Program-made: the position numbers and the translations under genes | In this document: positions 1 to 64,000 of the stretch, piece by piece | Layout of the letters: every line of letters begins with the position of its first letter | How positions within the stretch are numbered: the first letter of the stretch is position 1 | Notes under the pieces: model-generated | The model's input: only the letters and a program-made list of their open reading frames with translations | Told to the model about the DNA's origin: nothing | The model's database searches: none | NCBI GenBank assembly: GCA_902802575.1 | Contig: CADCMN010000009.1 | Span: forward strand, 375-64,374 | Length of the DNA: 64,000 nt | From: an uncultured Eubacteriales bacterium | GTDB lineage: Bacteria > Bacillota > Clostridia > Christensenellales > CAG-138 | Direction of reading: 5' to 3'

Positions 1-27
1 TGAGCTCTGCCATTGAGCTACACCCGC
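1..27 (-). tRNA. 5' part of a tRNA gene cut by the window edge (acceptor stem plus D-arm only; isotype not determinable)
   Basis: Reverse complement of 1-27 reads GCGGGTGTAGCTCAATGGCAGAGCTCA. This is a 7-nt acceptor stem followed by a canonical D-arm (TAGCTCAATGG.AGAGC). A consensus promoter lies just upstream. Confidence 0.55.
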
Positions 28-47
28 ACATTTCCACGGTACGCACT

Positions 48-76
48 ATTTTAACCGTTTCTGTCCCAAATGTCAA
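48..76 (-). promoter_or_regulatory. sigma-70/sigA-type promoter driving the edge tRNA
   Basis: On the minus strand: TTGACA (71-76), a 17-nt spacer, then TAAAAT (48-53). It lies about 20 nt upstream of the tRNA 5' end. Confidence 0.6.
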
Positions 77-172
77 TGGATTCTTGCGCCTTCGGCAGGC
101 TATATTTTTGGCCCCGGCGCAACGGCGGAGCCTCCGTCTGGCGAAGCTCCGGCTTCGGCAGACGGAAGAGCG

Positions 173-1627
173 TCAGCCCGTAAAGCCCCCTTGATTGAAG
201 GGCGGCGGGGTGTCCGGGCTGGGGGTAGCGTTGGGCTCGGCAGGATTGTTGGGGGCGGGCGTGGTCACAGGCTCGTCCGGATTGTTCTGAACGGGGACTT
301 GCATGGTGGAGTCGGGCGATGGGGAAGCAGCCACATAGCCCACCTCGTGGGGGGAGATGACCACGCCGTTCTTGCTGTACAGGTAGACGGTCACGCTGTC
401 CGCTCCTTGGCCTATGTACTGGTTCGCCCGTTTCATGATATCATCATAATTCTTTTTGAGTCGGCTCAGCTTGGTGAGCAGATCCGAGGTGTCCCCCACC
501 TCGATGCGATACCCTTCCGGCGTATATAGACTGATGCCCATGGTCTCGGTGAGATCCACGGTCTTGATCTTGTCGGCCAATCCCAGCTCCTCCAGGGTAG
601 ACAGCACATCCAGCATGCTCTGGACCTGCTCGTCCGCCGGATCGCCGATGCGGGCGCCTTGGTTGGCGCCGGTGATGATGAGCCCCTGAACCAGCGGCAA
701 ATCTGCATAGCTGCTGGCATCGCTTTCAAGAACGATGCCCGCCTTGTCGATGACGGCGATGTATTCCTTGTTGGGACCCCAGGCCACGGCGCCTGCCCGG
801 CCCCGCTCCTCGATGGTGATACGGATGCGGTTGGGGAACACATATTTGACGGTGACGTTCAGGTAGGGGTCTTTCCTGAGGGTCTCCTGGGCCTTGTCCA
901 GATCCTGCAGCAGGATATGGGTCTGGGTCTTCAGCCCGGAAGCGGCGATCAGCTCTTCCTTGGAATAGCGGGTGGAGACGCCCACAACGTCGATATTTCG
1001 CACGAGAAAGGTGAAGTATGCCGCCAGGATCAGCAGCACGCCCAATCCCATGAGCACCAGCATCGCGGACAGCCGTTTCTTCATTTCGACCTTCCGGCGG
1101 ACTTTGCGCTGCTCCGCCTCCAGGCGGCGCTGCTTCTCCCGCAGCTTGTCCCGTTCGCTGGCTCGTTTCTGAGCCTCCTCCTGCTCCCGTCTGACCTCGG
1201 TTTCGTTCAAAAGCAGGGTGGTGGTGGCCTTTTTAGCGTTCTTGCGCTTGCCATAGCGCTCTCGGGAACGCTTCTTGCGGGGCACCTTGCCCGTCCGGCG
1301 GCCATAGCGATCAAAGCTGAAGGTCTCCGTGGAGGACGGCGGCGTCCCGTCGATCTCTTCGTCGGACGCAGGAAGATACTCTGCCTCTTCGTCAGTGGGC
1401 AGGGGCATCGACCAGCTCTTTTGGCCGGACGTATCCTCTTCCTCGTCTGCGGACGCCTCTTCAGCTTCTTCCCCGTCGGCTTCCGCTTCCTCTATGGCGT
1501 CCTCATCCTCGTCGTCGTCGGAGAACAGGGACCCCACCGAGGGAGTTTCCTCCTCGTCGTCGTCCGCAAACAGGTCGATATACCCTTCCGGCTTCTTCTT
1601 TTTTTTCTTATGCCGATCTTCCTTCAC
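173..1627 (-). CDS. ftsQ: Cell division protein FtsQ/DivIB (POTRA domain) with a long charged N-terminal extension and a Pro-rich C-terminal tail
   Basis: 484-aa ORF with a GTG start directly after the murA stop. One TM segment (LSAMLVLMGLGVLLILAAYFTFLV) is followed by a POTRA-like stretch VRNIDVVGVSTRYSKEELIAASGL...IRITIEERGRAGAV. It sits at the last position of the dcw cluster. Confidence 0.8.
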   Translation of the reverse strand: MKEDRHKKKKKKPEGYIDLFADDDEEETPSVGSLFSDDDEDEDAIEEAEADGEEAEEASADEEEDTSGQKSWSMPLPTDEEAEYLPASDEEIDGTPPSSTETFSFDRYGRRTGKVPRKKRSRERYGKRKNAKKATTTLLLNETEVRREQEEAQKRASERDKLREKQRRLEAEQRKVRRKVEMKKRLSAMLVLMGLGVLLILAAYFTFLVRNIDVVGVSTRYSKEELIAASGLKTQTHILLQDLDKAQETLRKDPYLNVTVKYVFPNRIRITIEERGRAGAVAWGPNKEYIAVIDKAGIVLESDASSYADLPLVQGLIITGANQGARIGDPADEQVQSMLDVLSTLEELGLADKIKTVDLTETMGISLYTPEGYRIEVGDTSDLLTKLSRLKKNYDDIMKRANQYIGQGADSVTVYLYSKNGVVISPHEVGYVAASPSPDSTMQVPVQNNPDEPVTTPAPNNPAEPNATPSPDTPPPFNQGGFTG

Positions 1628-2884
1628 CTAATCGTCCTCTCTTCGTATAGCCGCCCCCACGCTCCGCAGGGTGGCTGCAAAATTCATATACCCTCTGTCG
1701 ATGCGTTCCGCCCGCTCCACCACGGTGATGCCCTCCGCCCTCAGGCCTGCCAGCGCCAAAGCCGCGCCGCCTCTGAGATCGTGGGCTGTGACCTGGGCCC
1801 CATGGAGATGCTTCACGCCCCGGATCACCGCCGAACGGCCCCGGATGAGGCAATCCGCCCCCATGCGCACCAGCTCCGCCCCGTGGCGGAATCGATCCTC
1901 GAACACGTTTTCCTCCAGCACGGAGGTCCCCTTGGCCACGGTGCACAGGGCGAACATCTGGCTTTGCATATCCGTGGGGAAGCCCGGATAGGGCTGGGTC
2001 GCCAGGCGCCGCAGCTCACGAGGGCGCTCGGGCCCCTCTATGTCCAGATCGGTCCCTTCGAGCCGAATGCGGCAGCCCGCCTCCCGGAGCGCTGTGAGCA
2101 GGGCCGAAAGATGCTCCCTGCGCGCACCGCGGATCAGCAGATGGCCGCCGGTGATGGCCGCCGCCGCCAGATAGGTCCCCGCTTCGATCCGATCCGGCAC
2201 GATGGCGTGAGCCGTGCCATGGCTTCGCCGACCGCCCCGAATGCGGATGCGGGAGCTGCCCTCCCGTCTCAATTCAAAGCCCGCCCCGTTCAGAAAGTTC
2301 ATGAGATCGTCGATCTCCGGCTCCCGGGCCGGGTTCACCAGCACGGTATCCTCCTCCGCCCCGCAGGCCGCCATGAGCAAATTCTCCGTGGCGCCCACGC
2401 TGGGGTATTCGAGGGCGATCTCCGCCCCGCCCTTGGGTCGTCCCAGGCAGCGGATGCGCCCCGACGCTTCGTCCACCTTCACGCCCATGGCCCGAAACCC
2501 CTTCAGATGCAGGTCAACAGGCCGATGGCCGATGTCGCAGCCCCCGGGGTAGGGCGCTTCCGCCGCCCCAAAGCGGCCAAGAAGAGGGCCCAGCAGAAAC
2601 ACAGAGGACCGAATGGACCCAGCCAGGCCTTCCGGCAGCTCCGCCGTCCGCGCGCTGCCCGCGTCGATGAGCAGATCATCCTCCACCCACTCCGCCCGGC
2701 AGCCCAAGGCCCTGAGCAGACCCGCCATGTTCTCCACGTCCGTGAGTCGGGGACAGTTGGAGATCCGCACCGGCTCCGGCACCAGCATGGCCGCCGCCAG
2801 GATGGGCAGAGCCGCGTTTTTGGCCCCGTGCACGGTGATCTGCCCCTTCAGGGTGTGACCGCCTTCGATGATGAGTTTCGCCAT
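1628..2884 (-). CDS. murA: UDP-N-acetylglucosamine 1-carboxyvinyltransferase
   Basis: Recognisable MurA from MAKLIIEGGHTLKGQITVHGAKNAALPILAAAML. The ATG at 2884 is preceded by GGAGGAGG. The 570-aa ORF in the track is a spurious 5' extension. Confidence 0.9.
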   Translation of the reverse strand: MAKLIIEGGHTLKGQITVHGAKNAALPILAAAMLVPEPVRISNCPRLTDVENMAGLLRALGCRAEWVEDDLLIDAGSARTAELPEGLAGSIRSSVFLLGPLLGRFGAAEAPYPGGCDIGHRPVDLHLKGFRAMGVKVDEASGRIRCLGRPKGGAEIALEYPSVGATENLLMAACGAEEDTVLVNPAREPEIDDLMNFLNGAGFELRREGSSRIRIRGGRRSHGTAHAIVPDRIEAGTYLAAAAITGGHLLIRGARREHLSALLTALREAGCRIRLEGTDLDIEGPERPRELRRLATQPYPGFPTDMQSQMFALCTVAKGTSVLEENVFEDRFRHGAELVRMGADCLIRGRSAVIRGVKHLHGAQVTAHDLRGGAALALAGLRAEGITVVERAERIDRGYMNFAATLRSVGAAIRREDD

Positions 2885-2996
2885 AGGTCCCCTCCTCCTG
2901 CTCGCATACACTAAGATATGCGCAGGAGGCGAAAACCGTGAAAAACAGACTGCCTTTTCTCCCGGATGCGCGGAAGAAATGGGACTGTCGATCCGG

Positions 2997-3025
2997 AAAA
3001 GCCGGCGACATGGGCGGCGGCTTTT
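2997..3025. terminator. Bidirectional terminator-like hairpin in the ftsW-murA spacer
   Basis: AAAAGCCGGCG-acatggg-CGGCGGCTTTT. The GC stem has one mismatch and is flanked by A4/T4 runs on both strands. Confidence 0.4.
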
Positions 3026-3132
3026 ACGCCTTTCAGCACAGCCGCCCGAAAATGACCAGCATTTTAGGCTGTGCTGCAAAGCTCCGCCGCAGCGGTCTTG
3101 TTCCGGCAAATGGGAGCATTTGCCGGAGCGAA

Positions 3133-4287
3133 TCAGATATCTACATCCCGGCTGATGTTCAGCAATATGCCCATGGACACCATGAACACCAGGAGGGAGG
3201 AGCCGCCCGCCGAAATGAAGGGCAGGGGCTGACCCGTGGTGGGCGCCAGGCCCGTGACCACGGCGATGTTGATGAACACCTGCAGACCGAACACGATGGA
3301 GATACCGGCGGCCATCAAACTGCCGTACCGGTTCCGACACTTCATGGCCACCCGCATGCCCCGATAGACGATCCAGGCGTACAGCAGGATCACGATGGCC
3401 CCGCCCACCACGCCGAACTCCTCGCAGATGATGGCGAAGATGAAGTCCGACTCGCCGTAGGTCATGTACAGGAGCTTCTGGTAGCTGTTGCCCAGGCCCT
3501 TGCCGAACCAGCCGCCGGAGCCGATGGCATAGAAGGATTGGATGAGCTGATAGCCGGTGCCCTGGGGATCCTGGAAGGGATCCCGGAAGGAGGTCAATCG
3601 GGCAAAGCGGTAGGGAGCCGCAGTGGCCAGCACGATGAACAGCACCACGCCCACGGCGCCGACGATGAGGATGTATCGCTCGTCCATACCGCCCACGTAG
3701 AGAAGGATCGCGCCGATGCCGGCCACGATCACGGCCATGGACATGTTGGGCTGGAACATGATGAGACCGGCGATGACGCCGATGACCAGCAGCATGGGGG
3801 CAAGGCCCAGAGTGAAGGTGCGCATATCGTCCTTATGGCGGGCCATGTAGGAGCACATAAAGAAGATCATGCCGAACTTGGCGATCTCCGAGGGCTGGAT
3901 GGACACACCCGCAAAGATCAGCCAGCGCTTGGCGCCGTTCAGGTTGACCGCGCCGGTGTCGCCGCTCTTACCGACGAACAGCACCATGATGAGCAGGACC
4001 ACCGAAACCACCAGAAACAGATGCCGAAGCTTGTCGAGGTAGCGATAGTTCACCTGGGACATGATGAGCATCAGGGGATAGCCGATGGCCATGTACATGA
4101 GCTGCTTGCGAAGGTAGTAGTAGCCGTCCCCGTTCTGGGTGTGGATAGCGTAGTAGTAGCTGGCGGAAAAGACCATCACGAGGCCGAAAGCACACAGGAT
4201 GGTGACGACCAGCAGGATTGAAAAATCCATGCTGCCCGTCTGCTTCTTGTAGAGGACCAGATTCCGTTTCTTTACCGCAGTCTCCAT
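3133..4287 (-). CDS. ftsW: SEDS-family peptidoglycan glycosyltransferase FtsW/SpoVE/RodA
   Basis: 384-aa polytopic membrane ORF with SEDS-like motifs (GAKRWL, QPSE, GLGNS, TGQPLPFISAGGSSL). It lies between murD and murA in the dcw cluster. Confidence 0.85.
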   Translation of the reverse strand: METAVKKRNLVLYKKQTGSMDFSILLVVTILCAFGLVMVFSASYYYAIHTQNGDGYYYLRKQLMYMAIGYPLMLIMSQVNYRYLDKLRHLFLVVSVVLLIMVLFVGKSGDTGAVNLNGAKRWLIFAGVSIQPSEIAKFGMIFFMCSYMARHKDDMRTFTLGLAPMLLVIGVIAGLIMFQPNMSMAVIVAGIGAILLYVGGMDERYILIVGAVGVVLFIVLATAAPYRFARLTSFRDPFQDPQGTGYQLIQSFYAIGSGGWFGKGLGNSYQKLLYMTYGESDFIFAIICEEFGVVGGAIVILLYAWIVYRGMRVAMKCRNRYGSLMAAGISIVFGLQVFINIAVVTGLAPTTGQPLPFISAGGSSLLVFMVSMGILLNISRDVDI

Positions 4288-4290
4288 GCT

Positions 4291-5643
4291 TTACTCGAAT
4301 TTTCTCACGATATCCTTGAACACCCTTCCCCGCTGCTCGTAGTTCTCGAACATGCCCCAGCTGGCGCAGGCGGGGGAAAGGAGCACGTTGTCCCCGGGCT
4401 CGGCGAGGTCGCGGCACTTCTCCAACGTCTCCCGGAAGGTCTCGCACCGATAGCAGATGTTGTCGAAGCCGTGGCGCTTCGCGGTCTCCAATATCTCACC
4501 CGCCGTCTGACCCAGCACTACGCAGGCCTTCACATGGCTGCCGGGCATGGCGTCGAAGACCTCCTCGAAGCCCGTGTGCTTGTCGTAGCCGCCCAGGATC
4601 AGGACCGTGGGCCGGTCCATGGCCTCGATGGCCTTCACGGTGGAGTCGGGATTGGTGCCCTTGCTGTCGTTGATATAGCGGACGCCGGAGCGCTCGCAGA
4701 CGAACTCGATCCGATGCTCCACGCCCTGGAAGGTGCGCAGCGTCTCTTTAATGACCTCCTGATCCACCCCCTGGGACAGAGCCAGCAGGGCGCAGAGCAT
4801 GGCGTTCTCCAGGTTGTGGCCGCCGGGGATGTAGATCTCCTTCCGATCCATGAAGGGCGTGTCCGTCCCCTGCCACCGGAGCATGATCATGTCCCCGTCC
4901 ATATACATGCCCTCGGGCACCTGCTCCCTGCGGGAGAAGTACAGGACGTGGGCGGGGGTGAGCTTGGCGAAGTCCCGAACGATGGGATCGTCCCAGTTCA
5001 GCACCGCATAGTCATCCGCAGTCTGGTTGTCCAAAATCTTGGCCTTGGCGGCGATATACTTCTCCATGGACCCGAAGCGGTCGATGTGATCCGGGGTGAT
5101 GTTGCACACGCCCGCAGCCTTGGCGTGGAAGAGAACGTTCCCCTCCAGCTGCAGCGCGGCGGTCTCGGCCACGATCACGTCCCCGGGCTTGGTCTCCATG
5201 GCGTGGGCGGAGATGGCCACGCCGATGTTCCCCAGCACGAAGGTCTTGCGGCCCGACGCCTTGAAGATCTCGCCGGTGAGGGTGGTACAGGTGGTCTTGC
5301 CGTTGGTGCCGGTGATGCAGACGAAGTCGGCCTTGGAATAGCGATAGCCCAGCTCGATCTCCGAGATGACCTCAATGCCCCGCCGCTGCGCCTCCACGAT
5401 GAAGGGCCGGAAGAAGGGGATGATGGGACTGGGGATCAAGAGGTCCACCCCGTCCAGCAGATCCATGGGATCGTCCCCCAGCCTGACCTCGTAGGCGATG
5501 CCGGAAAGAGCGTCGAAGAGGCCCTTGATCTCCGGCTTCATGTCGTTGATGACGACCCGATAGCCGTTCTCATACAGGAGCCGGGCGGCGGCGATGCCGC
5601 TCTTGGCCATGCCCACGATGAGGGCCGTTTTTTGTTGTGCCAT
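4291..5643 (-). CDS. murD: UDP-N-acetylmuramoylalanine--D-glutamate ligase
   Basis: 450 aa. It has an N-terminal Rossmann-like GMAKSGIAAARLL and the Mur ligase P-loop ITGTNGKTT, in the expected dcw position. Confidence 0.9.
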   Translation of the reverse strand: MAQQKTALIVGMAKSGIAAARLLYENGYRVVINDMKPEIKGLFDALSGIAYEVRLGDDPMDLLDGVDLLIPSPIIPFFRPFIVEAQRRGIEVISEIELGYRYSKADFVCITGTNGKTTCTTLTGEIFKASGRKTFVLGNIGVAISAHAMETKPGDVIVAETAALQLEGNVLFHAKAAGVCNITPDHIDRFGSMEKYIAAKAKILDNQTADDYAVLNWDDPIVRDFAKLTPAHVLYFSRREQVPEGMYMDGDMIMLRWQGTDTPFMDRKEIYIPGGHNLENAMLCALLALSQGVDQEVIKETLRTFQGVEHRIEFVCERSGVRYINDSKGTNPDSTVKAIEAMDRPTVLILGGYDKHTGFEEVFDAMPGSHVKACVVLGQTAGEILETAKRHGFDNICYRCETFRETLEKCRDLAEPGDNVLLSPACASWGMFENYEQRGRVFKDIVRKFE

Positions 5644-5658
5644 AGTGTGATACCTCGC

Positions 5659-6672
5659 TTACTTTGTAAAAATATAGATGCTCAGGGCGCAGCAAACGCC
5701 GGTGAGGAGCATATACATGGCCGTGATCCTGGGTTCAGGGACTCCCATCAGCTCGAAGTGGTGATGCAGCGGCGCCATCTTGAACACCCGCTTGCCCTTG
5801 CGGAGCTTGTAGGACGAAACCTGGATCATGACGCTCAGGACGGAGGCCACGAAGGCCACGCCCATGAGGGGCAGGAGCAGGGGCGATTTGAGGACCAAGG
5901 CTTCCATGGCGATGACGCCGCCCAGGGCCAAGGACCCCGTATCCCCCATAAACACGCGGGCGGGATAGGCGTTGAACAGGAGAAAGCCCAGGAGCGCTCC
6001 CGCTCCCGCCCCCGCAAAGGCGGCAACGCCGCCATACTTCACGCCGGTCCCGACCCATCCTGCTACCCCCTGCGCCATGGGCATGAGGGCGAAGAGGACG
6101 ACGAAGGCCAGCTGGATGATGAGGGACGTCCCCGCCGCAAGACCGTCCAGCCCATCCGTTAGGTTCACCCCGTTCATCGTGCCCATGAGCACGAACAGGG
6201 CGAAGGGAATGTAGAAAAAGCCCATATCCCAGCTCTTCCCGAAGAGGGGCAGGGTGATGGCGGAACCGACCCCTTCGTTTCGATAGAGCCAGGCGGCCGC
6301 CAACAGGGAGATGACGAACTGCAGCAGGACCTTCTGATAGGGGAGAAGACCCATGCTGGTGCCCGTACTGACCTTGATGAAGTCATCCAAAAACCCCATG
6401 AGGCCGCAGAGGACCATCACGATCATCACCGGCAGCACCAGGGTGAACCCCTCTCCCACGCAGATAAGCGCGGCGAGCAGCCACCCGATCAGCAAAATCA
6501 CGCCGCCCATAGTGGGCGTTCCCGATTTGGACAGGTGAGATTGGGGTCCCTCCTTGCGCTCCGTCTGGCGAAAATTCATGCGCTTGAGAAAGCGGATCAC
6601 CGCCGGACCGGGAATGGCCGTGAACAGGAATCCCAACAGCACCGGCAGCAGCAGATCATGTACCCAAGCCAT
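5659..6672 (-). CDS. mraY: Phospho-N-acetylmuramoyl-pentapeptide transferase
   Basis: 337-aa polytopic ORF with MraY motifs (GTPTMGG, NLTDGLDGLA, MGDTGSLALGG, HHHFE). Confidence 0.92.
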   Translation of the reverse strand: MAWVHDLLLPVLLGFLFTAIPGPAVIRFLKRMNFRQTERKEGPQSHLSKSGTPTMGGVILLIGWLLAALICVGEGFTLVLPVMIVMVLCGLMGFLDDFIKVSTGTSMGLLPYQKVLLQFVISLLAAAWLYRNEGVGSAITLPLFGKSWDMGFFYIPFALFVLMGTMNGVNLTDGLDGLAAGTSLIIQLAFVVLFALMPMAQGVAGWVGTGVKYGGVAAFAGAGAGALLGFLLFNAYPARVFMGDTGSLALGGVIAMEALVLKSPLLLPLMGVAFVASVLSVMIQVSSYKLRKGKRVFKMAPLHHHFELMGVPEPRITAMYMLLTGVCCALSIYIFTK

Positions 6673-8110
6673 CCGTTTTCTCCTGCAAATACGCCTCCAC
6701 GATCTCCCGATCGTCGAAGTGATGCTTCACGCCGTTGATCTCCTGATAGGTCTCATGACCCTTGCCCGCCACCACGATCACATCCCCGGCATGGGCCTGG
6801 TCCAGGGCATAGTGGATGGCGGCACGCCTGTCCTCAATGACCACATACGAGGCGGCGGTCCGGCGAATACCGCTCTCGATGCTGTCGATGATGGCCATAG
6901 GATCCTCGGTCCGGGGATTATCGCTGGTCACCACGGACAGATCCGCATAGCGACCGGAGATTTCCCCCATGATGGGACGCTTGCCGTGGTCCCTGTCTCC
7001 GCCGCAGCCGAAGACGCAGATCAGCCGATCCTTGGCAAAGCTCCGCGCCGTGACCAGCACGTTCTTCAAAGCATCCGGCGTATGGGCGTAGTCCACATAG
7101 ACGGCAAAGGGCCGACCGAAGGTCCTGGCCGCCTGGAGACGGCCCACCACGCAGGGAAGCTTTTCAAGGCCCTCCCGAATGGCGGTGAAGGGGATGTCCG
7201 CCGCGACCGTCAGGGCGGCCGTGCCCATGGCGTTGTACACGGAGAAAAGGCCCGAAATATGCAGGTTCACCCGCCCGTCTCCCTTGGGGGTGAACAGGTG
7301 GAAGGAGGCGCCGGCGGTGGTGATCTCGATGCTCTTGGCATAGAAATCGCCGCCCTTGTAGATGCCCATGGTCCATACGGGGCAGGGGAGCCCTTCGCTC
7401 ATGTACGCGGCGGCCGGATCGTCGTCGTTGACGATGGCCAGCTCCGTCTGGTAGAACAGCTTTTTCTTGGCGGCACGATAGGCCTCGAAGGTCTTGTGGT
7501 AGTCCAGATGGTCCTGGGTCAGGTTGGTGAACAGGGCCGCCTTGAAGCGAATGCCCGCCACCCGATTCTGCGCCAGGGCGTGGCTGGAAACCTCCATGAT
7601 GACCAGATCCACCTTGCGCTCCACCATGTGCGAAAGAAGCCGAAACAGATCCACGGACTCGGGGGTGGTGCGCTCGGTTTCCACCACCTCTTCGCCGATC
7701 AGGTTATGGATGGTGCCGATGAGGCCCACCTTGAGGCCCGCCTCCTCCGCCACCGCCTTGACCATATAGGTGGTGGAGGTCTTGCCGTTGGTGCCGGTGA
7801 CCGCCAGCATGGTCATCTTCCGCTCGGGATGATCGAAGAAGCAGGCCGCCGAACGGGCCATAGCCTCTCGCCCGTCCGCCACCAGGAGCTGGGGCACGTC
7901 GAGAGGCAGCCGCTCCTCCACGATCAGAGCCGCGGCGCCGCTGTCCACCGCCTGCTTGGCGAACCGGTGACCGTCGGTCTTCTCTCCCCGAAGGCAGCAA
8001 AACAGGGCGCCCGGCTTCACCTTTCGTGAATCGTAGGCAATATCGGTGATATCGGCCTCCCGCTGGGGAAGGCTGACGTGCAACTCTTCGGCTATCCTGG
8101 ACAACAGCAT
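6656..8110 (-). CDS. murE: UDP-N-acetylmuramoyl-L-alanyl-D-glutamate--2,6-diaminopimelate ligase
   Basis: 484 aa with VTGTNGKTST and the DNPR motif (TSDNPRTEDP) typical of meso-DAP-adding MurE. It overlaps the mraY start by 17 nt. Confidence 0.9.
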   Translation of the reverse strand: MLLSRIAEELHVSLPQREADITDIAYDSRKVKPGALFCCLRGEKTDGHRFAKQAVDSGAAALIVEERLPLDVPQLLVADGREAMARSAACFFDHPERKMTMLAVTGTNGKTSTTYMVKAVAEEAGLKVGLIGTIHNLIGEEVVETERTTPESVDLFRLLSHMVERKVDLVIMEVSSHALAQNRVAGIRFKAALFTNLTQDHLDYHKTFEAYRAAKKKLFYQTELAIVNDDDPAAAYMSEGLPCPVWTMGIYKGGDFYAKSIEITTAGASFHLFTPKGDGRVNLHISGLFSVYNAMGTAALTVAADIPFTAIREGLEKLPCVVGRLQAARTFGRPFAVYVDYAHTPDALKNVLVTARSFAKDRLICVFGCGGDRDHGKRPIMGEISGRYADLSVVTSDNPRTEDPMAIIDSIESGIRRTAASYVVIEDRRAAIHYALDQAHAGDVIVVAGKGHETYQEINGVKHHFDDREIVEAYLQEKTDGLGT

Positions 8111-8165
8111 ATCTTCTCCTTGTATTTTCGTTCATCCGCCTCGATTCCCGAAGCGGCGACTCTGC

Positions 8166-10391
8166 TTATTCTTCGTCTTTTCCGCCGGAGAACTCCACAT
8201 AGACCGTGCTTCCCTTGGGGATCTTGGTCCCCTCCGGATACTGGATCTGTATCACCGTGCCCGTGCTCTTGCTCCGATCATAGTCCATGACGAGACCCGC
8301 TTTGGTCAAAGCATCCATGGCGTTCAACCGGTTCTTGCCCATGAGCTTGGGCACTTCGACCATCTCGATCTCCTCTTCCTCCCCCTGGAAGGTGGTCCAG
8401 GCGGTGTAGAGGATCACAGGGCTGCCCTTGACCACCAGATTGCCGGGGGTCGGGCTTTGGCGCTGCACCGCCGCGGCTTTCTCCGTCTCCATGAACGTGG
8501 CTTCGAGGCCCGCCTTTTTCAGGACATCTTTGGCCTGTTCCACGGTCAAGCCTCTCACATCCGGCACCGACACGGCGTTTTCCTGTCTTTCCATCGGCAC
8601 GGAGTAGTAGGTGAGCACGTTTCGCAGGACCTGCTGCACAAAGGGAGCGGCCACCGTGCTGCCGTAGACCACGGGGACCTGCGGCTCATCCACAATGATC
8701 ATGCACAGATACTCCGGATCGTCAGCCGGAACAAATCCCACGAAGGAGGCCACCAGGAGGGTGCTGGACACCTTTCCGTTTTCGTCGTATTTCTGAGAGG
8801 TGCCGGTCTTGCCGCCCACGCTGTAGCCGGGGATGGCCGCGTTCTTGCCGCTGCCGGAGTCCACCACGCCGGTGAGATACTTGCGGACCTTGGCGGAGGT
8901 TTCGGGGCTGATGACGTTGCGGATCACGCTCCTCTCATTATGCTCCAGGGAAGTGCCGTCGGGAGCGGTAACCTCCATCACGTAGTAGGGTTTGAGCAAT
9001 TCCCCGCCGTTGATGGCGGCGCACACCGCCATGGCCATCTGCATACCGGTGCAGGAGATGCTCTGGCCGAAGCCGATGCGGGCAAGGTCCGTGTCCCGGA
9101 TATACTTGCGGTGGGTCACCTTGCCGGTGGTCTCGCCGCCTATGCCCACGCCGGTCTTGTCGTTCATGCCGAAAGCGTAGATATATTCATAAAACTTGTC
9201 GGTGCCCATCTTCAGCGCCATGGACATGAAAGCGGGGTTGCAGCTGTTCTGCACCGCCTGCGCCAGGGTTTCCCGGCCATGTCCGACGTCTATTTCCTGG
9301 CCGTTGCTCCGCTTCCTGGTGGTCTTTTTCCAGCATTTGATCTTCTGGCCCAGCACGTTGAGGTATCCGGAGCAGAAGAATTGGGTGGAATCGTTCACCG
9401 AGCCGGAATCCAGGGCTGCCGCCAGGGTCACCACCTTGAAAACGGACCCGGGCTCGTAGGTCTCGGTGACCATCCGCTGCCGGGACAGGTCCAGCAACGT
9501 CTCCGCGTCCGTACGGGGCGGATGGTTGGGATCAATGGTGGGATAGGAGCTGATGGCGTATATTTCGCCGGTTTTGGGGCTCATGACCACCCCATAGGCA
9601 TATTTGGCCAGATTCGTGCGAGCCGCCTCCTCCAAGGCGTTCTGCAAAAACCCCTGGATGCCCGTGTCCACCGTCATCTGGACCGTAGCCCCGCCGATGG
9701 GCGCTATGTAGGAGCTTTCGCCGCCGGGAATCTCATTGCCGTCCCGATCCGTTTCAAAGATCTGCTTGCCGTCCTTGCCGGACAAAATGGTATTGTAGCT
9801 GAGCTCCACGCCGGTCTGACCGTCGCCGTCCACGTTGGTAAAGCCCAGGAGCTGGCCAAACAGATTTCCCTCAGGATAGTTCCGCTTCACGTCGGCGTAA
9901 TAGCTGATGGCCCGATTCTCCTGGAAGGTGACCAGCTGGGCAATGACGTTGGATTCCACCTGGTCCTTGATCTTCACCTGCTGATATAATTTGCCGTCCT
10001 TGGGGTTCACCTTGGTCATCTTGGCGATGATGGACTCGTAGTTCACGCCCAAAAGAGTGTTGAGTATGCTGGCGATACGCTCCCGATCCGCGTCCTCCGT
10101 GATGGCCTGGGGGTTCACACAGACCATGTATGTGGTATAGCTCTCCGCGAGCACGTTGCCGTTCCGATCCAGGATCTTCCCGCGCTCCGCCTTCAAAGAC
10201 AGGGAGCTTTGCCACTGGCGCTGGGCCATTTTGGCATAGGACGGACCTTTGACGATGGAAACATGGTACAGATTGAACAGGAGGATCAAAAGCAGCACCA
10301 CGGCAAGAGCGGAAGCTATCAACAGCTTCCGACGAAGACGGGATATGCGGGGTCGCCGCGCCCTGATCTTTTTCCGCTTTTGTTGCTCCAC
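8166..10391 (-). CDS. ftsI: Class B penicillin-binding protein (FtsI/PBP2B/SpoVD type) with two C-terminal PASTA domains
   Basis: 741 aa with an N-terminal TM, a transpeptidase SxxK-type EPGSVFK, SCN and KTGT motifs, and two PASTA-like repeats (VPDVRGLTVEQAKDVLKKAGL..., VPKLMGKNRLNAMDALTKAGL...). Confidence 0.88.
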   Translation of the reverse strand: MEQQKRKKIRARRPRISRLRRKLLIASALAVVLLLILLFNLYHVSIVKGPSYAKMAQRQWQSSLSLKAERGKILDRNGNVLAESYTTYMVCVNPQAITEDADRERIASILNTLLGVNYESIIAKMTKVNPKDGKLYQQVKIKDQVESNVIAQLVTFQENRAISYYADVKRNYPEGNLFGQLLGFTNVDGDGQTGVELSYNTILSGKDGKQIFETDRDGNEIPGGESSYIAPIGGATVQMTVDTGIQGFLQNALEEAARTNLAKYAYGVVMSPKTGEIYAISSYPTIDPNHPPRTDAETLLDLSRQRMVTETYEPGSVFKVVTLAAALDSGSVNDSTQFFCSGYLNVLGQKIKCWKKTTRKRSNGQEIDVGHGRETLAQAVQNSCNPAFMSMALKMGTDKFYEYIYAFGMNDKTGVGIGGETTGKVTHRKYIRDTDLARIGFGQSISCTGMQMAMAVCAAINGGELLKPYYVMEVTAPDGTSLEHNERSVIRNVISPETSAKVRKYLTGVVDSGSGKNAAIPGYSVGGKTGTSQKYDENGKVSSTLLVASFVGFVPADDPEYLCMIIVDEPQVPVVYGSTVAAPFVQQVLRNVLTYYSVPMERQENAVSVPDVRGLTVEQAKDVLKKAGLEATFMETEKAAAVQRQSPTPGNLVVKGSPVILYTAWTTFQGEEEEIEMVEVPKLMGKNRLNAMDALTKAGLVMDYDRSKSTGTVIQIQYPEGTKIPKGSTVYVEFSGGKDEE

Positions 10392-10409
10392 GTTTATCCT
10401 TTCCCGTTG

Positions 10410-10853
10410 TTATTTATCGTTCCAACTCATGACCCGGCCCACGTTTTGATTGGCCTCGTTGATGGTGGCGTAATCGTTCATGGTGCTCTGCTCCTTCCTG
10501 AGCAGGGATATCTTCTCCTTATAGGAGGATATCTCCCTTTCCAGCGTGTGGATCTCCGTGTATATCTTGGCAATCTGAGCGCTGCCGTTGATGGCCAGGA
10601 TCGCTGTGCCCGCAATGAGAAACACCGCCAGGATCATGAGGATGCGGGAGTAGACGGGCACCTTCGGCTTTTCCACCTCCACCGCCTGTTCCGCGGCGAT
10701 ATCCTTCTGGCGAGGCTGCGGATAGACGGGCAGGTTTTCCGAAACCTCTTCCACCACCCGAACCTCCGGACCGTTTCGATGGGAGGGAGCGTATATACGG
10801 GTCACCGGCGCGCCGGTACCGTTGTGCTTCTCCGTGTCAAAGGATACTTCCAT
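10410..10853 (-). CDS. ftsL: Cell division protein FtsL-like (single TM plus coiled coil)
   Basis: 147 aa. TM segment ILMILAVFLIAGTAILAING is followed by a heptad-like IYTEIHTLEREISSYKEKISLLRKEQ. It lies between rsmH and the PBP gene. Confidence 0.7.
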   Translation of the reverse strand: MEVSFDTEKHNGTGAPVTRIYAPSHRNGPEVRVVEEVSENLPVYPQPRQKDIAAEQAVEVEKPKVPVYSRILMILAVFLIAGTAILAINGSAQIAKIYTEIHTLEREISSYKEKISLLRKEQSTMNDYATINEANQNVGRVMSWNDK

Positions 10854-11865
10854 CGGCTTTCATCCTCCCTTCTCTATACGTGTTCTTCTCTTTTCCTATG
10901 CCTCGATCCAGCTTTTCCAGAGCTCTGAGCTTGCAGCAGGCGGATCGGCTGTTCTCCTGCCGCTCCGCTTCACAGGCGATGAGCGGATGTTTTGTCAACA
11001 CTCTGCCATAGGGCGTCCGACCGCAGATGCATTGAGGGCTCTTCGGCGGACAGACGCAGGGGTTCTCCGCCGTTTTGAAAGCGGTTTTCACGATCCGATC
11101 CTCCAGGGAATGGAAGGTGAGTATGACGATCCTTCCCCCGGGATTCAGAATGTCGATACAATCATCCACCGCTTCCCGAAGATATTGCAGTTCTCCGTTC
11201 ACCTCGATGCGGATGGCCTGGAAGCAGCGGCGGGCGGGATGCTGCTGCTCCTTATAGCGAAACTTGGACGGGATGGCTCCGGCGATGATCTCCGCCAAAT
11301 CCGTGGTGGTCTGAATGGGCTTCTCAGCCCTTTTCTCCGCGATGCGTCGGGCGATCCCTGCCGAAAACCGTTCCTCGCCGTAATCCCGGAAGATGCGGAC
11401 GAGCTCCTTCTCCGAATAGCCGTTGACCACGTCCGCGGCCGTAAGGGCTGCGCTCTGGTCCATGCGCATGTCCAGGGGCGCTTCCGCTTTGTAAGAAAAG
11501 CCGCGACTGGGTTCGTCCAGCTGGTAGGAGGAGACGCCCAGGTCCAAAAGGATGCCGTCCACCTTCGACACTCCCTTCTGCAGCAACAGCGATTTCATGC
11601 GGAAGAAGTTGCCATGGACAGCGGTGAACCGATCGGCAAAGGGGGCGAGCCGCTCAGACGCCGCCAGCAGGGCCGTTTCGTCCCGGTCGATGCCGATAAG
11701 GCGGCTTCCTTCCGGCAGCAGCTGCAATATGGCCTCGCTGTGGCCGCCGCCGCCCAAGGTTCCGTCCACAAATATGCCGCCCCGCTGAGGTGAAAGTAGA
11801 TCCATCACTTCCGTGACCATGATGGGCACATGGTGAAAAGCCTGTTTTTTTTCGGCGTTTTCCAT
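10837..11865 (-). CDS. rsmH: 16S rRNA (cytosine1402-N4)-methyltransferase
   Basis: MENAEKKQAFHHVPIMVTEV...FVDGTLGGGGHSEAIL...LLDLGVSSYQLD. The ATG at 11865 follows GAAAGGAGG. The track ORF's N-terminal 68 aa are a spurious extension. Confidence 0.9.
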   Translation of the reverse strand: MENAEKKQAFHHVPIMVTEVMDLLSPQRGGIFVDGTLGGGGHSEAILQLLPEGSRLIGIDRDETALLAASERLAPFADRFTAVHGNFFRMKSLLLQKGVSKVDGILLDLGVSSYQLDEPSRGFSYKAEAPLDMRMDQSAALTAADVVNGYSEKELVRIFRDYGEERFSAGIARRIAEKRAEKPIQTTTDLAEIIAGAIPSKFRYKEQQHPARRCFQAIRIEVNGELQYLREAVDDCIDILNPGGRIVILTFHSLEDRIVKTAFKTAENPCVCPPKSPQCICGRTPYGRVLTKHPLIACEAERQENSRSACCKLRALEKLDRGIGKEKNTYREGRMKADGSIL

Positions 11866-11952
11866 GACGGACCTCCTTTCTTTTCTCCCCGAAGGGTATT
11901 TTTTGTCGAACAACGCCACAAGGACATACGTCCACATATATATACAGAGTGT

Positions 11953-11981
11953 ATTATATCGCAAATCAATCCGTTTGTCAG
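11953..11981 (-). promoter_or_regulatory. Candidate sigA promoter of the dcw cluster
   Basis: On the minus strand: CTGACA (11976-11981), a 17-nt spacer, then TATAAT (11953-11958). It lies about 90 nt upstream of the rsmH ATG in an AT-rich spacer. Confidence 0.55.
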
Positions 11982-12065
11982 TAAGAAAATGTGATATGAA
12001 CGTGAGTATTTTATAAATTAGTGACATGCAAAGGAGGACCGTAAAAAGCATACATGGAAAGAGAC

Positions 12066-12088
12066 GCAAAAAACAGAGCAGCTCTGTT
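12066..12088 (-). terminator. Intrinsic terminator after the dnaN-adjacent surface-protein gene
   Basis: On the minus strand: AACAGAG-ctg-CTCTGTT followed by TTTTTTG. Confidence 0.55.
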
Positions 12089-12161
12089 AATCAACCGACA
12101 ACAGACAGCCCTGTTTTTGAATGGATATGATTTTGTTGAACCGGATGGTCCTTCCCCTTGA

Positions 12162-14732
12162 TTACTTGGCTACCTTATCGGAGTATCCAAAGAGCAGACC
12201 ATCGGGCAAGGTCCTGAGCTGGCTCCAATCCTTCTTGTTGCCGCCCTTATTCAGGCGCTCTCCCATGAACACCATGCAGGCGGACACGCCGCCGTCCATG
12301 TTATAGGCCTGGACACATCCATAGGATTCCATAAGGTCCGCGAATTGCGCCAGCGTCCATCCTAAGGATTTATGAAGGGCGTCGCTGCGGTACCCGCCCA
12401 CGATCACAATAAAATGACCCGGTTTCACCATGCCTACGCCTACCCGTGGGTTGGTATTGTATATCACCTTATTGCTTTCCAGCGTCTTCTTCGAGGTTTT
12501 TACCCCATCCTGGATCAGAATTGGTCCAAAGGAAATGCAGTTTTCCACGCCGCCTTCCCGGATCAGCTGAGCAGAAGAGATGTTGTTCTTGGCAACCAGC
12601 TCAATGGACAGGGTCTCGGGATGCCAGATCATCAGATCTCCCTTCTTGGTGTCCTGATAGACCCATCCGTCCCGGATCAACACACCCTTTTTATCCTTGT
12701 CCATATGGATGATATTATCGCCGGTGATCATCAATACCGCCCGATAGCGCTTGGCTATGCCCATGGCGCTGTCCTTGTCGGTGCCGGAGCGCTTTTCATG
12801 ACCGAAGCCGGCCCTGAACTCATCCGCTCTCATATGGATATCCGCCACATAGTAGGGATACTCCACCTTATCCGTCTTGCCGGTATATCGGTTGATCTCA
12901 ATGGACAACGTCTCGTTTTTATAGATCCATTTGCCATTGTCCGGATCCTTTTCCACCACTTCCGCGCCATCCGTATACACCCCAATATCCGGATCGGGGG
13001 TGGCCGTAGGCGCTATGGTAGGCACGGCCGTGGGCGTCGCCGTAGGTTTCGGCGTGGGAACCGGGGTCGGCTCCGCCGTGGGCGCCGCTGTGGGCTCTAA
13101 AGTAGGTTCCGGCGTGAAGGTGGGCGCCTCCGTCCGGGCCGCCGCCGCTTCAATGGCGATCATTCCGTCGAAATGCTCCGCCGCTGCGGCCTGCCGCTCG
13201 TTCAAGGAAGCTGCCCGATACATGCCGAAGAAGATCACCAAACCGGCGAAAACCGGCACCAATATTCCCACGATCACGGGTAGCCGCACATTCATCACTC
13301 TCTTGAGAACGACCATGGCCGTGAACAGGATCGCCGCCACAATAAGGGACAGCACAATGGGCGTCATCACCGTCTTCGTGTCCGCCAGCCGGGGCATAGG
13401 CGTGGGCACGGGAGTTGAAGGGGCTTCTGTCATTCGGGCGACAGCGGGCGCCTGGGTCGGCACGGCCGTTGGCGTCGGCGTAGGTTCTTCCGTCGGTTCC
13501 GGAGTAGGTTCTGCCGTGGACTCGACGGTGGGTTCCGCCGTTGGCGTCGCCGTAGGCGATTCCTCAGGCTCCGCGGTGGGCTCTGCCGCAGGCTCCGGCG
13601 TTTTTAAGGAGGTGTAGCTGATGTTGGTCAGCATATTGCCTTCCTTGTAGCCGCTCCCATTGGCAAAGTGCAGGATATAGGTATCATCTCCGTAGGGCGT
13701 ATAATGGAACGTGCGCATGGAGACATACCCTTCCTTAAGCAGGGCGGCCGCCTGATCGTAGCCGTCGGAAAAATCAAACTTCTGCCCCTTACTGTCGCCC
13801 TTTTCCGCAACAAGATAGATCTTTTTCAGCCAGGATTGATTTTTGATTTTTTTATACACGTAGTCGCCGGTCACCACTTTATACGCGGCCTCCGACTCGG
13901 ACATCAAGGGAAACTGCCTGTTCTTGCCGTGCGTCACGATGACGGAGGGACAGCAGCTTTCAAGAACGTTCAGCAGCTTCTTGGACACCTCTCCGTTTTT
14001 CTCCAGGGTGCTTTTGAGCACGGTGCTGTCCAACGATCGTATACCCGCCGTGTCTAAAAAGATCGGCTCGTTTCGCATGCCCAGCTTCCACAATGTACGA
14101 AGACATTCCTCCTGCCGGTTGCGATTGTAAGGATTGATATACACTACCTGCACAGGCACGCCCATATTGATCAGGGAGGGGAGAAGCCCTCCAAAGCAGG
14201 CCAGTTCGTCTCCCGGATAACCGGTTATCAGCATGACAGCCGGCTTCTTCAAGGGCGCTTCAAACCGTGGCAGATCATCGGACAGCTCTCCGGCGGTATA
14301 CGCGCCGAGCTCGCTGACGGAACACGCTTTCTGAAACGTCAGCGTATAGCCGCAAACGCCTGGTTGAGATACGTCTATATAATCATCCAGCCGCGCCGGC
14401 GTCCACTCCTCGTTGGCTATCGTTTTTCCCTCTTTATCCGTCCAGGCAATGCTGACCTTGGAGGGCATGCTCTGCCAGGCGATAAAAGCGCAGCCGATCT
14501 CCGTGCCGCAGAATACGGATACTTTCTCTCCGTCGGCATAGGAAACGCGAGTGTTGTACATGCCGTCCGTCAAACGAGACGCATACGCGCCGTGTTTTTC
14601 ATCCGCAACGGTCAGCGCCTCTCTGAGATCCACCGCTTCTTTCTCATGAACGGCAGAAGAAAATACGGTATTGGCCGTAAGAATCAATACCGTTAAAAGC
14701 AGTATGCAGCTGATGCGCAGAGCTTTTTTCAT
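12162..14732 (-). CDS. Membrane-anchored surface protein. Domain order: signal peptide, beta-rich domain, degenerate PIG-L/LmbE-like domain, Pro/Thr linker, 2 TM, Pro/Thr linker, phosphodiester glycosidase (NAGPA/DUF2233-like) domain
   Basis: The ATG at 14732 (MKKALRISCILLLTVLILTA) is preferred over the track's TTG at 14762. The C-terminus (RAVLMITGDN...SFGPILIQDG...NPRVGVGMVKPGHFIVIV...AYNMDGGVSACMVF) matches the NAGPA-type phosphodiester glycosidase family. The protein is a paralog of 59782-62307. Confidence 0.7.
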   Translation of the reverse strand: MKKALRISCILLLTVLILTANTVFSSAVHEKEAVDLREALTVADEKHGAYASRLTDGMYNTRVSYADGEKVSVFCGTEIGCAFIAWQSMPSKVSIAWTDKEGKTIANEEWTPARLDDYIDVSQPGVCGYTLTFQKACSVSELGAYTAGELSDDLPRFEAPLKKPAVMLITGYPGDELACFGGLLPSLINMGVPVQVVYINPYNRNRQEECLRTLWKLGMRNEPIFLDTAGIRSLDSTVLKSTLEKNGEVSKKLLNVLESCCPSVIVTHGKNRQFPLMSESEAAYKVVTGDYVYKKIKNQSWLKKIYLVAEKGDSKGQKFDFSDGYDQAAALLKEGYVSMRTFHYTPYGDDTYILHFANGSGYKEGNMLTNISYTSLKTPEPAAEPTAEPEESPTATPTAEPTVESTAEPTPEPTEEPTPTPTAVPTQAPAVARMTEAPSTPVPTPMPRLADTKTVMTPIVLSLIVAAILFTAMVVLKRVMNVRLPVIVGILVPVFAGLVIFFGMYRAASLNERQAAAAEHFDGMIAIEAAAARTEAPTFTPEPTLEPTAAPTAEPTPVPTPKPTATPTAVPTIAPTATPDPDIGVYTDGAEVVEKDPDNGKWIYKNETLSIEINRYTGKTDKVEYPYYVADIHMRADEFRAGFGHEKRSGTDKDSAMGIAKRYRAVLMITGDNIIHMDKDKKGVLIRDGWVYQDTKKGDLMIWHPETLSIELVAKNNISSAQLIREGGVENCISFGPILIQDGVKTSKKTLESNKVIYNTNPRVGVGMVKPGHFIVIVGGYRSDALHKSLGWTLAQFADLMESYGCVQAYNMDGGVSACMVFMGERLNKGGNKKDWSQLRTLPDGLLFGYSDKVAK

Positions 14733-14736
14733 GATG

Positions 14737-15834
14737 TTAGAAAATCCGCATAGGAACGACAAGATAGAAATAGTCGTCGCTGTTCACCGGACGGATCACG
14801 CAGGGATTGATGGGGCTGTTGCACTCCAGATATACCTTGTCTTCCTCCACATTTTTGAGCACATTCATGACAAACTTGGGATTGAAAGCGATGCTCAGCC
14901 CGTCGCCCATGACCTGAGCGCTGAGCTCGTCCTCCACCTTGCCCACCACGCTCTCCGCTTTGACGGTCATATTGTCTGAGCCGATCAGGAAAAGAACGCT
15001 GTTATTGCCGTCCCGGGAAACCAGCTGAGCCCGATCCACGCTCTCCATCAGCGCATCCCGATCCACCAGGACCCGCGTCTTGCAGGATTTGGGAAGGATC
15101 CTCTTATAGTCGATATAATTGCTGTCGATGAGACGGGAGATCAGGACGGTCGCGCCCATATCCGCCTTCATATGGGTGCGGGAGAAGGTCAAGGACGCGG
15201 CGCCTTCCCCTTCCTCCAGCATACGGCCAATCTCGGTGACCGTTTTGCCGGGCACCACCACTCGCTTTTGGGGCGCTTCCTTCTCGATGGTCATGGTGTT
15301 TTTTGCAAACTGGAAGGAATCGGTGGCCACCATGGACAAGGTTTTGCCCTCGCTCTCCAGCAACACGCCGGCCAAAGCCGGATGAGCGTCGTCCAGCGCC
15401 ACGGCAAAGGTTGTGTGCTCGATGATCTTCCTGCCTTTCTCCCGATCGAAGGAGATGGTGAAGGTGTCGTCGCCATCAAAGGTCATCTGAGGAAACTCAT
15501 CATACTCCATGCATTGAAGCTGATTTACGGTTCGACCGCAGCGGATGGTCAGCGTCTGGCCGTCCATGGAGAAAAAGACGTTGCCGTCGGGAAGTTTGCG
15601 CACAATGTCGGAAAAGATGCGTCCCTTGATGACGCATTCGCCGGATTCCTCCACAATGGCTGAAAGACGGTATTCCTTCTGCAGCGTAAGATCGGAGCAG
15701 CGCAGCAGAATGCCTTCTTCATCCGCTACCAGATGGATCCCTTCCAACACGGGCATGGCGGAGCGAACGGGCAACGCTTTGCCGACAGACAGAACACCAT
15801 TTTTTAAAATGTCAGAATGTACACTAAATCTCAT
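14737..15834 (-). CDS. dnaN: DNA polymerase III beta sliding clamp
   Basis: 365 aa beginning MRFSVHSDILKNGVLSVGKALPVRSAMPVLEGIHL. It lies immediately downstream of dnaA/oriC. Confidence 0.92.
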   Translation of the reverse strand: MRFSVHSDILKNGVLSVGKALPVRSAMPVLEGIHLVADEEGILLRCSDLTLQKEYRLSAIVEESGECVIKGRIFSDIVRKLPDGNVFFSMDGQTLTIRCGRTVNQLQCMEYDEFPQMTFDGDDTFTISFDREKGRKIIEHTTFAVALDDAHPALAGVLLESEGKTLSMVATDSFQFAKNTMTIEKEAPQKRVVVPGKTVTEIGRMLEEGEGAASLTFSRTHMKADMGATVLISRLIDSNYIDYKRILPKSCKTRVLVDRDALMESVDRAQLVSRDGNNSVLFLIGSDNMTVKAESVVGKVEDELSAQVMGDGLSIAFNPKFVMNVLKNVEEDKVYLECNSPINPCVIRPVNSDDYFYLVVPMRIF

Positions 15835-15930
15835 ATGCTTGACCTCACTTTATGCCAGAATAGCATGTTTTCTATGGATTCTCAACCCCTGAGCGTTCAA
15901 TTTTACAAGATGTTGAAAATTGCGCGGTGA

Positions 15931-16137
15931 GAGATAATTTTAAAATATTTATAGAAGTAGTATTAGTAGACCCTGTGTCTGGTGGGGATAAGGGGAGAAA
16001 ATTCCGCTGCATCAAAGAAAAAGACTGTGGAAGAGGCTGTGGCTTTTCTGTGGACAGGCGATGGGGTTAGTCCTGTTGTCCCCGCTGTCCATGCTGTCCA
16101 CTGTTTTTGTCCACGGCTTATCCACCGCTGTGGATGG
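15931..16137. other. oriC: oriC-like region: AT-rich unwinding tract, TAG-period DnaA-trio-like repeats, GC cluster and an array of DnaA boxes
   Basis: AT-rich GAGATAATTTTAAAATATTTATAG, then TAGAAGTAGTATTAGTAG at 15952-15969. DnaA-box-like 9-mers: TGGGGATAA 15983-15991, TGTGGAAGA 16026-16034, TGTGGACAG 16049-16057, TTGTCCACG 16107-16115, TTATCCACC 16118-16126, TGTGGATGG 16129-16137. Confidence 0.7.
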
Positions 16138-16152
16138 AGAAAGTCGCTGCGG

Positions 16153-17469
16153 CTATCCCTCGGTGATCTTCTTCCGGATATCCTCCAGGTTCCTCTTGAA
16201 TTCGACGTCCTCCCGCATCATGGATTCGATTCGGCCGCAGGCGGAGATGGCGGTGGTGTGATCTGAACGGTCGAAGAGCATGGCGATCCGTTTGTAGGGC
16301 AGGGACAGCATATCATGGCACAGATACATGGCGATTTGACGAGGCACCACCACTTCTTTATCCCGCCGCTGGGACATGAGGCTTTGCAGGGAGATATGGT
16401 AGTAGTCCGCCACGATCTCCTTGATCCGGGTGGGGGTCACATCCACCTTCTTATCCTCGGGCAGCAGATCCTTGAGAGCCTCCCGGGCAAGAGCCATCGT
16501 GACCGGCTCTTCCTTTAAATTGGAATAGAAGAAGACCTTGGTGAGGCTTCCTTCCAGCTGACGGATGTTGTTCGGAACATGCTCTGCAATGAACTGGATG
16601 ATGGCGTCGTCCACCACCTTTCCCTCCTGCTGGGCCTTATTTCGAAGGATGGCGATACGGGTTTCCACGTCCGGCTCCTGGATGTCGATGCTCAGACCGC
16701 CCACCAACCGGGAACGGATACGCTCCTCCAGGTTGGCAATCTCCTCCGGCGGCCGGTCGGAGCTGATGACGATGCCTTTGCCTGCGTTATGGAGGGTATT
16801 GAAGGTGTTGAAAAACTCCTCCTGAACGGACTGGCGATTGGCGATAAACTGGACGTCATCGATCATCAGCAAATCAACATTGCGGAACCGATGGCGAAAT
16901 TCCGCGTTTTTACCCATGCGGATGGCTTCGATCAGCTCGTTGGTGAAGGTTTCGCTGGTCACGTATAAAACCCGGGCCGTGGGAAAGTTTTGCTTCACCG
17001 CATGACCGATGGCATGCATCAGATGGGTTTTTCCAAGGCCCACGCCGCCATAGAGGGAGAGGGGATTATAGACTCGACCGGGCGCTTTGGCCACCGCCTG
17101 AGCGGCGGCGTGCGCGGAGCGGTTGGAATTGCCCACCACGAAGGTTTCAAAGGTATAGCGAGGATTCAGAGCATAGATGCTGGGCGTGGAGGTATTCTCG
17201 CTTCCGTCAAAATCCCGCCGCTGGTCGGGCAGGATCAGCATGACGTCGATGATCTGGGTGTTTGCCTGCTTGGCGCCGATGCGCAACGTGTCCTTGTAGT
17301 ATTCATTGATGGTGGACTTGGTGGCGGCGTCCGGGCACTGGATCACCAGGATACCGTTTTGAATGGTCACCGGTTCCAAAACTTCGATCCATCGATTGAA
17401 GCTGAGAGAGGACATCTCCCGCCGAATATTTTCACGGGCCAAAGCCCAAATGCCTTTGATCTGTTCCAT
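16153..17469 (-). CDS. dnaA: Chromosomal replication initiator protein DnaA
   Basis: 438 aa with the AAA+ Walker A GGVGLGKTHLMHAIGH and the C-terminal DNA-binding helix region (VVPRQIAMYLCHDMLSLPYKRIAMLFDRSDHTTAISA). Confidence 0.95.
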   Translation of the reverse strand: MEQIKGIWALARENIRREMSSLSFNRWIEVLEPVTIQNGILVIQCPDAATKSTINEYYKDTLRIGAKQANTQIIDVMLILPDQRRDFDGSENTSTPSIYALNPRYTFETFVVGNSNRSAHAAAQAVAKAPGRVYNPLSLYGGVGLGKTHLMHAIGHAVKQNFPTARVLYVTSETFTNELIEAIRMGKNAEFRHRFRNVDLLMIDDVQFIANRQSVQEEFFNTFNTLHNAGKGIVISSDRPPEEIANLEERIRSRLVGGLSIDIQEPDVETRIAILRNKAQQEGKVVDDAIIQFIAEHVPNNIRQLEGSLTKVFFYSNLKEEPVTMALAREALKDLLPEDKKVDVTPTRIKEIVADYYHISLQSLMSQRRDKEVVVPRQIAMYLCHDMLSLPYKRIAMLFDRSDHTTAISACGRIESMMREDVEFKRNLEDIRKKITEG

Positions 17470-17613
17470 TCGATATTCTCCCTGAGTATACTGAAAGCTT
17501 ATCTATCATAACAGAGAAAAATCCAAAAAGCAAAGGATTTTTTGGAGGAAAAAGGGATAAAAAACACCGGACAACATGTATGTAAAGGTGGAACGGTAAG
17601 CCACAATATATAG

Positions 17614-17622
17614 TTATCCACA
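17614..17622. promoter_or_regulatory. Perfect DnaA box upstream of dnaA
   Basis: TTATCCACA at 17614-17622 in the dnaA/hydrolase divergent spacer. Confidence 0.6.
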
Positions 17623-17680
17623 TAGCAAAAGACGCTGTTGATACGGGAGTGAAGCAATGATCCTTTTACAATTTCCTCAC

Positions 17681-17709
17681 TTGCGGTAGGAGAGGGTTTG
17701 CGGTATAGT
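17681..17709 (+). promoter_or_regulatory. Candidate sigA promoter for the hydrolase-DUF951-lepB operon
   Basis: TTGCGG (17681-17686), a 17-nt spacer, then TATAGT (17704-17709), followed by AAGGAG and the start codon. Confidence 0.45.
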
Positions 17710-17726
17710 ACAATAAAGGAGAATGT

Positions 17727-18617
17727 GTGAATATGGCATACTGGTATCGGCCCATCGTCAATTCTGATTTAATCGGAGAAAAACTCACCATCCAGCTGCC
17801 CGGGTTTCCGCACGGCAGGGAGGAAAAATGCTCCATTCATTATTTAACCTTAGGAGAGGGTGAACCGCTTCTTTTGGTTCACTCCGTCGGTCAGAGCCTG
17901 TATACCTGGCGGGACCTGATCCCGTTGCTGGCGGAAAAATACAATGTGATCGCCCTGGATCTGGTTGGGTTTGGTTTTTCGGGACGGCCCGTGTCCATGA
18001 ATTATTCCATGGATGAGATGGCGGATACGCTGATCGAGTTTATCAAGGCCATGAAGCTGGATCACGTTCACGCGGTGGGCGCGTCCTTGGGAGGAATGTA
18101 TCTGCTCAGAGCCATGAGCCGTTTTCCGGAGATGTTTGACAAAGTGACGGTCCTGTGCCCCGGCGGGATCACAAGGCAGATGCCTCGAAAAATACGCCAA
18201 ATGGCGGCGCCGTTCATCGGTCCTTTTGTGCGTGAGGTATACACCAAGAAGGATGTCAGAAACGCCTTGCAGCTGTGCTACTATGACAGCACCGTTCTCA
18301 CGCGGGAGGTGTTGGACGAATACTTTGAAACATTGGACAGCTATGCCTCTCGACAGGCGCTGATGTATTGTCTTCGCAATTTCGATGAAGAGCTGGTATG
18401 GGATGGACTAAAAACTTCCGACCACCCGGTGTTTGTGCTCTGGGGCGAGGAGGACAGGGTGCAGCCCTTTGAAAATTTGGGAAAGGTCCAGAAAATATTG
18501 AAGAATGGGGAATTTTTCTCCGTGCGGAACGCAGGTCACTTCTTCCAGGAGGAGAAGGCGGATGTTCTGTCGGATATGATTGACAAATATATCCTTTACG
18601 GGGAGGAGATTGTATGA
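17727..18617 (+). CDS. Alpha/beta-fold hydrolase
   Basis: 296 aa with an HSVGQS oxyanion region, a GASLGG nucleophile elbow and a C-terminal NAGHFFQEE. The start is either GTG 17727 or ATG 17733. Confidence 0.7.
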   Translation: MNMAYWYRPIVNSDLIGEKLTIQLPGFPHGREEKCSIHYLTLGEGEPLLLVHSVGQSLYTWRDLIPLLAEKYNVIALDLVGFGFSGRPVSMNYSMDEMADTLIEFIKAMKLDHVHAVGASLGGMYLLRAMSRFPEMFDKVTVLCPGGITRQMPRKIRQMAAPFIGPFVREVYTKKDVRNALQLCYYDSTVLTREVLDEYFETLDSYASRQALMYCLRNFDEELVWDGLKTSDHPVFVLWGEEDRVQPFENLGKVQKILKNGEFFSVRNAGHFFQEEKADVLSDMIDKYILYGEEIV

Positions 18618-18817
18618 TCGACACCTTCTCCCTTAAAGACAGGGTGATTCTGAAGAAACCCCATGCCTGCGGTGAAAATCTTTGGGAGATTGTGCGCGTA
18701 GGGGCGGACGTGAAATTAAAATGCGTCGCCTGCGGCCGGGTGATTATGCTGGATCGGCTGGAGTTTCTAAAGCGGGCCAAAAAGCTCGCGCCATCGGGGA
18801 AGGACGAAACATGCTGA
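18614..18817 (+). CDS. DUF951-family small protein
   Basis: 67 aa (LKKPHACGENLWEIVRVGADVKLKCVACGRVIMLDRLEF), typical of the DUF951/YyzM-like family. It has ATGA overlaps with both neighbouring genes. Confidence 0.6.
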   Translation: MIDTFSLKDRVILKKPHACGENLWEIVRVGADVKLKCVACGRVIMLDRLEFLKRAKKLAPSGKDETC

Positions 18818-19416
18818 CAAAACAGGACAAAAGAGAAATACTGAAACTGGTGGATCATCGCAACGAGCATCTCAAGGGAAGCCGTTCCTGGGATGTCATT
18901 GAATACTGTATTACGTTTCTTCTGATGATCGTGCTGGCTTTTTCCATTCGTTCCGTGATATTTGAGCCCATGCGGGTAAAGGGATCGTCCATGGAGAACA
19001 CCCTGCTGCCCGGAGATTATATGGCTGTGGAAAAACTGAGTTATATTCTCAAACCCATGAAGCGGGGCGATGTGGTGATCTGTTATTATCCGAATAACGA
19101 CGATTATACCTGCGTCAAGCGGATCATCGGCCTGGAGGGAGACACCATCACCATCGATAATGGTCTTGTCAGCGTGAACGGCGTTCAGCTTCGGGAGGAC
19201 TATGTGACTACGGGCCTGACGCCCAGACATGACGGGACCTATATCGTGGAGCAAGGCTGTGTGTTCGTCATGGGTGATAACCGTCTGGTATCTCGGGACA
19301 GCACGGACGGCATGGTAGGAAGCATACCTGTGGCGCGGGTCATCGGACGAGTGGATCGGGTGCTGTTCCCGTTTTCCCGGTCTAAGCGGATGCAGGGGGT
19401 ACAATACGGCGTATGA
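18811..19416 (+). CDS. lepB: Signal peptidase I (S26A)
   Basis: ATG at 18811 (MLTKQDK...). One TM segment, the catalytic-Ser box GSSMENTL, the Lys box VKRIIGLEGD and GDNRLVSRDS. Confidence 0.85.
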   Translation: MLTKQDKREILKLVDHRNEHLKGSRSWDVIEYCITFLLMIVLAFSIRSVIFEPMRVKGSSMENTLLPGDYMAVEKLSYILKPMKRGDVVICYYPNNDDYTCVKRIIGLEGDTITIDNGLVSVNGVQLREDYVTTGLTPRHDGTYIVEQGCVFVMGDNRLVSRDSTDGMVGSIPVARVIGRVDRVLFPFSRSKRMQGVQYGV

Positions 19417-19970
19417 ACACGGAAGGCGCGCCGTTGCGGCGGGAAACCTTCAAAAAACTTCATCGTCGGCACAATCTGTGGCGATGGCTGTTCAGCACGC
19501 TGTTGGCCGCTTTATTCATGTCCTTTGTTTGCTTTGTTTGGTTCGGCTGGGTGAAGATCGGCAACGATTCCATGGCCCCTTCCCTTCGTCAGGGAAATCT
19601 GGTGCTGGTGGATCGGCTGTATAAGTATTGTTATCGGATCGAGCGCACGGATATGGTGGCTTTTTATCGGCCCGGCACGAAAGAGCTGCTCATCAAACGA
19701 GTGGTGGCTACAGGCGGCGAATCCGTCAGCGGTCTGAACGGAGCCGTGTGGATCGACGAGAAATACCGGCTGAATGAGGATGGATACGGCGTGGTGAACA
19801 CGGCTGACTTCGATCGGATCGAGGTGCCGGAAGGGTATGTATTCGTTTTGTCGGATGATCGACAGTATATGGAGGACAGCCGAGAAGACGGCATCGGGTG
19901 CGTCTCGATCAACGATATCGTGGGCGTCATGCACATTCGGTTGATGCCCTCCCTCCGATTCTATCGATAG
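19413..19970 (+). CDS. lepB: Second signal peptidase I paralog (S26A)
   Basis: 185 aa with a TM segment, GNDSMAPSL, IKRVVATGGESV and LSDDRQYMEDSRE. It has an ATGA overlap with the upstream lepB. Confidence 0.8.
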   Translation: MNTEGAPLRRETFKKLHRRHNLWRWLFSTLLAALFMSFVCFVWFGWVKIGNDSMAPSLRQGNLVLVDRLYKYCYRIERTDMVAFYRPGTKELLIKRVVATGGESVSGLNGAVWIDEKYRLNEDGYGVVNTADFDRIEVPEGYVFVLSDDRQYMEDSREDGIGCVSINDIVGVMHIRLMPSLRFYR

Positions 19971-20056
19971 CGGGACCTATACGGTCCTTTTTTTATAGTA
20001 TGCAACCAAAGGGCTCTTTTCATGGTGTTATTGGTACAGAAGGAAGGTGAAACAAG

Positions 20057-21352
20057 ATGAAGAAAACGATCTGTTGGCTGCTGCTTCTTGTGATGCTGCT
20101 GGCCGGATGCACCGGCAAAGCAGTGGAAAAAACGGCAGGGGAGAATCCGATTCTGCAAAGCGAACCGGCGCCACAGGGGAGCGACATCGCGCCGCCGGCC
20201 GTGGAAAATGACGAGCCGACGCCGACTATTCCTCCCATCGATGGCTATAATGACTTTATGAGCGTTCTGTCCGCCGCGCTGATGGATGGGCATAGCAATA
20301 AAAATCTGTCCCCTGTCAGCGTGTATATCGCACTTGCCATGGCTGCAGAGGGAGCCAAGGGAGACACGCAGGAGGAACTGCTGGCTATTTTGGGAGAAAA
20401 AAAGCTGAAGGATCTGAGAAAAAGCGTCGAACAGATGCTGAAAGATCTGAAAACGGAGGGAACGGGCGGCGAACTCGTTTTAGCCAATTCCATCTGGCTC
20501 GGCAGGCAGGATGAATCCGTTGCGTTCCATGAGGCATACATAAAAACCTTGGCGAAAAGTTATGGCGCGGAGGCCGGCGCGGTCCGCTTCGGCGCGGCGG
20601 AAGCCGGAGAAAAAATCGCCGCATGGATCAAAGAAAAGACCCGTGATAAGATCCAGCCCTCAGAAGACGCCATGACCTTCAATGCGGACACTTTGGCTGT
20701 GCTCATCAACACCATCTATCTTAAGGACAGTTGGCAAAAGCCCTTTGATCCGGAAAGGACGGAACAAGATACTTTCTCTGGATTGCAGGGGAAAGAAATA
20801 ATAGTGAAATATATGCGCCGTACAGACAGCAACGCCGCCGTCGTCCGCGGGGAAGGATACCTCCGCTATGCCCTGCCGCTCAGAGACGTAGGACGGATGG
20901 TGTTCGTGCTGCCCAACGAGGAAGTATCCCTCGAGAGCCTGTTGGGCAGCCCTGAGAAGATCAATGAGCTGCTGCGGGGAGGCGAGGAGGTCAACGCCGA
21001 TGTGGATCTCAAGGTGCCCAAATTTACCTTCCAAGATCGGACGGATCTGGAAAAAACGTTGATGGACCTGGGCGTTCGCATCAGTTTCACGGGCGGCGCG
21101 GACTTTTCCGGCATAACGGACACCCCCGCCCATATCAGCCGCGTGCTGCAGGAAAGTCATATTGGTGTGAATGAGGACGGAGTGGAGGCGGCGGCTTACA
21201 CCATGATCGCTTTGGCCAAGAGCTCCATGTCCATCGAAAAACGGGACAAGATAGATTTTCACTTGACCCGCCCCTTCCTCTACGCCATAGAAAGCTATGA
21301 TGGCACGGTGCTCTTTATCGGCACCGTGACGGAACCCGACAAAGCACAATAA
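20057..21352 (+). CDS. Serpin-family protease inhibitor, predicted lipoprotein
   Basis: 431 aa with the lipobox LLAGC at the end of the signal peptide, serpin core motifs (NLSPVSVYIALAMAAEGAKGDT, ANSIWL) and the hinge NEDGVEAAAYT followed by a reactive-centre loop and FHLTRPFLYAI. Confidence 0.85.
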   Translation: MKKTICWLLLLVMLLAGCTGKAVEKTAGENPILQSEPAPQGSDIAPPAVENDEPTPTIPPIDGYNDFMSVLSAALMDGHSNKNLSPVSVYIALAMAAEGAKGDTQEELLAILGEKKLKDLRKSVEQMLKDLKTEGTGGELVLANSIWLGRQDESVAFHEAYIKTLAKSYGAEAGAVRFGAAEAGEKIAAWIKEKTRDKIQPSEDAMTFNADTLAVLINTIYLKDSWQKPFDPERTEQDTFSGLQGKEIIVKYMRRTDSNAAVVRGEGYLRYALPLRDVGRMVFVLPNEEVSLESLLGSPEKINELLRGGEEVNADVDLKVPKFTFQDRTDLEKTLMDLGVRISFTGGADFSGITDTPAHISRVLQESHIGVNEDGVEAAAYTMIALAKSSMSIEKRDKIDFHLTRPFLYAIESYDGTVLFIGTVTEPDKAQ

Positions 21353-21365
21353 GATAAATAAAAGC

Positions 21366-21397
21366 AAGCCGCTTTTCCGATACAGGAGAAGCGGCTT
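21366..21397. terminator. Bidirectional intrinsic terminator between convergent serpin and leuS genes
   Basis: AAGCCGCTTTTCC-gatacag-GAGAAGCGGCTT (one mismatch). The flanks are T-rich on both strands. Confidence 0.6.
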
Positions 21398-21455
21398 ATT
21401 GTGTATTGAAGTATATTTTCAGCGCGATGATCCGCTTGCCGGAGCAATCGAAACA

Positions 21456-23861
<2,406 letters not shown>

Positions 23862-24002
23862 GATTGCCTCCTGAAAAAGGATGAATTAAACGGTTTTACT
23901 AATCTATAAATGTATTACCTTTGTGAGCTTTTGTCAACAAACTTTACAAGGGGAGATAAGTGTGATAAGATGCAGAAAAACTGCCGGGAGGACAAACCAT
24001 CC

Positions 24003-24977
24003 ATGCATCCGTTCATCCATATAGGCGCCCTCTCCCTGCCCATGTATGGGCTGTGCGCTATGGTAGGGACCATCTTTGCCCTGCTCGCTGTGTTTCGGCT
24101 CAGAAAAAAAGGTTCGCCCATCTCCGAGGACAACCTGCTGGACGCCTTGATTTGGGCCATTTTGCTGGGATTCATATGCTCGAAGCTCCTGTATTTCATC
24201 GTGGAGCCGCCCCAGATGCCGCACAGCTGGGCGGAGGTATGGGAACTGATCTCCACGGGGCTGGTGTTCTATGGCGGATTGTTGGGCGGTCTGCTTGGCC
24301 TTGTGTTCGCGAGCCGCAAGACCGGTAAAAGCTTTCTTTCCTTCACGGACCTTATGGCGCCCTGCTTCTGTCTGGCTCACGCCGGCGGGCGTATCGGCTG
24401 CCTCATGGCAGGCTGTTGCTACGGCATGCCCTATTCCGGACCCTGCGCCGTGGTGTTGGACGGCGTGTCCCGGCTGCCCACGCAGCCCATGGAAGCGATT
24501 TTTCTGGTGATCCTTTCCGTGGTTCTGATAAAAATTTTTTTGAAAAAGCCGCGTCGGGGCACGGTCACGGGCTGGTATATGGTCCTCTACGCCGTATGGC
24601 GGTTCATCATAGAGTTTTTCCGGGCGGACGAACGGGGCACAGTGGGCGCTTTGTCCACCAGTCAGTTCATCTCCCTGTTCATATTTGCCTTCGGCATCTA
24701 TTTGCTGTACTGCAGCCGGCAGGCGGTGAATGATTTTGAAGCGGCGGAGCCGAAGGAACCCAAGCCCGCACCGGCGGAACGGCCGGAAACAGCGCCTCTG
24801 CCGGCGGACCCCTTGGAAGCGGTCAACGAGGATACGGGGACCGAAATCGAGGCTTCCGAGGTCAGCGTGCCTGAAGAGGAGGTTGCCGGCGCTTCCGCTG
24901 AGCTAAGCAGCGAAGGGAGTTCCGGCGCCGGGGCCGCCGAAGCCGATGGTGGCCCGGGGGACGGCGGCGACCAGTAG
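24003..24977 (+). CDS. lgt: Prolipoprotein diacylglyceryl transferase with an acidic, Pro-rich C-terminal tail
   Basis: MHPFIHIGALSLPMYGL..., YGGLLGG, GRIGCLMAGCCYG, PTQPMEA and RFIIEFFRADERG. The start is uncertain (ATG 24003 versus 23970). The last ~90 aa are low complexity. Confidence 0.85.
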   Translation: MHPFIHIGALSLPMYGLCAMVGTIFALLAVFRLRKKGSPISEDNLLDALIWAILLGFICSKLLYFIVEPPQMPHSWAEVWELISTGLVFYGGLLGGLLGLVFASRKTGKSFLSFTDLMAPCFCLAHAGGRIGCLMAGCCYGMPYSGPCAVVLDGVSRLPTQPMEAIFLVILSVVLIKIFLKKPRRGTVTGWYMVLYAVWRFIIEFFRADERGTVGALSTSQFISLFIFAFGIYLLYCSRQAVNDFEAAEPKEPKPAPAERPETAPLPADPLEAVNEDTGTEIEASEVSVPEEEVAGASAELSSEGSSGAGAAEADGGPGDGGDQ

Positions 24978-25020
24978 ATACAACCATCGGGAGGGCGGCC
25001 TTTGCCGCCTTCTTTTTATA

Positions 25021-25036
25021 TGTTTCACGTGAAACA
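25021..25036. promoter_or_regulatory. parS: parS centromere-like site (perfect palindrome)
   Basis: TGTTTCACGTGAAACA matches the Firmicute parS consensus exactly and lies directly next to the -35 element of the parA promoter. Confidence 0.85.
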
Positions 25037-25065
25037 TTGCTTTTTGCGTCGGGGTACGATATACT
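25037..25065 (+). promoter_or_regulatory. Candidate promoter of parA-parB
   Basis: TTGCTT (25037-25042), a 17-nt spacer, then TATACT (25060-25065). It is followed by AAGGAG and the TTG start at 25101. Confidence 0.5.
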
Positions 25066-25100
25066 GATACGGCAACGAAATAAAAAAAGGAGAATGATCC

Positions 25101-25862
25101 TTGGCAAAAATCATTTGTATCGCCAATCAAAAGGGCGGGGTGGGCAAAACCACCACCGCAGTGAACCTGTCTGCCTGCGTGGCTCAGTTGGGCAAACGGG
25201 TGTTGCTCATCGACATTGACCCCCAAGGAAACACCACCAGCGGCCTGGGTGTGAACAAAAACCGGTTGGACTATTCCGTCTACGACGTGCTCATCAATGA
25301 TGTGGACGCAGCGGACGCCGTGCGAGATACCATGATCGACACCCTGAAACTGTTGCCGGCGCGGGTGGAACTGGCCGGGGCCGAGGTGGAGCTGGTGAAT
25401 TTATTGGCCCGAGAGCATCGGCTGAAGAACGCCATCGCGCCGATTCGGGATCAGTATGAGTATATTTTTGTGGACTGCCCGCCGTCCTTGGGCCTGTTGA
25501 CGTTGAACGCCCTGACCATGGCGGATGCTCTTTTGGTACCCATTCAATGCGAATACTACGCGTTGGAGGGGCTTTCTCAGCTGATGAACACGGTGAAGCT
25601 CATTCGTCGGAGCCTGAATCCCCAGCTGGAAGTGGAGGGCGTGGTCCTGACCATGTATGATGGAAGGACCAATCTGAGCCAACAAGTGGTGGGTGAGGTG
25701 AAGCGGTTTTTCAAAAACAAGGTCTACGACACCATCATTCCCCGGTCCGTTCGGCTGGGAGAGGCTCCCAGCTTTGGTTTGCCCATCAGCCTGTATGCGC
25801 CTAAGAGCACCGGGGCGGCGGCCTATGGGACCTTGGCGGCGGAATTGGTGGAGAAAGCGTAA
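25101..25862 (+). CDS. parA: Chromosome partitioning ATPase ParA/Soj
   Basis: 253 aa with a TTG start and the deviant Walker A ANQKGGVGKTTTAVNLSA. Confidence 0.92.
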   Translation: MAKIICIANQKGGVGKTTTAVNLSACVAQLGKRVLLIDIDPQGNTTSGLGVNKNRLDYSVYDVLINDVDAADAVRDTMIDTLKLLPARVELAGAEVELVNLLAREHRLKNAIAPIRDQYEYIFVDCPPSLGLLTLNALTMADALLVPIQCEYYALEGLSQLMNTVKLIRRSLNPQLEVEGVVLTMYDGRTNLSQQVVGEVKRFFKNKVYDTIIPRSVRLGEAPSFGLPISLYAPKSTGAAAYGTLAAELVEKA

Positions 25863-25874
25863 GGAGGGAAGAAA

Positions 25875-26723
25875 ATGGCCATCAAGAAAGGCTTGGGGCG
25901 CGGTTTGGACGCTCTGTTGGAAAGCTATGAGCCCGGAAGGGGCCCGGCCACCCTGCAGGAGGTATCCGTCTACGATATCGACACCAATCCAGATCAACCT
26001 CGGAAGACCTTCGACGAAGAGAAGCTGCAGGAGCTGGCGGGGTCCATCAAAACCCATGGCATCGTCCAGCCCCTGATCCTCTATCAGCAGGGAAACAGAT
26101 ATACCATCGTGGCCGGGGAGCGCCGGTATCGGGCGGCCCGGCTGGCGGGGCTGAAGACGGTGCCCGCCGTCATCACGGACAAGGAGGAACACGAACTCCA
26201 GGAGGTGTCCCTCATCGAGAACCTGCAGCGGGAGGACCTGAACCCCGTGGAGGAAGCAGCGGCCATCCGGTTTCTCATGGTCCAGCATAACCTGACCCAG
26301 GAGGAGGTCAGCAGCCGCATCGGCCGCAGCCGCCCGGCGGTGACCAACGCCCTGCGGTTGTTGAACCTGCCCGAGAGCGTTCAGGGGATGCTGAAGGAAG
26401 GGGCCCTGTCCGCCGGTCACGGAAAGATGCTGGCGGGCCTCGAAGATCCGGAGAAGGCGGAGAAGCTGGCGCAAAAGGCGATGAAAGAGGGCTGGAGCGT
26501 GCGGCAGCTGGAAGAGGCGGTGCGGCTGGACGCCCTGCCTCGGAGGAAGGTCTCCAGACGCATGGACCCGGAGATCCGCCGGACGGCCAGCGCCATCCGC
26601 AGCAAGCTCCGGGCCAAGGTGGCCATCGAGGGGGACCAGGAGAAGGGGAAGATCATCATCTCTTACTTTTCCAAGGATGATTTGATGAACATCTGCGACG
26701 CCATCCTGGGCGTAGAGGAATGA
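25875..26723 (+). CDS. parB: Chromosome partitioning protein ParB/Spo0J
   Basis: 282 aa with GLGRGLDALL, IVQPLIL...IVAGERRYRAARLAGL (the ParB box with the GERR arginine patch) and a helix-turn-helix region. Confidence 0.92.
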   Translation: MAIKKGLGRGLDALLESYEPGRGPATLQEVSVYDIDTNPDQPRKTFDEEKLQELAGSIKTHGIVQPLILYQQGNRYTIVAGERRYRAARLAGLKTVPAVITDKEEHELQEVSLIENLQREDLNPVEEAAAIRFLMVQHNLTQEEVSSRIGRSRPAVTNALRLLNLPESVQGMLKEGALSAGHGKMLAGLEDPEKAEKLAQKAMKEGWSVRQLEEAVRLDALPRRKVSRRMDPEIRRTASAIRSKLRAKVAIEGDQEKGKIIISYFSKDDLMNICDAILGVEE

Positions 26724-26739
26724 TGTTTCACGTGAAACC
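26724..26739. promoter_or_regulatory. parS: Second parS site (15/16 match)
   Basis: TGTTTCACGTGAAACC fills the whole 16-nt spacer between the parB stop (26723) and the next ATG (26740). Confidence 0.8.
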
Positions 26740-27108
26740 ATGACGAAGGAAGAGCTGTTCGCCTATATCGGGAAGGAATACGGCGTGACGCCGGACTATC
26801 CCTGGCTGGACTCGCCGGAGGGGGCGGTGTTCCGCCATGTCGACAACCGGAAGTGGTTCGCTCTGTCCATGCCGATCCCGCGGCGGTACGCCTATCCAGA
26901 CGAGCCGGGCGAGGTGGACGCCGTGAATCTGAAGTGCGACCCGGTGCTCTCCGGCATGCTCCGGGGCGAGCCGGGGATCCTGCCGGCCTGGCATATGAGC
27001 AAGGTCCATTGGATCACCGTTCTGCTGGACGGCTCCGCAGACGACGACCGGCTGAAGTTCCTGCTGCACCAGAGTTTTGAATTGACGAAAAGCAAGAAAA
27101 GGAAATAA
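26740..27108 (+). CDS. MmcQ/YjbR-family DNA-binding protein
   Basis: 122 aa with GVTPDYPW...AVFRHVDNRKWFAL...WHMSKVHWITVLLDG, characteristic of the YjbR fold family. Confidence 0.65.
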   Translation: MTKEELFAYIGKEYGVTPDYPWLDSPEGAVFRHVDNRKWFALSMPIPRRYAYPDEPGEVDAVNLKCDPVLSGMLRGEPGILPAWHMSKVHWITVLLDGSADDDRLKFLLHQSFELTKSKKRK

Positions 27109-27253
27109 TAATTTTGCCGCTTTTTTCCAGTGAAAAGAAAAAGCGGCGGAAAAAGAAAAGCGTAAGAAGGTAATAGGAATTACCGCTTAAGCTTTTTTTC
27201 TTCATAAAGTTCTTTTAGTCCAACCTTTTCTTTCAAGAAAAGATGGGGAGGCT

Positions 27254-28210
27254 TCAATTCGTTCCTTTTCTCCCATGCTGGTACAGCTGACGATTGTCCA
27301 GCGCCCACTGGCGCTCGGAAAAGCCGCCCTTCACCACGCCGTCCAGGGCCGTGAACATCTCGAAGAGCTGGGCGTCCAGCCGATCCAGGGTGGAGAGGAC
27401 CTCGGCCTCGGGGAACATGGGGAGCTTGGGCGAGCCGAACTCCGGCTGTCCGTGATGGGAGAGGAGCATGTGTTCCAACAGGATGGCCGTCTCCTCGGGG
27501 ACCTGCAGCAGCTCCGCCGCAGAGCGGACCTCGGCCATGCCGATATTGATGTGCCCCAGAAGCTGTCCCTCGGCGGTGTAGGCGGAGGCCAAGCCCAGCT
27601 TGCCCGTGTCCAGCTCCGTGAGCTTGCCGAGATCGTGGAGGATGGCGCCGGCCACGATGAGCTCCCCGTCCAACTGGTCGTACCGAGCAGCCACGGCCTT
27701 GCCCATGGAGACCACGTTCAGCGTATGCTCCAAAAAGCCGCCCCGGGTGGCGTGGTGGAGCTTGACGGCGGCAGGATAGTACAGCATCTCCTTCTTGTGC
27801 TCCCGCATCAGATACTGGACCAGGCGCTTCAGGTCCTGATCCCGGAAAGCCTCGGTCTCCCGCCAGAGGATCTCATAGGCCGCGCCGGGGTCCTGGGGGG
27901 AGCAGGGAACGATCTTGGACATATCCACGTCGTCCGCTTCGGTGGCCTGACGGATGCGCTCGATCTTCAGCTGCTCGCTGTCCTTCCAGATGGTGACCGT
28001 GCCCCGGACCTTCACGATGTCCTCGGGCTCGAACATGCCCATGGAGGGGCCGTAGTTCCAGATCTTGGCCACACACTCGCCGCCGGCGTCCGCCAGCACC
28101 ATATCCATATAGGATCCGCCCTTGCTGTCGGTGCGAAGAGACGCGCTCTTCACCATGCAGAAGCCCTCCGTCTGCTGGCCGGGGGCGTTCAGGATGCTCA
28201 TTCTGCTCAT
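27254..28210 (-). CDS. yhaM: 3'-5' exoribonuclease YhaM-like (OB fold plus HD domain)
   Basis: 318 aa with an N-terminal OB-like VKVRGTVTIWKDSEQLKIERI and an HD domain GGFLEHTLNV...AGAILHDLGK. Confidence 0.7.
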   Translation of the reverse strand: MSRMSILNAPGQQTEGFCMVKSASLRTDSKGGSYMDMVLADAGGECVAKIWNYGPSMGMFEPEDIVKVRGTVTIWKDSEQLKIERIRQATEADDVDMSKIVPCSPQDPGAAYEILWRETEAFRDQDLKRLVQYLMREHKKEMLYYPAAVKLHHATRGGFLEHTLNVVSMGKAVAARYDQLDGELIVAGAILHDLGKLTELDTGKLGLASAYTAEGQLLGHINIGMAEVRSAAELLQVPEETAILLEHMLLSHHGQPEFGSPKLPMFPEAEVLSTLDRLDAQLFEMFTALDGVVKGGFSERQWALDNRQLYQHGRKGTN

Positions 28211-28281
28211 ATAAGATCTCCATTCTTTACCAATAGATACACATAGTATAGCAGATTTTTTTTCGATAGCAAACAGGAAGA

Positions 28282-28310
28282 TTGTAGAAACCCAAAAGCT
28301 ATGCTATACT
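28282..28310 (+). promoter_or_regulatory. Candidate promoter of mnmG-rsmG-pth-mfd
   Basis: TTGTAG (28282-28287), a 17-nt spacer, then TATACT (28305-28310). Confidence 0.4.
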
Positions 28311-28333
28311 GCTATACATAGGAGTATGCGCAT

Positions 28334-30226
28334 ATGAGCAATGTACTGACAACCAAGCCCCTCAGAGGGGAGCGCTTCGACTGCGTGGTGATCGGCGCGG
28401 GTCACGGGGGCTGCGAGGCGGCCCTGGCTGCGGCGCGCATGGGCCTCAAGACGGCTCTGCTCACGTTGAACCTGGACAGCATCGGCATGATGCCCTGCAA
28501 CCCCTCCATCGGCGGCACCGGCAAGGGGCACCTGGTCCGGGAGCTGGACGCCATGGGCGGGGAGATGGGTCTCGCGGCTGACGACACTCTGATCCAAATG
28601 CGCATGCTGAACACAGGCAAGGGCCCCGCGGTCCACTCCCTTCGGGCCCAGATGGACAAGCGTCGCTACCACGAGCGCATGAAGGCAGCCCTGGAAGCGG
28701 AGGACAACCTGACCCTGATCCAGAGCGAGGCCGTGGACTTTGTCACCGAAGGCGGCCGCCTTTCGGGCGTCGTCACGGCGGAGGGCTTCTGTTACCCTTG
28801 CCGGGCGGCGGTCCTGTGCACGGGCGTGTATCTGAAGAGCCGCATCCTCATCGGTGAATTCGTTCGGGAAAGCGGCCCGGCAGGCATGCTGCGGAGCGAG
28901 GGCCTTTCGGGGAACCTCAGCCGCCTGGGTATTCCCCTGCGGCGGTTCAAGACCGGCACGCCGCCCCGGGTCAAGCGGGACACCCTGGACTTTGGAAAGA
29001 TGACCATCCAGGAGGGGGACGAGCCCACCCCCGCCTTCTCCTTCCTCCACGGAGAGCTGCACCTTCAGCAGGACAAATGCTGGCTCACCTATACGAATTC
29101 GGACACCCATAGGATCATCCTGGACAATCTGGACAGGTCCCCTCTGTACGCGGGCCGCATCCACGCCACGGGCACCCGCTACTGTCCCTCCATCGAGGAC
29201 AAGGTGGTGAAGTTCGCCGACAAGGACCGGCATCAGCTCTTCATCGAGCCCGAGGGCCGGACCACCCAGGAGATGTACGTCCAGGGCCTGAGCACCAGCC
29301 TGCCCGCCGACGTGCAGGAAGCCATGCTCCACACCATCCCGGGCTTGGAGAAGGCCCAGATCATGCGCTACGGGTATGCTATCGAGTACGATTGCCTGGA
29401 CCCCCAGGCCCTGGACCTGAGCTTCATGGTGAAGGCCGTCCCCGGTCTTTTCTCCGGCGGTCAGATCAACGGCAGCTCCGGCTATGAGGAGGCGGCGGCC
29501 CAGGGCTTCTATGCCGGGGTCAACGCCGCCCTGTACGTGAAGGGCGAGGCGCCCTTCATCATCGGCCGGGACGAGGGGTATCTGGGCGTGCTGGTGGACG
29601 ATCTGGTCACCAAGGGCACGCCGGAGCCCTACCGGATGATGACCTCCCGCTGCGAGTACCGGCTGCTCCTTCGCCAGGACAACGCCGACGAGCGCTTGAC
29701 CGAAAAGGCCCGGCGCACGGGGCTTATTTCCGACCAACGATACGAAAAACTCCTGCGCAAGCGGGAAAAGGTGGCCGCCGCCCGGGCGAAGCTGGATAAA
29801 CGTGTCCCGGCGGACGAGAAGCTGCGGGCGTATCTGGAGAGCGTGGGTGAGAGCGTGCCCCACGACGGCGCCCGGTTGTTCGAGCTATTGAAGCGCCCCG
29901 GGGTCACTTACACGGGGCTCCTGGGCCTCTACGGGGACGATCTCGACCCCCTGGACCGGGAGACCCTGGAACAGATCGACGTCATGGCCCGGTACGACGG
30001 GTACATCGACAAAGAGCGGCGGGAGGTGGCGCGGATGCGCAGTTTGGAAAACCTGACCCTGCCGATAGACTTTGACTACAACACCCTGTCGGGGCTCCGT
30101 CTGGAAGCCCGGCAGAAGCTGAACGGGGTCAAGCCGGCGAACATCGGCCAGGCGTCCCGCATCTCGGGGGTGTCCCCGGCGGACGTGTCCGTGCTGCTGG
30201 TGGCCCAGAAACGGGGGATGCTGTGA
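28334..30226 (+). CDS. mnmG: tRNA uridine-5-carboxymethylaminomethyl synthesis enzyme MnmG (GidA)
   Basis: 630 aa with the FAD-binding VIGAGHGGCEAALAAARMG and conserved motifs NPSIGGTGKGHLVRELDA and GQINGSSGYEEAAAQG. Confidence 0.95.
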   Translation: MSNVLTTKPLRGERFDCVVIGAGHGGCEAALAAARMGLKTALLTLNLDSIGMMPCNPSIGGTGKGHLVRELDAMGGEMGLAADDTLIQMRMLNTGKGPAVHSLRAQMDKRRYHERMKAALEAEDNLTLIQSEAVDFVTEGGRLSGVVTAEGFCYPCRAAVLCTGVYLKSRILIGEFVRESGPAGMLRSEGLSGNLSRLGIPLRRFKTGTPPRVKRDTLDFGKMTIQEGDEPTPAFSFLHGELHLQQDKCWLTYTNSDTHRIILDNLDRSPLYAGRIHATGTRYCPSIEDKVVKFADKDRHQLFIEPEGRTTQEMYVQGLSTSLPADVQEAMLHTIPGLEKAQIMRYGYAIEYDCLDPQALDLSFMVKAVPGLFSGGQINGSSGYEEAAAQGFYAGVNAALYVKGEAPFIIGRDEGYLGVLVDDLVTKGTPEPYRMMTSRCEYRLLLRQDNADERLTEKARRTGLISDQRYEKLLRKREKVAAARAKLDKRVPADEKLRAYLESVGESVPHDGARLFELLKRPGVTYTGLLGLYGDDLDPLDRETLEQIDVMARYDGYIDKERREVARMRSLENLTLPIDFDYNTLSGLRLEARQKLNGVKPANIGQASRISGVSPADVSVLLVAQKRGML

Positions 30227-30909
30227 GCGATATGCGGGATATACTGAAACAGGCCCTGCCCCAAGCGGATGAGCAGGCCCTGGAGCGATTCGAGATCTAC
30301 CACCGGCTGCTGGCGGAATGGAACGAAAGGATGAACCTGACCGCCATCACGGACCCGGTGGAGGTGGCCGAAAAGCACTTTGCGGACTCCCTGGCGGCCT
30401 TGCCCTACCTGAAGGCGGGCATGAAGGTCATCGACGTGGGCACGGGGGCCGGGTTCCCCGGGGTGCCGCTGCTCATCATGGAGCCCGGATTGGAGCTGAC
30501 CCTGGCCGACAGCCTCCAAAAGCGGCTGACCTTTTTGGACGCCCTGCTTAAAGAACTGGGATTGAAAGCCGCCCTGGTCCACGGCCGGGCGGAGGATCTG
30601 GGGCAGAACAAGCTGTATCGGGAGCGGTATGACGTTGCGCTGTCCCGGGCGGTGGCGAACCTGCCGGTGCTGCTGGAGCTCACCACCCCCTTCGTGAAGG
30701 CGGGCGGGACGGCCATCGCCTACAAAGGCGACGGGGCCGAGGAGCTGAAAAACGCCAAATCGGCGGCCTTTTTGCTCCATGTGCAGCTCAGGAGCGTGGA
30801 GCTCGATTCCCCCCTGGGCAAGCGGTGTTTGATTTTCGCGGACAAAACCGCCCCCACGCCGAAACAGTATCCCCGGAAGGCCGGGACCCCCAACAAAAAG
30901 CCCCTGTAA
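30223..30909 (+). CDS. rsmG: 16S rRNA (guanine527-N7)-methyltransferase RsmG (GidB)
   Basis: 228 aa with WNERMNLTAI and the SAM motif VIDVGTGAGFPGVPL. The GTG start overlaps the mnmG stop. Confidence 0.9.
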   Translation: MSDMRDILKQALPQADEQALERFEIYHRLLAEWNERMNLTAITDPVEVAEKHFADSLAALPYLKAGMKVIDVGTGAGFPGVPLLIMEPGLELTLADSLQKRLTFLDALLKELGLKAALVHGRAEDLGQNKLYRERYDVALSRAVANLPVLLELTTPFVKAGGTAIAYKGDGAEELKNAKSAAFLLHVQLRSVELDSPLGKRCLIFADKTAPTPKQYPRKAGTPNKKPL

Positions 30910-30922
30910 GGAGGGAATGGAT

Positions 30923-31519
30923 ATGTATGTGATCGCGGGCCTGGGCAACCCGGGCTTGAGCTACCGGAAGACCCGGCACAATATCGGCTTCATGGCCCTG
31001 GACGTGATCGCTGAGCGAATCGGCGTCAAGATCAAGGATAAAAAGTTTTCCGGCCTTCTGGGCGAGGGCGAGCTGGCCGGGGAGCGGGTCATTTTGGTGA
31101 AGCCTCAGACCTACATGAACCTGAGCGGCGACTGCCTGCAGCAGGTCATGCACTTCTATAAGCTCCCCCCGGAGAAGCTCATCGTCCTCTGCGACGACGT
31201 GGATCTGCCCTGCGGGAGCCTGCGCATCCGCGCCAAGGGCTCCGCGGGCACCCACAACGGCCTCAGGAGTATCATCGCCTGCCTCAATTCCGAGAACTTC
31301 CCCCGGATCCGCATCGGCGCGGGCCAGGATATCTCCCTGCAGCTTCGGGATTACGTGTTGAAGCGCCCCGGCAAGGAGGAGGCGGCCCTGCTGCAGGAGG
31401 CCTATGAAAAGGCGGCGGACGCGGCGGCGCTCATCGTCAAGGGGGACGTGGAGGGGGCCCAGAGCCGCTTCAATAAGCGCCACGAGAAGAATCCCCGGCA
31501 GACCCCGACGGAAGAATGA
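30923..31519 (+). CDS. pth: Peptidyl-tRNA hydrolase
   Basis: MYVIAGLGNPGLSYRKTRHNIGF. The ATG at 30923 has better spacing from GGAGGG than the track start at 30917. Confidence 0.9.
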   Translation: MYVIAGLGNPGLSYRKTRHNIGFMALDVIAERIGVKIKDKKFSGLLGEGELAGERVILVKPQTYMNLSGDCLQQVMHFYKLPPEKLIVLCDDVDLPCGSLRIRAKGSAGTHNGLRSIIACLNSENFPRIRIGAGQDISLQLRDYVLKRPGKEEAALLQEAYEKAADAAALIVKGDVEGAQSRFNKRHEKNPRQTPTEE

Positions 31520-34500
31520 CGGATCGTCTCCTGTCACAACTGAAGAAGGACCCGGCGGTCAGCGAACTGCTGTCGGGACTCAGGAAGGGAAGGGGCCCGG
31601 CGGCGGTCTTTTCCCTGCCGGACGCTGCCCGTGCGCCGGTGTTCGCGACCCTTTCCGGGGAAGGGACCACTATGGTGGTCCTGGACACCGAGGCGGCGGC
31701 CATCGAGCTTTTCAACGAGATCAGGATTTACCGGCCTGACGCCCTGCCCTTCCTGCCCCGGGAACTCCCTCTCGTCCACGTCCAGGCGGCGGCCCCGGAG
31801 CGCCGGAGCCAGCGGCTGGGGGTCCTCTCCCGGCTGGTGCTGGGCGTGCCCACCCTCATCGTTACCTGCGCGGCGGCGCTCATGGAGCGTCTGGCCCCTC
31901 CGGAGGCCTTCGTGTCCCAGGTGAAAGTGGTGAAGCGGGGGGACGTGCTGCCGCCCCGGACGCTCCTTGCCGATCTGGTATCGGCGGGCTACGAGCGGGT
32001 GGACATGCTGGAGGGTCCCGGTCAGGCGGCCCTGCGCGGCGATATTTTGGACGTGTTCCCGCCCCAGGGGGAGGACCCCTGCCGGATCGAGTTTTTCGAC
32101 GACGAGGTGGATCAGCTTCGTTGGTTTGACGTGGCGACCCAGCGGTCCATCCGCCAGACGGATCGGGTGCTGCTGCCCCCCGCCTTTGAGACGCCTCAGC
32201 CCGGGACCAGGGTCCGCAAAGCCCTGAAAGCCCTGGGGGAGCGGGAGGGCTTCGACCGGGAGCGGGAGGACTGGGCGGATGAGCGGCCCACCTTGGGCGC
32301 GGACGTGCTGCTGCCCCTGCTGTATGAGGAGGAGGCCTCCCTGGACGACTATCTGCCCCGGGACTGTCTGCGGCTCGTGGTGGAGCCGGACCGGGTGCTG
32401 GAGGAGGGCCGGACGGGCCGGATGCTGTTTTTGGAGTCCGTCACCGCCATGTTGGAGCGGGGCGAGGGCCATCCCCAGCAGGCAAAGCTCCTGCGGGAGG
32501 ACGGTCATCTTGTCTCTGCGCTGAACACAGCGCGGACGGGAGCGGTCTACGCTCTGTTCCGTACCAGCCGGAGCTTGGAGCATCGGATGCGGGTGAAGTG
32601 CACCTTAGAGGGGGCGCCCATGTATCTCGGAGACATGGGGGAGCTTGCCCGGGAGCTGAAGCGATTCCGTCAATCCGGCGGCAGCGCCCTGCTGTACGGC
32701 GGCGAAAGCGCCGACAGCCTGCTGGACAGCCTTCAGGACGAGCTTCGGTGCGCCATAGCGGACGAACTGAACCGGGATCCTGAGCCCGGCGAGGTGCTGA
32801 TCCTCCGGGAGAGCCTGCCCCGGGGCTTCCTGTGTCCGGCCCAAAAGCTGATGGTGCTGACGGGGGCGGAGCTGTTCGGCAAACGCATGTCCCGGCCCCG
32901 GAAGAAGAAGAGCGGGCTGAAGTTTTCCGATCTGTCCGTGGGGGATTACGTGGTCCACGAGGCCCACGGCATCGGTCGGTTCGTGGGCGTGGAGCAGCTC
33001 ACCGTGCAGAACAGCACCCGGGATTATCTGCTCCTGCTCTACAAGGGCGGCGATAAGCTGTATATCCCCACGGATCAGCTGGACCGCATCCAGAAGTATA
33101 TGGGCTCGTCCGGCGAGGACGCGGCCCCAACCTTGAGCAAATTGGGGGGCGGCGAGTGGCAGCAGAAGGTCCAAAAGGCTCGGACGGCGGCGAAGAAGCT
33201 GGCGGTGGACCTGGCGGCCCTATACGCCAAACGAGCTTCCCTACAAGGCTTCGCTTTTTCGCCGGACACCGCCTGGCAGCGGAAGCTGGAAGCGTCCTTC
33301 CCCTACGAGGAGACCCGGGACCAGCTTCGGTGCATCCGGGAGGTGAAGGCGGACATGGAGAGCCGCCGGCCCATGGATCGGCTGCTGTGCGGCGACGTGG
33401 GCTACGGAAAGACCGAGGTGGCCATCCGGGCGGCCTTCAAGGCCATCCAGGACGGAAAGCAGGCGGCCATCTTGGCGCCCACCACCATCCTGGCCCAGCA
33501 GCACTATGCCACCATCTCCGAGCGGTTCGCCGCCTTCCCGGTGACCGTGGGCTGCCTCTCCCGGTTCCAGACGCCCAAGGAGCGGGAGGCTGTGAAGAAG
33601 GCGCTGGCCGCCGGAGAGCTGGACATGGTCGTCGGCACCCACGCGCTGCTGGCTAAGGACGTGAAATTCAAGGATCTGGGCCTGCTCATCATCGACGAGG
33701 AGCACCGCTTCGGCGTGAACCACAAGGAGCAGATCAAGGCCATGCGCAGCCAGGTGCTTCGGCGTGAACCACAAGGAGCAGATCAAGGCCATGCGCAGCC
33801 AGGTGGACGTGCTGACCATGACCGCCACGCCCATCCCCCGGACGCTGAACATGGCCATGACCGGGGTCAGGGACGTGTCCGTCATCGAGACGCCGCCGGA
33901 GAACCGGTTCCCGGTCCAAACCTTCGTGGTGGAGTACACCGACGCCCAGATCGCCGCCGCCATCCGCCGGGAGCTCGCCCGGGGCGGCCAGTGCTTCCTG
34001 GTCAGCAACAAGGTCATGGGCATGGAGAGCACCCTCAGCCACTTCCAGGAGCTGGTGCCCGAAGCCCGGTTCCTCATGGCCCACGGGCAGATGAACGAGC
34101 ACGCCCTGGAACAGGCCATGCTGTCCTTCATCCAGCGGGAGGCGGACGTGCTTTTGTGCTCCACCATCGTGGAGAGCGGCGTGGACATTCCGAACTGCAA
34201 TACCCTGGTGGTCCTGGACGCGGACAAGCTGGGCCTTGCGCAGCTCTATCAGCTGCGGGGCCGGGTGGGGCGGTCGAACCGCATCGCCTATGCCTACTTC
34301 ACCGTGCCCCAGAGCCGATCCCTGCCCGAGGCGGCCCAGAAGCGTCTGCTGGCCGTGCGGGAGTTCACCCAGTTCGGGGCCGGGTATCGGCTGGCCATGC
34401 GGGATCTGGAGATCCGGGGCGCCGGGAGCCTCTTAGGGGCGGAGCAGCACGGGCATCTTTCGGATGTGGGCTATGAATACTACTGCAAGCTGATCCGTCA

Positions 34501-35005
34501 GGCGGTGGACGAGGAAACGGGCCGAGAGGCGCCGCCTCTTATCGACACGGCGGTGGACGCCCCCGGGGACGCTTTCGTACCCAAGAACTACGTGAACGGG
34601 GAGCTGCAGCGGATGGCCATGTACAAGCGCATCGCCGAGATCGAGGACGAAAGCATGTTCGAGGATATGTACGACGAGTTCACCGACCGGTATGGAGATT
34701 TGCCGGAGGCTGTGGAGCGACTTATGCGGCTGTCGCTCATCAAGCATCTTGCCGCCGCCGCCGGGTTCCTTTCGGTGACGGTGAAGCCGGGAAAGGCCAC
34801 GCTGAAATATGATCGAAGCGCCCGACCCGAGGGGGGACGGCTGCTGCTGGCCTTATCGGGCGAACAGGGGGCCAGACTCCTTGCCGGGGATCCTGCGGCG
34901 GTGGAAATAACCGTCAAAGGACGCAGCCCGGATGAATTCGTAAAAAAACTGCCACAATTTCTTTCCATTCTGGCGGATTGCAACCGACCGGAGGAGAGGA
35001 TATAA
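31516..35005 (+). pseudogene. mfd: Transcription-repair coupling factor Mfd, interrupted by a frameshifting 49-bp tandem duplication
   Basis: Frame 1 (31516 onward) encodes the Mfd N-terminus, the RNAP-interaction region, Walker A (GDVGYGKTEVA) and motif II (IIDEEHRFGV), then degenerates after 33756. Frame 2 (33764-35005) continues with motif III (LTMTATPIPRTL) through the C-terminal domain. Removing one repeat copy gives one 1146-codon ORF. Confidence 0.85.
33708..33805 (+). repeat. Perfect direct tandem duplication, 2 x 49 bp
   Basis: CTTCGGCGTGAACCACAAGGAGCAGATCAAGGCCATGCGCAGCCAGGTG occurs at 33708-33756 and again at 33757-33805 with no spacer. The boundaries are ambiguous by 1 nt (G). 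Confidence 0.95.
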
Positions 35006-35042
35006 TGAAACGAAACATATAAAGCAGAAAGGAAATACAATC

Positions 35043-36458
35043 GTGAGCAAGAAACTTTTGGCGCTGCTGCTGTGCGTGCTGCTGATGCTGGGCCTGGCGG
35101 GATGTCTGGAGGAGACGAAACAAAGCGAAGAGGCCCCTGTCACGACGGCGACAAGCGAGCCGGCGGACACCAGCCTGGAGGACGAGCTGCCGGCCTTCAC
35201 GCTGGGAGACATCACGGTCACCGTGGGCGAAATCAGGAGCATCTATAACACCGTGGTGGAGCAGATGGGCTACTATGGCATGCAGGCGCCGAGCACGGCC
35301 GACGAGATCAAACAGTATAAGGATATGATCATCGAGGATATGCTCAACGCCAAGGTCCTGCCCTGGAAGGCCCAGCAGATGGGCATTGAACTCACGCCGG
35401 AAAAGGTGGAAGAGGTGAACCGGCAGGTGGAGGCGGAGCTGGCGGAGTACGCCGCAGACTATCTGGAGGACGCCAAAGCGGAGTTGGGCGATACGGCCAG
35501 CGCCGCGGATCTGGCCAAGAAGGCGCGGGAGTTTCTGGAAAAGGATGTGGAGGACTACTTCGGCTATCCCTTCAGCCAGTGGCTGGACGAGGTGAAGACC
35601 TCCTATATGGAGAGTGCGCTCACGGAGCTGTTGCAGGAGAAGTTCAACGAGGGCGTCACCGTCACCGACGAACAGGTCCGCGATTGGTTCAACACGGAAG
35701 CGGAAACCCAGAAGGAGAGCTTCACGTCGGACTATACCGCCTACAAGAGCCAGGTGGAGGCGTATCGTCTGGGCGAATCCAACGTGCCGGCCCTGTACAC
35801 GCCGGAAGGCTTCGCTCAGATGCAGGTCATCACCTTTGACATCGACGCCAACGACTACGCCGTCTATGCTGCCAATGAGGTGGAGATGACTAACCTGGAG
35901 GCGGAATATGGAAAGCTGGTCCTGCGGGGCCAGGACGAGGATCGGCAAACCGAGATCGCGGCCCGGTATGCAGAGCTGCAGGAAGCCAACCAGGCGCTGC
36001 TGAGCAAGACCAGCGACAAGGCGGCGAAGGCCAGAGCTGACGCGCTCAACGGCATGAGCTTCGTCGATATCTTCAAAACCTACTCCAACATGGAGGGCGG
36101 CATGGGATTCTTCGGCTACGACGAAGACAATCCGAAGCGGGACGGCACCGTCATCTTCTACACCAAGGAGAAGGATGCGGAGTGGCCGGACCAGGTCTGG
36201 AATATGGCTAAGGATATGAAGGACGGCGAGATCTCGGAGCTGCTTCAGGTGGGAGATTCCTTCTACCTTATCAAGCGCTTGGCGGACCTGCCGGAAGGCG
36301 TCGTTTCCTTCGATCAGGATGCGGCTGTCTACACCGCTGCAGCACTGGCTGAAAAGCAGACCAAGGAATGGGAAGCCGTCCAGGCGGACTGGCTCAGCGA
36401 AGCGCGGAATGCGGCCGTGTTCTATGAGGACAACTACGCAAGCGTGGGTGTAAAATGA
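35043..36458 (+). CDS. PrsA/SurA-like peptidyl-prolyl isomerase/foldase lipoprotein
   Basis: 471 aa with a GTG start, the lipobox GLAGC, a SurA-N-like helical region and a parvulin-like C-terminal segment (DGEISELLQVGDSFYLIKR). Confidence 0.55.
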   Translation: MSKKLLALLLCVLLMLGLAGCLEETKQSEEAPVTTATSEPADTSLEDELPAFTLGDITVTVGEIRSIYNTVVEQMGYYGMQAPSTADEIKQYKDMIIEDMLNAKVLPWKAQQMGIELTPEKVEEVNRQVEAELAEYAADYLEDAKAELGDTASAADLAKKAREFLEKDVEDYFGYPFSQWLDEVKTSYMESALTELLQEKFNEGVTVTDEQVRDWFNTEAETQKESFTSDYTAYKSQVEAYRLGESNVPALYTPEGFAQMQVITFDIDANDYAVYAANEVEMTNLEAEYGKLVLRGQDEDRQTEIAARYAELQEANQALLSKTSDKAAKARADALNGMSFVDIFKTYSNMEGGMGFFGYDEDNPKRDGTVIFYTKEKDAEWPDQVWNMAKDMKDGEISELLQVGDSFYLIKRLADLPEGVVSFDQDAAVYTAAALAEKQTKEWEAVQADWLSEARNAAVFYEDNYASVGVK

Positions 36459-37246
36459 GAGCACCGTCTTTGAGAAAAGCGGAGGTGGGCGATAAGCCCA
36501 CCTCTTTGGCGTATCGGGTGATTCGATACGGCGTGTGGCTCTTCTCTCCCAAGTGGCGGCTGTCGGGTGCGGAAAAGCTGCCGGACGGTCCCGCCATCAT
36601 CGTGGGAAACCATTCTCAGATGTACGGTCCCATCGCCATGGAGCTGTATACGCCCGGCCGTCACTGGGTCTGGTGCGCCGGGGAGATGATGCACCGGGAG
36701 GAGGTGGCCGCCTATGCCTATCAGGACTTCTGGTCGGGAAAGCCCAAGGCTGTCCGCTGGTTCTATCGGCTGCTGAGCCATCTGATCGTGCCGCTGAGCG
36801 TGTGCGTGTTCAACAACGCCCACACCGTGGGGGTGTATCACGACGCGCGGCTGTTGTCCACCTTCCGGGAATCGGCGCAGAAGCTGAAGGAGGGGGATCG
36901 GCTGGTGATCTTCCCCGAGTGCTATGACGAGCACAACAACATCGTCCACGCCTTTCAGGACCGGTTCATCGACCTGGGGCGCATGTATTATAAGCAGACC
37001 GGCAAAGCCCTGCCCTTCGTGCCCCTGTATGTGGCGCCGGCTTTAGGCGTGCTGTTTTTCGGGGAACCCATCCTCTTCGATCCGGCGGCGTCGGTGGAGC
37101 AGGAGCGCCGGCGCATCGCGGACGCCCTGATGGACGCCGTCACCGATCTGGCCGTGGCCCTGCCGGAGCACACCGTGGTGCCCTATCCCAATATCCCCAA
37201 GAAGGACTATCCCAAGAATATCCCCCTCCAAGTGTATTCCAAATGA
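36455..37246 (+). CDS. PlsC-like lysophospholipid acyltransferase family protein (atypical HX4D box)
   Basis: 263 aa with IIVGNHSQMYGP (His box with Gly in place of Asp) and a VIFPEC block. It has ATGA overlaps with both neighbouring genes. Confidence 0.5.
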   Translation: MRAPSLRKAEVGDKPTSLAYRVIRYGVWLFSPKWRLSGAEKLPDGPAIIVGNHSQMYGPIAMELYTPGRHWVWCAGEMMHREEVAAYAYQDFWSGKPKAVRWFYRLLSHLIVPLSVCVFNNAHTVGVYHDARLLSTFRESAQKLKEGDRLVIFPECYDEHNNIVHAFQDRFIDLGRMYYKQTGKALPFVPLYVAPALGVLFFGEPILFDPAASVEQERRRIADALMDAVTDLAVALPEHTVVPYPNIPKKDYPKNIPLQVYSK

Positions 37247-37917
37247 AAAAACAGCTGTATGACTATCGGGGCTTTTCTCTGAAAAAGCTGCATGAACCGC
37301 GATTCAGCCATCTGAAATTGCTGGGGGGCTGGATCGTTTATTTCTGTCTGTACTTCATCACGGAGAACCTGATCCCTGCGGAAAAATGCGCGCCCATCCA
37401 CTGCGCGCTGGACGATCTGATCCCTTTCAACGAGTGGTTCGCCGTCTTCTACGTGGGCTGGTACGCCCTGGTGTTTGGGACGCTGCAGTACACGCTGCTC
37501 TTCGACGTGCCCCGATTCAAAAAGGTCCAGACCTTCATCATGATCACCCAGGCCGTGGCCATGGTCTGCTACCTCCTTTGGCCCAGCCGCCAGGATCTTC
37601 GGCCCGAGGTCTTTCCCCGGGAGAACTTCCTCACGTCGGTCATGGCCTTCATCTACGCTTTCGACACCAGCACCGGCGTCTGCCCCAGCCTCCATGTGGC
37701 CTATTCACTGGGGATCCTGTCCGTGGGCTTGAAAAACGAAACCCTGCCCCCCTGGGCCAAGGCGGCCCTGTCCTTCTTTGTGTTCATGGTGTGTCTGGCG
37801 GTCTGCTTCGTGAAGCAGCACTCCGCGCTGGACGTCTTGGCCGCCCTGCCCGTGTGCCTGCTGGCCGAAGCGCTGGTCTACGGGAAAGACTACTGGCTGC
37901 CCAAATTCAAATCTTAG
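37243..37917 (+). CDS. PAP2-superfamily (PAP2_3-like) integral membrane phosphatase/phosphotransferase
   Basis: 224 aa with about 6 TM segments and PAP2 C2/C3-like motifs (PSLH and KQHSALD). Confidence 0.55.
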   Translation: MKKQLYDYRGFSLKKLHEPRFSHLKLLGGWIVYFCLYFITENLIPAEKCAPIHCALDDLIPFNEWFAVFYVGWYALVFGTLQYTLLFDVPRFKKVQTFIMITQAVAMVCYLLWPSRQDLRPEVFPRENFLTSVMAFIYAFDTSTGVCPSLHVAYSLGILSVGLKNETLPPWAKAALSFFVFMVCLAVCFVKQHSALDVLAALPVCLLAEALVYGKDYWLPKFKS

Positions 37918-38376
37918 GGGTTTCTTTTGCCGCTCTTGCTCCTCAGCAAAGAGGGGAAAAGCTCACCCGGAACCAATAATATCGCCTCCTGCCTGGCAAC
38001 GCTCGGGATGCTATCCCGCAGGGGCGATCCGCGAATCGCCCGAAAAGGGCCATAGCGCGAAACGGTTTTGTAAACCAATATATATACCCCATTTGTGCTT
38101 TTCTATTTGGGCGACTTTTTCCTTTGCTGGGGGCAAACCATAGTCGAAAGCATCGCGCAGCTTGCTTTCTGCTTGTTTTGCCCGTGCTGCGTCTCGCTGA
38201 ATCCCCCGCTGCGGGCGCTCGGCTTCGCACTCACTGAAAATAAAAAGACGCAAAGAAAACAGGCATATAATACCTTCCTTTATTCGCTATCCATTCGCCA
38301 ACGGTCGCTGAATTTGCACTCTAACCAGTTGGAAAGGGGGATGGTACAATCGAAGCACAGCGAAGGAGGAGGCAAC

Positions 38377-39156
38377 ATGGCAAAGTACAAAGCACTATTG
38401 ATCGATGATAACACCCAGTTCACCGAAAGCGTGAAAGGATATCTGCTGAGCCAGGATCGGTTCAGCGAGGTGGACACGGCCCAGGACGGGCGGGAAGCGC
38501 TGAATAAGCTGCGGGAGAAGACCTACGACGTGATGACCCTGGACCTCATCATGCCCAATGCGGACGGCCTGGCGGTGCTGGAGCAACTCTCGCTCCTGAC
38601 GCTGGATCCGGCTCCGGCGGTGGTGGTGATCTCCGCGTTGAAGAACGAGGCCATGGTCCGCCGCTGCTGCGCGCTGGGCGCTCGATATTATATGGTAAAG
38701 CCGGTGGACCCGGATACCATCAGCAAACGCTTGCTGGAGACGCTGGAAGGAGAGCCGGTGAAAGGGGGCGTCATGCCCTACGCCCCCACCCACCGGTCCT
38801 TCGAAGAGAAGGTCACGGCCATCTTTCTGGTGGCGGGGATCCCGGCCCACATCAAGGGCTATCACTACCTTCGGGAGGGCATCCGCCTGGTGTACAACGA
38901 CCCGGACCTCATCAACCGGATCACCAAGGAGCTGTACCCGGGCATCGCCAAGCGCTTCGACACCTCCCCCAGCAAGGTGGAGCGGGCCATCCGCCACGCC
39001 ATCGAGGTGGCCTGGACCCGGGGCAAGATCGAAAACCTCAACGCCCTCTTCGGCTACAACATCTATGGCAAGAACGACAAGCCGACGAACGGCGAGTTCA
39101 TCGCCCTCGTGGCGGACAAGCTGTTGATGGAGGAGCAGGGGAAAAAGGCGGGGTAA
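38377..39156 (+). CDS. spo0A: Sporulation master response regulator Spo0A
   Basis: The ATG at 38377 follows GAAGGAGGAGG. It has a receiver domain (LLIDDN...DVMTLDLIMPNADG) and the Spo0A-specific C-terminal domain (ITKELYPGIAKRFDTSPSKVERAIRHAIEVAWTRG...KPTNGEFIALVADKL). Confidence 0.93.
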   Translation: MAKYKALLIDDNTQFTESVKGYLLSQDRFSEVDTAQDGREALNKLREKTYDVMTLDLIMPNADGLAVLEQLSLLTLDPAPAVVVISALKNEAMVRRCCALGARYYMVKPVDPDTISKRLLETLEGEPVKGGVMPYAPTHRSFEEKVTAIFLVAGIPAHIKGYHYLREGIRLVYNDPDLINRITKELYPGIAKRFDTSPSKVERAIRHAIEVAWTRGKIENLNALFGYNIYGKNDKPTNGEFIALVADKLLMEEQGKKAG

Positions 39157-39457
39157 GCGAGGAATCTGTTGAGATCCTGCCTCCCTTCTTGAAAGAAAGG
39201 GGGATTCCAAAGAGCCTTACTTGTTCCAAACTGTCGTCTGCCGTTCCCGTTATCCCATTCGGTTTCTCTGTTTGCGCTGCTTTTGCTCTTTTTCGAAAGA
39301 GAAAAAGCGGCATATCAAAAAGGTTCACTTACAACTCTTGCAGGACGGTCCCCCCTGTCCTGCAGGGTGCCCCTAACCTCATGATCCGCGGGAGGCTGCC
39401 GCAACGGTCCTTTGCCCATGGGACCGGCGGCAGCCTTTCGCACGCATGTCCACGGCT

Positions 39458-39547
39458 TTATCCACAGCCAAAAGTGCCGTAAATCCAAGGTTTGGTGGAT
39501 AAGATGGTGGACAATGTGGATAATTTTCCCGAGGAGGCTGTGGATAA
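39458..39547. promoter_or_regulatory. Extra-origin DnaA-box cluster (3 perfect and 2 near-perfect boxes in 90 bp)
   Basis: TTATCCACA 39458-39466, GGTGGATAA 39494-39502, GGTGGACAA 39506-39514, TGTGGATAA 39515-39523 and TGTGGATAA 39539-39547. Confidence 0.75.
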
Positions 39548-39616
39548 ATGGGGGCAAATCCGAACAAACGGAAAATCCCGCAGAATGGGCATTTTTGGAC
39601 AAGTCCTCATGACGCG

Positions 39617-39645
39617 TTGACAGAGGACGCGCCTTGGGGTACAAT
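39617..39645 (+). promoter_or_regulatory. Near-consensus sigA promoter for the GT-C-like membrane protein gene
   Basis: TTGACA (39617-39622), a 17-nt spacer, then TACAAT (39640-39645). It lies about 45 nt upstream of the ATG at 39692. Confidence 0.65.
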
Positions 39646-39691
39646 GAGCGCAGCGAGGGATCCTGCAGGATGAGAAGGGAGGAACGGCAAA

Positions 39692-41056
39692 ATGGCACCA
39701 GACTATGGGTATTTCGGCACTATGGGCGCCCTGGCGCTGTTTCTTGTCGCCCTCTTTTGCCTGGATCGGCTGTGGGTCCGTGGGACGGCGCCGGAAAAAC
39801 CTTGGCCCGAGAACGAGGCGGCCGTGGGCTTTCTGCTGTTTTTGGCGAGCTTTTTGGTGCTGTACGTGCTCAACAACCATAAATTTGTCTTCTATAACAA
39901 CTACAGCTACCTGGCGGACGCTCTGCTCCACGGGCGGCTGTATGTGGACGGTATGCCGGCGTATTTGGAGTCGGTGGAATTTGGCGGCCATTCCTACATG
40001 CACTTCGCCCCCGGCCCGGCCATCCTGTGCCTGCCCTTTGTGGCCGTATTCGGCGTGTACGGGTTCAACATCGCATGGCTGTCCATGGCGCTGGGCGCGG
40101 CCAACACGGCCCTCGCCTATCGGGTGCTTCGGCAGATGGGCATCGGTCGTGATCGACGGGAGCGGATCTGGTGCGCGGCGCTGCTCACCTTCGGCACGGT
40201 CCACTGCTTTTTGGCGGCCCTGGGCCACGGCTGGTTCCTGGGGCATGTGTCCAGCTGGTTCTTCCTGTTCGTCGGCATGGTGTTCCTTACCGTACCGGAG
40301 GATAAGCGAAAGGACGTGCATCTGTTTCTGGCGGGGGTGTTCTACGGCTGCGCGGTGACCTGCCGGATGCCGAATCTGCTGGGGGCGCTGTTCTACGGGG
40401 GGTACATCCTGACCCGGTACAAGCGGGAGACCTGGATCCGATCCCTGCTGTTCTTCTGCCTGGGGGCGGCGGTGCCCGGAGGCCTGTATATGCTCTATAA
40501 CTATGCGCGCTTCGGCACCATCATGGACAAGGGCTACAATCTGACCCACCTGAAGGATCTGTTCCGGAGCCGGTATGATGAAATGCAGGAGCTGCCCAAA
40601 GGGGAGCAAATGGCGTTTCTGAAGGCGGCGGAGCAGGAGGTGGGCGGCCCGCTGCAGCTCAAGCACGTGAAGCATAACCTCTATTCCATCTTCCTGCTGG
40701 GGCCGGAGTTCACCCGGGAATACCCCTACGTGATCCCCACGCTGGCGGGGGTGTCGCTGACCCACCTGTCCCCGGCGCTCTATATGGCGATCCGAGCCCC
40801 GTACCGGCGGGACAGGCTCACCTGGTTCCTCCTGGCCACGACGGTGGCCTGCGCCGTGCCCTTCCTCATGAACTACGGGAACGGGTTCGCCCAGTTCGGC
40901 ATGCGCTACGCCATGGACTTCCTTCCCTATGTGGGGATCCTGGCCGCCATGGGCCTGACACGAACCCCTCTGCGGGGCTGGAAGGCGGCGCTGATCCTCC
41001 TGTGCATGCTCCTGAACATGTGGGGGCCGGTGTACTGGAATATCTTTTATACGTAA
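39692..41056 (+). CDS. Polytopic membrane protein, putative GT-C-fold (ArnT/PMT-like) glycosyltransferase
   Basis: 454 aa with about 11-12 TM segments and loop features reminiscent of GT39/GT83-type enzymes. The call rests on general architecture only. Confidence 0.45.
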   Translation: MAPDYGYFGTMGALALFLVALFCLDRLWVRGTAPEKPWPENEAAVGFLLFLASFLVLYVLNNHKFVFYNNYSYLADALLHGRLYVDGMPAYLESVEFGGHSYMHFAPGPAILCLPFVAVFGVYGFNIAWLSMALGAANTALAYRVLRQMGIGRDRRERIWCAALLTFGTVHCFLAALGHGWFLGHVSSWFFLFVGMVFLTVPEDKRKDVHLFLAGVFYGCAVTCRMPNLLGALFYGGYILTRYKRETWIRSLLFFCLGAAVPGGLYMLYNYARFGTIMDKGYNLTHLKDLFRSRYDEMQELPKGEQMAFLKAAEQEVGGPLQLKHVKHNLYSIFLLGPEFTREYPYVIPTLAGVSLTHLSPALYMAIRAPYRRDRLTWFLLATTVACAVPFLMNYGNGFAQFGMRYAMDFLPYVGILAAMGLTRTPLRGWKAALILLCMLLNMWGPVYWNIFYT

Positions 41057-41145
41057 AGGTATAGCGTAAAAGCTGCGCACCTTTTCTTTTCGAAGAAAAG
41101 GTGCGGTCAAACGAACTGTATTTTGAATAAGACGGACCCTTGCGA

Positions 41146-41176
41146 AGCCTATGCTCACCCATAGGCTTTTCTTTTT
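41146..41176 (+). terminator. Intrinsic terminator, second of two hairpins after the GT-C-like gene
   Basis: AGCCTAT-gctcaccc-ATAGGCT followed by TTTCTTTTT. It is preceded by a 13-bp hairpin at 41076-41105 (CGCACCTTTTCTT-ttcg-AAGAAAAGGTGCG). Confidence 0.5.
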
Positions 41177-41209
41177 ACCTGAAAAGAAAAAGCCGCAAAA
41201 GAGAAAGGG

Positions 41210-41938
41210 TCACTCCGAATACTTCTCGATCATCTTCAGCGCCACGTCCAACGCCCGGCCCTTGTGCTGAGCGGAGATGCGCAGCAGATCCTCGTCGGTC
41301 ACGTCCTGGTCCATGCCTGTGGCGTACCGGGCGATGATGCCGATGGACGCGTACTTCATGCACACCTCCCGGCACAGCGGCGCCTCGGGCACCAGGGTGC
41401 TGCCGATGACCTGCGCGTCCAGGGCCCGCATCATCCGTGCCTCGGCGGCGGTCTCGTACCGGGGCCCATCCTGGGCGGCGTAGATCACCCGGCCCTCGTA
41501 GGGGATCTTCTCCGCCAGGATGATCTGCTCCAGGGTGTCCGTCATGCGGGAATCGAACACATCGTCCATGCCCGCATGCTTGACCAGCCGGTGCTCCAGG
41601 CGGAAGGAGCTGTCCCGGAACCGGGTGAAGTCGATGAAGTCGGTGATCAGGCAAAAGCTCCCCAGGCGGAAGGAGTAGTCGCAGGTGCCCATGACGGAAA
41701 TGCTGATGACGTGAGTCACGCCGCACAGGTACAGGGCGAAGATGTTGGCCCTGAAATTGGTCTCGTAGGCGTCCTCCTGAATGCAGATGCTATGCCGCGT
41801 GAGGAAATCTACTTCCTTGCCGCTGGGAAGCGTCGCATGGATGACCCGGGCGTTGCCATAGGGGGTGGTGACCACCTCGGAAGTGTGGGGAAAGGTGATG
41901 GCGTCTTCGGAGTTGCAGCCGATGATGGCAAACTTCAT
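41210..41938 (-). CDS. Divergent MTAP/purine nucleoside phosphorylase-family protein
   Basis: 242 aa with PNP_UDP_1-like blocks (VDFLTRHS, ETNFRANIFAL, GPRYETAAEARMMRALDAQVIGST). Several canonical phosphate-binding residues are substituted. It has an ATGA overlap with holA. Confidence 0.55.
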   Translation of the reverse strand: MKFAIIGCNSEDAITFPHTSEVVTTPYGNARVIHATLPSGKEVDFLTRHSICIQEDAYETNFRANIFALYLCGVTHVISISVMGTCDYSFRLGSFCLITDFIDFTRFRDSSFRLEHRLVKHAGMDDVFDSRMTDTLEQIILAEKIPYEGRVIYAAQDGPRYETAAEARMMRALDAQVIGSTLVPEAPLCREVCMKYASIGIIARYATGMDQDVTDEDLLRISAQHKGRALDVALKMIEKYSE

Positions 41939-43017
41939 TTTTTGACCTCCTCTTTCTTTTCAAAGGTATTCATAACAGCCAGCAGCAGGGCGTCCCGGTC
42001 CCGGAAGATCCCCTGTTTGATCTGCCCGTCCACAGCGGCGAAGGCCGCCACGGCTCGCCGAAGCTGATCTGCGGTCTGCTTCCGGGCGTTCTTCACGGCG
42101 ATTTGGGCGGCGTAGGGGCTGCCGGGAAGCTGCCGGGCGGCGCTGCGTGGGTCCAGCCCCCTGTCCAGATGCTCCCGGGCGGTCAGGATCAGCTTCATCC
42201 GTCCCTCTAAAAAACCGCTGAGGCTCATGGGGCTTTCCCCCCGGTCCAGAGCGTTCAGGAGCATGGCGTAGCCCTTCTTCCGTTTTCCGTCCAGCAGAGC
42301 GTCCAGCATCTCAAAGGCGTCGTATTCCGGGGAAGGCGTGACCGTCTCGTTGAGCACGGCCACCGTGACCGTACCCCCGGGGCCCGCGTAGTCCGCGGCC
42401 TTGGAGAACTCGTTCTTCAGCCGGTAGGCGTCGAAACCCACCCGATCCACCAGGGTCTGGGCCACGGCTTTGCTGAGATCCACGTTTTTCAGAGCCGATT
42501 CCCGCATCAGCATGTTCACGGCCCGCTCCATGGTCAGCTTCTCGAAGGCCACCACCCGATTCTCCGGGGCTAGGGCCTTGAAGAGCCGATTGGTTTTGGG
42601 GCACTCCCCCCGCTGGACGAACAGGACCACGGTGGTGTCCGCCATCCGAAGCAGCCGGTTCCGTTGCTCCAGAGCTTCCACCAGGGCGGCGTCCCAACTC
42701 TCCACCAGGATGAGCCTGAGCTCGTCGAAGAAGGGCAACTGGTCCGCGGCGGACAGGAGCGTCTCCGCGTCGGGGTCCCGAAGGGTCTGACAGTTCAGAT
42801 CCAGCACCCCGGGGTCCAGCAGCTTTTTCACTCGGGCGACGGCCGCCGCCTTGGTCAGTTCCTCTTCGCCGTGGAGAAGATATGGGCCCTTCAGGGAGCG
42901 ACCCTGGGTGGCCTTGTAGAATTCGGATTCGTTCACGTTCCTATGATACCACTTTGTCCGGAAAGAAACAACATATATCTTTCCCGGCGACCGCTTAGCC
43001 CCGTAAATCGACCGCAT
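41935..43017 (-). CDS. holA: DNA polymerase III delta subunit
   Basis: GPYLLHGEEELTK near the N-terminus, with HolA-like length and helical C-terminal domains. The start is uncertain (ATG 43017 or GTG 42936). Confidence 0.7.
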   Translation of the reverse strand: MRSIYGAKRSPGKIYVVSFRTKWYHRNVNESEFYKATQGRSLKGPYLLHGEEELTKAAAVARVKKLLDPGVLDLNCQTLRDPDAETLLSAADQLPFFDELRLILVESWDAALVEALEQRNRLLRMADTTVVLFVQRGECPKTNRLFKALAPENRVVAFEKLTMERAVNMLMRESALKNVDLSKAVAQTLVDRVGFDAYRLKNEFSKAADYAGPGGTVTVAVLNETVTPSPEYDAFEMLDALLDGKRKKGYAMLLNALDRGESPMSLSGFLEGRMKLILTAREHLDRGLDPRSAARQLPGSPYAAQIAVKNARKQTADQLRRAVAAFAAVDGQIKQGIFRDRDALLLAVMNTFEKKEEVKK

Positions 43018-43084
43018 ATCGAAAATCAGTGGACAAACTTGCTCTTTCCCGCTATGCTATGGCCATCGAAAGGAGGTCGAAGCC

Positions 43085-43525
43085 ATGAAGATCGAAGTCA
43101 GGATCGAGGCCGACTGCCGGGAGCCCCGGGTGGTGATCCATACCGATCGCATGACCGACGAGGTCAGCGCTCTGCTCGTCCGGCTGGAGGCAGCCGAAAA
43201 CAAGCCCCTGGTGGGCTTCTCAGAGGGCACGGCCACGGTGCTCTCGCCGGAAGCGCTGCTGCGCGTCTATGTGGAGAACGGGCGAACCTTCGCCCACACG
43301 GAGCAGGGGGTCTTCGCCTTGAAAGGCCCGCTTTATGAGTGGGAGCAGCGGCTGGACCCTCGCGCCTTCGTCCGCGTCTCCCAGTCGGAGATCATCCATC
43401 TGAAGAAGGTGAAGGCCTTCGATTTGAATCTGGCGGGCACGGTCCTGGTCCGGCTGACCGACGGCACGGTGACCTACGCTTCCCGCCGCTACGTGGCAAA
43501 GATCAAAACCCTCTTGGGACTGTAA
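43085..43525 (+). CDS. Stand-alone LytTR-domain transcriptional regulator (no receiver domain)
   Basis: 146 aa with a LytTR core: LLRVYVENGRTFAHTEQGVFALKGPLYEWEQRLDPRAFVRVSQSEIIHLKKV...YASRRYVAKIK. Confidence 0.8.
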   Translation: MKIEVRIEADCREPRVVIHTDRMTDEVSALLVRLEAAENKPLVGFSEGTATVLSPEALLRVYVENGRTFAHTEQGVFALKGPLYEWEQRLDPRAFVRVSQSEIIHLKKVKAFDLNLAGTVLVRLTDGTVTYASRRYVAKIKTLLGL

Positions 43526-43536
43526 AGGAGGAAAAC

Positions 43537-43986
43537 ATGAAAAAAGCCATCATCTCTCGCGCCCTCATGGGCTTCCCCGCCGGTATCGCCATCGGCCAGT
43601 GCATCTCCCTTCTCGTCTCCGCCATCCTGGGCCAAGGCACCTTCGAAGCCTGCATGCCTTCCTTCGTTACGGCCATGGGCTCCGAATTGGCCGCCGTGGC
43701 GCTGCAGACCCTGCTATGCGGCGTCCTGGGGGCTGCCAGCGCCGCTTCCTCCGTGGTGTGGGCGGCGGACTGGAGCCTGCTCAAGCGGACCATCGTCAGC
43801 TTCCTGCTGTTGACCCTGTCCATGCTGCCGGTGGCCTATGTGACCGACTGGATGGAGCATACCGTAAAGGGCTTTCTGCTCTACTTCGCCGTGTTCACCC
43901 TGATCTTCGCCCTTATCTGGCTCTGCCAATATCTGGCCTGGAAGCGCCGGATCAAGCGGCTCAACGAGAAGGTCCGGAGCCTGTGA
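43537..43986 (+). CDS. DUF3021-like small membrane protein (4 TM), partner of the LytTR regulator
   Basis: The ATG at 43537 follows AAGGAGGAAAAC. The 149-aa protein (MKKAIISRALMGFPAGIAIGQCISLL...) is typical of the DUF3021 family found downstream of LytTR genes. Confidence 0.65.
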   Translation: MKKAIISRALMGFPAGIAIGQCISLLVSAILGQGTFEACMPSFVTAMGSELAAVALQTLLCGVLGAASAASSVVWAADWSLLKRTIVSFLLLTLSMLPVAYVTDWMEHTVKGFLLYFAVFTLIFALIWLCQYLAWKRRIKRLNEKVRSL

Positions 43987-44022
43987 CTGCAGGCCGTCAA
44001 ACACCCTTTGGCAAGCTGATTT

Positions 44023-44841
44023 TCAGCTATATCGCACCCGGATGGTCACGTCGAGACCGTCCGGGTGTTTTTCTGTCATCATCTCGGCCCCCATGCCCGC
44101 CTGGCGGAGCTGATCGAGGAGGGTGCTGAGGCCGTTGAGGAACAGGCGGCAGTCCTTGGTGAGCCGCAGCACCCGAAGGGGCTTGGGCCGCGGGGCGGCT
44201 TTGGCGACGAAGGCTTCCGCCTGGCGCACGCTCCAGCCCTCCCGAACGATGCGGTCAATGAGCTTGAGCTGTTCCTCTTCGCTGTCCAGGGACAGAAGGC
44301 ATCGGGCGTGACGCTCGCTGAGGTTTCCCTGCTCCGCCGTCTGCCGCACCGCGGGGCTGAGCTTCAGCAGCCGCAGCTTGTTGGACAGGAAGGCGGGGCT
44401 TTTGCCGATCCTTCGGCACAGCTCTTCCCGGGAAAGGCCGTAAACCGTCAGCAGCCGTCGATACCCCTCCGCCTCCTCCCAGAAGCTGAGGTCTGCGCGC
44501 TGCACGTTTTCGATCATGGCCATAAGGGCGCTTTTCTCCGGGCTCACCTGTTCCACGATGCAGGGCACCTCCTTCAGCCCCAACAGCTGGCAGGCCCTAA
44601 GCCGCCGTTCCCCGGAGATAAGCTCATATCCCTCCCGGGCCGAGCGCACGGTCAGGGGCTGGATAAGGCCAACCTGGGCGATGCTGATGGTCAGTTCCTG
44701 AAGCTCCTCCCGGCTGAAGACGCGCCTTGGCTGATCCGGATTGGGGCGAATGCTGTCGACGGGCAGCAGGAACAGACTTCGCTCCATGTCCCGCTTGGGC
44801 GGGACGGCGGGATGCCCCAGGGGCATGGCATGCAGGCTCAT
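44023..44841 (-). CDS. Second ParB-family protein (Noc/Spo0J-like)
   Basis: 272 aa with IRPNPDQPRRVFSREELQELTISIAQVGLIQPLTV...ISGERRLRACQLLGL and a helix-turn-helix (ELCRRIGKSPAFLSNKLRLL). Confidence 0.8.
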   Translation of the reverse strand: MSLHAMPLGHPAVPPKRDMERSLFLLPVDSIRPNPDQPRRVFSREELQELTISIAQVGLIQPLTVRSAREGYELISGERRLRACQLLGLKEVPCIVEQVSPEKSALMAMIENVQRADLSFWEEAEGYRRLLTVYGLSREELCRRIGKSPAFLSNKLRLLKLSPAVRQTAEQGNLSERHARCLLSLDSEEEQLKLIDRIVREGWSVRQAEAFVAKAAPRPKPLRVLRLTKDCRLFLNGLSTLLDQLRQAGMGAEMMTEKHPDGLDVTIRVRYS

Positions 44842-45022
44842 ATCCGTTCTCCCTTTTTTTCTTCACTCTATCACCGGCTTCTTGTCGAAAGAAAGACTTA
44901 TCCCAAAGGTAGACTTCCTTCCTTCCATTTCGACTAATTTACAGATTCGTCCCAAAACTGCCCATTGCAATTTGAGCTTCGTATGGTATAATGAATTGAA
45001 AATCTGTAAGGAGGTAATCAGT

Positions 45023-45193
45023 ATGGCATACAAAATCACCGATGAGTGCATCGCTTGCGGCACCTGCGCCAGTGAGTGCCCCGTGGAAGCCATCACCGAG
45101 GGTGACGGCATCTACGTCATCGACGCCGACGCCTGCATCGAGTGCGGCAACTGCGCCAATGTCTGCCCCGTGGGAGCCCCCAAGGCAGAGTAA
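45023..45193 (+). CDS. fdx: Clostridial-type 2x[4Fe-4S] ferredoxin
   Basis: 56 aa (MAYKITDECIACGTCASECPVEAI...CIECGNCANVCPVGAP) with two CxxCxxCxxxCP motifs and a strong RBS (AAGGAGG). Confidence 0.92.
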   Translation: MAYKITDECIACGTCASECPVEAITEGDGIYVIDADACIECGNCANVCPVGAPKAE

Positions 45194-45202
45194 CTATTTG
45201 CT

Positions 45203-45245
45203 GACAGAAAAAGCGCTTGCTTTCGTGCAAGCGCTTTTTTCTGTC
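45203..45245. terminator. Strong bidirectional intrinsic terminator
   Basis: GACAGAAAAAGCGCTTGC-tttcgt-GCAAGCGCTTTTTTCTGTC. Confidence 0.85.
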
Positions 45246-45255
45246 TATGCCGGCC

Positions 45256-46644
45256 TTACGGCAGGGGAATCTCAAAGGTGCCCAGCTCCTGGGGCGCCAG
45301 ATCGAAGTTCATAGACGAGGCGCCGAAGGGGATGTCGTAGCGCCAGTCCTCGCCGATGGGCTGGCCGTTGAAGCCGGTGCCGTAGTATTCCATCAGCCGC
45401 AGCGTGCAGCCCTCCTTCTTCACCTGCTCGTAGTCCGAGGGAAAGATGGGCAGGATGATCGTGTTTTCACCGAAGTTGTTGTGGTTCTCATGACCCACGG
45501 GCAGCCACGCCCCCTCCCGGCCCAGCCGGTAGTCCACGAACAGACCGTACCACTTGCCCTCCCGGTTGGGGTACAGCAGGGAGCTTTTCATGGCCTCGGT
45601 CCAGTCCGCGGGGGCCTCCTTCACGGTATAGGTCACGTAGACGCCGGTCTGCTGGTAGCGGACCTCCTCCCGGAGCACCACCCCGTCCAGGCTCACCCGC
45701 TGGTTGTAGAGCCTGGGGTGATCGAGATCGGACCAGTCGTCCACGGTCAGCACGATGCTGCCGGAAAGGGGTCGAAGGGTCACCACGGGTTTCGACGCCT
45801 CCCTGGCTGCCCCGGCGTCGAAGGAGAAGGTGTAATAGAGCTTCCCCACGTTGCCAATGGGGTTCAGGTCCTCCACCCGGTCGTCTCTGAGGCCCACTTC
45901 AAGGGTCAGCTCCACCCGGCCTTTGGAGGGGAAGCTGCCGTCCTCCGGCAGGATGACCTCCAGCTTCAGGTTCGCTCCCGTCTCGTCGAAGCCGGTGGTG
46001 CCGCCGGAGCCGCCGTATGGCGTCTCGTGGGCCTCCGTCTCCCCGGGAAATCGGTAAAGGACCTTGTCCACCATGCCCTCCACCCATTGGCCGTCTCCCT
46101 CCCAGCTCAGGTCGAAGGCGGCGCCGTGGTCCGTGTACAGCCAAATGTTGGCCACCAGGCTGCGCCCGTCGATCAGCACCTCCCGCACCTCCGGCCGAAT
46201 GTTCCGCATCCAGCCCCAATCCGTCTCACTGTAGGCGGGCTGGCCCTTGGACAGGCGCTGGCCGTTGAGCATCTCCGCCTCCGGCAGCTCCGGCAGCATG
46301 ACGATCTTGTACTCCCCGGTCCGGGGCGCGGCGGATTCGATGGCCTGCTCCACGTCGGGGATGGTCTTGCCCTGCTCCTCCCGCTGTTCCTTGGTGGTCT
46401 CCATGTAGTTGGTGGGGGAATAGTTGTCCCGAAGCAGCACTCCCGCGGCCACCGCCGTGCCGGCGATGAGCAGCACCAGCGCCGCCGCCAGAGGGATCAG
46501 CAGCCGCCGGTTCAGCCGAAGACCGCCCCAGGTCCGTTCCTGTTTGGTCTCCCGGCAGGCCCTTAGACTCCGCTCCACCGCGTCGTAGAAGGTATCGGGG
46601 GTGTCGGGGATGGCGTCCCGCACGTCGTAGGTTTTCTTTTCCAT
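45256..46644 (-). CDS. Anti-sigma factor-like membrane protein (DUF4179-like N-terminus, large extracytoplasmic domain)
   Basis: 462 aa with a short cytoplasmic N-terminus, one TM segment (LLIPLAAALVLLIAGTAVAAGVLL) and a ~390-aa external domain. It lies immediately downstream of the ECF sigma gene. Confidence 0.6.
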   Translation of the reverse strand: MEKKTYDVRDAIPDTPDTFYDAVERSLRACRETKQERTWGGLRLNRRLLIPLAAALVLLIAGTAVAAGVLLRDNYSPTNYMETTKEQREEQGKTIPDVEQAIESAAPRTGEYKIVMLPELPEAEMLNGQRLSKGQPAYSETDWGWMRNIRPEVREVLIDGRSLVANIWLYTDHGAAFDLSWEGDGQWVEGMVDKVLYRFPGETEAHETPYGGSGGTTGFDETGANLKLEVILPEDGSFPSKGRVELTLEVGLRDDRVEDLNPIGNVGKLYYTFSFDAGAAREASKPVVTLRPLSGSIVLTVDDWSDLDHPRLYNQRVSLDGVVLREEVRYQQTGVYVTYTVKEAPADWTEAMKSSLLYPNREGKWYGLFVDYRLGREGAWLPVGHENHNNFGENTIILPIFPSDYEQVKKEGCTLRLMEYYGTGFNGQPIGEDWRYDIPFGASSMNFDLAPQELGTFEIPLP

Positions 46645-46645
46645 A

Positions 46646-47116
46646 TTATTTCTCCTCCAGGATGGCTCTCAATGATTTCTTCGCCCGGGAGACGCGGGAT
46701 TTTACCGTGCCCACGGGCACGTCCAACGCCTGGCCGATCTCGGCGAGGTCGTATCCCGACTGCTGCAGGAGCAGGGCGGTCCGTTGGTCTTCGGAAAGCT
46801 CCATCAGGGCCGATCGAAGGTCCATCCGGCCCTCCGGGTCCTGGCTCGGGGCGGGCCCGTCCGGCAGCTCCTCCACGGGCTGCACCCGCTTTCGCCGCCG
46901 CAGCACGTTGTAGGCTTCGCGCCGCAGGATCTGCAGGAACCAGGCCCGAAAGCTGTCCCGCTTTTTGAGTTTTCCTCGGTTTTCGTAAGCCCGGAGGATC
47001 GCTTCGCTCATGGCGTCCTCTGTGTCGGCGCTGTTTCCCAGGATAAGGTAGGATACGGCGAAAGCCGTGTCGGTCAGCGCGCGTACCTCCTGGGCAAAGG
47101 CATTGTCTGAGATCAT
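46646..47116 (-). CDS. ECF-type RNA polymerase sigma-70 family factor
   Basis: 156 aa with sigma region 2 (DTEDAMSEAILRAYEN...FRAWFLQILRREAYNVLRRR) and region 4 (LSEDQRTALLLQQSGYDLAEIGQALDVPVGTVKSRVSRAKKSL). Confidence 0.85.
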   Translation of the reverse strand: MISDNAFAQEVRALTDTAFAVSYLILGNSADTEDAMSEAILRAYENRGKLKKRDSFRAWFLQILRREAYNVLRRRKRVQPVEELPDGPAPSQDPEGRMDLRSALMELSEDQRTALLLQQSGYDLAEIGQALDVPVGTVKSRVSRAKKSLRAILEEK

Positions 47117-47161
47117 GTTCCTTCCTCTCTTTGTTCGTCTTGAACGATCGTTCTACCTAAA

Positions 47162-47188
47162 AGACGCGTGAGAGTCCTAAAAAGTTCC
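47162..47188 (-). promoter_or_regulatory. Candidate ECF-type autoregulatory promoter
   Basis: On the minus strand: GGAAC (47184-47188), a 17-nt spacer, then CGTCT (47162-47166). It lies about 45 nt upstream of the sigma ATG. Confidence 0.4.
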
Positions 47189-47276
47189 CTATTTATTGTA
47201 CCCCTTGGAAAAGCTCTGTACAACCCTGCCAAAATCAAGTAAACTATAAGCAAGACTATGATGGGGGAGCAGGGAC

Positions 47277-47801
47277 ATGAGACTGTTTATCGCCATACCG
47301 TTGCCCAAAGATGTGCAGAAGAAGGTGTACGCCTTCGAACAATCGCTGCGGGAAGTTTCCACCGGGGGCCGGTTTGTGCCGCCGGGAAATCACCATATCA
47401 CCCTGCGGTTCATCGGGGAGAGCAACGATCTGGCCGACATCGCCTTCGCCATGGACCAGGCGGTGTCCGACGCCAGGCCCTTCACCCTGAAGCTGGGGGG
47501 CTACGGCTGGTTCGACCACGGCGGCGCCCGCACCAGCTTTTTGAAGGCGGAGGGGGAGCTGGACGAGCTCTGCCGCATCCATGAGATGCTGGAAACGAGC
47601 CTGTGGGAGCGAGGCTTCTGCAAGGGCAAGGGGCGGCTGATCCCCCACGTGACCTTGGGCCGGGCCGTGGAGCACGGGGACATCTCCCACCTGGTCCCTC
47701 CGGAGAACGCCAGCTTTCGGGTCAATTCCATCGTCCTATATGAAAGCGCCAACGAGAAAGGCAGGATGGTGTACACGCCGGTGCACACCGCCCGGTTCTG
47801 A
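47277..47801 (+). CDS. thpR: RNA 2',3'-cyclic phosphodiesterase (2H family, ThpR/LigT)
   Basis: 174 aa with two HxT/S motifs (HHITLRF and PHVTLGR). Confidence 0.8.
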   Translation: MRLFIAIPLPKDVQKKVYAFEQSLREVSTGGRFVPPGNHHITLRFIGESNDLADIAFAMDQAVSDARPFTLKLGGYGWFDHGGARTSFLKAEGELDELCRIHEMLETSLWERGFCKGKGRLIPHVTLGRAVEHGDISHLVPPENASFRVNSIVLYESANEKGRMVYTPVHTARF

Positions 47802-50800
47802 TGGCCGCGCCTCTCACCGTCTGGATCGGCCGATCGGGCAGCGGGAAGAGCACCCGCCTGTATGATCGGCTTTCTGAGCATGCCCAGAGGGGGGAACGGG
47901 CCACGCTCGTGGTGGCGGAGCAGTACACCTTTGAGGCGGAGAAGGCCCTGTGCAATCGCCTGGGGGGCCTTTTGGGCGTGCAGGTCACGTCCTTCTCCCG
48001 TCTGTGCGAACGGGTCCTGCAGGAACGGGGCAGCCTTCTTCCCGTCATAAGCGGGCCTGGACGGCGCATGATCCTGAAGAAGGCGGCGCTGAACCATAAG
48101 CAGGAGCTGATCCTCTTCTCCCGGGTGGCCGAAAGCCGGGGATTTGTCCAGCGCATGGACGATATCATCACCCGCTGCAAGCAGAGCGGCGCCGCGCCGG
48201 AGGACCTGGTCCGCGTGGCCGAAACCCTGCCCGAGGGGAGCCAGCTTCGGGGGAAGATGGCGGACATCGCCCTGCTGTATGGGGAAAGCGAAGCCTTCCT
48301 GCGGGATAGATACCTGACGGAAAGCGACCTATGGGACCGAGCCGGGGCGGCGCTTGCGGGCTCCTTCCTGACGGGAACGGATCTGTATGTGGACGGCATC
48401 GACATTCCCAGCCGCCAGCTCTTTCGGCTGTTGGGACGGCTGCTCAAGGTGTGCCGGTCGGTGACGGTGACGCTGCGTATGGACCCGGACGGGAACGACG
48501 CCGAGCTGTTTTCGCCGGATATCCGCACGTATTATCGGCTGCAGCAAACAGCCCAGGAGGCCGGCAGTCCCTTTTTCACGGAGGGCTGCCGCCGGGATAA
48601 GCCTCGGCCGCCCGAGCTGAAGCATCTGGAAAAGCACCTTTTTGCTCAGGATGAGGAGATCTTCCCCTATCCGGCGCCGGCGGTTGCCCTGTGGGCGTCG
48701 GCGGATCGGGAGGAGGAGGCGGAGCGATGCGCCCAGACCGTGCTGCAGCTGGTGCGGCAGGGGTATCGATATCGGGATATGGCCCTTTTGGTCACGGATG
48801 GGAGCGGCTATGTTTCCCGGATCCGGCGGGCGTTCGCGCGGAAAAACATCCCCCTCTTCTATGACGCCACGCGCCCCGTCACGGGCCACAGCGCCATGGA
48901 CATGGTCCTGTCCGCCGTGCGCTTTGTCCAGTCGGGCAGCATGGAGGACGTGCTGCACATCCTCAAGAGCGGTTACGCTCCCTGTACCGTTGACGAGGGG
49001 GAGATTTTCGAGAACTACATCCTGCGGTATGGTCTTTTCGGCAGCAGCCTCGCCAAGCCCTTTACCTTTGGAGAGGTGCCCCAGGAAGCCGAACGGGTCC
49101 GCTCCGCCCTCTACCCCCCGCTGGCAAGCCTGAGGGAGGGCCTGGGCCGGGGCACCACCGGGGAAGAGAAAGCCAGGGCGGTCTATGCCTTCATGGCGGA
49201 AACGGGCCTGCGGGAAAAGCTGCAAGCCCAGGGGGAAGCATGGATCGCCAACGGCCAACCCAACGCCGGGGAGCTGTTCAGCCAGGTGTATTCCATCCTG
49301 AGCGGGCTGCTCTCCGACATCGCCGCTATCTGGGGAAGGGACCCGTTGAGCCAAAAGGAATTCCTATGTCTGCTGGAGGAAGGAGCCATGAGCTCCACCA
49401 TGGGCGTGCTGCCCGGCACGGCGGATCAGGTCATGCTCGGCGATTTTGTGCGCACGCGAACGCCGGCTGTGCCGATCCTGTTTGTGCTGGGCTGCAACGA
49501 AGGATTGCTGCCACCGGTGCGGACCGATGATGAGCTGATTTCCGACGGGGAGCTGGAATGGCTCAAGGCGCAGGGGTTGGAGCTTTGGAACGGCGTCCAG
49601 GCCCTGACCGAGATGGAACGGCTGGAGCTGTATACCGCCTTCAACAAGGCGCAGCAAAAGATTTTCTTCAGTTACAGCTTTTCCGCCGACGGCGAGGAGC
49701 TGTCCCCCGCGCCGCTGGTGGGGCGCATACGCCGGTTGCTGCCCCAGGTCCTGCCGATGGACGCCCGAGGTATGGCCGCCTATCCCCCGGATCGGGAGGG
49801 GAGCTTCCGGCGTCTCGTTCGGGAGCTGGCCCTATACGAGCGGGAGGGCTTTTCCAGCGATCAGCTGCCGGCTCAGCGGGCGTACTTCGCCGCGGACGAG
49901 GCATACGGACCACGGCTGGCGCGGGTCGAAGCGGCCATCGCGGGGGGCATCTCGCCGGCGCCCTTTGGCAAAGAATTGGCGGAGCGGATGTACGGCGCGG
50001 CGCCCAGCATGAGCGCCAGCCGGCTGGAGCAGTTCAACCGGTGTCCCTTCGCCCACTATGTGAAGTACGGGCTCAAAGCCAAGGAGCGCCCCGAGAGCAA
50101 GGAGGAGGCCGCCGACGCGGGCACCTTCCTCCATGATGCTTTGGACGGGTTTTTGAAGCTCGTGAAGGAGCGGAACCTCAATTGGGCGACCCTGACGGAC
50201 GCGGACGCGGACGGGCTGGTGGACGAGGTCATGCCAAACCTTGTCGCCGCCCACAACGACGGCATCTTTCTGCGGGACGTGCGGCTTCGGGAGGCCCTGT
50301 TCCTTCGCATCGAATCGGTGAAGAAGTGCGCCCGGTCCATCGTGAAACAGATACAGGCGGGGTCCTACCTGCCCTATGAAACGGAGCTGGGGTTCGGCCC
50401 CGACTGTCCGTTCCCGCCCTTGCTGCTGAAGATCGGCGACGGACGGACGGTGAAGCTCTACGGCCGCATCGACCGGGTGGACAAGAGCCAAGACGGCTTC
50501 TATCGGGTCATCGACTATAAGATGGGGGATCGGAAGTTCGAGCCGGCCAAGATCGAGGCGGGGCTGAGCCTTCAGCTGCCTCTGTATCTGGCCGCGGTGC
50601 AGGGGCTGGAGGGACAGATGGGGGGCATGTACTATATGCCTCTGTCCCTGCCCGCCGCCAAGGAGGGCGAGACGCGGCGCCATGTGCTCCGCGGCGTCAC
50701 CGCGGGCAGCGAGGAGGCCGTGGCGGCTTTGGAACGGCATTTGGACGGGGCGTCTGAGATCGTCCAGGGCCTGCGGCGCAACAAGGATGGGAAGCTCAGC

Positions 50801-51052
50801 GGCAACGTGTGCCGGGAGGAGGACATGGGGGTCCTCACCCGGGAGGCTGTGGCCGTGGCGGAGCGGACCCTTGGCCATATGCGCCGGGGAGAGGCTCAGG
50901 TCACGCCCTATAAGGGGGCCTGCGCCTGGTGCCCCTATCAGGCGGTCTGCCGCTTCGACAAACAGCAAAAGGGCTGTTATGAGCGGGATGCGGGAAAGAT
51001 GACCATTTCGGAACTGCTGCAACAGGCGGAACGGCGGGAGGATGCAAAATGA
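47801..51052 (+). CDS. addB: Helicase-nuclease AddAB, subunit B
   Basis: 1083 aa with an N-terminal P-loop GRSGSGKS and a C-terminal RecB-type nuclease with an Fe-S cysteine set (CPF...CAWCPYQAVC). It overlaps thpR by 1 nt (TGATG). Confidence 0.85.
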   Translation: MAAPLTVWIGRSGSGKSTRLYDRLSEHAQRGERATLVVAEQYTFEAEKALCNRLGGLLGVQVTSFSRLCERVLQERGSLLPVISGPGRRMILKKAALNHKQELILFSRVAESRGFVQRMDDIITRCKQSGAAPEDLVRVAETLPEGSQLRGKMADIALLYGESEAFLRDRYLTESDLWDRAGAALAGSFLTGTDLYVDGIDIPSRQLFRLLGRLLKVCRSVTVTLRMDPDGNDAELFSPDIRTYYRLQQTAQEAGSPFFTEGCRRDKPRPPELKHLEKHLFAQDEEIFPYPAPAVALWASADREEEAERCAQTVLQLVRQGYRYRDMALLVTDGSGYVSRIRRAFARKNIPLFYDATRPVTGHSAMDMVLSAVRFVQSGSMEDVLHILKSGYAPCTVDEGEIFENYILRYGLFGSSLAKPFTFGEVPQEAERVRSALYPPLASLREGLGRGTTGEEKARAVYAFMAETGLREKLQAQGEAWIANGQPNAGELFSQVYSILSGLLSDIAAIWGRDPLSQKEFLCLLEEGAMSSTMGVLPGTADQVMLGDFVRTRTPAVPILFVLGCNEGLLPPVRTDDELISDGELEWLKAQGLELWNGVQALTEMERLELYTAFNKAQQKIFFSYSFSADGEELSPAPLVGRIRRLLPQVLPMDARGMAAYPPDREGSFRRLVRELALYEREGFSSDQLPAQRAYFAADEAYGPRLARVEAAIAGGISPAPFGKELAERMYGAAPSMSASRLEQFNRCPFAHYVKYGLKAKERPESKEEAADAGTFLHDALDGFLKLVKERNLNWATLTDADADGLVDEVMPNLVAAHNDGIFLRDVRLREALFLRIESVKKCARSIVKQIQAGSYLPYETELGFGPDCPFPPLLLKIGDGRTVKLYGRIDRVDKSQDGFYRVIDYKMGDRKFEPAKIEAGLSLQLPLYLAAVQGLEGQMGGMYYMPLSLPAAKEGETRRHVLRGVTAGSEEAVAALERHLDGASEIVQGLRRNKDGKLSGNVCREEDMGVLTREAVAVAERTLGHMRRGEAQVTPYKGACAWCPYQAVCRFDKQQKGCYERDAGKMTISELLQQAERREDAK

Positions 51053-54000
51053 TCTGGACCAAGGAACAAGAACGGGCCATAGAGGCGCCGGGAAATCTCA
51101 TTGTGTCCGCTGCCGCCGGCGCGGGCAAAACCGCCGTGCTCACGGCGCGGGTGGTACGCCTGGTGGAGGAAGGGATGGATATCGACGGGCTGTTGATCCT
51201 CACCTTCACCCGAGCCGCCGCCGCCGAAATGAAGGAGCGTATCCAGAATACCCTGCAGGAGCGGGCCGCCGAAGCCGGGGACGAAGCGCTGAAGGCAAGG
51301 CTTTACCGCCAGAGCGCCCGGTGTCCCAACGCCAGCATATCCACCATCCACGCCTTTTGCGCCCGGGTGGTGAATCGGTATTTTCACCTGGTGGGCCTGT
51401 CTCCCTCCGCGTCCACCCTGGACGAAACGGAGAGCGCCGTGCTGCGGGACCAGGCGGTGAACGAGGCGCTGACCACCCTCGCCACGGAGGACGCCCCGGC
51501 CTATCGGCTGCTGATCCGCGCCTTTGAGCGGGAGGATGCGGTGAAGAAGGCGCTGGATGCCCTGACCGGTTTTTTGATGGCTCAACCGGATCATCCGGGA
51601 TGGTTGGAGCGGGTGGAACGGGATTTGATGCGCCGGACGGCCTATGAGAAGGCCGTGGACGTTTGTTTTCAGGAGGATAAAGCCACCTTTGAAGCCGCTT
51701 TGACGGATCTGATCCGTCTCCGGGACAGCTATCCGCCCGCCTGGGGAAAGCTGATCGCGTATCTGGACGAGACGATCCCCCATGCCCGGGGCGCCCTGCT
51801 GCAGAAGACGCCGGAAGAATATGCCCAGGCCCTGTCCGCCGTGACCTTCGGCCGGATCAGCTGGCCCAAGGACATGGAGCAGCGGGATCGGGACGCTCTG
51901 GACAAGGCCCGCAAGAAGGTGAAGGAGGAGGCCGCCGGCCAGGCCGAGACCTATGGCCAGGACGGGGAGAAGCTCTGGGAGATCCATCTCAAAAGCGCTC
52001 AGGTGCTGCTGGCCCTGACGAACCTCTGGCGGCGGCAGCAAACGGTATACGACCGCATGAAGCGGGACCGGGATCGGATCGACTTTAACGATCTCGAACA
52101 TTTTTGCGCCCGAATACTGGAGAACGAAGAGGCCGCTGCGGAGTATCGGGAGCGGTTCGCGGCGATCATCGTGGACGAGTATCAGGACAGCAATGCCGTC
52201 CAGGAGGCCATATTGAATCGCATCCGACGCGCCGACAATCTCTTTTTTGTGGGGGATGTGAAGCAGAGCATCTACGGCTTCCGCATGGCGGAACCGGGCC
52301 TGTTTTTGGAGAAGCTGCGGACGTTCACCGGCGCCGTCGGCCAGCGCATCGATCTAAGCCATAACTTTCGCAGCAGCCCGGAAATACTGGAGGCGGTGAA
52401 CCGAGTCTTTGAAAAGCTCATGCGGCCGGGCCAAAGCCCTATCGAATACGACGGGAAGGCGGCCCTGCGGCCCGGCATGGACCAGCCACGAGGGCATGTG
52501 GAGCTCCATCTCATCGAGCGCAAGCCCGATGAAGAGGCCGAGGAAGGCGAGGACATGGAGACAGCCGAGGCGGAGGCGCGCTTCTGCGCCCGACGCATCC
52601 GGGAGCTGATGGAAACGGAGACCTATCAGGAGGGCGTGGACAAGGCGCCCCGGCCCTATCGGTATGGCGATTTTACCATTCTGCTGCGCAGCATGCCCAA
52701 CGCGCGCATCTTTGCCCGGACCCTGGCCCTGAACGGGATACCCTGCTACGCCCAGCTCACGGGCGGCTACTTTGAGTCCGTGGAGGTCATGGTGATGCTG
52801 AACCTCCTGCGCGTCATCGACAATCGGCGGCAGGACATACCGCTCTTATCCGTGCTGCGTTCCGACGTGGGAGCGTTTTCTCACGAAGAATTGATCGCTC
52901 TGCGCACAAAATGTCCCAAGGGAGAGCTCTTGGACTGCCTGCTTTTCGCGGCCGCGGAGGACCCGGTGGGCAAGGCGGCCCGGTTTCTGGGGCGCGTGGC
53001 GGATTGGCGGCGGGAGAGCATGATCTGCTCCGTGGAGGAGCTGGTGTCTCGGCTGCTGGACGAAACCGAGCTGTATGTGGAGATGGGGGCGATGCCCGGC
53101 GGCGCCCAGCGCCAGGCCAATTTGGACGCTTTGGTCAGCAAGGCGCGGAGCTATGACGAGACCGGCGGCTTTGGCCTCCACGGCTTTTTGAAATATATGG
53201 ACGACGCCCGGGACTCCGCCCGGCTGGGCGCCTCCCAGACGGCGCAAAGCGACGTGGTCCGCATCCTGTCCGTGCATAAATCCAAGGGCCTGGAATTTCC
53301 TGTGGTATTTCTCTGCGAGCTGAATCGCCAGTTCAGCCGGGAGGGAGAGAACGCGCCGCTGCTGCTGCATCGGGAGCTGGGCATGGGGCTCAACTTTGTG
53401 GACGAGACGGGCATCAAACGGGAACCCCTGTCGCGCCGGGGCGTCCTGCTCCGGAATCGGCAGCAGCAGGCGGAGGAGGAGATGCGGGTCCTCTACGTGG
53501 CGATGACCCGGCCCAGGCGGCGCCTCGTCCTGGTGGGCACGGTGAAGAACGCCCGGGAGGCGTTGGACCGGCCGGAATTCCTGACGCCCTATGCTGTGCT
53601 GCGGGCCCGTTCCTTCCTTGCCTGGCTGTTGATGACGGTGAAGAGGGATATCCCCGCCGTTGTTCATGCGCGGGAGGAGTTTTCGCTGCCGGCAAGAGAG
53701 GATCGACCGCCCTTGCCCAAAGCCGATCCCGTGTTGGTGGAATCCCTCGCCCGCCGCTATGCCTATGAATATCCCTTTGATCGGGCGTTGGGGGTGCCCA
53801 ACAAGACTTCCGTGACGGCCTTGGCGAAGCGGCACACGCTGACCTTCGCCGAGCCCGCCTTTGTTGAGACGGCGGGATCGCTGCGGCGGGGCACGGACGT
53901 TCATGAGCTGCTGCGGCGTCTGCCGCTGAAGCCGATGACCTCGGCAGAGCTGGAAGCTTTTTTGACCGTTCAAAACGGGGAAGGCTACAGAGCGGAAACA

Positions 54001-54345
54001 GAATACTTCATGGGGACAGACCTGTTTCGGCGCCTGTGTCAAAGTCCCCGGTCCTATCGGGAGCTGCCCTTCACCCTGGCCATGGACACCGGCGAGCTTC
54101 TCGGCGTGCCCTCGGAGGAACGGGTGCTGCTCCAGGGCGTTATCGATCTGTGCTTCCAAGAGGGGGACGGCTTCGTGTTGGCGGATTATAAGACCGACCG
54201 GGTGGAGGGCGACCCCGTCCGGTGGGCGGAGCGGCATCGGCGGCAAGTGGAGCTGTACGCCCGGGCCCTGGAGACCCTGACCGGGCGGCGAGTGAGTGAA
54301 AAATATGTTGTGTTCTTGAACGGGAGGGCCTGCGTACGCCTATGA
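51049..54345 (+). CDS. addA: Helicase-nuclease AddAB, subunit A (UvrD-like helicase plus RecB nuclease)
   Basis: 1098 aa with AAAGAGKTAVL, IVDEYQDSN, VGDVKQSIYGFR and a C-terminal nuclease motif (GVIDLCF...ADYKTD). Confidence 0.88.
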   Translation: MIWTKEQERAIEAPGNLIVSAAAGAGKTAVLTARVVRLVEEGMDIDGLLILTFTRAAAAEMKERIQNTLQERAAEAGDEALKARLYRQSARCPNASISTIHAFCARVVNRYFHLVGLSPSASTLDETESAVLRDQAVNEALTTLATEDAPAYRLLIRAFEREDAVKKALDALTGFLMAQPDHPGWLERVERDLMRRTAYEKAVDVCFQEDKATFEAALTDLIRLRDSYPPAWGKLIAYLDETIPHARGALLQKTPEEYAQALSAVTFGRISWPKDMEQRDRDALDKARKKVKEEAAGQAETYGQDGEKLWEIHLKSAQVLLALTNLWRRQQTVYDRMKRDRDRIDFNDLEHFCARILENEEAAAEYRERFAAIIVDEYQDSNAVQEAILNRIRRADNLFFVGDVKQSIYGFRMAEPGLFLEKLRTFTGAVGQRIDLSHNFRSSPEILEAVNRVFEKLMRPGQSPIEYDGKAALRPGMDQPRGHVELHLIERKPDEEAEEGEDMETAEAEARFCARRIRELMETETYQEGVDKAPRPYRYGDFTILLRSMPNARIFARTLALNGIPCYAQLTGGYFESVEVMVMLNLLRVIDNRRQDIPLLSVLRSDVGAFSHEELIALRTKCPKGELLDCLLFAAAEDPVGKAARFLGRVADWRRESMICSVEELVSRLLDETELYVEMGAMPGGAQRQANLDALVSKARSYDETGGFGLHGFLKYMDDARDSARLGASQTAQSDVVRILSVHKSKGLEFPVVFLCELNRQFSREGENAPLLLHRELGMGLNFVDETGIKREPLSRRGVLLRNRQQQAEEEMRVLYVAMTRPRRRLVLVGTVKNAREALDRPEFLTPYAVLRARSFLAWLLMTVKRDIPAVVHAREEFSLPAREDRPPLPKADPVLVESLARRYAYEYPFDRALGVPNKTSVTALAKRHTLTFAEPAFVETAGSLRRGTDVHELLRRLPLKPMTSAELEAFLTVQNGEGYRAETEYFMGTDLFRRLCQSPRSYRELPFTLAMDTGELLGVPSEERVLLQGVIDLCFQEGDGFVLADYKTDRVEGDPVRWAERHRRQVELYARALETLTGRRVSEKYVVFLNGRACVRL

Positions 54346-55598
54346 ATCTGCCCCAAGCCTATTTGGATCGAATGAGAACCCAGCTGGGCGAGACTTTCCC
54401 GGCCTATTTGGCCGCCATGGACGAGCCGGAGAAACGGGCGGCCCGCAGCAACGGGCTTAAAACGACGCCGGAAGCCCTCTCTGTCCTGCGGCCTGATTTT
54501 ATCGGCGCGGGCGGCGAAGGCTTTCTGCTCCCGCCCGCGTTCGCGCCCGGGAAGGACCCCCTGCATGCGGCGGGGGCGTATTATGTGCAGGAGCTTTCCG
54601 CCCAGGCGCCCGTGGCGCTCTTTAGGCTGACGCCGACCATGGCGGTATTGGATCTGTGCGCCGCCCCGGGAGGCAAATCCGCCCAACTGGCGGCCAAGGT
54701 GCCGGAGGGCGTGCTGTTCTCCAACGAGATCGTTCCCCATCGGGCCAACGTGCTGCTGGGCAACCTGGAGCGCATGGGGGCGAAGAACGCCGTGGTCACG
54801 TCCATGGATCCGGAGAAGCTGGCGTCTCTCGCCGGTCCGGTCTTCGACGCCGTACTGGTGGACGCGCCGTGCGCCGGGGAGGGCATGTTTCGCAAGGACG
54901 CTACGGCTATCGCCGAATGGTCTTTGGAGCATGTGGCGGCCTGCGCCCGGCGGCAGCGGGCCATCCTTGCCTCGGCTCAAAAGGCGGTCAAGGCGGGGGG
55001 CCAGCTGGTCTATTCCACCTGTTCCTTCTCCCCCGCGGAGAACGAGGAGAACGTGCGCTGGTTCCTGTCGGAATTTTCGGACTTCGAACTCATGGAGGAG
55101 GTTCGCTTCTACCCGCACACCTCTTTGGGAGAGGGGCAATATGCCGCCAAGCTGCGCCGCCGGGGCCCAGCTCAGGAAAGGACATATCTCCCGCCCAAAA
55201 GCGACAGAGCGCCTCTGGCGGAAGGGTTTTTGAGGGAGGAAACGATCGGTCTTTCGGGCGCCATCCGTGGGCTGCCCGACGGGCGGGTGCTGCTGCTGCC
55301 GCCCCTTCCCTGCGGCCTTGACGGTTTCAGGCTCCTGCGGGCCGGTCTCCTTTTGGGCGAGGCGGTGAAGGGCCGGTTCGTGCCCGCTCACGCCTTGGCA
55401 ATGGCGGCAGGCTGCCCTCTGCGCCGGCGCCTGGAGCTGTCGGAGGACGACGCTCGACGCTATCTTCGCGGCGAGACCCTGCCCGCGGATTTCTCGGGCT
55501 GGTGCGCCGTGACGTATCAGGGCCTGGCGCTGGGACTGGGCAAGGGCGCGGGCGGCATATTGAAAAATCATCTGCCCAAGGGGCTAAGGATCAATTAG
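54342..55598 (+). CDS. RsmB/RsmF (NOL1/NOP2/Sun) family rRNA cytosine-C5 methyltransferase
   Basis: 418 aa with DLCAAPGGKSAQLA, LVDAPCAGEGMFRKD and LVYSTCSFSPAENE. It has an ATGA overlap with addA. Confidence 0.8.
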   Translation: MNLPQAYLDRMRTQLGETFPAYLAAMDEPEKRAARSNGLKTTPEALSVLRPDFIGAGGEGFLLPPAFAPGKDPLHAAGAYYVQELSAQAPVALFRLTPTMAVLDLCAAPGGKSAQLAAKVPEGVLFSNEIVPHRANVLLGNLERMGAKNAVVTSMDPEKLASLAGPVFDAVLVDAPCAGEGMFRKDATAIAEWSLEHVAACARRQRAILASAQKAVKAGGQLVYSTCSFSPAENEENVRWFLSEFSDFELMEEVRFYPHTSLGEGQYAAKLRRRGPAQERTYLPPKSDRAPLAEGFLREETIGLSGAIRGLPDGRVLLLPPLPCGLDGFRLLRAGLLLGEAVKGRFVPAHALAMAAGCPLRRRLELSEDDARRYLRGETLPADFSGWCAVTYQGLALGLGKGAGGILKNHLPKGLRIN

Positions 55599-55643
55599 AG
55601 GCGCAGGCCGCCGCTTTTTTCAGGAGAATAAGCGAGGTCGCTT

Positions 55644-56804
55644 TCAACACTTCCGCTTCAAGAATTCAAACAGAGTCTGATACTTGCGCACGCAGCGGAG
55701 CTTTTGCGCCGTGACGGCATAATCCTCCTCGGCGGTGGAGAAGACCATGCCCTGGCGCTGGATGAGGCCGATGCCGCGCAGGTCCTTCAGGGGGAAGGTC
55801 ATATCGCCGATGGTCAGCCGGTCCCGGTAGAGGGCCATGGGCCCGGTGGTCAGGGGCGTGAGACGGTGATCGTCCTCCTTCCGGTTCAAGGTCTGGCCCT
55901 CGTCCGAGAAGGCGGCTTCCTCTTCCAGGGTCTCCGCCAGCTGTTCCATCTCTCCGGTCTGCCATTTGTCCCAGGCAAGGGGCGTTTCAAAGGGCAGGTC
56001 CCGGCCTCGGAAGAAGCCGTATTCGTCCAGGGTCATGGAAAGCCCGCAGTCGCAGAAGAACCGGTCCCCCCGGCTGCGGAGGGTGTCGATCCTGTGGCAC
56101 TTGGGGCACAGATACAGGGCGGTTTCCAGCGTCTCGGCCAGGGCTTTCCCCTTGTAAGGTACGGGCTCTCGGGCCTGGGTCTCGTAGGCGTTTTCGTACA
56201 GATCCCGGGTGAGAAGGGCCAGCACCTCGTCCTCGCTCATCCTTTTCAGGTCTTCCGGCGGATACACCCCCACAGGCGCGCCGGTCATGCGGCCTTTGCG
56301 CCGATGGGTGCTCCAGCGAGGCGTGGAGAGATACCCGCCCGTGAGCCGATAGGTGATGAGGGTGCTCCTGGACAGCTTCACCAGCTTGGCGGTGGCTGGG
56401 GCGATGGGCAGGGTCTCCCCGGTGAAGGTCCGATTTCCTTCGGCGAACATGCACACGTTTCGCCCTTTTCTGAGCGTTCGCAGGATCTGCAGGGCTGCCT
56501 CCGCGTCGGTGGTGCCTTTGACGCGTTGGATGACGGAGGCGTAGCGGGTGACGATCTTGGACAGGAAGCCCATGCGCATCACATTTTCGCCGGCCACATA
56601 GTACATGTGCTCGGGGAAGCTAAGCCCCACCAGGATGGGATCGAAATCCGTCACGTGATTGCTCAGAATGAGGCAGGGGCCCTCCGCCTTGGGGCCCAGC
56701 TCAAAGGAATAATTCAGCAGCCCCTTCATCAGCAGCTTCGCCGCCGGATACAGAGCTTTGTACGCCTTTCGTTGACGCTGATATGCCCGTTCATCCTCCG
56801 CCAT
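55644..56804 (-). CDS. Lysophospholipid (PlsC-family) acyltransferase with a C-terminal extension
   Basis: The ATG at 56804 follows CCAGGAGGAAAAGCC. It has a canonical HX4D box (SNHVTDFDP) and FAEGNRTF. The C-terminal half carries a CPKC...CDC zinc-ribbon-like pair. Confidence 0.7.
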   Translation of the reverse strand: MAEDERAYQRQRKAYKALYPAAKLLMKGLLNYSFELGPKAEGPCLILSNHVTDFDPILVGLSFPEHMYYVAGENVMRMGFLSKIVTRYASVIQRVKGTTDAEAALQILRTLRKGRNVCMFAEGNRTFTGETLPIAPATAKLVKLSRSTLITYRLTGGYLSTPRWSTHRRKGRMTGAPVGVYPPEDLKRMSEDEVLALLTRDLYENAYETQAREPVPYKGKALAETLETALYLCPKCHRIDTLRSRGDRFFCDCGLSMTLDEYGFFRGRDLPFETPLAWDKWQTGEMEQLAETLEEEAAFSDEGQTLNRKEDDHRLTPLTTGPMALYRDRLTIGDMTFPLKDLRGIGLIQRQGMVFSTAEEDYAVTAQKLRCVRKYQTLFEFLKRKC

Positions 56805-57023
56805 GGCTTTTCCTCCTGGTTCATTCCTCCCTACTATACCCTCTTTCCGCATCCCTGCGCAAGAGGGAAAAAGAAAAACAGGGACGGCAGGCTGTCGAAA
56901 AAGGCGGCAGACCATTTGCGGCGAATACTATCGGAATGCTGCCGGCAGGTAGAAATGGCGCTGGAAAGCGCCATTTCTTATGAATAAGCGCCGCAAATTA
57001 GCCGGTTTTCCGGCCCGTCGCAT

Positions 57024-57058
57024 AGCACAAAACGAGCCGCCGGTTTCCCGGCGGCTCG
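57024..57058 (-). terminator. Intrinsic terminator following the orphan 3' gene fragment
   Basis: On the minus strand: CGAGCCGCCGG-gaaa-CCGGCGGCTCG followed by TTTTGT. Confidence 0.7.
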
Positions 57059-57073
57059 CGGTGGTTGGTTCGT

Positions 57074-57210
57074 TTATTTCTTCTTCAGGGTGACGATTTT
57101 GGAATCGGCGGTGAGACCCTCTGCGGTAGCCGTGCAACGGAACTGCCAGCCGAAGTTGTCCTCCCCGGCCTGGACGGTGAACTTCGCCTTCGCGCCGCTC
57201 TTTGAGACGA
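57074..57210 (-). pseudogene. Orphan 3' end of a coding sequence (no start codon), probable gene remnant
   Basis: The frame reads ...IVSKSGAKAKFTVQAGEDNFGWQFRCTATAEGLTADSKIVTLKKK*. No ATG, GTG or TTG lies in frame back to the upstream TGA at 57281-57283. It is bracketed by two terminators. Confidence 0.35.
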
Positions 57211-57227
57211 TTGCAAGTAAAAGAAAC

Positions 57228-57255
57228 GGCGAAGGCGGAAAACCGATCCTTCGCC
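57228..57255 (-). terminator. Intrinsic terminator after the alpha/beta hydrolase gene
   Basis: GGCGAAGG-atcggttttccg-CCTTCGCC followed by GTTTCTTTT on the minus strand. Confidence 0.6.
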
Positions 57256-57280
57256 GTTTTGTAAATGCCGTGGGGAGAGG

Positions 57281-58009
57281 TCATTCCCCCAGAATGAGAG
57301 ATTCGATCCTTTTTACCGCCCAGGCGGTCTGTTCCGCCCGGGAGACGGCGGCCAGGCCGTCGCCCTTTTGGGGGCCGTAGTCGCCGAACTGGGCGTGGTT
57401 GCCGCCGGGAAGCTCGAAGGAGAGGGCGGAGGCCGGCAGGTATTGTTCGCCCGCTTTCAGCTTTTTACGGTTCAGGACCCCGTCCTCGCTGCCGTGGAGC
57501 TCCAGCACCGCCAAATGCTCACCGAGAGGCTTGGTGGCGTAGGCGGCCAGCAGGATGAGACCGTCGAGGCCGTCCCCGTGCTCGGCGGCATAGACGGCGG
57601 CCATGGCGCCGCCCAGGGAGTGACCGCCGATATACCAATGCTCATACGCGTATGCGGCCCGGAGATCCGCGGCGGCGTTCACATTCAGAAAGGCCATGTT
57701 GAGGGGCATGCGCACCAAAAAGCAGTCCACCCCGTCCTCCGCCAGGGCCGTGAGCAGGGGCAGATAGGCCGTGGGTTCCACCTTGCCGCCGGGGTAAAAG
57801 ATCAGGGCGTCTTTGGCCCCCGGCCCGTCCAGAAGCCAGCCGGCATCCGTGGTCTTCACCTGCACGGTTTCGCTCCCACGGACGAGAGCTTTCGCTTCAG
57901 GGGAAGCGTGGCAGAAGGTCCCAAAATAGATCCCGCCGACCAGGCACAGCAGGGCAAAAGCAAGGCCCGCCAGAATCAGGGTGCGCTTTATCTTACGGTT
58001 CACGGTCAT
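57281..58009 (-). CDS. Membrane-anchored alpha/beta hydrolase
   Basis: The ATG at 58009 follows GGAGGAA. It has an N-terminal TM segment (TLILAGLAFALLCLVGGIYFG) and the nucleophile elbow GGHSLGG. Confidence 0.7.
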   Translation of the reverse strand: MTVNRKIKRTLILAGLAFALLCLVGGIYFGTFCHASPEAKALVRGSETVQVKTTDAGWLLDGPGAKDALIFYPGGKVEPTAYLPLLTALAEDGVDCFLVRMPLNMAFLNVNAAADLRAAYAYEHWYIGGHSLGGAMAAVYAAEHGDGLDGLILLAAYATKPLGEHLAVLELHGSEDGVLNRKKLKAGEQYLPASALSFELPGGNHAQFGDYGPQKGDGLAAVSRAEQTAWAVKRIESLILGE

Positions 58010-58242
58010 TTCCTCCAAACAGACAGGGCGGCGGCAGATACGGGGACGGCCTGTGGCCTTGCCGCGGCGCAAGCCGCCTGTCGCGGTGGTCCTACTCTAT
58101 CCCCATACGGTCGGAATGTCAAGGGAAAAGGATCGGGGACCTGTCCCTTGGGCCGTCCGCCGCAAATGACAATACGCTCTTGATTCGACAGGGAAAATAC
58201 GGTATACTTTCATACATATTATAGTAGGAGATTGTGCGCTCC

Positions 58243-59769
58243 ATGAACAAAAGACGTCTGTTTCCCTGGATCCTGTGCCTCTCGGCCCTGATGCTTCTAT
58301 GCGGTTTATCGGTCCGGGCGGAGGAAACGGAGCCAGAAGCGGAAGACATCACCAAGGGTTTCACCTTCATCAAGAACAGCTCGGAGACCAGCGCTCTGTA
58401 TTCTCATGACGGAAAGTATCTGTCCTACAACACCTACGGACCCCATGACGTGCTGCTGATCCAGCCCAAGGGCGAACAGACCCTGGGCTCCCTGTACTTT
58501 CGTCTGGGGACCCAGAACGCCCGGATGACGCTGCGGCAGTTTGACCGGCACGGAAAGCTGCTTCAGACCTCCGATCTGGACGCGGACGGGCTTTTCTGTA
58601 TCGTCAAACTGGCGGAGGGATGCAGCCGGATGGAGCTCACCGCCCGGGAGGAGCCCTTCGACCTGTGTGAATTGACCATACTGGGGCCCGGCCGGATCCC
58701 TGACAATATGCCCCAGCCCGAGCCCTCCGTGACGCGAACGGACTTTCTCATCGTCACCACCCATCCCGACGATGAATGGATCTTTTTGGGGGGCGTGTAT
58801 CCCATCTATGCCGCGGAGCGCGGCTATACCGGCACCTTCGCCTATGTGACCACCTCCAAAATGGGGCGAGCCCACGAGGCCATCAACAGCGTTTGGTCCG
58901 CAGGCATGCGCACCCTTCCCTTTTTCCTGGGGTTTCCGGACGTCTCCGGGTCCCAGTCTGCCAGCAAAAAGGCCGCTTTCAAGGCGGAGGAGGTCACGCT
59001 GGCCCTGGTTCGGCTGTACCGAAGGATCAAACCCCTGGTGGTGGTGACCCAGGACCCGGAGTCCGGCGAGTACGGCCACTGGCAGCACATTATCTCCGCC
59101 CGGTCCGCCCTGGAGGCGGCCACCCTGGCTCAGGATCCCACATACGATCCGGAATCGGCGGCGGAGTGGGGCACCTGGACGGTGAAGAAGGTGTATCAGC
59201 ATCTGGCCGAGAACGGCCGTATCCTGCTGGACGTCTACGCTCCTTTGACGGCGTATGACGGTATGACGGCCTTCGAGGTGGCCAAACGAGCCTTCGCCGA
59301 GCATAAGTCCCAGCAGCAGTATTCCTATCGCCCCACCAAGAAAGACCACGGCTTCTACGATATGCGTCGCTTCGGTTTGACCTACACTTCGGTTGGGCCG
59401 GACACGGGCAGCGATATGTTCGAGCATATCGAACACGATGAGTTGGCGGAGGTGATCCTGAACGCCACGCCCACGCCGGAGCCCACGCCGGAACCCACCC
59501 CGACGCCCACGCCCACGCCGGAACCCACGCCCACACCCACGCCGACCCAGGCGCCCACGGAGACGCCGGAGCCCACGCCGACCCAGGCCCCCACCGCGGC
59601 GCCGACTTTGACGACGGCGCCAACGGACATGCCGGCACCCATCGAGACCGCGGCGGATCAGGCGGCTGGCGGCGGCTGGACGGCGGCGGTCATCGTCGGG
59701 GGGCTGTTGCTGCTGGCGGCGGCGCTGAGCTGTGTCCTGGTGCGCAGGATACGGACCCGGCGCAGATAA
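58243..59769 (+). CDS. Secreted, C-terminally anchored PIG-L/LmbE-family deacetylase with intact catalytic motifs
   Basis: Signal peptide, beta-rich N-domain, [16 protein letters not shown] plus a downstream HWQH (HxxH), a Pro/Thr linker ([32 protein letters not shown]...) and a C-terminal TM plus RRIRTRRR. The ATG at 58243 is preferred to the GTG at 58234. Confidence 0.75.
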
Positions 59770-59781
59770 GGAACGAACGAT

Positions 59782-62307
59782 ATGATAAAACGAACGATCA
59801 TTTTTATCCTGCTGCTGGCCATGACGCTGAGCGTCGCGCTCCCGGCAGCGGCGGCGGAAACCTCGTGGGAGCTGCCGTATGAGCTTACCGTGCCCAAGGG
59901 ACGGGAGGCGGCCGCCGACCATCTGAAGGATAACGATTACCGCACGCGGTTCACCTTGGCCCAGGGCCAATCCCTGTCCATCTCCTGGACGGAGGAGGCC
60001 GGCGGGGTGCTGCTGCAGTGGTTCGACGAGAAGGTGTGGTACAACCATACCTGCTATGCCACGATCCGTTTCTTTGACGGGAAAGGACGGCGGGTGAAGG
60101 AGATGTCCAACGTCCCGCTGTCCTATCGCATGTTCCTGCCGGCGCAGGGCGTTCAGCGAATAGATATCCTCTGTCCGAATCGCCGGGACGCCACCATCAG
60201 CCTGTGCGAAGTGAAGGTATGCGCGCCCGGCTATGAGCCGCCCAACCTGGCCAGGGAAGAGAAAGTGGATCTGATGCTGGTCCTGTCCGCCGTCAGCGAC
60301 GAGCTGGACATGCTGGGCGGTTTGCTGCCCCTGTATGCGGGAGAGCATGGCATCGAGACGGCGGTGGTGTATGTGGGTCGGGACGACGGCAACCAGGTCC
60401 AGGAGGCTTTTCGGGCCCTGGATGCCATGGGGCTGGACGTGATCCCCCTGTTCCTGCAGCGGGAGGACCATAGGACCTACAATCAAGGCCGGCTTTCCTC
60501 CCTTTGGAAGGAGGCCAAGCTCAAGGACCAGCTGGTGGAGCTGTTCAAAGCCTACCGGCCCAAGGTGGTCGTGACCCTCGATCCTAAGGACACTAAGACG
60601 GCGGCGCGGGCCAGGTATACGGCAACGCTGGTCAGGGACGTGATCGTCAAACTGTCGGGGGCCAAAAAACTGGAGGTGCAGAAGCTCTATCTTCTGTCCC
60701 CGGAGGGGCAGACCGAAGTGGACGGGACCCAGTCTCTGGCGGTCTATGGGGGCCGCGCGGCCGTGGACGTGGCCCGAGAGGCGTACGCCAGCTACCGGTC
60801 GGAGGTCTCCTACCGCACGGTGATCCCGGAAAGCCTCCGCTTCACGCTGGCGTATACCAAGGTGGGGGATGACGAGGCGGCCAACGATCTCTTCGAACAT
60901 TTGAACACGGAGGACCTGATCCGGTATCAGGCGCCTACGCCGGCGCCGACGGCCACGCCTGCGCCGACAGAAGCGCCCACCGCCACGCCCACCGCCACCC
61001 CCACGGCGACGGTTGCGCCGACAGAAGCGCCCACCGCCGCGCCCACGCTTTTGCCCACGGCCACACCGATCGTTGAAGACCCGGGCGAAGAAGCCGGATC
61101 CAAGGCGCCCGCGCCCCGGTGGGGACCGCTTCCCTTGGCCTTGGCCCTGTATGGGGCGGCCGCCGTCCTCGTGGTGATCGGCCTGTGCCTGTTGAAGAAG
61201 AAGCGGTCCATCGCTTTGGTGCTGCTGGCGATAGGGAGCCTGCTGGCGTTTGTGGGGTATGCCCTGGGCAAGCCCCGTCAAGCCGGCGACGATCCCTCCG
61301 CGCAAGCCGCGGCCACGATCGAGGCGGCGCCCGCCCACACGCCAGCGGCCACCTTGATCCCCTCTCCCACCCCGGCCGAGGCCCCTGCCGTCACCGAAAC
61401 GCCTGTCGCCGCGGAGACGCCCCTCGCCTCAGCGGAGCCCACAGAGACGCCGGAAACGGACGATCAGTATTTCCGGCAGCCCGGCGATCCGGCGGAAGTG
61501 GTGATCCAGGATTATGACGCCGGTCACTGGGAATACCGTTCCGACATCCTGTCCGTCATCATCGATCGGTATACCACCCGGGAGAATGATCGTCCCTACT
61601 GCAAGTATATCGCTCACGTGCGCATGCGCCAGATCAACAGCTTCCGCTCCATCGTGACCTCCCGCCATCAGACGGCCAGCGCCAACGAAGCCCCCTGGCG
61701 GCTGGCTCGGAACTATAGGGCGGTCCTGGTCATCACGGGAGACAACATCAACGAAGCGGACGTGGATATGAAGGGGATCCTGATCCGAAACGGCATCCTG
61801 TATGCCGAACGATCGGGAGAAAGCACCATGGTCATCGACGACGATATGACCATGCGCGTCTTCCGCCCCGGGGAGATATCCGGCCTGGATCTGCTGGACA
61901 GCGGCGTGCTGGATTCCTACAGCTTCGGTCCCATCCTGGTGGAAAACGGACAGGTGAACCCGGACGCCGACAAGCACCGGGTCTTCAAGCCCAACCCCCG
62001 CTGCGGCGTAGGCATGGTGAAGCCGGGCCATTTCGTGGCCATCGTGACGGACGGTCGGGATGAGGCGCGCGCCTATGGATACACCCTCAGCAGCTTTGCT
62101 CAGCTGTTCGTCAACGAAGGGGTGCAGATCGCCTACAATCTGGACGGCGGCAATTCTGCGGGCATGGTGTTCATGGGCGAGCATGTGAACTGGCATTCCG
62201 TGGGGACCCAGCGGACCTGGGCCGACGGATTGGCGTGGGGGTACTCCCAGCTGGTGCCCCAGCCCAAGGATCCCATACATCATAGAGGAGTGGGGACAAA
62301 CTACTGA
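59782..62307 (+). CDS. Membrane-anchored fusion of a degenerate PIG-L-like domain and a phosphodiester glycosidase (NAGPA) domain; paralog of 12162-14732
   Basis: 841 aa. Signal peptide, beta-rich domain, an LmbE-like fold with SAVSDE in place of HPDDE, PT linkers flanking 2 TM segments, and a C-terminal RAVLVITGDN...SFGPILVENG...NPRCGVGMVKPGHFVAIV...AYNLDGGNSAGMVF. Confidence 0.75.
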   Translation: MIKRTIIFILLLAMTLSVALPAAAAETSWELPYELTVPKGREAAADHLKDNDYRTRFTLAQGQSLSISWTEEAGGVLLQWFDEKVWYNHTCYATIRFFDGKGRRVKEMSNVPLSYRMFLPAQGVQRIDILCPNRRDATISLCEVKVCAPGYEPPNLAREEKVDLMLVLSAVSDELDMLGGLLPLYAGEHGIETAVVYVGRDDGNQVQEAFRALDAMGLDVIPLFLQREDHRTYNQGRLSSLWKEAKLKDQLVELFKAYRPKVVVTLDPKDTKTAARARYTATLVRDVIVKLSGAKKLEVQKLYLLSPEGQTEVDGTQSLAVYGGRAAVDVAREAYASYRSEVSYRTVIPESLRFTLAYTKVGDDEAANDLFEHLNTEDLIRYQAPTPAPTATPAPTEAPTATPTATPTATVAPTEAPTAAPTLLPTATPIVEDPGEEAGSKAPAPRWGPLPLALALYGAAAVLVVIGLCLLKKKRSIALVLLAIGSLLAFVGYALGKPRQAGDDPSAQAAATIEAAPAHTPAATLIPSPTPAEAPAVTETPVAAETPLASAEPTETPETDDQYFRQPGDPAEVVIQDYDAGHWEYRSDILSVIIDRYTTRENDRPYCKYIAHVRMRQINSFRSIVTSRHQTASANEAPWRLARNYRAVLVITGDNINEADVDMKGILIRNGILYAERSGESTMVIDDDMTMRVFRPGEISGLDLLDSGVLDSYSFGPILVENGQVNPDADKHRVFKPNPRCGVGMVKPGHFVAIVTDGRDEARAYGYTLSSFAQLFVNEGVQIAYNLDGGNSAGMVFMGEHVNWHSVGTQRTWADGLAWGYSQLVPQPKDPIHHRGVGTNY

Positions 62308-63890
62308 TGAAACGAATGCTTTGGCTATGGCTGATCCTGGCCGTCGTGCTGGGAAACGCGTGCTGCGTTGATTCCCAACAGAAACCGGCTCAATCAGAAT
62401 CGATCCCTCGCACATCGGAACCGGCTGCTCCGACCGCCGCCCCGGCGGCTGCCGCCGCGTCCACGGCTAAACCCACTTCCGAGCCCATCGTGCTGGCCGG
62501 GCAGGCCTATCGCGGGGATGAAACGGCCCTGTCCCTGGTCCTGACGGCGGAGGAAATGCCTCTGCTGGATCGGTTTTCCCGTCTTGAGACGCTGGACCTT
62601 TCCGGCAGCGCCTGCTATGCCCAGATCTTGGCTTATGCACAGGCTCACCCCCAGGTGCGCGTGGTCTACACCGTGGACGTGGAGGGACAGGCCGTTCCCT
62701 CTGATGCGGAGGAACTGACGCTGTCCGCCCTGACGGATCCGGGGCTTCTGACCTATCTGCCCCGGCTGAAATCGGTGACGATGAGCGCCCCCCTGCCCCT
62801 GGCGGAGGCGGAAGCGCTGCATGCGGCCGCCCCCCAGGCCAGCCTTGGCGGCGAGCTGACTTTTGCGGGGTTGACCGTGCCCCTGGACGCGGAGGCCCTG
62901 GATCTGTCGGCGGTAGCCCCTGAGGACGTGGATGACTGCCGGCGGGCCGTGGCCCTGCTGCCGCAGCTGAAGCAGGTGGAGTTGGACCCGGCGGAGGGGG
63001 AGTCCCCCTGGACGCTGGAGGAGGCCGGGTCCCTGGTGGTCCAGTATCCGGACCTTTTGGTGCAGTACACCGCCACGGTCTTTGGGGTAACCTTCTCCTT
63101 GACGGATGAGGTGGTCAGCTTCAACAGGATCGATCTGAAGGATCAGGAGGCGGAGCTGCGGCGCATCCTGCCCTATATGGCCCATGTTGGGCGGCTGGAT
63201 ATGGAATACTGCAACATCCCCGACGAGAGGATGGCAGAACTCAGGAGCGACTTTCCCGCCCCCAAGATCGTCTGGCGGGTGTTCCTCAAGGGCCGGTATC
63301 ACTGCCGGACCGACGCCATCATGATCCGCTTCTCCAACGACTCGGATGGGGAGCGGCTGTATGATAAGGACACCCATCCCCTGATCTATTGCAATGAACT
63401 GAAGTACGTGGACCTGGGCCACGATAAGATCACCGACGCCTACTTCACCGCCTATATGCCGGAGCTGGAGGTGCTCATCCTGGCCGTGGGGGAGATCACC
63501 GACATCTCCGCCCTGAAGAACTGCCCCAAGTTGGAATACTTGGAGATATTTACCGGCCATCTGACAGATATCTCCGTTTTGGCGGAGCTGAAGAATCTGA
63601 AGCATCTTAACATGGCCAACAACAAGATCAGCGATATCACGCCCCTGTTCGAGCTGAATCTGGAACGGCTGTTCCTGTCCCGCAACCCCATTCCCAAGGA
63701 GCAGATCGAGGCTTTCCGGAAGCGCTTCCCCAACTGCGATGTGGATTCCGTTTTGAGCAATCCCACGGGCGGCACCTGGCGCAAACCCGGCGGACGGTAT
63801 ACGCTGCTGCGCAAACAGCTCAGTTACGACAACGTAAGCATCAACACGTATTCCGCTTTCAACCAACCCTGGACGCCTGAAACCCCATGA
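62307..63890 (+). CDS. Secreted leucine-rich-repeat (internalin-like LRR) protein
   Basis: 527 aa with a signal peptide, an Ala/Pro-rich linker and repeated LxxLxLxxNxIxDIxxL units (LKNCPKLEYLEIFTGHLTDISVLAELKNLKHLNMANNKISDITPL...). Its start overlaps the upstream stop (TGATG). Confidence 0.75.
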   Translation: MKRMLWLWLILAVVLGNACCVDSQQKPAQSESIPRTSEPAAPTAAPAAAAASTAKPTSEPIVLAGQAYRGDETALSLVLTAEEMPLLDRFSRLETLDLSGSACYAQILAYAQAHPQVRVVYTVDVEGQAVPSDAEELTLSALTDPGLLTYLPRLKSVTMSAPLPLAEAEALHAAAPQASLGGELTFAGLTVPLDAEALDLSAVAPEDVDDCRRAVALLPQLKQVELDPAEGESPWTLEEAGSLVVQYPDLLVQYTATVFGVTFSLTDEVVSFNRIDLKDQEAELRRILPYMAHVGRLDMEYCNIPDERMAELRSDFPAPKIVWRVFLKGRYHCRTDAIMIRFSNDSDGERLYDKDTHPLIYCNELKYVDLGHDKITDAYFTAYMPELEVLILAVGEITDISALKNCPKLEYLEIFTGHLTDISVLAELKNLKHLNMANNKISDITPLFELNLERLFLSRNPIPKEQIEAFRKRFPNCDVDSVLSNPTGGTWRKPGGRYTLLRKQLSYDNVSINTYSAFNQPWTPETP

Positions 63891-63895
63891 AAAAA

Positions 63896-63925
63896 GCGGC
63901 CATCCCGACGGGATGGCCGCTTTTT
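63896..63925 (+). terminator. Intrinsic terminator after the LRR gene
   Basis: GCGGCCATCCC-gac-GGGATGGCCGC followed by TTTTT. Confidence 0.85.
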
Positions 63926-63937
63926 AAGACTGGTCGC

Positions 63938-64000
63938 TTATCTCTGGGCCCGATGCTTGGCGAAGCAGGCGGAGCAGTAGATGGGCTTGTCGTTCCGGGG
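63938..64000 (-). CDS. 3' end of a CDS cut by the window edge (C-terminal CxxC zinc-ribbon-like tail)
   Basis: The reverse strand reads ...PRNDKPIYCSACFAKHRAQR* with a TAA stop at 63938-63940. Only 20 codons are visible. Confidence 0.35.
   Translation of the reverse strand, partial: PRNDKPIYCSACFAKHRAQR

Follow-up and report, generated by a model that had tools for sequence, protein, structure and literature searches.

The DNA analysed here, a window of 64,000 nucleotides (64 kb), contains on its forward strand a peptidyl-tRNA hydrolase gene, pth, whose stop overlaps the start of mfd, the gene for the transcription-repair coupling factor Mfd (Table 1). This pth-mfd order is the usual one in Firmicutes, and in locus L082 the gene upstream of mfd encodes a 198-aa product. 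A single uninterrupted mfd ORF was not found in the deposited sequence. Rather, the gene is written as two overlapping ORFs in different frames. ORF A contains the UvrB-homology domain, the RNAP-interaction domain, and helicase motifs I and II (Pfam matches UvrB_inter, CarD_TRCF_RID, and DEAD) and ends in an out-of-frame tail of 239 aa that is rich in Arg, Pro, and Gly. ORF B, the frame of which is open from 33719 and whose GTG start is preceded at 7 nt by AGGTG, contains motifs III to VI, the TRG region, and the C-terminal TRCF domain (Pfam matches Helicase_C and TRCF). The Mfd domain set of UvrB-homology, CarD_TRCF_RID, DEAD plus Helicase_C, and TRCF domains is thus complete across the two ORFs together. 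ORF A is identical to the public protein P0014, a singleton cluster found on one 64,541-bp contig present in both NCBI and ENA.

Table 1. Positions of the features discussed, numbered from the first base of the 64-kb window
Feature	Position	Strand	Basis
pth (peptidyl-tRNA hydrolase)	30917..31519	+	ORF list; PF01195 match in relatives' gene upstream of mfd
ORF A, 986 aa: Mfd residues 1-747, then out-of-frame tail from 33757	31516..34476	+	ORF list, translation, Pfam
Helicase motif II, DEEH, residues 727-730	33694..33705	+	Translation; alignment to M. smegmatis Mfd 6ac6
Unit copy 1, CTTCGGCGTGAACCACAAGGAGCAGATCAAGGCCATGCGCAGCCAGGTG, 49 bp	33708..33756	+	Sequence comparison, TRF
Unit copy 2 = surplus sequence, 49/49 identical	33757..33805	+	Sequence comparison, TRF
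ORF B, 413 aa, GTG start: Mfd residues 734-1146, authentic frame	33764..35005	+	ORF list, translation, Pfam
Helicase motif III, TATPIPRT	33821..33844	+	Translation; alignment to solved Mfd
Assembly-fragile zone around duplication	33607..33867		Contig ends, deletion, chimera, longest inter-species exact matches

The two frames are separated by a perfect head-to-tail duplication of 49 bp, the copies of which show zero divergence. TRF called it at 33707-33805 (period 49, 2.0 copies, 100% matches), the extra base arising because a G precedes both copies and leaves a 1-bp ambiguity at the boundary. The novel junction is 33756|33757 (CAGGTG|CTTCGG), and boundary homology amounts to only this 1 bp. 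With a chance expectation of about 64000 x 4^-49 for a 49-bp repeat in 64 kb, which by our own arithmetic is negligible, the repeat cannot be a product of chance. No other perfect tandem duplication with a period of 20 to 600 was found in the window, and the window contains no Ns, so none lie between the two copies.

The frameshift at 33757 falls between helicase motifs II and III. When one 49-bp copy was removed, a single ORF of 1146 codons was obtained that scored 1007.7 bits against TIGR00580 mfd (cut-off, 800) and aligned over its full length with Mfd proteins of solved structure, including 6ac6; on sequence grounds its identification as Mfd (TRCF) is unambiguous. The first-pass annotation of this DNA, made from the letters and ORFs alone, had described the identical copies, the course and ends of both frames, the break between motifs II and III, and the restoration of one ORF by deletion of a copy, and all of these were reproduced by sequence comparison, TRF, the ORF list, and translation. 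It was likewise right to infer that no intact Mfd can be made from the gene in its deposited form. Of the three explanations that it left side by side, the first, an assembly artefact, is the one favoured by the comparative evidence set out below, and its interpretation overall is partly supported.

The most direct comparison is with the same strain. The MEGAHIT contig k141_1864482 (57 kb; ENA ERZ27280758) differs from the window by 2 mismatches in 36,721 aligned bases and contains one copy of the 49-bp unit. On the two sides of the junction, window positions 20923-33756 aligned with 2 mismatches and positions 33756-46458 with none. The Mfd encoded by this contig (P0128, 1146 aa) matches the restored ORF at every residue. 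Both mismatches, at 22176 and 22180, are positions at which the window matches other strains, from which it follows that the window and k141_1864482 are independent consensus sequences. The duplication is therefore absent from an independent assembly of the same strain.

Further conspecific contigs from many rumen samples were found by exact look-up of the flanking genes. All eight conspecific assemblies that span the site (96.9 to 100% identity) contain the unit once and lack the junction; no assembly in the comparison is known to share its sample of origin with the window. One copy was also found at each of 11 related loci (75 to 90% nucleotide identity), ten of them from a scan of species genomes and the eleventh on the contig of P0001, and on two further metagenome contigs. 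Exact searches with a 31-nt sequence spanning the junction came back empty, both across 185,579 species genomes and across the JGI metagenome collection, and a scan of all 114 fetched loci did not find the junction in any of them. No split mfd was found among the relatives, in which the gene is always a single ORF of 1116 to 1157 aa. The first-pass annotation had called for comparison with mfd of related genomes, and we count the single copy returned by every comparison as evidence against its more biological explanations.

The close relatives are uncultured, Christensenellales-like rumen Clostridia, mostly "RUG" MAGs of Stewart et al., which were assembled by idba_ud 1.1.3 in single-sample mode plus MEGAHIT (PMC6785717), the single-sample assemblies behind them being those of idba_ud v1.1.3 (PMC5830445). 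When the closest Mfd proteins were aligned, three of them proved to lack internal segments of invariant regions. In P0006, residues 699 to 728, including part of motif II, are missing; this protein is encoded on the idba_ud scaffold ERZ1051909:scaffold_33030, which is also in NCBI within a deposited MAG. The deletion in scaffold_33030 is 90 bp long, corresponds to window positions 33609-33698, and thus ends 9 bp before the duplicated unit. At the join this scaffold switches strain, its identity to L007 passing from 99.1% to 97.6% and its identity to L010 from 89% to 100%. In P0007, from the idba_ud scaffold ERZ1039855:scaffold_21995, an 81-bp deletion removes 27 residues from the RNAP-interaction domain, and P0003 lacks 10 residues.

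The names of the form scaffold_N and the ERZ10xxxxx series match those of the idba_ud single-sample assemblies from which the RUG MAGs were built, and the names suggest that scaffold.fa was taken from these. In the cohort, sister records bear scaffold_N names, and P0014 shares its combined NCBI and ENA provenance with the idba_ud scaffold_33030. From this provenance, which is like that of P0006, from strain identity to samples of the Stewart cohort, and from length, we infer that the window is itself an idba_ud scaffold.

The duplication also sits where this mfd shares its longest runs of exact identity with the mfd of other species. These runs enclose the unit (gene positions 2193-2241) and measure 131 nt in L111, 119 nt in L003, 95 nt in L021, and 68 nt in each of L001, L004, and L006. 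In other assemblies, contig termini lie at window positions 33607, 33697, and 33867, and two further contigs stop at Mfd residues 697 and 767; the ends and starts of independent contigs pile up at gene positions of about 2092, 2183, and 2302. One contig becomes chimeric at gene position about 2277, some 32 to 36 bp past the unit. Altogether, 7 of 20 other discontinuities in mfd fall within the 213 nt around the unit, which make up 6.2% of the gene (binomial p = 1.3e-4, an optimistic value because the interval was chosen post hoc). By these sequence comparisons, the duplication appears to sit at a branch point of the assembly graph where contigs end.

When 1.14 Mb of fetched loci were scanned without bias for perfect tandem duplications, a single further case that breaks a gene came to light, a 56-bp perfect duplication without boundary homology that frameshifts tyrS in RUG13758. 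The collapsed tyrS ORF scores 384 bits against TIGR00234 (cut-off, 114). A real consensus-level frameshift in tyrS, an essential aminoacyl-tRNA synthetase gene, is biologically implausible. Gene-breaking duplications thus number one in about 68 kb of RUG loci versus none in about 1.08 Mb of other loci, a difference that is no more than suggestive. A TyrS homology search found no same-strain intact tyrS allele for RUG13758. The contig of P0031, an independent assembly of the RUG13758 region, stops short of tyrS. The top TyrS match in that search belongs to another species, locus L112 on a human-gut assembly scaffold, and contains a perfect 291-bp in-frame duplication of tyrS; it is uninformative on the frequency of such duplications, because duplicated proteins score higher and the find is biased accordingly.

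From these comparisons we consider that the organism itself most likely has no second 49-bp copy and that the extra sequence is probably an assembly artefact introduced at a scaffold join. The mechanism that we infer from the comparative evidence would begin with the stretch of mfd between motifs II and III, which would be the longest exact DNA identity common to several co-occurring rumen Christensenellales-like species. Such a stretch would form a shared node in the de Bruijn graph, so contigs would break there, and a paired-end scaffolder, most likely idba_ud, would then have abutted two contigs of the same strain with a mis-estimated overlap. Under-trimming at such a join would leave a perfect tandem duplication, as in the window and in tyrS of RUG13758, and over-trimming would give the mirror image, a deletion, as in scaffold_33030 and scaffold_21995. 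The path assembly of IDBA may trim contigs by the estimated negative distance and leave the overlap unchecked, which would give exactly such a duplication. The true gene would then probably be the intact 1146-codon mfd found in the same strain elsewhere, with nothing toggled and nothing lost.

The length of the unit speaks against an artefact, as 49 matches no standard k or k-1 (100/99 for idba_ud, 87 or 141 for MEGAHIT, and 55 for SPAdes), and we rejected an untrimmed overlap of k or k-1 at the settings of these three assemblers as its source. A simple model of two contigs meeting around the shared run of 68 nt was also discarded, since it predicts a duplication of 50 bp with other boundaries, as was a de Bruijn cycle arising from a short internal repeat, which needs homology where the boundaries share only 1 bp. 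The window is not itself chimeric at this place, both flanks of the unit matching k141_1864482 at 100%.

It is unlikely, on balance, that the duplication is instead a real and very recent loss-of-function allele, that is, a spontaneous 49-bp duplication that inactivated mfd and formed the majority in one sampled rumen population. The deposited sequence does show the duplication, its copies abut without Ns, and contigs of a de Bruijn assembly with k > 98 should hold only read-supported junctions, an argument that applies if the contig is not scaffolder output. Mfd is dispensable in the bacteria in which it has been studied, and the rest of the gene is undecayed and 100% identical to P0128, as expected of a very young mutation. 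Since the window and k141_1864482 represent separate consensus sequences, an allele specific to one sample is possible. Against such an allele, the duplication recurs in none of the eight conspecific assemblies and nowhere in the two large collections, and its microhomology of 1 bp is less than slippage duplications usually use. Moreover, the site coincides with a tangle in the assembly graph, 9 bp from an obvious scaffold-join deletion, and the same class of anomaly occurs in the essential tyrS of a sister MAG. Were the duplication real, it would amount to an on/off allele occurring naturally in mfd, and such an allele would be of interest: Mfd is linked both to transcription-coupled repair and to how drug resistance evolves.

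The first-pass annotation had also raised a reversible switch, in which mfd would be OFF while duplicated and ON again once exactly one copy had been lost, in the manner of cap3A. Slippage or recombination can in principle remove exactly one copy of a perfect 49-bp tandem repeat, and the ON allele is present in the same strain elsewhere, on k141_1864482. With such a switch, a rumen Clostridia lineage would gain and precisely lose a 49-bp repeat and thereby toggle Mfd, together with transcription-coupled repair and the mutagenesis that depends on Mfd. The OFF allele never recurs, and no duplication of any kind was found at this locus in the other assemblies examined; the other anomalies in mfd are deletions on idba_ud scaffolds, and with 1 bp of homology no sequence feature favours re-formation of the duplication. 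As every argument for an artefact at this graph tangle counts against a switch as well, the proposal is unsupported and very improbable. A literature search for mfd together with tandem duplication or such switching returned no match.

A special case of a real duplication, a functional Mfd in two pieces consisting of ORF A and of a C-terminal piece whose translation restarts at the GTG at 33764, would draw on the AGGTG that the junction sets upstream of this in-frame codon and on the complete Helicase_C and TRCF domains of ORF B, yet it is scarcely credible, as the break cuts into the first RecA-like domain, ORF A would be burdened with its nonsense tail, and mfd is split in no relative. Programmed frameshifting or bypass was rejected, since it would insert 16 residues between motifs II and III and nothing similar is found in relatives.

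The duplication is thus, judged from sequence comparison, most probably not a real feature of the organism, and its practical value is as a worked example of how conserved motifs of co-occurring species can lead to assembly tangles. Scaffolded metagenome assemblies can write perfect duplications and deletions into conserved and even essential genes, such as mfd and tyrS, and these errors are carried on into public protein databases, where they appear as genes that are "split" or "truncated", with P0014, P0006, and P0007 as cases. Screens of MAGs for pseudogenes, gene loss, or phase variation should therefore filter scaffold-join errors.

Three known systems can be compared with this locus. ON/OFF switching by duplication has a precedent in pneumococcus, where it acts on the capsule gene cap3A (Waite et al. 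2001, as cited in PMC11163986). Taken at face value, the mfd sequence resembles cap3A, as PMC11163986 recounts its phase variation, in being an inactivating, intragenic, non-triplet tandem duplication, an OFF state that would be undone if exactly one copy were lost. It differs in that, according to the same account, many cap3A duplications recur and revert in culture, whereas the mfd duplication is one instance in one assembly at an error-prone site; recurrent duplications in independent populations were not found in the other assemblies or collections searched. To Mfd itself (TIGR00580; structures 2eyq, 6ac6, and 6x26) the likeness of the collapsed ORF extends to all domains and motifs, an equivalog score, and the pth-mfd context, the difference being that the deposited gene lies in two overlapping frames, which in the organism is probably not so. 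For IDBA-UD, local assembly errors have been documented, the mark of which is sequence that no read supports perfectly (Chen et al. 2020, PMC7111523), and one type of error leaves duplicate sequence at scaffold joins, usually with Ns between the copies (PMC7111523). The copies in the window differ from these published duplicates in that they abut, and the window is, from provenance, strain identity, and length, probably rather than certainly an IDBA-UD product. The likeness lies in extra sequence that perfectly copies the adjoining sequence at a point where many assemblies break, in its absence from independent assemblies of the same strain, and in the deletions and the duplication of the same size class in sister idba_ud scaffolds.

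Over the 36,721 bases aligned, only two positions (see the table) distinguish the window from k141_1864482, a contig of the same strain that carries a single copy of the 49-bp mfd unit. At both positions the window has the bases common to other strains, the pair being private to k141_1864482. In related strains (L084, L085, L094, and L095), identity to the window is about 99.3% on the left side of the mfd unit and 96.9% on its right side, a drop that suggests strain mosaicism or recombination around mfd. Small gene-content changes were also observed relative to these strains at window positions 27112-27266 and 37909-38272: upstream, the related strains contain an additional 219-amino-acid ORF; downstream, they carry an insert with RHH_1 and DUF4352.

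In a further strain of 98.9% identity, mfd stops ~32 to 36 bp past the unit (L097:~4517-4719; contig k141_211622 of ENA ERZ27256669), and from there on the contig sequence is unrelated and AT-rich, apparently representing the end of a low-GC organism's gene. Either chimerism at the contig end or an insertion into mfd beside motif III would account for this switch.

Two scaffolds were found to carry in-frame deletions in mfd. The first (L113:3295|3296; ENA ERZ1051909:scaffold_33030, also in NCBI) lacks 90 bp corresponding to window 33609-33698, which removes part of helicase motif II from its Mfd (P0006). A strain change in scaffold_33030 coincides with the deletion breakpoint, and idba_ud scaffolding has likely produced a chimeric join there. 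The second (L114:~2217-2219; ENA ERZ1039855:scaffold_21995) lacks 81 bp (window ~32938-33015), leaving the RNAP-interaction domain of its Mfd (P0007) short of 27 residues. The public protein entry P0003 is likewise missing 10 conserved Mfd residues (848 to 857).

Perfect tandem duplications were also found in tyrS. In RUG13758, a deposited MAG used as a GTDB species representative, tyrS is frameshifted by a 56-bp duplication (L020:940-1051; RUG13758_asm_20, CADAZC010000020.1) with no boundary homology, and removal of one copy yields a 406-amino-acid TyrS (TIGR00234, 384 bits). This duplication is probably a scaffold-join artifact of the kind proposed for mfd. An assembly from another study (record prefix POOL19-1) contains a 291-bp in-frame duplication (L112:2377-2958; ENA ERZ28619437, POOL19-1_SAMEA4731498 scaffold_2296), with which TyrS as assembled (P0135) is 503 amino acids long.

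Repeat-protein genes of the window and its base differences from k141_1864482
Feature	Window position	Strand	Basis
Large secreted or membrane protein, Pro/Thr-rich linker repeats	12165-14783	-	
Large secreted or membrane protein, Pro/Thr-rich linker repeats	58228-59766	+	
Large secreted or membrane protein, Pro/Thr-rich linker repeats	59770-62304	+	
Base differences to k141_1864482	22176 and 22180	- (leuS region)	Alignment

The three large proteins of the window are apparently related to one another and share the linker repeat motif …PTPEPTAEPT…, which accounts for the imperfect tandem arrays detected by TRF at 13018-13556, 59460-59604, and 60944-61046. In contrast to the perfect mfd duplication, these linker arrays are ordinary coding repeats.

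Follow-up and report, generated by a model that had tools for sequence, protein, structure and literature searches.

Little is understood of how Clostridia control the initiation of replication, and we know of no datA-, DARS- or Bacillus-type cluster of DnaA boxes that has been characterised in these bacteria. Among the closest described systems, B. subtilis carries six DnaA-box clusters, five of them near oriC, which bind DnaA stably and whose joint deletion leads to early initiation; among Bacillus species, the clusters differ in gene context and remain near the origin (PMC3245932). The effects of single clusters in B. subtilis are weak, and a major role has been doubted in reviews (PMC5295017). 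Some of the clusters adjoin DnaA-regulated promoters, and they have been proposed to hold or inactivate DnaA, thereby delaying initiation. At sda, the boxes control the promoter, and the gene product inhibits the kinases feeding Spo0A (PMC5295017). datA is located downstream of convergent genes, its essential boxes 7, 2 and 3 are co-oriented, and an IHF site, which they need, lies between boxes 2 and 3 (PMC5742627). In the DARS core, boxes I and II face opposite ways with 5 bp between them, and box III is in tandem to box II (PMC6868365).

Here, an array of DnaA boxes was analysed in a window of 64,000 nucleotides (the whole stretch of DNA studied), which also contains dnaA, dnaN and spo0A. 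Like the B. subtilis clusters, the array consists of intergenic, near-consensus boxes outside oriC in a Firmicute and is origin-proximal. In contrast to the Bacillus clusters, whose flanking genes are not conserved, the predicted boxes described here, spanning ~100 bp, keep the same layout, orientation and neighbourhood down to ~54% Spo0A identity. The array appears to be a known kind of element, distinguished by a layout and neighbourhood that are deeply conserved in a lineage of uncultured Clostridia. No paper on a DnaA-box cluster adjoining spo0A was found in the literature.

The DnaA-box array downstream of spo0A

The array is compact (~100 bp, five to six boxes, non-coding) and lies in the 535-nt intergenic spacer between spo0A and an open reading frame (ORF) for a polytopic membrane protein (Table 1). 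An earlier note on this DNA had placed three perfect and two near-perfect boxes at 39458-39547, in a spacer of this length downstream of spo0A and 22 kb from dnaA, and a TTGACA-17-TACAAT promoter about 70 bp past the cluster. This description holds up well: all five boxes are found at these positions (the near-perfect ones with one and two mismatches), the upstream gene carries the Pfam domains of Spo0A, the distance from the array to the dnaA start is 22.0 kb, and the promoter starts 69 nt past the last perfect box.

The density of DnaA boxes at 39458-39547 is far beyond chance. Four perfect boxes occur in the 64-kb window versus 0.22 expected, and none of 100 shuffles gave four; three of them all belong to the array, and the fourth is located at 17614, upstream of dnaA. 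The array contains four boxes with at most one mismatch within 100 bp, and the maximum in sequences simulated with a first-order Markov model was two, found in 21 of 400. Being clustered, near-consensus, intergenic and outside oriC, the boxes form an extra-origin DnaA-box cluster in the B. subtilis sense.

Table 1. Positions of the origin, the DnaA-box array and the flanking features in the window
Feature	Position	Strand	Remarks
dnaN	14737..15834	-	
Origin module in dnaA-dnaN spacer	15952..15991	+	
dnaA	16153..17469	-	
spo0A	38377..39156	+	Pfam Spo0A_C and Response_reg; flanks the array on the left in most relatives
Conserved structured element between spo0A and boxes	39337..39441	+	
Weak DnaA box ATGTCCACG	39446..39454	+	3 mismatches; 12 bp in register ahead of the first perfect box
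Perfect DnaA box TTATCCACA	39458..39466	+	single 'left' box of the array
27-nt spacer with A-tract (gccAAAAg)	39467..39493	no strand	
DnaA box (GGTGGATAA on + strand)	39494..39502	-	1 mismatch; first of three abutting inverted boxes
Weak middle box (GGTGGACAA on + strand)	39506..39514	-	2 mismatches
Perfect DnaA box (TGTGGATAA on + strand)	39515..39523	-	third inverted box
Perfect DnaA box (TGTGGATAA on + strand)	39539..39547	-	fourth inverted box, 15 nt past the third
Sigma-70-type promoter TTGACA-17-TACAAT of downstream ORF	39617..39645	+	conserved in genus-level relatives only
Polytopic membrane protein ORF, 454 aa	39692..41056	+	putative glycosyltransferase (weakly supported)

The first three inverted boxes have start-to-start spacings of 12 and 9 bp, which places the strong boxes 39494 and 39515 at a distance of 21 bp (two helical turns), with the weak site between them. 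A promoter-like sequence inside the array, TGGATA-17-GATAAT (39496-39524), was rejected as a promoter, its -10 T being lost outside the genus.

The ORF to the right of the array had been called glycosyltransferase-like. This identity is plausible but weak: the ORF has no Pfam match and no PDB sequence match, and its sole match, to the NCBIfam family 'LA_3751/LA_3752 putative glycosyltransferase', is below the threshold of that family (56 bits versus a cut-off of 200; E 3.5e-15).

To the left, in the structured element at 39337-39441, one hairpin (GCAGGAC...GTCCTGC) has a C-rich loop, a single-stranded stretch (GTGCCCCTAACCTCATGATCCG) is conserved, and a long hairpin at the end stops 4-16 nt short of the boxes; compensatory changes are present in 11 of 16 stem pairs. 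This element is separate from the DnaA array proper and is probably the 3'UTR and terminator of spo0A, or an sRNA. At gathering thresholds, Rfam gave no match anywhere in the 64-kb window, and in E-value mode 39100-39750 returned chance hairpin matches only. The flanking motifs TGCATA, TGCAGGA and CATATACA were rejected as elements of sigma-H, -E or -K promoters because of inconsistent spacings and -10 matches; their upstream copies are arms of terminator hairpins. Likewise, TGCAGGA was rejected as a genome-wide repeat, as its other copies in the window are all coding (CTG-CAG-GAG).

Comparison with oriC and with described DnaA-binding sites

The origin module consists of the triplets TAG AAG TAG TAT TAG TAG (15952-15969), a spacer (accc) and two abutting boxes (15974-15991). 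An AT-rich stretch lies to its left, with the AT-rich sequence and the triplets all contained in 15925-15991. These triplets are presumably DnaA-trios (repeated 3'-GAT-5'; Richardson et al. 2016). The dnaA-dnaN spacer (15835-16152) contains no perfect DnaA box, in line with the earlier claim that the array has more of them than the spacer. The resemblance that had been pointed out between the left box pair of the array and an oriC 18-mer (16109-16125) is also real: apart from one extra T, the oriC pair at 16107-16126 is similar to ATGTCCACG-gct-TTATCCACA. In addition, the array shares with the basal unwinding module of oriC abutting tandem boxes and a 9-12 bp register, and its three-box pattern is found in dnaA-dnaN spacers of other bacteria. 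However, the array lacks trios and an AT-rich element and does not adjoin dnaA or dnaN; the region 39400-39620, read on both strands, shows neither trio repeats nor an AT-rich block and in this respect does not resemble oriC.

On the three genomes measured, the array is origin-proximal, and its distance from the origin varies between genomes. In locus L005, the N-terminus of dnaA is found at 312-52, which places the array ~6.6 kb from dnaA, and in L008 the distance is ~12 kb, as spo0A lies 9.2 kb from dnaA and an insertion adds 2.9 kb. Moreover, the genes flanking spo0A in L002, L005, L007, L008, L013, L014 and L015 are homologous to genes of this 64-kb origin window. Of other related genomes reached through DnaA homologues, four have neither spo0A nor the array within 10 kb of dnaA, and three show no second cluster within this distance.

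Comparison by sequence only reveals likenesses to datA and to DARS, and differences from both. Like datA, the array is a non-coding cluster away from oriC with constrained geometry and a presumably bendable interval, and in at least six species it occupies a gap downstream of genes. Unlike datA, in which the essential boxes are co-oriented, it contains an inverted box, its left box pointing against the tandem ones in all species; the lineage and the DnaA regulators also differ. Like DARS1 and DARS2, the array has a three-box core with one box opposed to two tandem boxes, and relatives share its layout and location. However, its opposed boxes are 25-28 nt apart (36-39 nt in a few cases) instead of the 5 bp of DARS, and it has three to four tandem boxes. 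As at B. subtilis sda, a DnaA-box cluster is here genetically linked to the sporulation decision, the likeness behind the analogy drawn in the earlier note. In contrast to sda, the boxes lie past the spo0A terminator, no sda-like gene is close by, and the array is also found without spo0A beside it.

Conservation of the array and variation of its neighbours

A protein scan with Spo0A, taking one genome per species, yielded 80 loci. The relatives are uncultured metagenome-assembled genomes (MAGs) throughout, and the nearest ones, with 98-99% Spo0A identity, are rumen MAGs named 'uncultured Clostridiales'. Loci with a Spo0A identity of at least 53% (53-99%) formed the ingroup (35 loci, GC 39-71%), and the outgroup consisted of 44 evaluable loci from more distant spore-formers (Lachnospiraceae, Peptococcaceae, Alicyclobacillus and others). 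The check for conservation next to spo0A in relatives, which the earlier note had proposed, gave a clear contrast: a cluster of at least three boxes (at most one mismatch each) within 100 bp and no more than 1 kb downstream of spo0A is present in 19 of the 35 ingroup species versus none of the 44 outgroup loci. In 18 of these 19 species, the array begins 71-466 nt past the spo0A stop, and in L007 it is found at ~0.8 kb, across an insertion. The same array lies 1.8-3.5 kb downstream of spo0A, behind inserted genes, in L003, L008 and L034. Elsewhere, only five such clusters occur in 867 kb, three of which are displaced copies of this array. The array is missing next to spo0A in ~40% of the ingroup species, and this absence, together with the three related genomes that show no second cluster within 10 kb of dnaA, indicates that it is dispensable or changes place.

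The arrays share one layout, in which a left box (TTATNCACA) and a spacer are followed by a box, 3 nt, a weak box, 0 nt and another box, and this layout is constant over GC contents of 39-71% and Spo0A identities down to ~54%. The genus-level alignment shows the boxes as invariant islands in an otherwise diverged intergenic region, and the first ~180 nt past spo0A cannot be aligned. Such a pattern of conservation indicates that the array is under selection. The left box 39458 is invariant in the genus-level alignment and reads TTATNCACA or TTTTCCACA in relatives, and the weak box at 39446 reads TTTTCCACG in L002 and L003 and is lost in L004 and L051. The middle box is degenerate in most relatives (GGTGGACAA, TGTGGAAAT or TGTGGGTAC) and matches the consensus in L002 and L024. 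A counterpart of the fourth inverted box is located 14-15 nt past the third in L002-L004, L013, L015, L017, L051 and L125, and only 5 nt past it in L108, L162 and L188. The spacer measures 25-28 nt in 20 of 37 arrays and 36-39 nt (approximately one helical turn more) in a few, usually with an A-run across species; in the L006-L012 clade, it is 37 nt long and the tandem boxes are arranged slightly differently. A passive DnaA sink would have no obvious need for a fixed inverted box and a spacer of constrained length.

The gene to the right of the array varies widely. The glycosyltransferase-like gene occupies this place only in the genus-level loci L002, L003, L004 and L051 and in the metagenome contig L125. 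In the genus-level relatives, the array, promoter, 5'UTR and gene travel together, including L003 and L125, in which an insertion of at least 3 kb splits spo0A from the array. Co-oriented right-hand genes in other species encode a SipL/LysM sporulation protein (L020, L023, L029, L030, L134), an aldo-keto reductase (L006, L009), a GH3 hydrolase (L012), ZnuA (L005), a NUDIX protein (L031) or ligT-addB (L015). Convergent ones encode a cyclase (L014), an RlmI-like methyltransferase (L022 and L024, the latter judged from a partial ORF with homology to the gene of L022), a DUF4417 protein (L027), an M20 peptidase (L033) or holA (L007). The array is thus located between convergent 3' ends in at least six species, and a convergent right-hand gene offers no promoter there for the array to control.

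The left neighbour can also be replaced. Three metagenome contigs (L108, L162, L188) contain the full layout TTATACACA-26 nt-TGTGGATAAcatGGTGGACAATGTGGATAA with no spo0A within several kb; their left gene is murA, or uvrA with a membrane protein gene, and their right gene is ligT, followed in L162 by addB, as in L015. Since the right neighbour varies or converges and three contigs keep the array without an adjoining spo0A, the array appears to be an autonomous module, placed in a part of the chromosome that is syntenic and undergoes rearrangement, and its link to spo0A is best described as conserved synteny, not obligatory coupling. These three came to light when metagenome contigs were scanned for a pattern of three boxes, GTGGATAA-N4-GTG-N6-GTGGATAA, which is present in at least 120 contigs of many lineages. 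The pattern lies in or beside dnaA-dnaN in at least 15 or so contigs and 6-7 kb from dnaA in at least three more, and it adjoins spo0A in none of the matches listed. Such a generic module cannot serve as a specificity test for the locus, and it looks like a general way to build a DnaA site of high occupancy.

Possible functions of the array

In the genomes compared, whichever genes stand on either side, the boxes retain their layout and orientation and stay in the same chromosomal neighbourhood. We consider it slightly better than an even bet (probability of roughly 0.55) that the array is an autonomous oriC-proximal DnaA-box cluster, acting as a non-coding platform that sequesters or assembles DnaA. 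In such a platform, the consensus boxes at 39494 and 39515, two helical turns apart, would flank the weak box 39506, with another strong box at 39539, and the single inverted consensus box 39458 would face these tandem boxes across the length-constrained 27-nt A-tract spacer. DnaA would occupy the strong boxes first and then fill the weak site cooperatively, and the resulting assembly would contact the inverted box 39458 across the bent spacer. The arrangement of strong, weak and strong boxes, with the two strong ones on the same helical face, together with an inverted box across a length-constrained A-tract spacer, suggests that DnaA forms a defined oligomer cooperatively instead of binding each box independently. 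Being replicated soon after initiation, the array would double in copy number early, and the doubled array could draw DnaA off oriC, or alter the state of DnaA, so that re-initiation is restrained. We infer DnaA occupancy, cooperative filling, spacer bending and the effect on initiation from the arrangement of the boxes. The same restraining role has been proposed for the six oriC-proximal clusters of B. subtilis (PMC3245932) and for E. coli datA (PMC5742627).

The earlier note had suggested either a titration site or a DnaA-controlled promoter. A titration-type function appears to fit the comparative data better than promoter control; the promoter proposal does not extend to a general control of the downstream gene, which adjoins the array in a single genus and is replaced by convergent genes in at least six species. 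As a DnaA-dependent operator, DnaA bound at 39446-39547 would activate or repress the promoter at 39617 and thereby tie envelope synthesis to replication status, a function that we consider unlikely. DnaA does act as a transcription factor at the B. subtilis clusters sda, ywlC and yydA (PMC3245932), the promoter begins only 69 nt beyond the last box, and both remain together with the 5'UTR and the gene in all genus-level relatives, even where spo0A is displaced (L003, L125); the co-oriented right-hand genes of other species also have, as read from their sequences, a sigma-70-like promoter 100-250 nt past the array. However, the boxes are placed ~105-195 nt upstream of the predicted start and not on the promoter, the only box-like site near the -35 element (39594, two mismatches) shows no conservation even among members of the genus, and the promoter-like sequence inside the array changes in other clades. 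Because the glycosyltransferase-like gene stands beside the array in one genus only, control of promoter 39617 cannot be the conserved role, and a local transcriptional role in this genus is possible, as a strong promoter within 70 nt travels with the array. It is quite doubtful, in turn, that DnaA bound beyond the spo0A terminator modulates spo0A output in cis through termination or read-through, 3'UTR processing or topology, and so holds back Spo0A in cells about to initiate, as a functional analogue of the Bacillus DnaA-Sda checkpoint. Sda is, to our knowledge, confined to Bacilli, and the array stands in fixed orientation 71-466 nt past the spo0A stop in 18 of 19 species, directly behind the conserved 3'UTR/terminator structure. 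Its left neighbour is constant over deep divergence, unlike the gene contexts of the Bacillus clusters (PMC3245932). Several observations run counter to a cis link: the contigs L108, L162 and L188 keep the array without adjoining spo0A, the gap grows to 1.8-3.5 kb in L003, L008 and L034, ~40% of the ingroup has no array after spo0A, the promoter and coding region of spo0A contain no conserved DnaA boxes, and no minus-strand promoter-like site for an antisense RNA toward spo0A was found in 38900-39900. We also know of no mechanism by which a gene is regulated from a site downstream of its terminator.

The stereotyped geometry itself, with its inverted box, its A-tract spacer of 25-28 nt or approximately one turn more and its strong-weak-strong triple, could instead point to a catalytic site of the datA or DARS type, at which a specific DnaA oligomer speeds ATP hydrolysis or nucleotide exchange instead of merely holding DnaA. 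This is improbable in our view: the geometry fits neither datA (one orientation) nor DARS (a gap of 5 bp between boxes I and II versus 25-28), and we know of no such DnaA-remodelling activity described in Firmicutes. On the other hand, the functional core of DARS consists of boxes in opposite orientations (PMC6868365), and datA requires a bend between its boxes and sits in a gap that is not transcribed (PMC5742627). It is barely credible that the array is a second origin of replication, a vestige of one, or a piece of a mobile element. The left box pair resembles the oriC pair, and the three-box pattern recurs in dnaA-dnaN spacers of other bacteria among the matches listed, but the boxes are flanked by neither the trios nor the AT-rich unwinding element that the dnaA-dnaN spacer has, and the GC skew flips only at ~15.5-16 kb. 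The absence of all three features at the array largely refutes a second origin. The conserved chromosomal synteny speaks against a mobile element, and a distant-mode search with 39330-39700 gave no plasmid or phage match.

The sequestering or assembling platform remains the reading that we prefer. A bolder combination, to which we give little credence, is that the array serves Clostridia as a DnaA-remodelling machine and is in function the counterpart of datA or DARS. Its fixed geometry, with the inverted box, the phased A-tract spacer and the strong-weak-strong triple, would build a specific DnaA oligomer that changes the nucleotide state of DnaA, and from the ancestral site past the spo0A terminator, near oriC, this same assembly would gate Spo0A output; if true, remodelling and Spo0A gating would together amount to a cis-encoded replication-sporulation checkpoint in spore-forming Clostridia without Sda. 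The deep conservation observed here argues that selection acts on at least some extra-origin clusters for their own sake. As the array is compact, conserved in layout and recurrent in many species, it offers a concrete fragment for DnaA assays. In addition, its frequent adjacency to spo0A, itself near the origin, may give a testable clue to the way in which replication and sporulation might be coordinated without Sda.

Structured element between spo0A and the array

A conserved structured element (coordinates of this and the other features of the window are listed in the table) directly follows spo0A and has counterparts in the related species L005 (~6795-6915), L006, L007, L009 and L012 and in the genus-level relatives L002-L004 and L051; in L005, it begins ~15 nt past the spo0A stop codon. 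The first hairpin consists of a GCAGGAC...GTCCTGC stem with a C-rich loop, a single-stranded stretch, (A/G)TGCCCCnAACCTCAT(A/G)ATCCG, is strongly conserved, and the long terminal hairpin shows compensatory changes at 11 of its 16 pairs. The element matched no Rfam family, either when the whole window was searched at gathering thresholds or when 39100-39750 was searched in E-value mode. It keeps company with the DnaA-box array in L003 and with spo0A in L007. The element looks like a 3'UTR element of spo0A or a 3'UTR-derived sRNA, and the C-rich motifs of such a putative sRNA could pair with Shine-Dalgarno sequences.

Features of the window outside the box array
Feature	Position	Strand	Location or content
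Conserved structured element	39337-39441	+	directly 3' of spo0A
Perfect palindrome ATCCTGCAGGAT	39660-39671		5'UTR of the downstream membrane-protein gene; formed from the heptamer TGCAGGA/TCCTGCA
Six trios	15952-15969		dnaA-dnaN spacer; TAG AAG TAG TAT TAG TAG
Trios with adjoining weak boxes and AT-rich stretch	15925-15991		dnaA-dnaN spacer
Perfect DnaA box	17614		upstream of dnaA
spo0A	38377-39156	+
dnaA	16153-17469	-
holA (DNA polymerase III delta)	41935-43017	-	2.4 kb from the array

Motifs flanking the array

Up to 300 nt from the array, the heptamer TGCAGGA/TCCTGCA shows ~8-fold enrichment across 24 loci (2.2 versus 0.27 per kb). Its placement in related loci is stereotyped: ~115 nt before the left box (the box that stands alone on the left side of the array) and 100-206 nt beyond it. 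Apart from the copies that make up the palindrome, the TGCAGGA copies in the window are all coding, read as CTG-CAG-GAG, and the downstream copy forms the terminator stem of the convergent gene in L022 and L024. In more distant species (L020, L023, L027, L031, L032 and L033), an AT-rich palindrome (TGTATATACA, CATATATG or GTATAC) lies 10-15 nt past the last box, at a similar spacing among these species, and is absent from the genus of the window. This palindrome could serve as a site for some other protein, or as a patch that melts easily.

Origin anatomy and gene neighborhood

In the dnaA-dnaN spacer, the trios adjoin two abutting weak DnaA boxes and an AT-rich stretch; both dnaA and dnaN lie on the minus strand, and the region upstream of dnaA (17470-17726) contains only one perfect DnaA box. 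No rpmH was apparent next to dnaA. In the lineage of the window, spo0A and dnaA are separated by only 7-22 kb (the window, L005 and L201), so spo0A gene dosage would closely track initiation; spo0A of Bacillus subtilis lies far from the origin. The Lachnospiraceae contig L069 carries two adjacent spo0A-like genes in tandem (1013-2552). In addition, holA lies near the array in the window, and in L007 it (7764-8798) abuts the array directly and converges on it.

DnaA-box clusters at other loci

In L026, five 1-mismatch DnaA boxes are clustered at 3292-3562, ~1.2-1.5 kb upstream of spo0A, arranged oppositely (divergent), and the downstream side of spo0A has no array; this cluster is distinct from the array, though near the same gene. 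Another type of conserved DnaA-box array, TTATCCACA-14 nt-TGTGGATAAggcTGTGCATGATGTGGATAA, occurs nearly identically in four metagenome contigs (L127, L138, L160 and L181; GC 0.59-0.65). It directly precedes the ribosome-binding site and GTG start codon of a candidate DnaA-controlled gene of another lineage. The low-GC metagenome contigs L089, L100 and L189 (GC 0.35-0.38) harbor three-box DnaA arrays 6-7 kb from dnaA, which are candidates for further origin-proximal clusters outside the lineage of the window.

Follow-up and report, generated by a model that had tools for sequence, protein, structure and literature searches.

A tightly packed gene set for an intact PIG-L/CE14 protein, a degenerate PIG-L-NAGPA fusion, and an LRR lipoprotein, with a possible role at the cell envelope of Clostridia

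Three adjacent genes (A, B, and C) encode surface-tethered proteins in a gut or rumen Clostridia genome, and a fourth gene, D, lies apart from them in the same window, i.e., the whole stretch of 64,000 nucleotides that was analyzed. The genes and their features are listed in Table 1. As an earlier sequence-only reading of this DNA had described, the A-B-C genes are packed like an operon, with a gap of 12 nt between A and B and a TGATG overlap between B and C. The strong terminator that it had placed at the end of the module was also recovered as a hairpin with an 11-bp GC stem (ΔG, −28.8 kcal/mol; z = −8.1), and 0 of 200 shuffled sequences folded equally well; a consensus scan for terminators made no call for this hairpin. 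The promoter-like site of A lies in intergenic sequence, divergent from a promoter-like site on the minus strand for an α/β-hydrolase gene. The length of 511 aa previously given for A holds for the GTG start but not for the ATG start, which is the one chosen by other gene callers. A, B, and C may form a single operon between the promoter-like site and the terminator, and this arrangement is part of the explanation that is tentatively favored below. The module is flanked by genes for an α/β hydrolase, an acyltransferase, RsmF, and AddAB. Neither glycopolymer-synthesis genes nor sugar-uptake or catabolic genes were found beside it in the window, and its surroundings are core housekeeping genes.

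Table 1. Genes and sequence features of the A-B-C module and of gene D (positions in the window)
Feature	Position	Strand	Description
Promoter-like site upstream of A	58180..58208	+	TTGATT, 17 nt, TATACT; consensus match only
Gene A	58243..59769	+	508 aa from ATG; 511 aa from GTG 58234; signal peptide, CBM32-like β-sandwich ~aa 37-147, PIG-L/CE14 ~aa 165-385, Pro/Thr linker, C-terminal TM helix aa 478-500, Arg-rich tail
THPDDE motif of A	58759..58776	+	Presumed zinc-ligand His, general-base Asp, and zinc-ligand Asp
GHWQH (HxxH) motif of A	59074..59088	+	Pairs with GHPDH of MshB in HMMER alignment
Gene B	59782..62307	+	841 aa; signal peptide, CBM32-like domain aa 30-147, degenerate PIG-L fold aa 160-375, Pro/Thr linker, two-TM hairpin aa 449-496, second linker, NAGPA aa 570-825
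TM hairpin of B	61126..61269	+	Helices 449-470 and 475-496 around KKKRS loop; secondary structure from model
NAGPA (phosphodiester glycosidase) domain of B	61489..62256	+	Pfam PF09992, 82.8 bits
NAGPA loop D788-G-G-N-S792 of B	62143..62157	+	
Gene C	62307..63890	+	527 aa; lipoprotein-type signal peptide (…LGNAC), Pro/Ala/Thr linker, leucine-rich repeats
Intrinsic terminator	63891..63925	+	A-run, stem GCGGCCATCCC, loop GAC, stem GGGATGGCCGC, TTTTT
Gene D	12162..14732	-	856 aa; distant paralog of B with the same layout; GYPGDE, no HxxH, DGGVS

Protein A was matched by the PIG-L Pfam profile PF02585 at 35.8 bits (cut-off, 28.2), and the canonical motifs that had been ascribed to the 511-aa protein were both found in it. 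The roles given for the THPDDE residues in Table 1 were assigned after MshB, for which we take them to be established. Across 60 homologues, H174, P175, D176, and D177 of the first motif and G278, H279, Q281, and H282 of the second are invariant, and A has the full set of zinc and catalytic residues (the His and the two Asp of H-P-D-D, plus HxxH). The structure model of A (mean pLDDT, 86.9) has an LmbE-like Rossmann-type fold, with Foldseek matches to 1q7t and 1q74 (E 1e-10) as well as 2ixd, 8bgo, and 4xm1; the matched proteins include MshB (E 1e-10), BC1534, diacetylchitobiose deacetylases, and CBM32 modules. The N-terminal domains of A and B matched galactose-binding-like β-sandwiches (4a44, 2v72, 2j22, 3lei, and APC10) with a Foldseek probability of 1.0 and TMt values of 0.5 to 0.64. 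Sequence identity to these structural matches was 11 to 16%, and no Pfam profile matched the domain. The ~120-aa β-rich domain of the sequence-only reading is present, and its description can be refined from the models to a CBM32-like (F5/8-type-C-like) domain, a putative sugar binder. A is predicted to consist of this CBM32-like module and an intact zinc-type PIG-L/CE14 de-N-acetylase.

In the large proteins B and D, the first motif is altered. The zinc His and the base Asp are replaced by Ala and Ser, respectively, in SAVSDE of B and by Tyr and Gly in GYPGDE of D, and HxxH is missing from the aligned position in both; alignments to A confirmed what had been noted about these motifs from the letters of the DNA. 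The PIG-L profile scored 25.4 bits in B and 16.5 bits in D, both under the same cut-off of 28.2, so that the profile check proposed earlier (PF02585 and PF09992) returned PIG-L of A and NAGPA of B and D above the cut-offs and PIG-L of B and D below. The PIG-L homology of B and D is nevertheless clear because of their paralogy to A (31% identity and E 1e-28 for the N-terminus of B; E 3e-15 for D) and, for B, because of the fold. In the structure model of B (mean pLDDT, 82.0), Foldseek found MshB and other CE14 enzymes, NAGPA catalytic domains, and CBM32/F5/8-type-C modules. B and D share 30% identity across their full length (E 5e-80). The catalytic His is absent from 39 of 39 aligned family members of the degenerate PIG-L domain, and no His or Cys is invariant in the core of the domain in this alignment. 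The sole nearly invariant His, H373, belongs to a C-terminal DLFEH motif that is also present in A. Without the metal-ligand His, the general-base Asp, and HxxH, B cannot be a canonical deacetylase. The altered motif YPG[DE]E is retained across ~45 D orthologues, and dN was 0.38 for the dead PIG-L domain, 0.24 for the active PIG-L domain, 0.23 for NAGPA, and 0.54 to 0.63 for the CBM-like domains. The conserved motif and the dN of 0.38 indicate that the dead domain is maintained and is not decaying.

The NAGPA domain that had been placed after a two-TM hairpin in both large proteins was found by Pfam and, for B, in the structure model. By the positive-inside rule, the KKKRS loop of the hairpin would be cytoplasmic, with both globular parts of B outside the cell. 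The PF09992 score of D was 84.5 bits (cut-off, 25), comparable to that of B, and the model of B contains the NAGPA catalytic-domain fold (Foldseek 6pki, 6pku, and 3ohg; E ~1e-12; TMt 0.60 to 0.71). TGD, KG, NPR, PGH, N-x-DGG-x-S, and R811 are invariant in the family, as are the residues aligned to the catalytic D286 and S290. R811 is located 23 residues past the Asp; HMMER places it opposite an Arg of 6ozd, and it may match the phosphate-binding R316 of the human enzyme, as far as sequence alignment goes. The NAGPA-fold domain of B is well conserved: its catalytic loop retains the essential Asp and Ser, and the invariant Arg further downstream is also present. The DGGGS loop is reported to be strictly invariant and essential in NAGPA (PMC13474241). 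The loop is DGGNS in B and DGGVS in D, with the Asp, the first two Gly, and the Ser kept. Since the DGGxS loop departs from DGGGS, specificity of B and D for GlcNAc-1-P cannot be assumed.

Protein C was matched by the LRR_4 Pfam profile at 61.7 bits and also contains LRR_8 repeats. It shares 31% identity (E 2e-39) with the LRR half of P0043, a PIG-L-LRR fusion in which an active PIG-L, a TM hairpin, and a C-like LRR are contained in a single protein. The sequence-only reading had called C a secreted LRR protein; the LRR assignment stands, but C is not simply secreted, since the clear canonical lipoboxes of its homologues identify it as a lipoprotein.

Co-occurrence of the three gene types was seen among 79 related loci. 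The sequence-only reading had proposed a check of neighborhood conservation across Oscillospiraceae, but the relatives are labelled Clostridia or Christensenellales, with only a few Oscillospiraceae. H[PC]DDE and GHxxH are kept in 27 of 29 stand-alone PIG-L ORFs, and the catalytic site is degenerate in 81 of 88 PIG-L+NAGPA fusions. That only the stand-alone copy keeps the motifs is correct for this window but does not hold as a rule: three of the 88 fusions keep the full site and four keep the metal ligands, and one locus (L057) has the inverted arrangement, in which an active PIG-L-NAGPA fusion is followed by a stand-alone dead PIG-L and then an LRR gene. An intact PIG-L gene lies directly upstream on the same strand, with gaps of −61 to 78 nt, in 21 of the 62 degenerate fusions with enough upstream flank and in none of the seven intact or near-intact fusions. 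This pairing of an A-like gene with a degenerate fusion is present in two lineages that share only ~30% identity. LRR genes often adjoin PIG-L/NAGPA genes, and at three loci (L054, L055, and L065) a near-intact fusion is followed by an LRR gene and then an active PIG-L gene. Active CE14, dead CE14, NAGPA, and LRR recur as neighbors and are shuffled between polypeptides in the relatives.

The best explanation, which we hold tentatively and at somewhat short of even probability, is that A, B, and C work jointly on an envelope glycopolymer that contains GlcNAc and belongs to the cell itself. The proteins would be held by flexible Pro/Thr-rich tethers, through the C-terminal TM helix in A, the central TM hairpin in B, and the N-terminal lipid anchor in C. 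The likeliest target would be a sugar-1-phosphate linkage (GlcNAc-1-P type), similar to those by which LCP enzymes join wall polymers to MurNAc. Cleavage of the sugar-phosphate glycosidic bond would fall to the NAGPA domains of B and of the housekeeping paralog D, and the dead CE14 and CBM module of B would bind or position the substrate, or pair with A. A would de-N-acetylate the same sugar. By analogy with PplD, a CE4 enzyme that de-N-acetylates a GlcNAc-1-P linkage unit (PMC8807736), this step would make the linkage more or less labile or alter how NAGPA recognizes it; C would serve as a scaffold. It is plausible that the wall polymers acted on are those of the cell itself, linked through GlcNAc-1-phosphate. 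D starts 4 nt past the stop codon of dnaN and is followed by a hairpin with a T-run and then by the rsmH-ftsL-PBP-murE cluster, and this position between dnaN and the division/cell-wall (dcw) cluster is kept in three orthologous contigs with 57 to 62% identity. LCP, GT2-GtrA, Wzy_C, GT14, and PGA_cap genes adjoin these genes in other lineages. The own-wall model, a form of which the sequence-only reading had put forward as the uncovering of phosphodiester-linked GlcNAc, gains indirect support from the position of D and from the LCP, GT2-GtrA, and Wzy_C neighbors. The absence of adjacent sugar-uptake and catabolic genes in the window also speaks for it, and the absence of glycopolymer-synthesis genes beside the A-B-C module speaks against it. 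The LCP and glycosyltransferase genes in question are from other lineages, and their proximity may in part be due to synteny passed down by descent.

A further point against the own-envelope model is that enzymes for the harvest of foreign glycans, too, typically have CBM32-type modules and expanded sets of paralogs. Surface-tethered CBM32/CE14/NAGPA enzymes could strip GlcNAc or GlcN from foreign gut or rumen phosphoglycans or GlcNAc-rich glycans for nutrition, e.g., from teichoic acids of other bacteria or from fungal, protozoal, or host glycans; we regard this as unlikely, though by no means negligible. Glycan degraders typically have such a modular order of CBM32-like domain, esterase, linker, and anchor, all relatives come from gut, rumen, or digester metagenomes, and several genomes contain more than one copy (three loci in the MAG assembly CAXXUL01; two each in the chromosomes OY771363 and OY762962). 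Each subfamily has its own residue x in DGGxS, a pattern suggesting that specificity has diversified. In Christensenellaceae, an MFS transporter gene lies directly upstream of the A'-B' pair; however, sugar ABC/PTS transporters, regulators, and GlcNAc-catabolic genes were not found adjacent in any of the three synteny groups. Furthermore, D is fixed in its place across orthologues, and the A-B pair is in stable core-genome synteny (gyrA…metK, abH…mutY), unlike accessory polysaccharide-utilization loci. The TM or lipid tether would also confine the enzymes to the cell's own wall zone.

It is improbable that the CE14-like and NAGPA-like domains of B and D are both binding modules, with B and D as sensors, scaffolds, or adhesins and A as the sole enzyme. 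The CE14 site is clearly dead, and a scaffold role fits the association with an LRR protein. The third Gly of the NAGPA loop is missing, and DGGGS occurs in only 1 of 88 related fusions; G289A, i.e., Ala at this position, is reported to inactivate human NAGPA (PMC13474241). However, G289 contacts phosphate through its backbone amide in the human enzyme (PMC13474241), so that a side chain need not abolish the contact. NAGPA is also the slowest-evolving part of B (dN, 0.23), and the residues aligned to D286 and S290 and the Arg that may correspond to R316 are invariant family-wide, together with TGD, NPR, and PGH. The residue aligned to the phosphate-binding T260 is Cys or Val. The loop, the effect of G289A, and the Cys or Val at this position suggest that the substrate may not be GlcNAc-1-P or that the activity may differ, and they thereby count against the favored own-envelope model as well.

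We similarly give little credence to A and B being uncoupled tandem paralogs, in which B arose by duplication of A followed by NAGPA fusion, each protein works on its own, and the dead domain is a leftover of evolution. A and the N-terminus of B are paralogous. No A gene adjoins B in the close relatives L011-L013 and L018, and 24 of the 53 degenerate fusions whose flanks are complete lack A-like and LRR neighbors alike; these two observations also count against the favored model. By contrast, the pairing persists where both partners have diverged to ~30% identity, the altered motif is conserved inside orthologue groups, and the same modules are re-fused in varied combinations. Dead domains are no nearer to the neighboring A (28% identity) than to each other (31%), indicating that the duplication is ancient and that adjacency has been retained. 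Interbacterial antagonism, with NAGPA proteins attacking sugar-phosphate linkages in the walls of competitors, is very improbable: roles in conflict have been proposed in a preprint for TelC+NAGPA proteins, whose ligand-binding domains diversify (10.1101/2025.01.14.632903), and B/D relatives show paralog diversity too, but the proteins are membrane-tethered and not released, their genes have stable housekeeping positions with no adjacent immunity-like, secretion-system, or toxin genes, and the orthologues are well conserved and not hypervariable.

Joint action on a glycopolymer of the cell's own envelope is the reading that we prefer. In its most specific form, which is speculative and rather unlikely, the set of CE14 protein, dead-CE14-NAGPA protein, and LRR lipoprotein, plus D, would be the missing counterpart of the LCP ligases, detaching or editing wall glycopolymers at the sugar-1-phosphate-MurNAc linkage during growth, where the pseudo-deacetylase would read, and the active deacetylase would set, the acetylation of the linkage sugar. 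No published function for the A/B architecture was found in the literature.

The architecture can be compared with several known systems. A has the fold of MshB, BshB, BC1534, and diacetylchitobiose deacetylase (PIG-L/LmbE; CAZy CE14) with Foldseek E values of 1e-10 to 1e-8, and its H-P-D-D and HxxH site is complete, as in MshB-type enzymes. However, NCBIfam equivalog scores were far under the cut-offs (e.g., 46 versus 224 for MshB). The CE14 members that have been characterized reside in the cytoplasm, comprise a single domain, and function in thiol biosynthesis, antibiotic biosynthesis, or chitin catabolism, whereas A is exported, has an N-terminal CBM32-like module, and is tethered to the membrane by way of a Pro/Thr linker. 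In B and D, the catalytic residues of MshB-type CE14 enzymes are gone, and the fold alone is shared with these enzymes, as seen in the model of B. Vertebrate NAGPA (the mannose-6-phosphate uncovering enzyme) and bacterial DUF2233 (BACOVA_00430, PDB 3ohg) share the fold of the B domain (TMt 0.6 to 0.7), with PF09992 scores above 80 bits in B and D, and the catalytic-loop Asp and Ser are conserved, as is a downstream Arg that may correspond to R316. NAGPA is held near the membrane on a stalk or linker (PMC13474241), as in B and D. The B/D family differs in its DGG[N/V/S/A/L]S loop, compared with DGGGS, and at the T260 position; its NAGPA domains are fused to a dead CE14 domain and a TM hairpin and have no EGF stalk or propeptide. 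NAGPA is likewise a module of large Bacillota surface proteins with binding domains in ShfP-family calcineurin-like+NAGPA proteins (PMC11488536) and TelC+NAGPA proteins (10.1101/2025.01.14.632903), but the partner domains are different, and those reports mention no PIG-L or dead PIG-L domain, TM hairpin, or LRR lipoprotein neighbor. C resembles internalin-type LRR surface proteins in its LRR_4/LRR_8 repeats, and among NCBIfam models it is most similar to internalin-like LRR regions. Its scores are far under the internalin/NEAT-LRR cut-offs (54.4 versus 1275, 44.1 versus 1050, and 42.1 versus 1600), with generic LRR repeats alone matching, and unlike internalins it lacks LPXTG, GW, and NEAT modules and has the anchor of a lipoprotein. 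PplD, a CE4 enzyme of streptococcal rhamnopolysaccharides, is extracytoplasmic and membrane-associated and acts on the linkage GlcNAc that is phosphodiester-joined to MurNAc (PMC8807736). It differs from A in having a CE4 and not a CE14 fold and in having no partner NAGPA or pseudo-enzyme. We claim no homology between the two; PplD sets a functional precedent for what A is proposed to do, by analogy and not by membership.

Pfam searches placed a PIG-L domain (CE14 in CAZy) in the product of gene A at 35.8 bits, over the cut-off, an LRR_4 match in that of gene C at 61.7 bits, and NAGPA domains in the products of gene B and of D, its distant paralog, at 82.8 and 84.5 bits, with PIG-L scores for the latter two of 25.4 bits (sub-threshold) and 16.5 bits. 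The assignment of A, B, and D to these families, made at first from the sequence alone, was upheld. By BLASTP, the N-terminal ~380 residues of B and D were paralogous to A (E 1e-28 and 3e-15, respectively), and B and D aligned end to end with 30% identity (E 5e-80). AlphaFold models built on family alignments were confident except in linkers, with pLDDT values of 86.9 (A) and 82.0 (B). In Foldseek searches of the PDB, the CE14 part matched MshB, BC1534, and diacetylchitobiose deacetylases (E 1e-10 for A and 3e-7 for B), and the C-terminal domain of B matched vertebrate NAGPA and BACOVA_00430 (E ~1e-12, TMt 0.6-0.7). The N-terminal domain described earlier as β-rich was present in A and B and could be refined to a CBM32-like β-sandwich, as Foldseek with the models retrieved CBM32, fucolectin, F5/8-type-C, and APC10 β-sandwiches. 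The domain-level reading of A, B, C, and D is secure; the mechanism is one that we infer.

In B, two helices (residues 449-470 and 475-496) flank a KKKRS loop, and in the model, both globular halves would therefore face outward. The C-terminus of A is a transmembrane (TM) helix with an Arg-rich tail, and Pro/Thr/Ala-rich tethers are common to A, B, and C. C had been taken for a secreted LRR protein; the repeats and the extracytoplasmic location stand, but C is a lipoprotein rather than freely secreted, because its homologues have canonical lipoboxes and Lgt is encoded in the window. Some B orthologues of ~690-725 aa (P0019-P0026 and L010:8935-11112) lack the TM hairpin, which is thus dispensable there; in P0021, the sole hairpin-less one read entire, only a Pro/Thr linker lies between the degenerate CE14 and NAGPA domains. 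Several homologues, P0007, P0014, P0049, and P0189 among them, carry the precomputed Pfam accession PF27998.

Coordinates of features in the window
Feature	Position	Strand	Basis or description
A	58243 (ATG)-59769	+	ORF call
B	59782-62307	+	ORF, 841 aa
DGGNS loop of B	62143-62157		
C	62307-63890	+	ORF, 527 aa
D	12162-14732	-	distant paralog ORF
Promoter-like site	58180-58208		consensus scan
rsmH ORF	10837-12069	-	mechanical ORF, 410 aa
dnaA	16153-17469	-	
Serpin gene	20057-21352	+	Pfam Serpin, 256 bits
spo0A	38095-39156	+	Spo0A_C and receiver domain

All three plus-strand ORFs were confirmed and are as tightly packed as the sequence-only reading had described, with a 12-nt gap between A and B and a TGATG overlap between B and C. 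A could also start from an open GTG at 58234; independent gene calls on matching contigs chose the ATG, giving 508 aa. Directly 3′ of C lies an 11-bp GC-rich hairpin followed by a T-run (folding ΔG -28.8 kcal/mol, z -8.1); the consensus terminator scan gave no call at this site, but sequence reading and folding bore out the strong terminator proposed to end the module. No regulatory RNA was found by an Rfam scan of positions 55000-64000. Among the 13 contigs read, three independent metagenome contigs (L080-L082) that match the window at 56-64 kb were shown with C, and all three stop within ~300 nt past its terminator, which suggests a repeat or assembly-breaking element just past the window end.

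We next compared the PIG-L sites. A has THPDDE and GHWQH motifs, and its residues H174, D176, D177, H279, and H282 were invariant in 60 homologues and aligned to the active site of MshB, in which the equivalent residues are the zinc ligands, the general base, and the HxxH pair. The aligned stretch reads SAVSDE in B and GYPGDE in D, neither with an HxxH, exactly as first noticed. No alternative ligands were found: the CE14-like core of 39 B/D-family sequences contains not one invariant His or Cys, so that a substitute metal site finds no support and a restored one was rejected. The sole nearly invariant His, H373, lies in a C-terminal DLFEH motif shared with A. ORFs were then called in all related loci, and their products were classified by BLASTP and motif columns. 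The H[PC]DDE and GHxxH motifs were kept in 27 of the 29 stand-alone PIG-L proteins. Among 88 PIG-L-NAGPA fusions, 81 were degenerate, four kept the ligands with loss of the base Asp (HxGDE), and three were fully intact, so that the claim that only the stand-alone copy keeps its motifs holds in the window but is a tendency rather than a strict pattern among the relatives.

In pairs among L001-L018, dN was 0.38 for the degenerate domain, 0.23-0.24 for the active domains, and 0.54-0.63 for the CBM-like domain, values that serve as a relative measure only because dS was saturated (~0.8-1.3). Comparison with the nearest contigs, L080-L082, was uninformative for dN/dS (0-6 codon differences). Judged from sequence, the degenerate domain is being kept and is not decaying. 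A recent duplication of A into B was ruled out, since degenerate domains are no nearer to the neighboring A than to other degenerate lineages; the duplication is therefore old.

The NAGPA-domain invariants were TGD, KG, NPR, PGH, N-x-DGG-x-S, and a downstream Arg. The DGGGS loop has been called strictly invariant, with a G289A variant inactive, in a 2026 study (PMC13474241). However, the loop is DGGNS in B and DGGVS in D, unlike that of any solved NAGPA/DUF2233 structure, and DGGGS occurred in only one of the 88 related fusions. Val was found in all D-type orthologues listed with a DGGxS loop, Leu in another group, and Ser, Ala, or Asn in the B group, and across the clade the variants (V, L, S/A/N, D, and R) were fixed by subfamily. 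Given this fixation, the variable residue resembles a position that sets specificity more than a sign of decay. These results show that, in bacteria, the supposedly invariant NAGPA loop does depart from DGGGS.

Scanning one genome per species yielded 364 relatives; the best 79 loci were all from uncultured Clostridia/Christensenellales, a few labelled Oscillospiraceae, of gut, rumen, and digester origin. When 1.84 billion representative proteins were searched with a profile, 1,422 reached E ≤ 1e-30, with full-length fusions making up roughly 60 of the top 150, and no informative name was found on any family member among the homologue matches. The neighborhood check supported the proposed co-occurrence in relatives. 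An intact stand-alone PIG-L gene lay directly upstream on the same strand in 21 of 62 degenerate fusions with enough upstream flank and in none of the seven intact or near-intact fusions. This pairing was seen in the window's own group (A identity 55-75%) and also in a Christensenellaceae group whose two partners share only ~30% identity with those of the window. Of 71 degenerate fusions with sufficient downstream flank, 14 had an LRR gene directly downstream, and of 53 fully flanked on either side, 17 had one adjacent in either orientation. The modules were also shuffled: P0043 carries an active PIG-L fused, across a TM hairpin, to an LRR part resembling C (31% identity, E 2e-39), locus L057 has the order active PIG-L-NAGPA, stand-alone degenerate PIG-L, LRR, and loci L054, L055, and L065 have the order near-intact fusion, LRR, active PIG-L. 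Of all the evidence that the PIG-L, degenerate PIG-L, NAGPA, and LRR modules work together, this shuffling is the strongest.

Three synteny groups were distinguished. The first, the window type, has the order abH (an α/β-hydrolase gene), RCC1+NAGPA gene, A, B, (C), mutY. Its extra gene (~660-940 aa) is divergent and directly upstream of A, or of B if there is no A, in the majority of close relatives (L001-L004, L006, L008, and L010-L013); the copy at L001:4885-7470 (minus strand) has RCC1 repeats and a NAGPA domain, the loop is DGGRS in 10 of 10 copies, and the gene is absent from the window. The second has gyrA, MFS, A', B' (the Christensenellaceae counterparts of A and B), metK, small NAGPA, GT2/GtrA, LCP, and the third has fusion, GT14, Wzy_C, PGA_cap, LRR, fusion. 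In the second and third groups, the family lies beside wall-glycopolymer assembly genes, including those of LCP ligases.

The window itself consists of housekeeping DNA near the origin (dnaA, dnaN, the dcw cluster, parAB, gidAB, pth, mfd, spo0A, addAB, and rsmF), and no LCP or TagO-type gene was found in the rest of it. D begins 4 nt past the dnaN stop and is followed by its own terminator-like hairpin with a T-run and then by rsmH-ftsL-PBP-murE, without mraZ (12162-15834, minus strand). The order dnaA-dnaN-D-rsmH-ftsL-PBP-murE was kept in three orthologous contigs (L083-L085) at 57-62% identity. The rsmH ORF is over-extended, with the MraW domain starting from residue 78; an internal ATG near 11864 has a -10-like TATAAT and an AGGAGG in front of it. 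The replication origin lies within the window, with a GC-skew sign change at ~16-18 kb, and GC content is 52-55% at ~12-22 kb versus 60-66% elsewhere. The serpin gene adjoins signal peptidase and Lgt genes, and the presence of Spo0A places the organism in, or among descendants of, endospore-forming Bacillota.

To our knowledge, the removal or turnover of LCP-attached peptidoglycan polymers in Gram-positive bacteria is poorly understood, and the envelopes of Christensenellales-type gut and rumen Clostridia are little studied. We tentatively favor a set that acts at a sugar-1-phosphate linkage in a glycopolymer of the cell's own envelope, a reading we consider possible at somewhat under even odds. 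B and D would supply the glycosidase, the degenerate CE14+CBM unit would serve as a binding or partner module, the deacetylase A would set the acetylation state, and C may act as a scaffold. The main rival, foraging on foreign glycans, is unlikely: it would fit the CBM32-like modules, the paralog expansion, and the adjacent MFS transporter, but it accords poorly with the stable core-genome positions, the membrane tethering, and the lack of adjacent catabolic or uptake genes. Purely non-catalytic B and D, uncoupled paralogs, and interbacterial antagonism are lesser alternatives. A NAGPA-type enzyme has the right chemistry to cut exactly the sugar-1-phosphate bond of LCP-attached polymers, and the fusion family offers a concrete candidate for their removal; the case would grow more interesting if the NAGPA domains do cut wall-polymer linkages. 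The family is in addition a clear example of a surface enzyme whose partner is its own pseudo-enzyme.

In the literature, we found no description of the degenerate CE14-NAGPA fusion or of an intact CE14 paired with it, nor of the LRR lipoprotein partner or the paralog next to dnaN. The GlcNAc-1-P-MurNAc phosphodiester is the product of LCP ligases, and bacteria do deacetylate the linkage GlcNAc, altering the chemistry of the bond, as shown for streptococcal PplD (PMC8807736). PplD is a CE4 enzyme, unlike A (CE14), and the likeness is one of analogy only. The component families are known.
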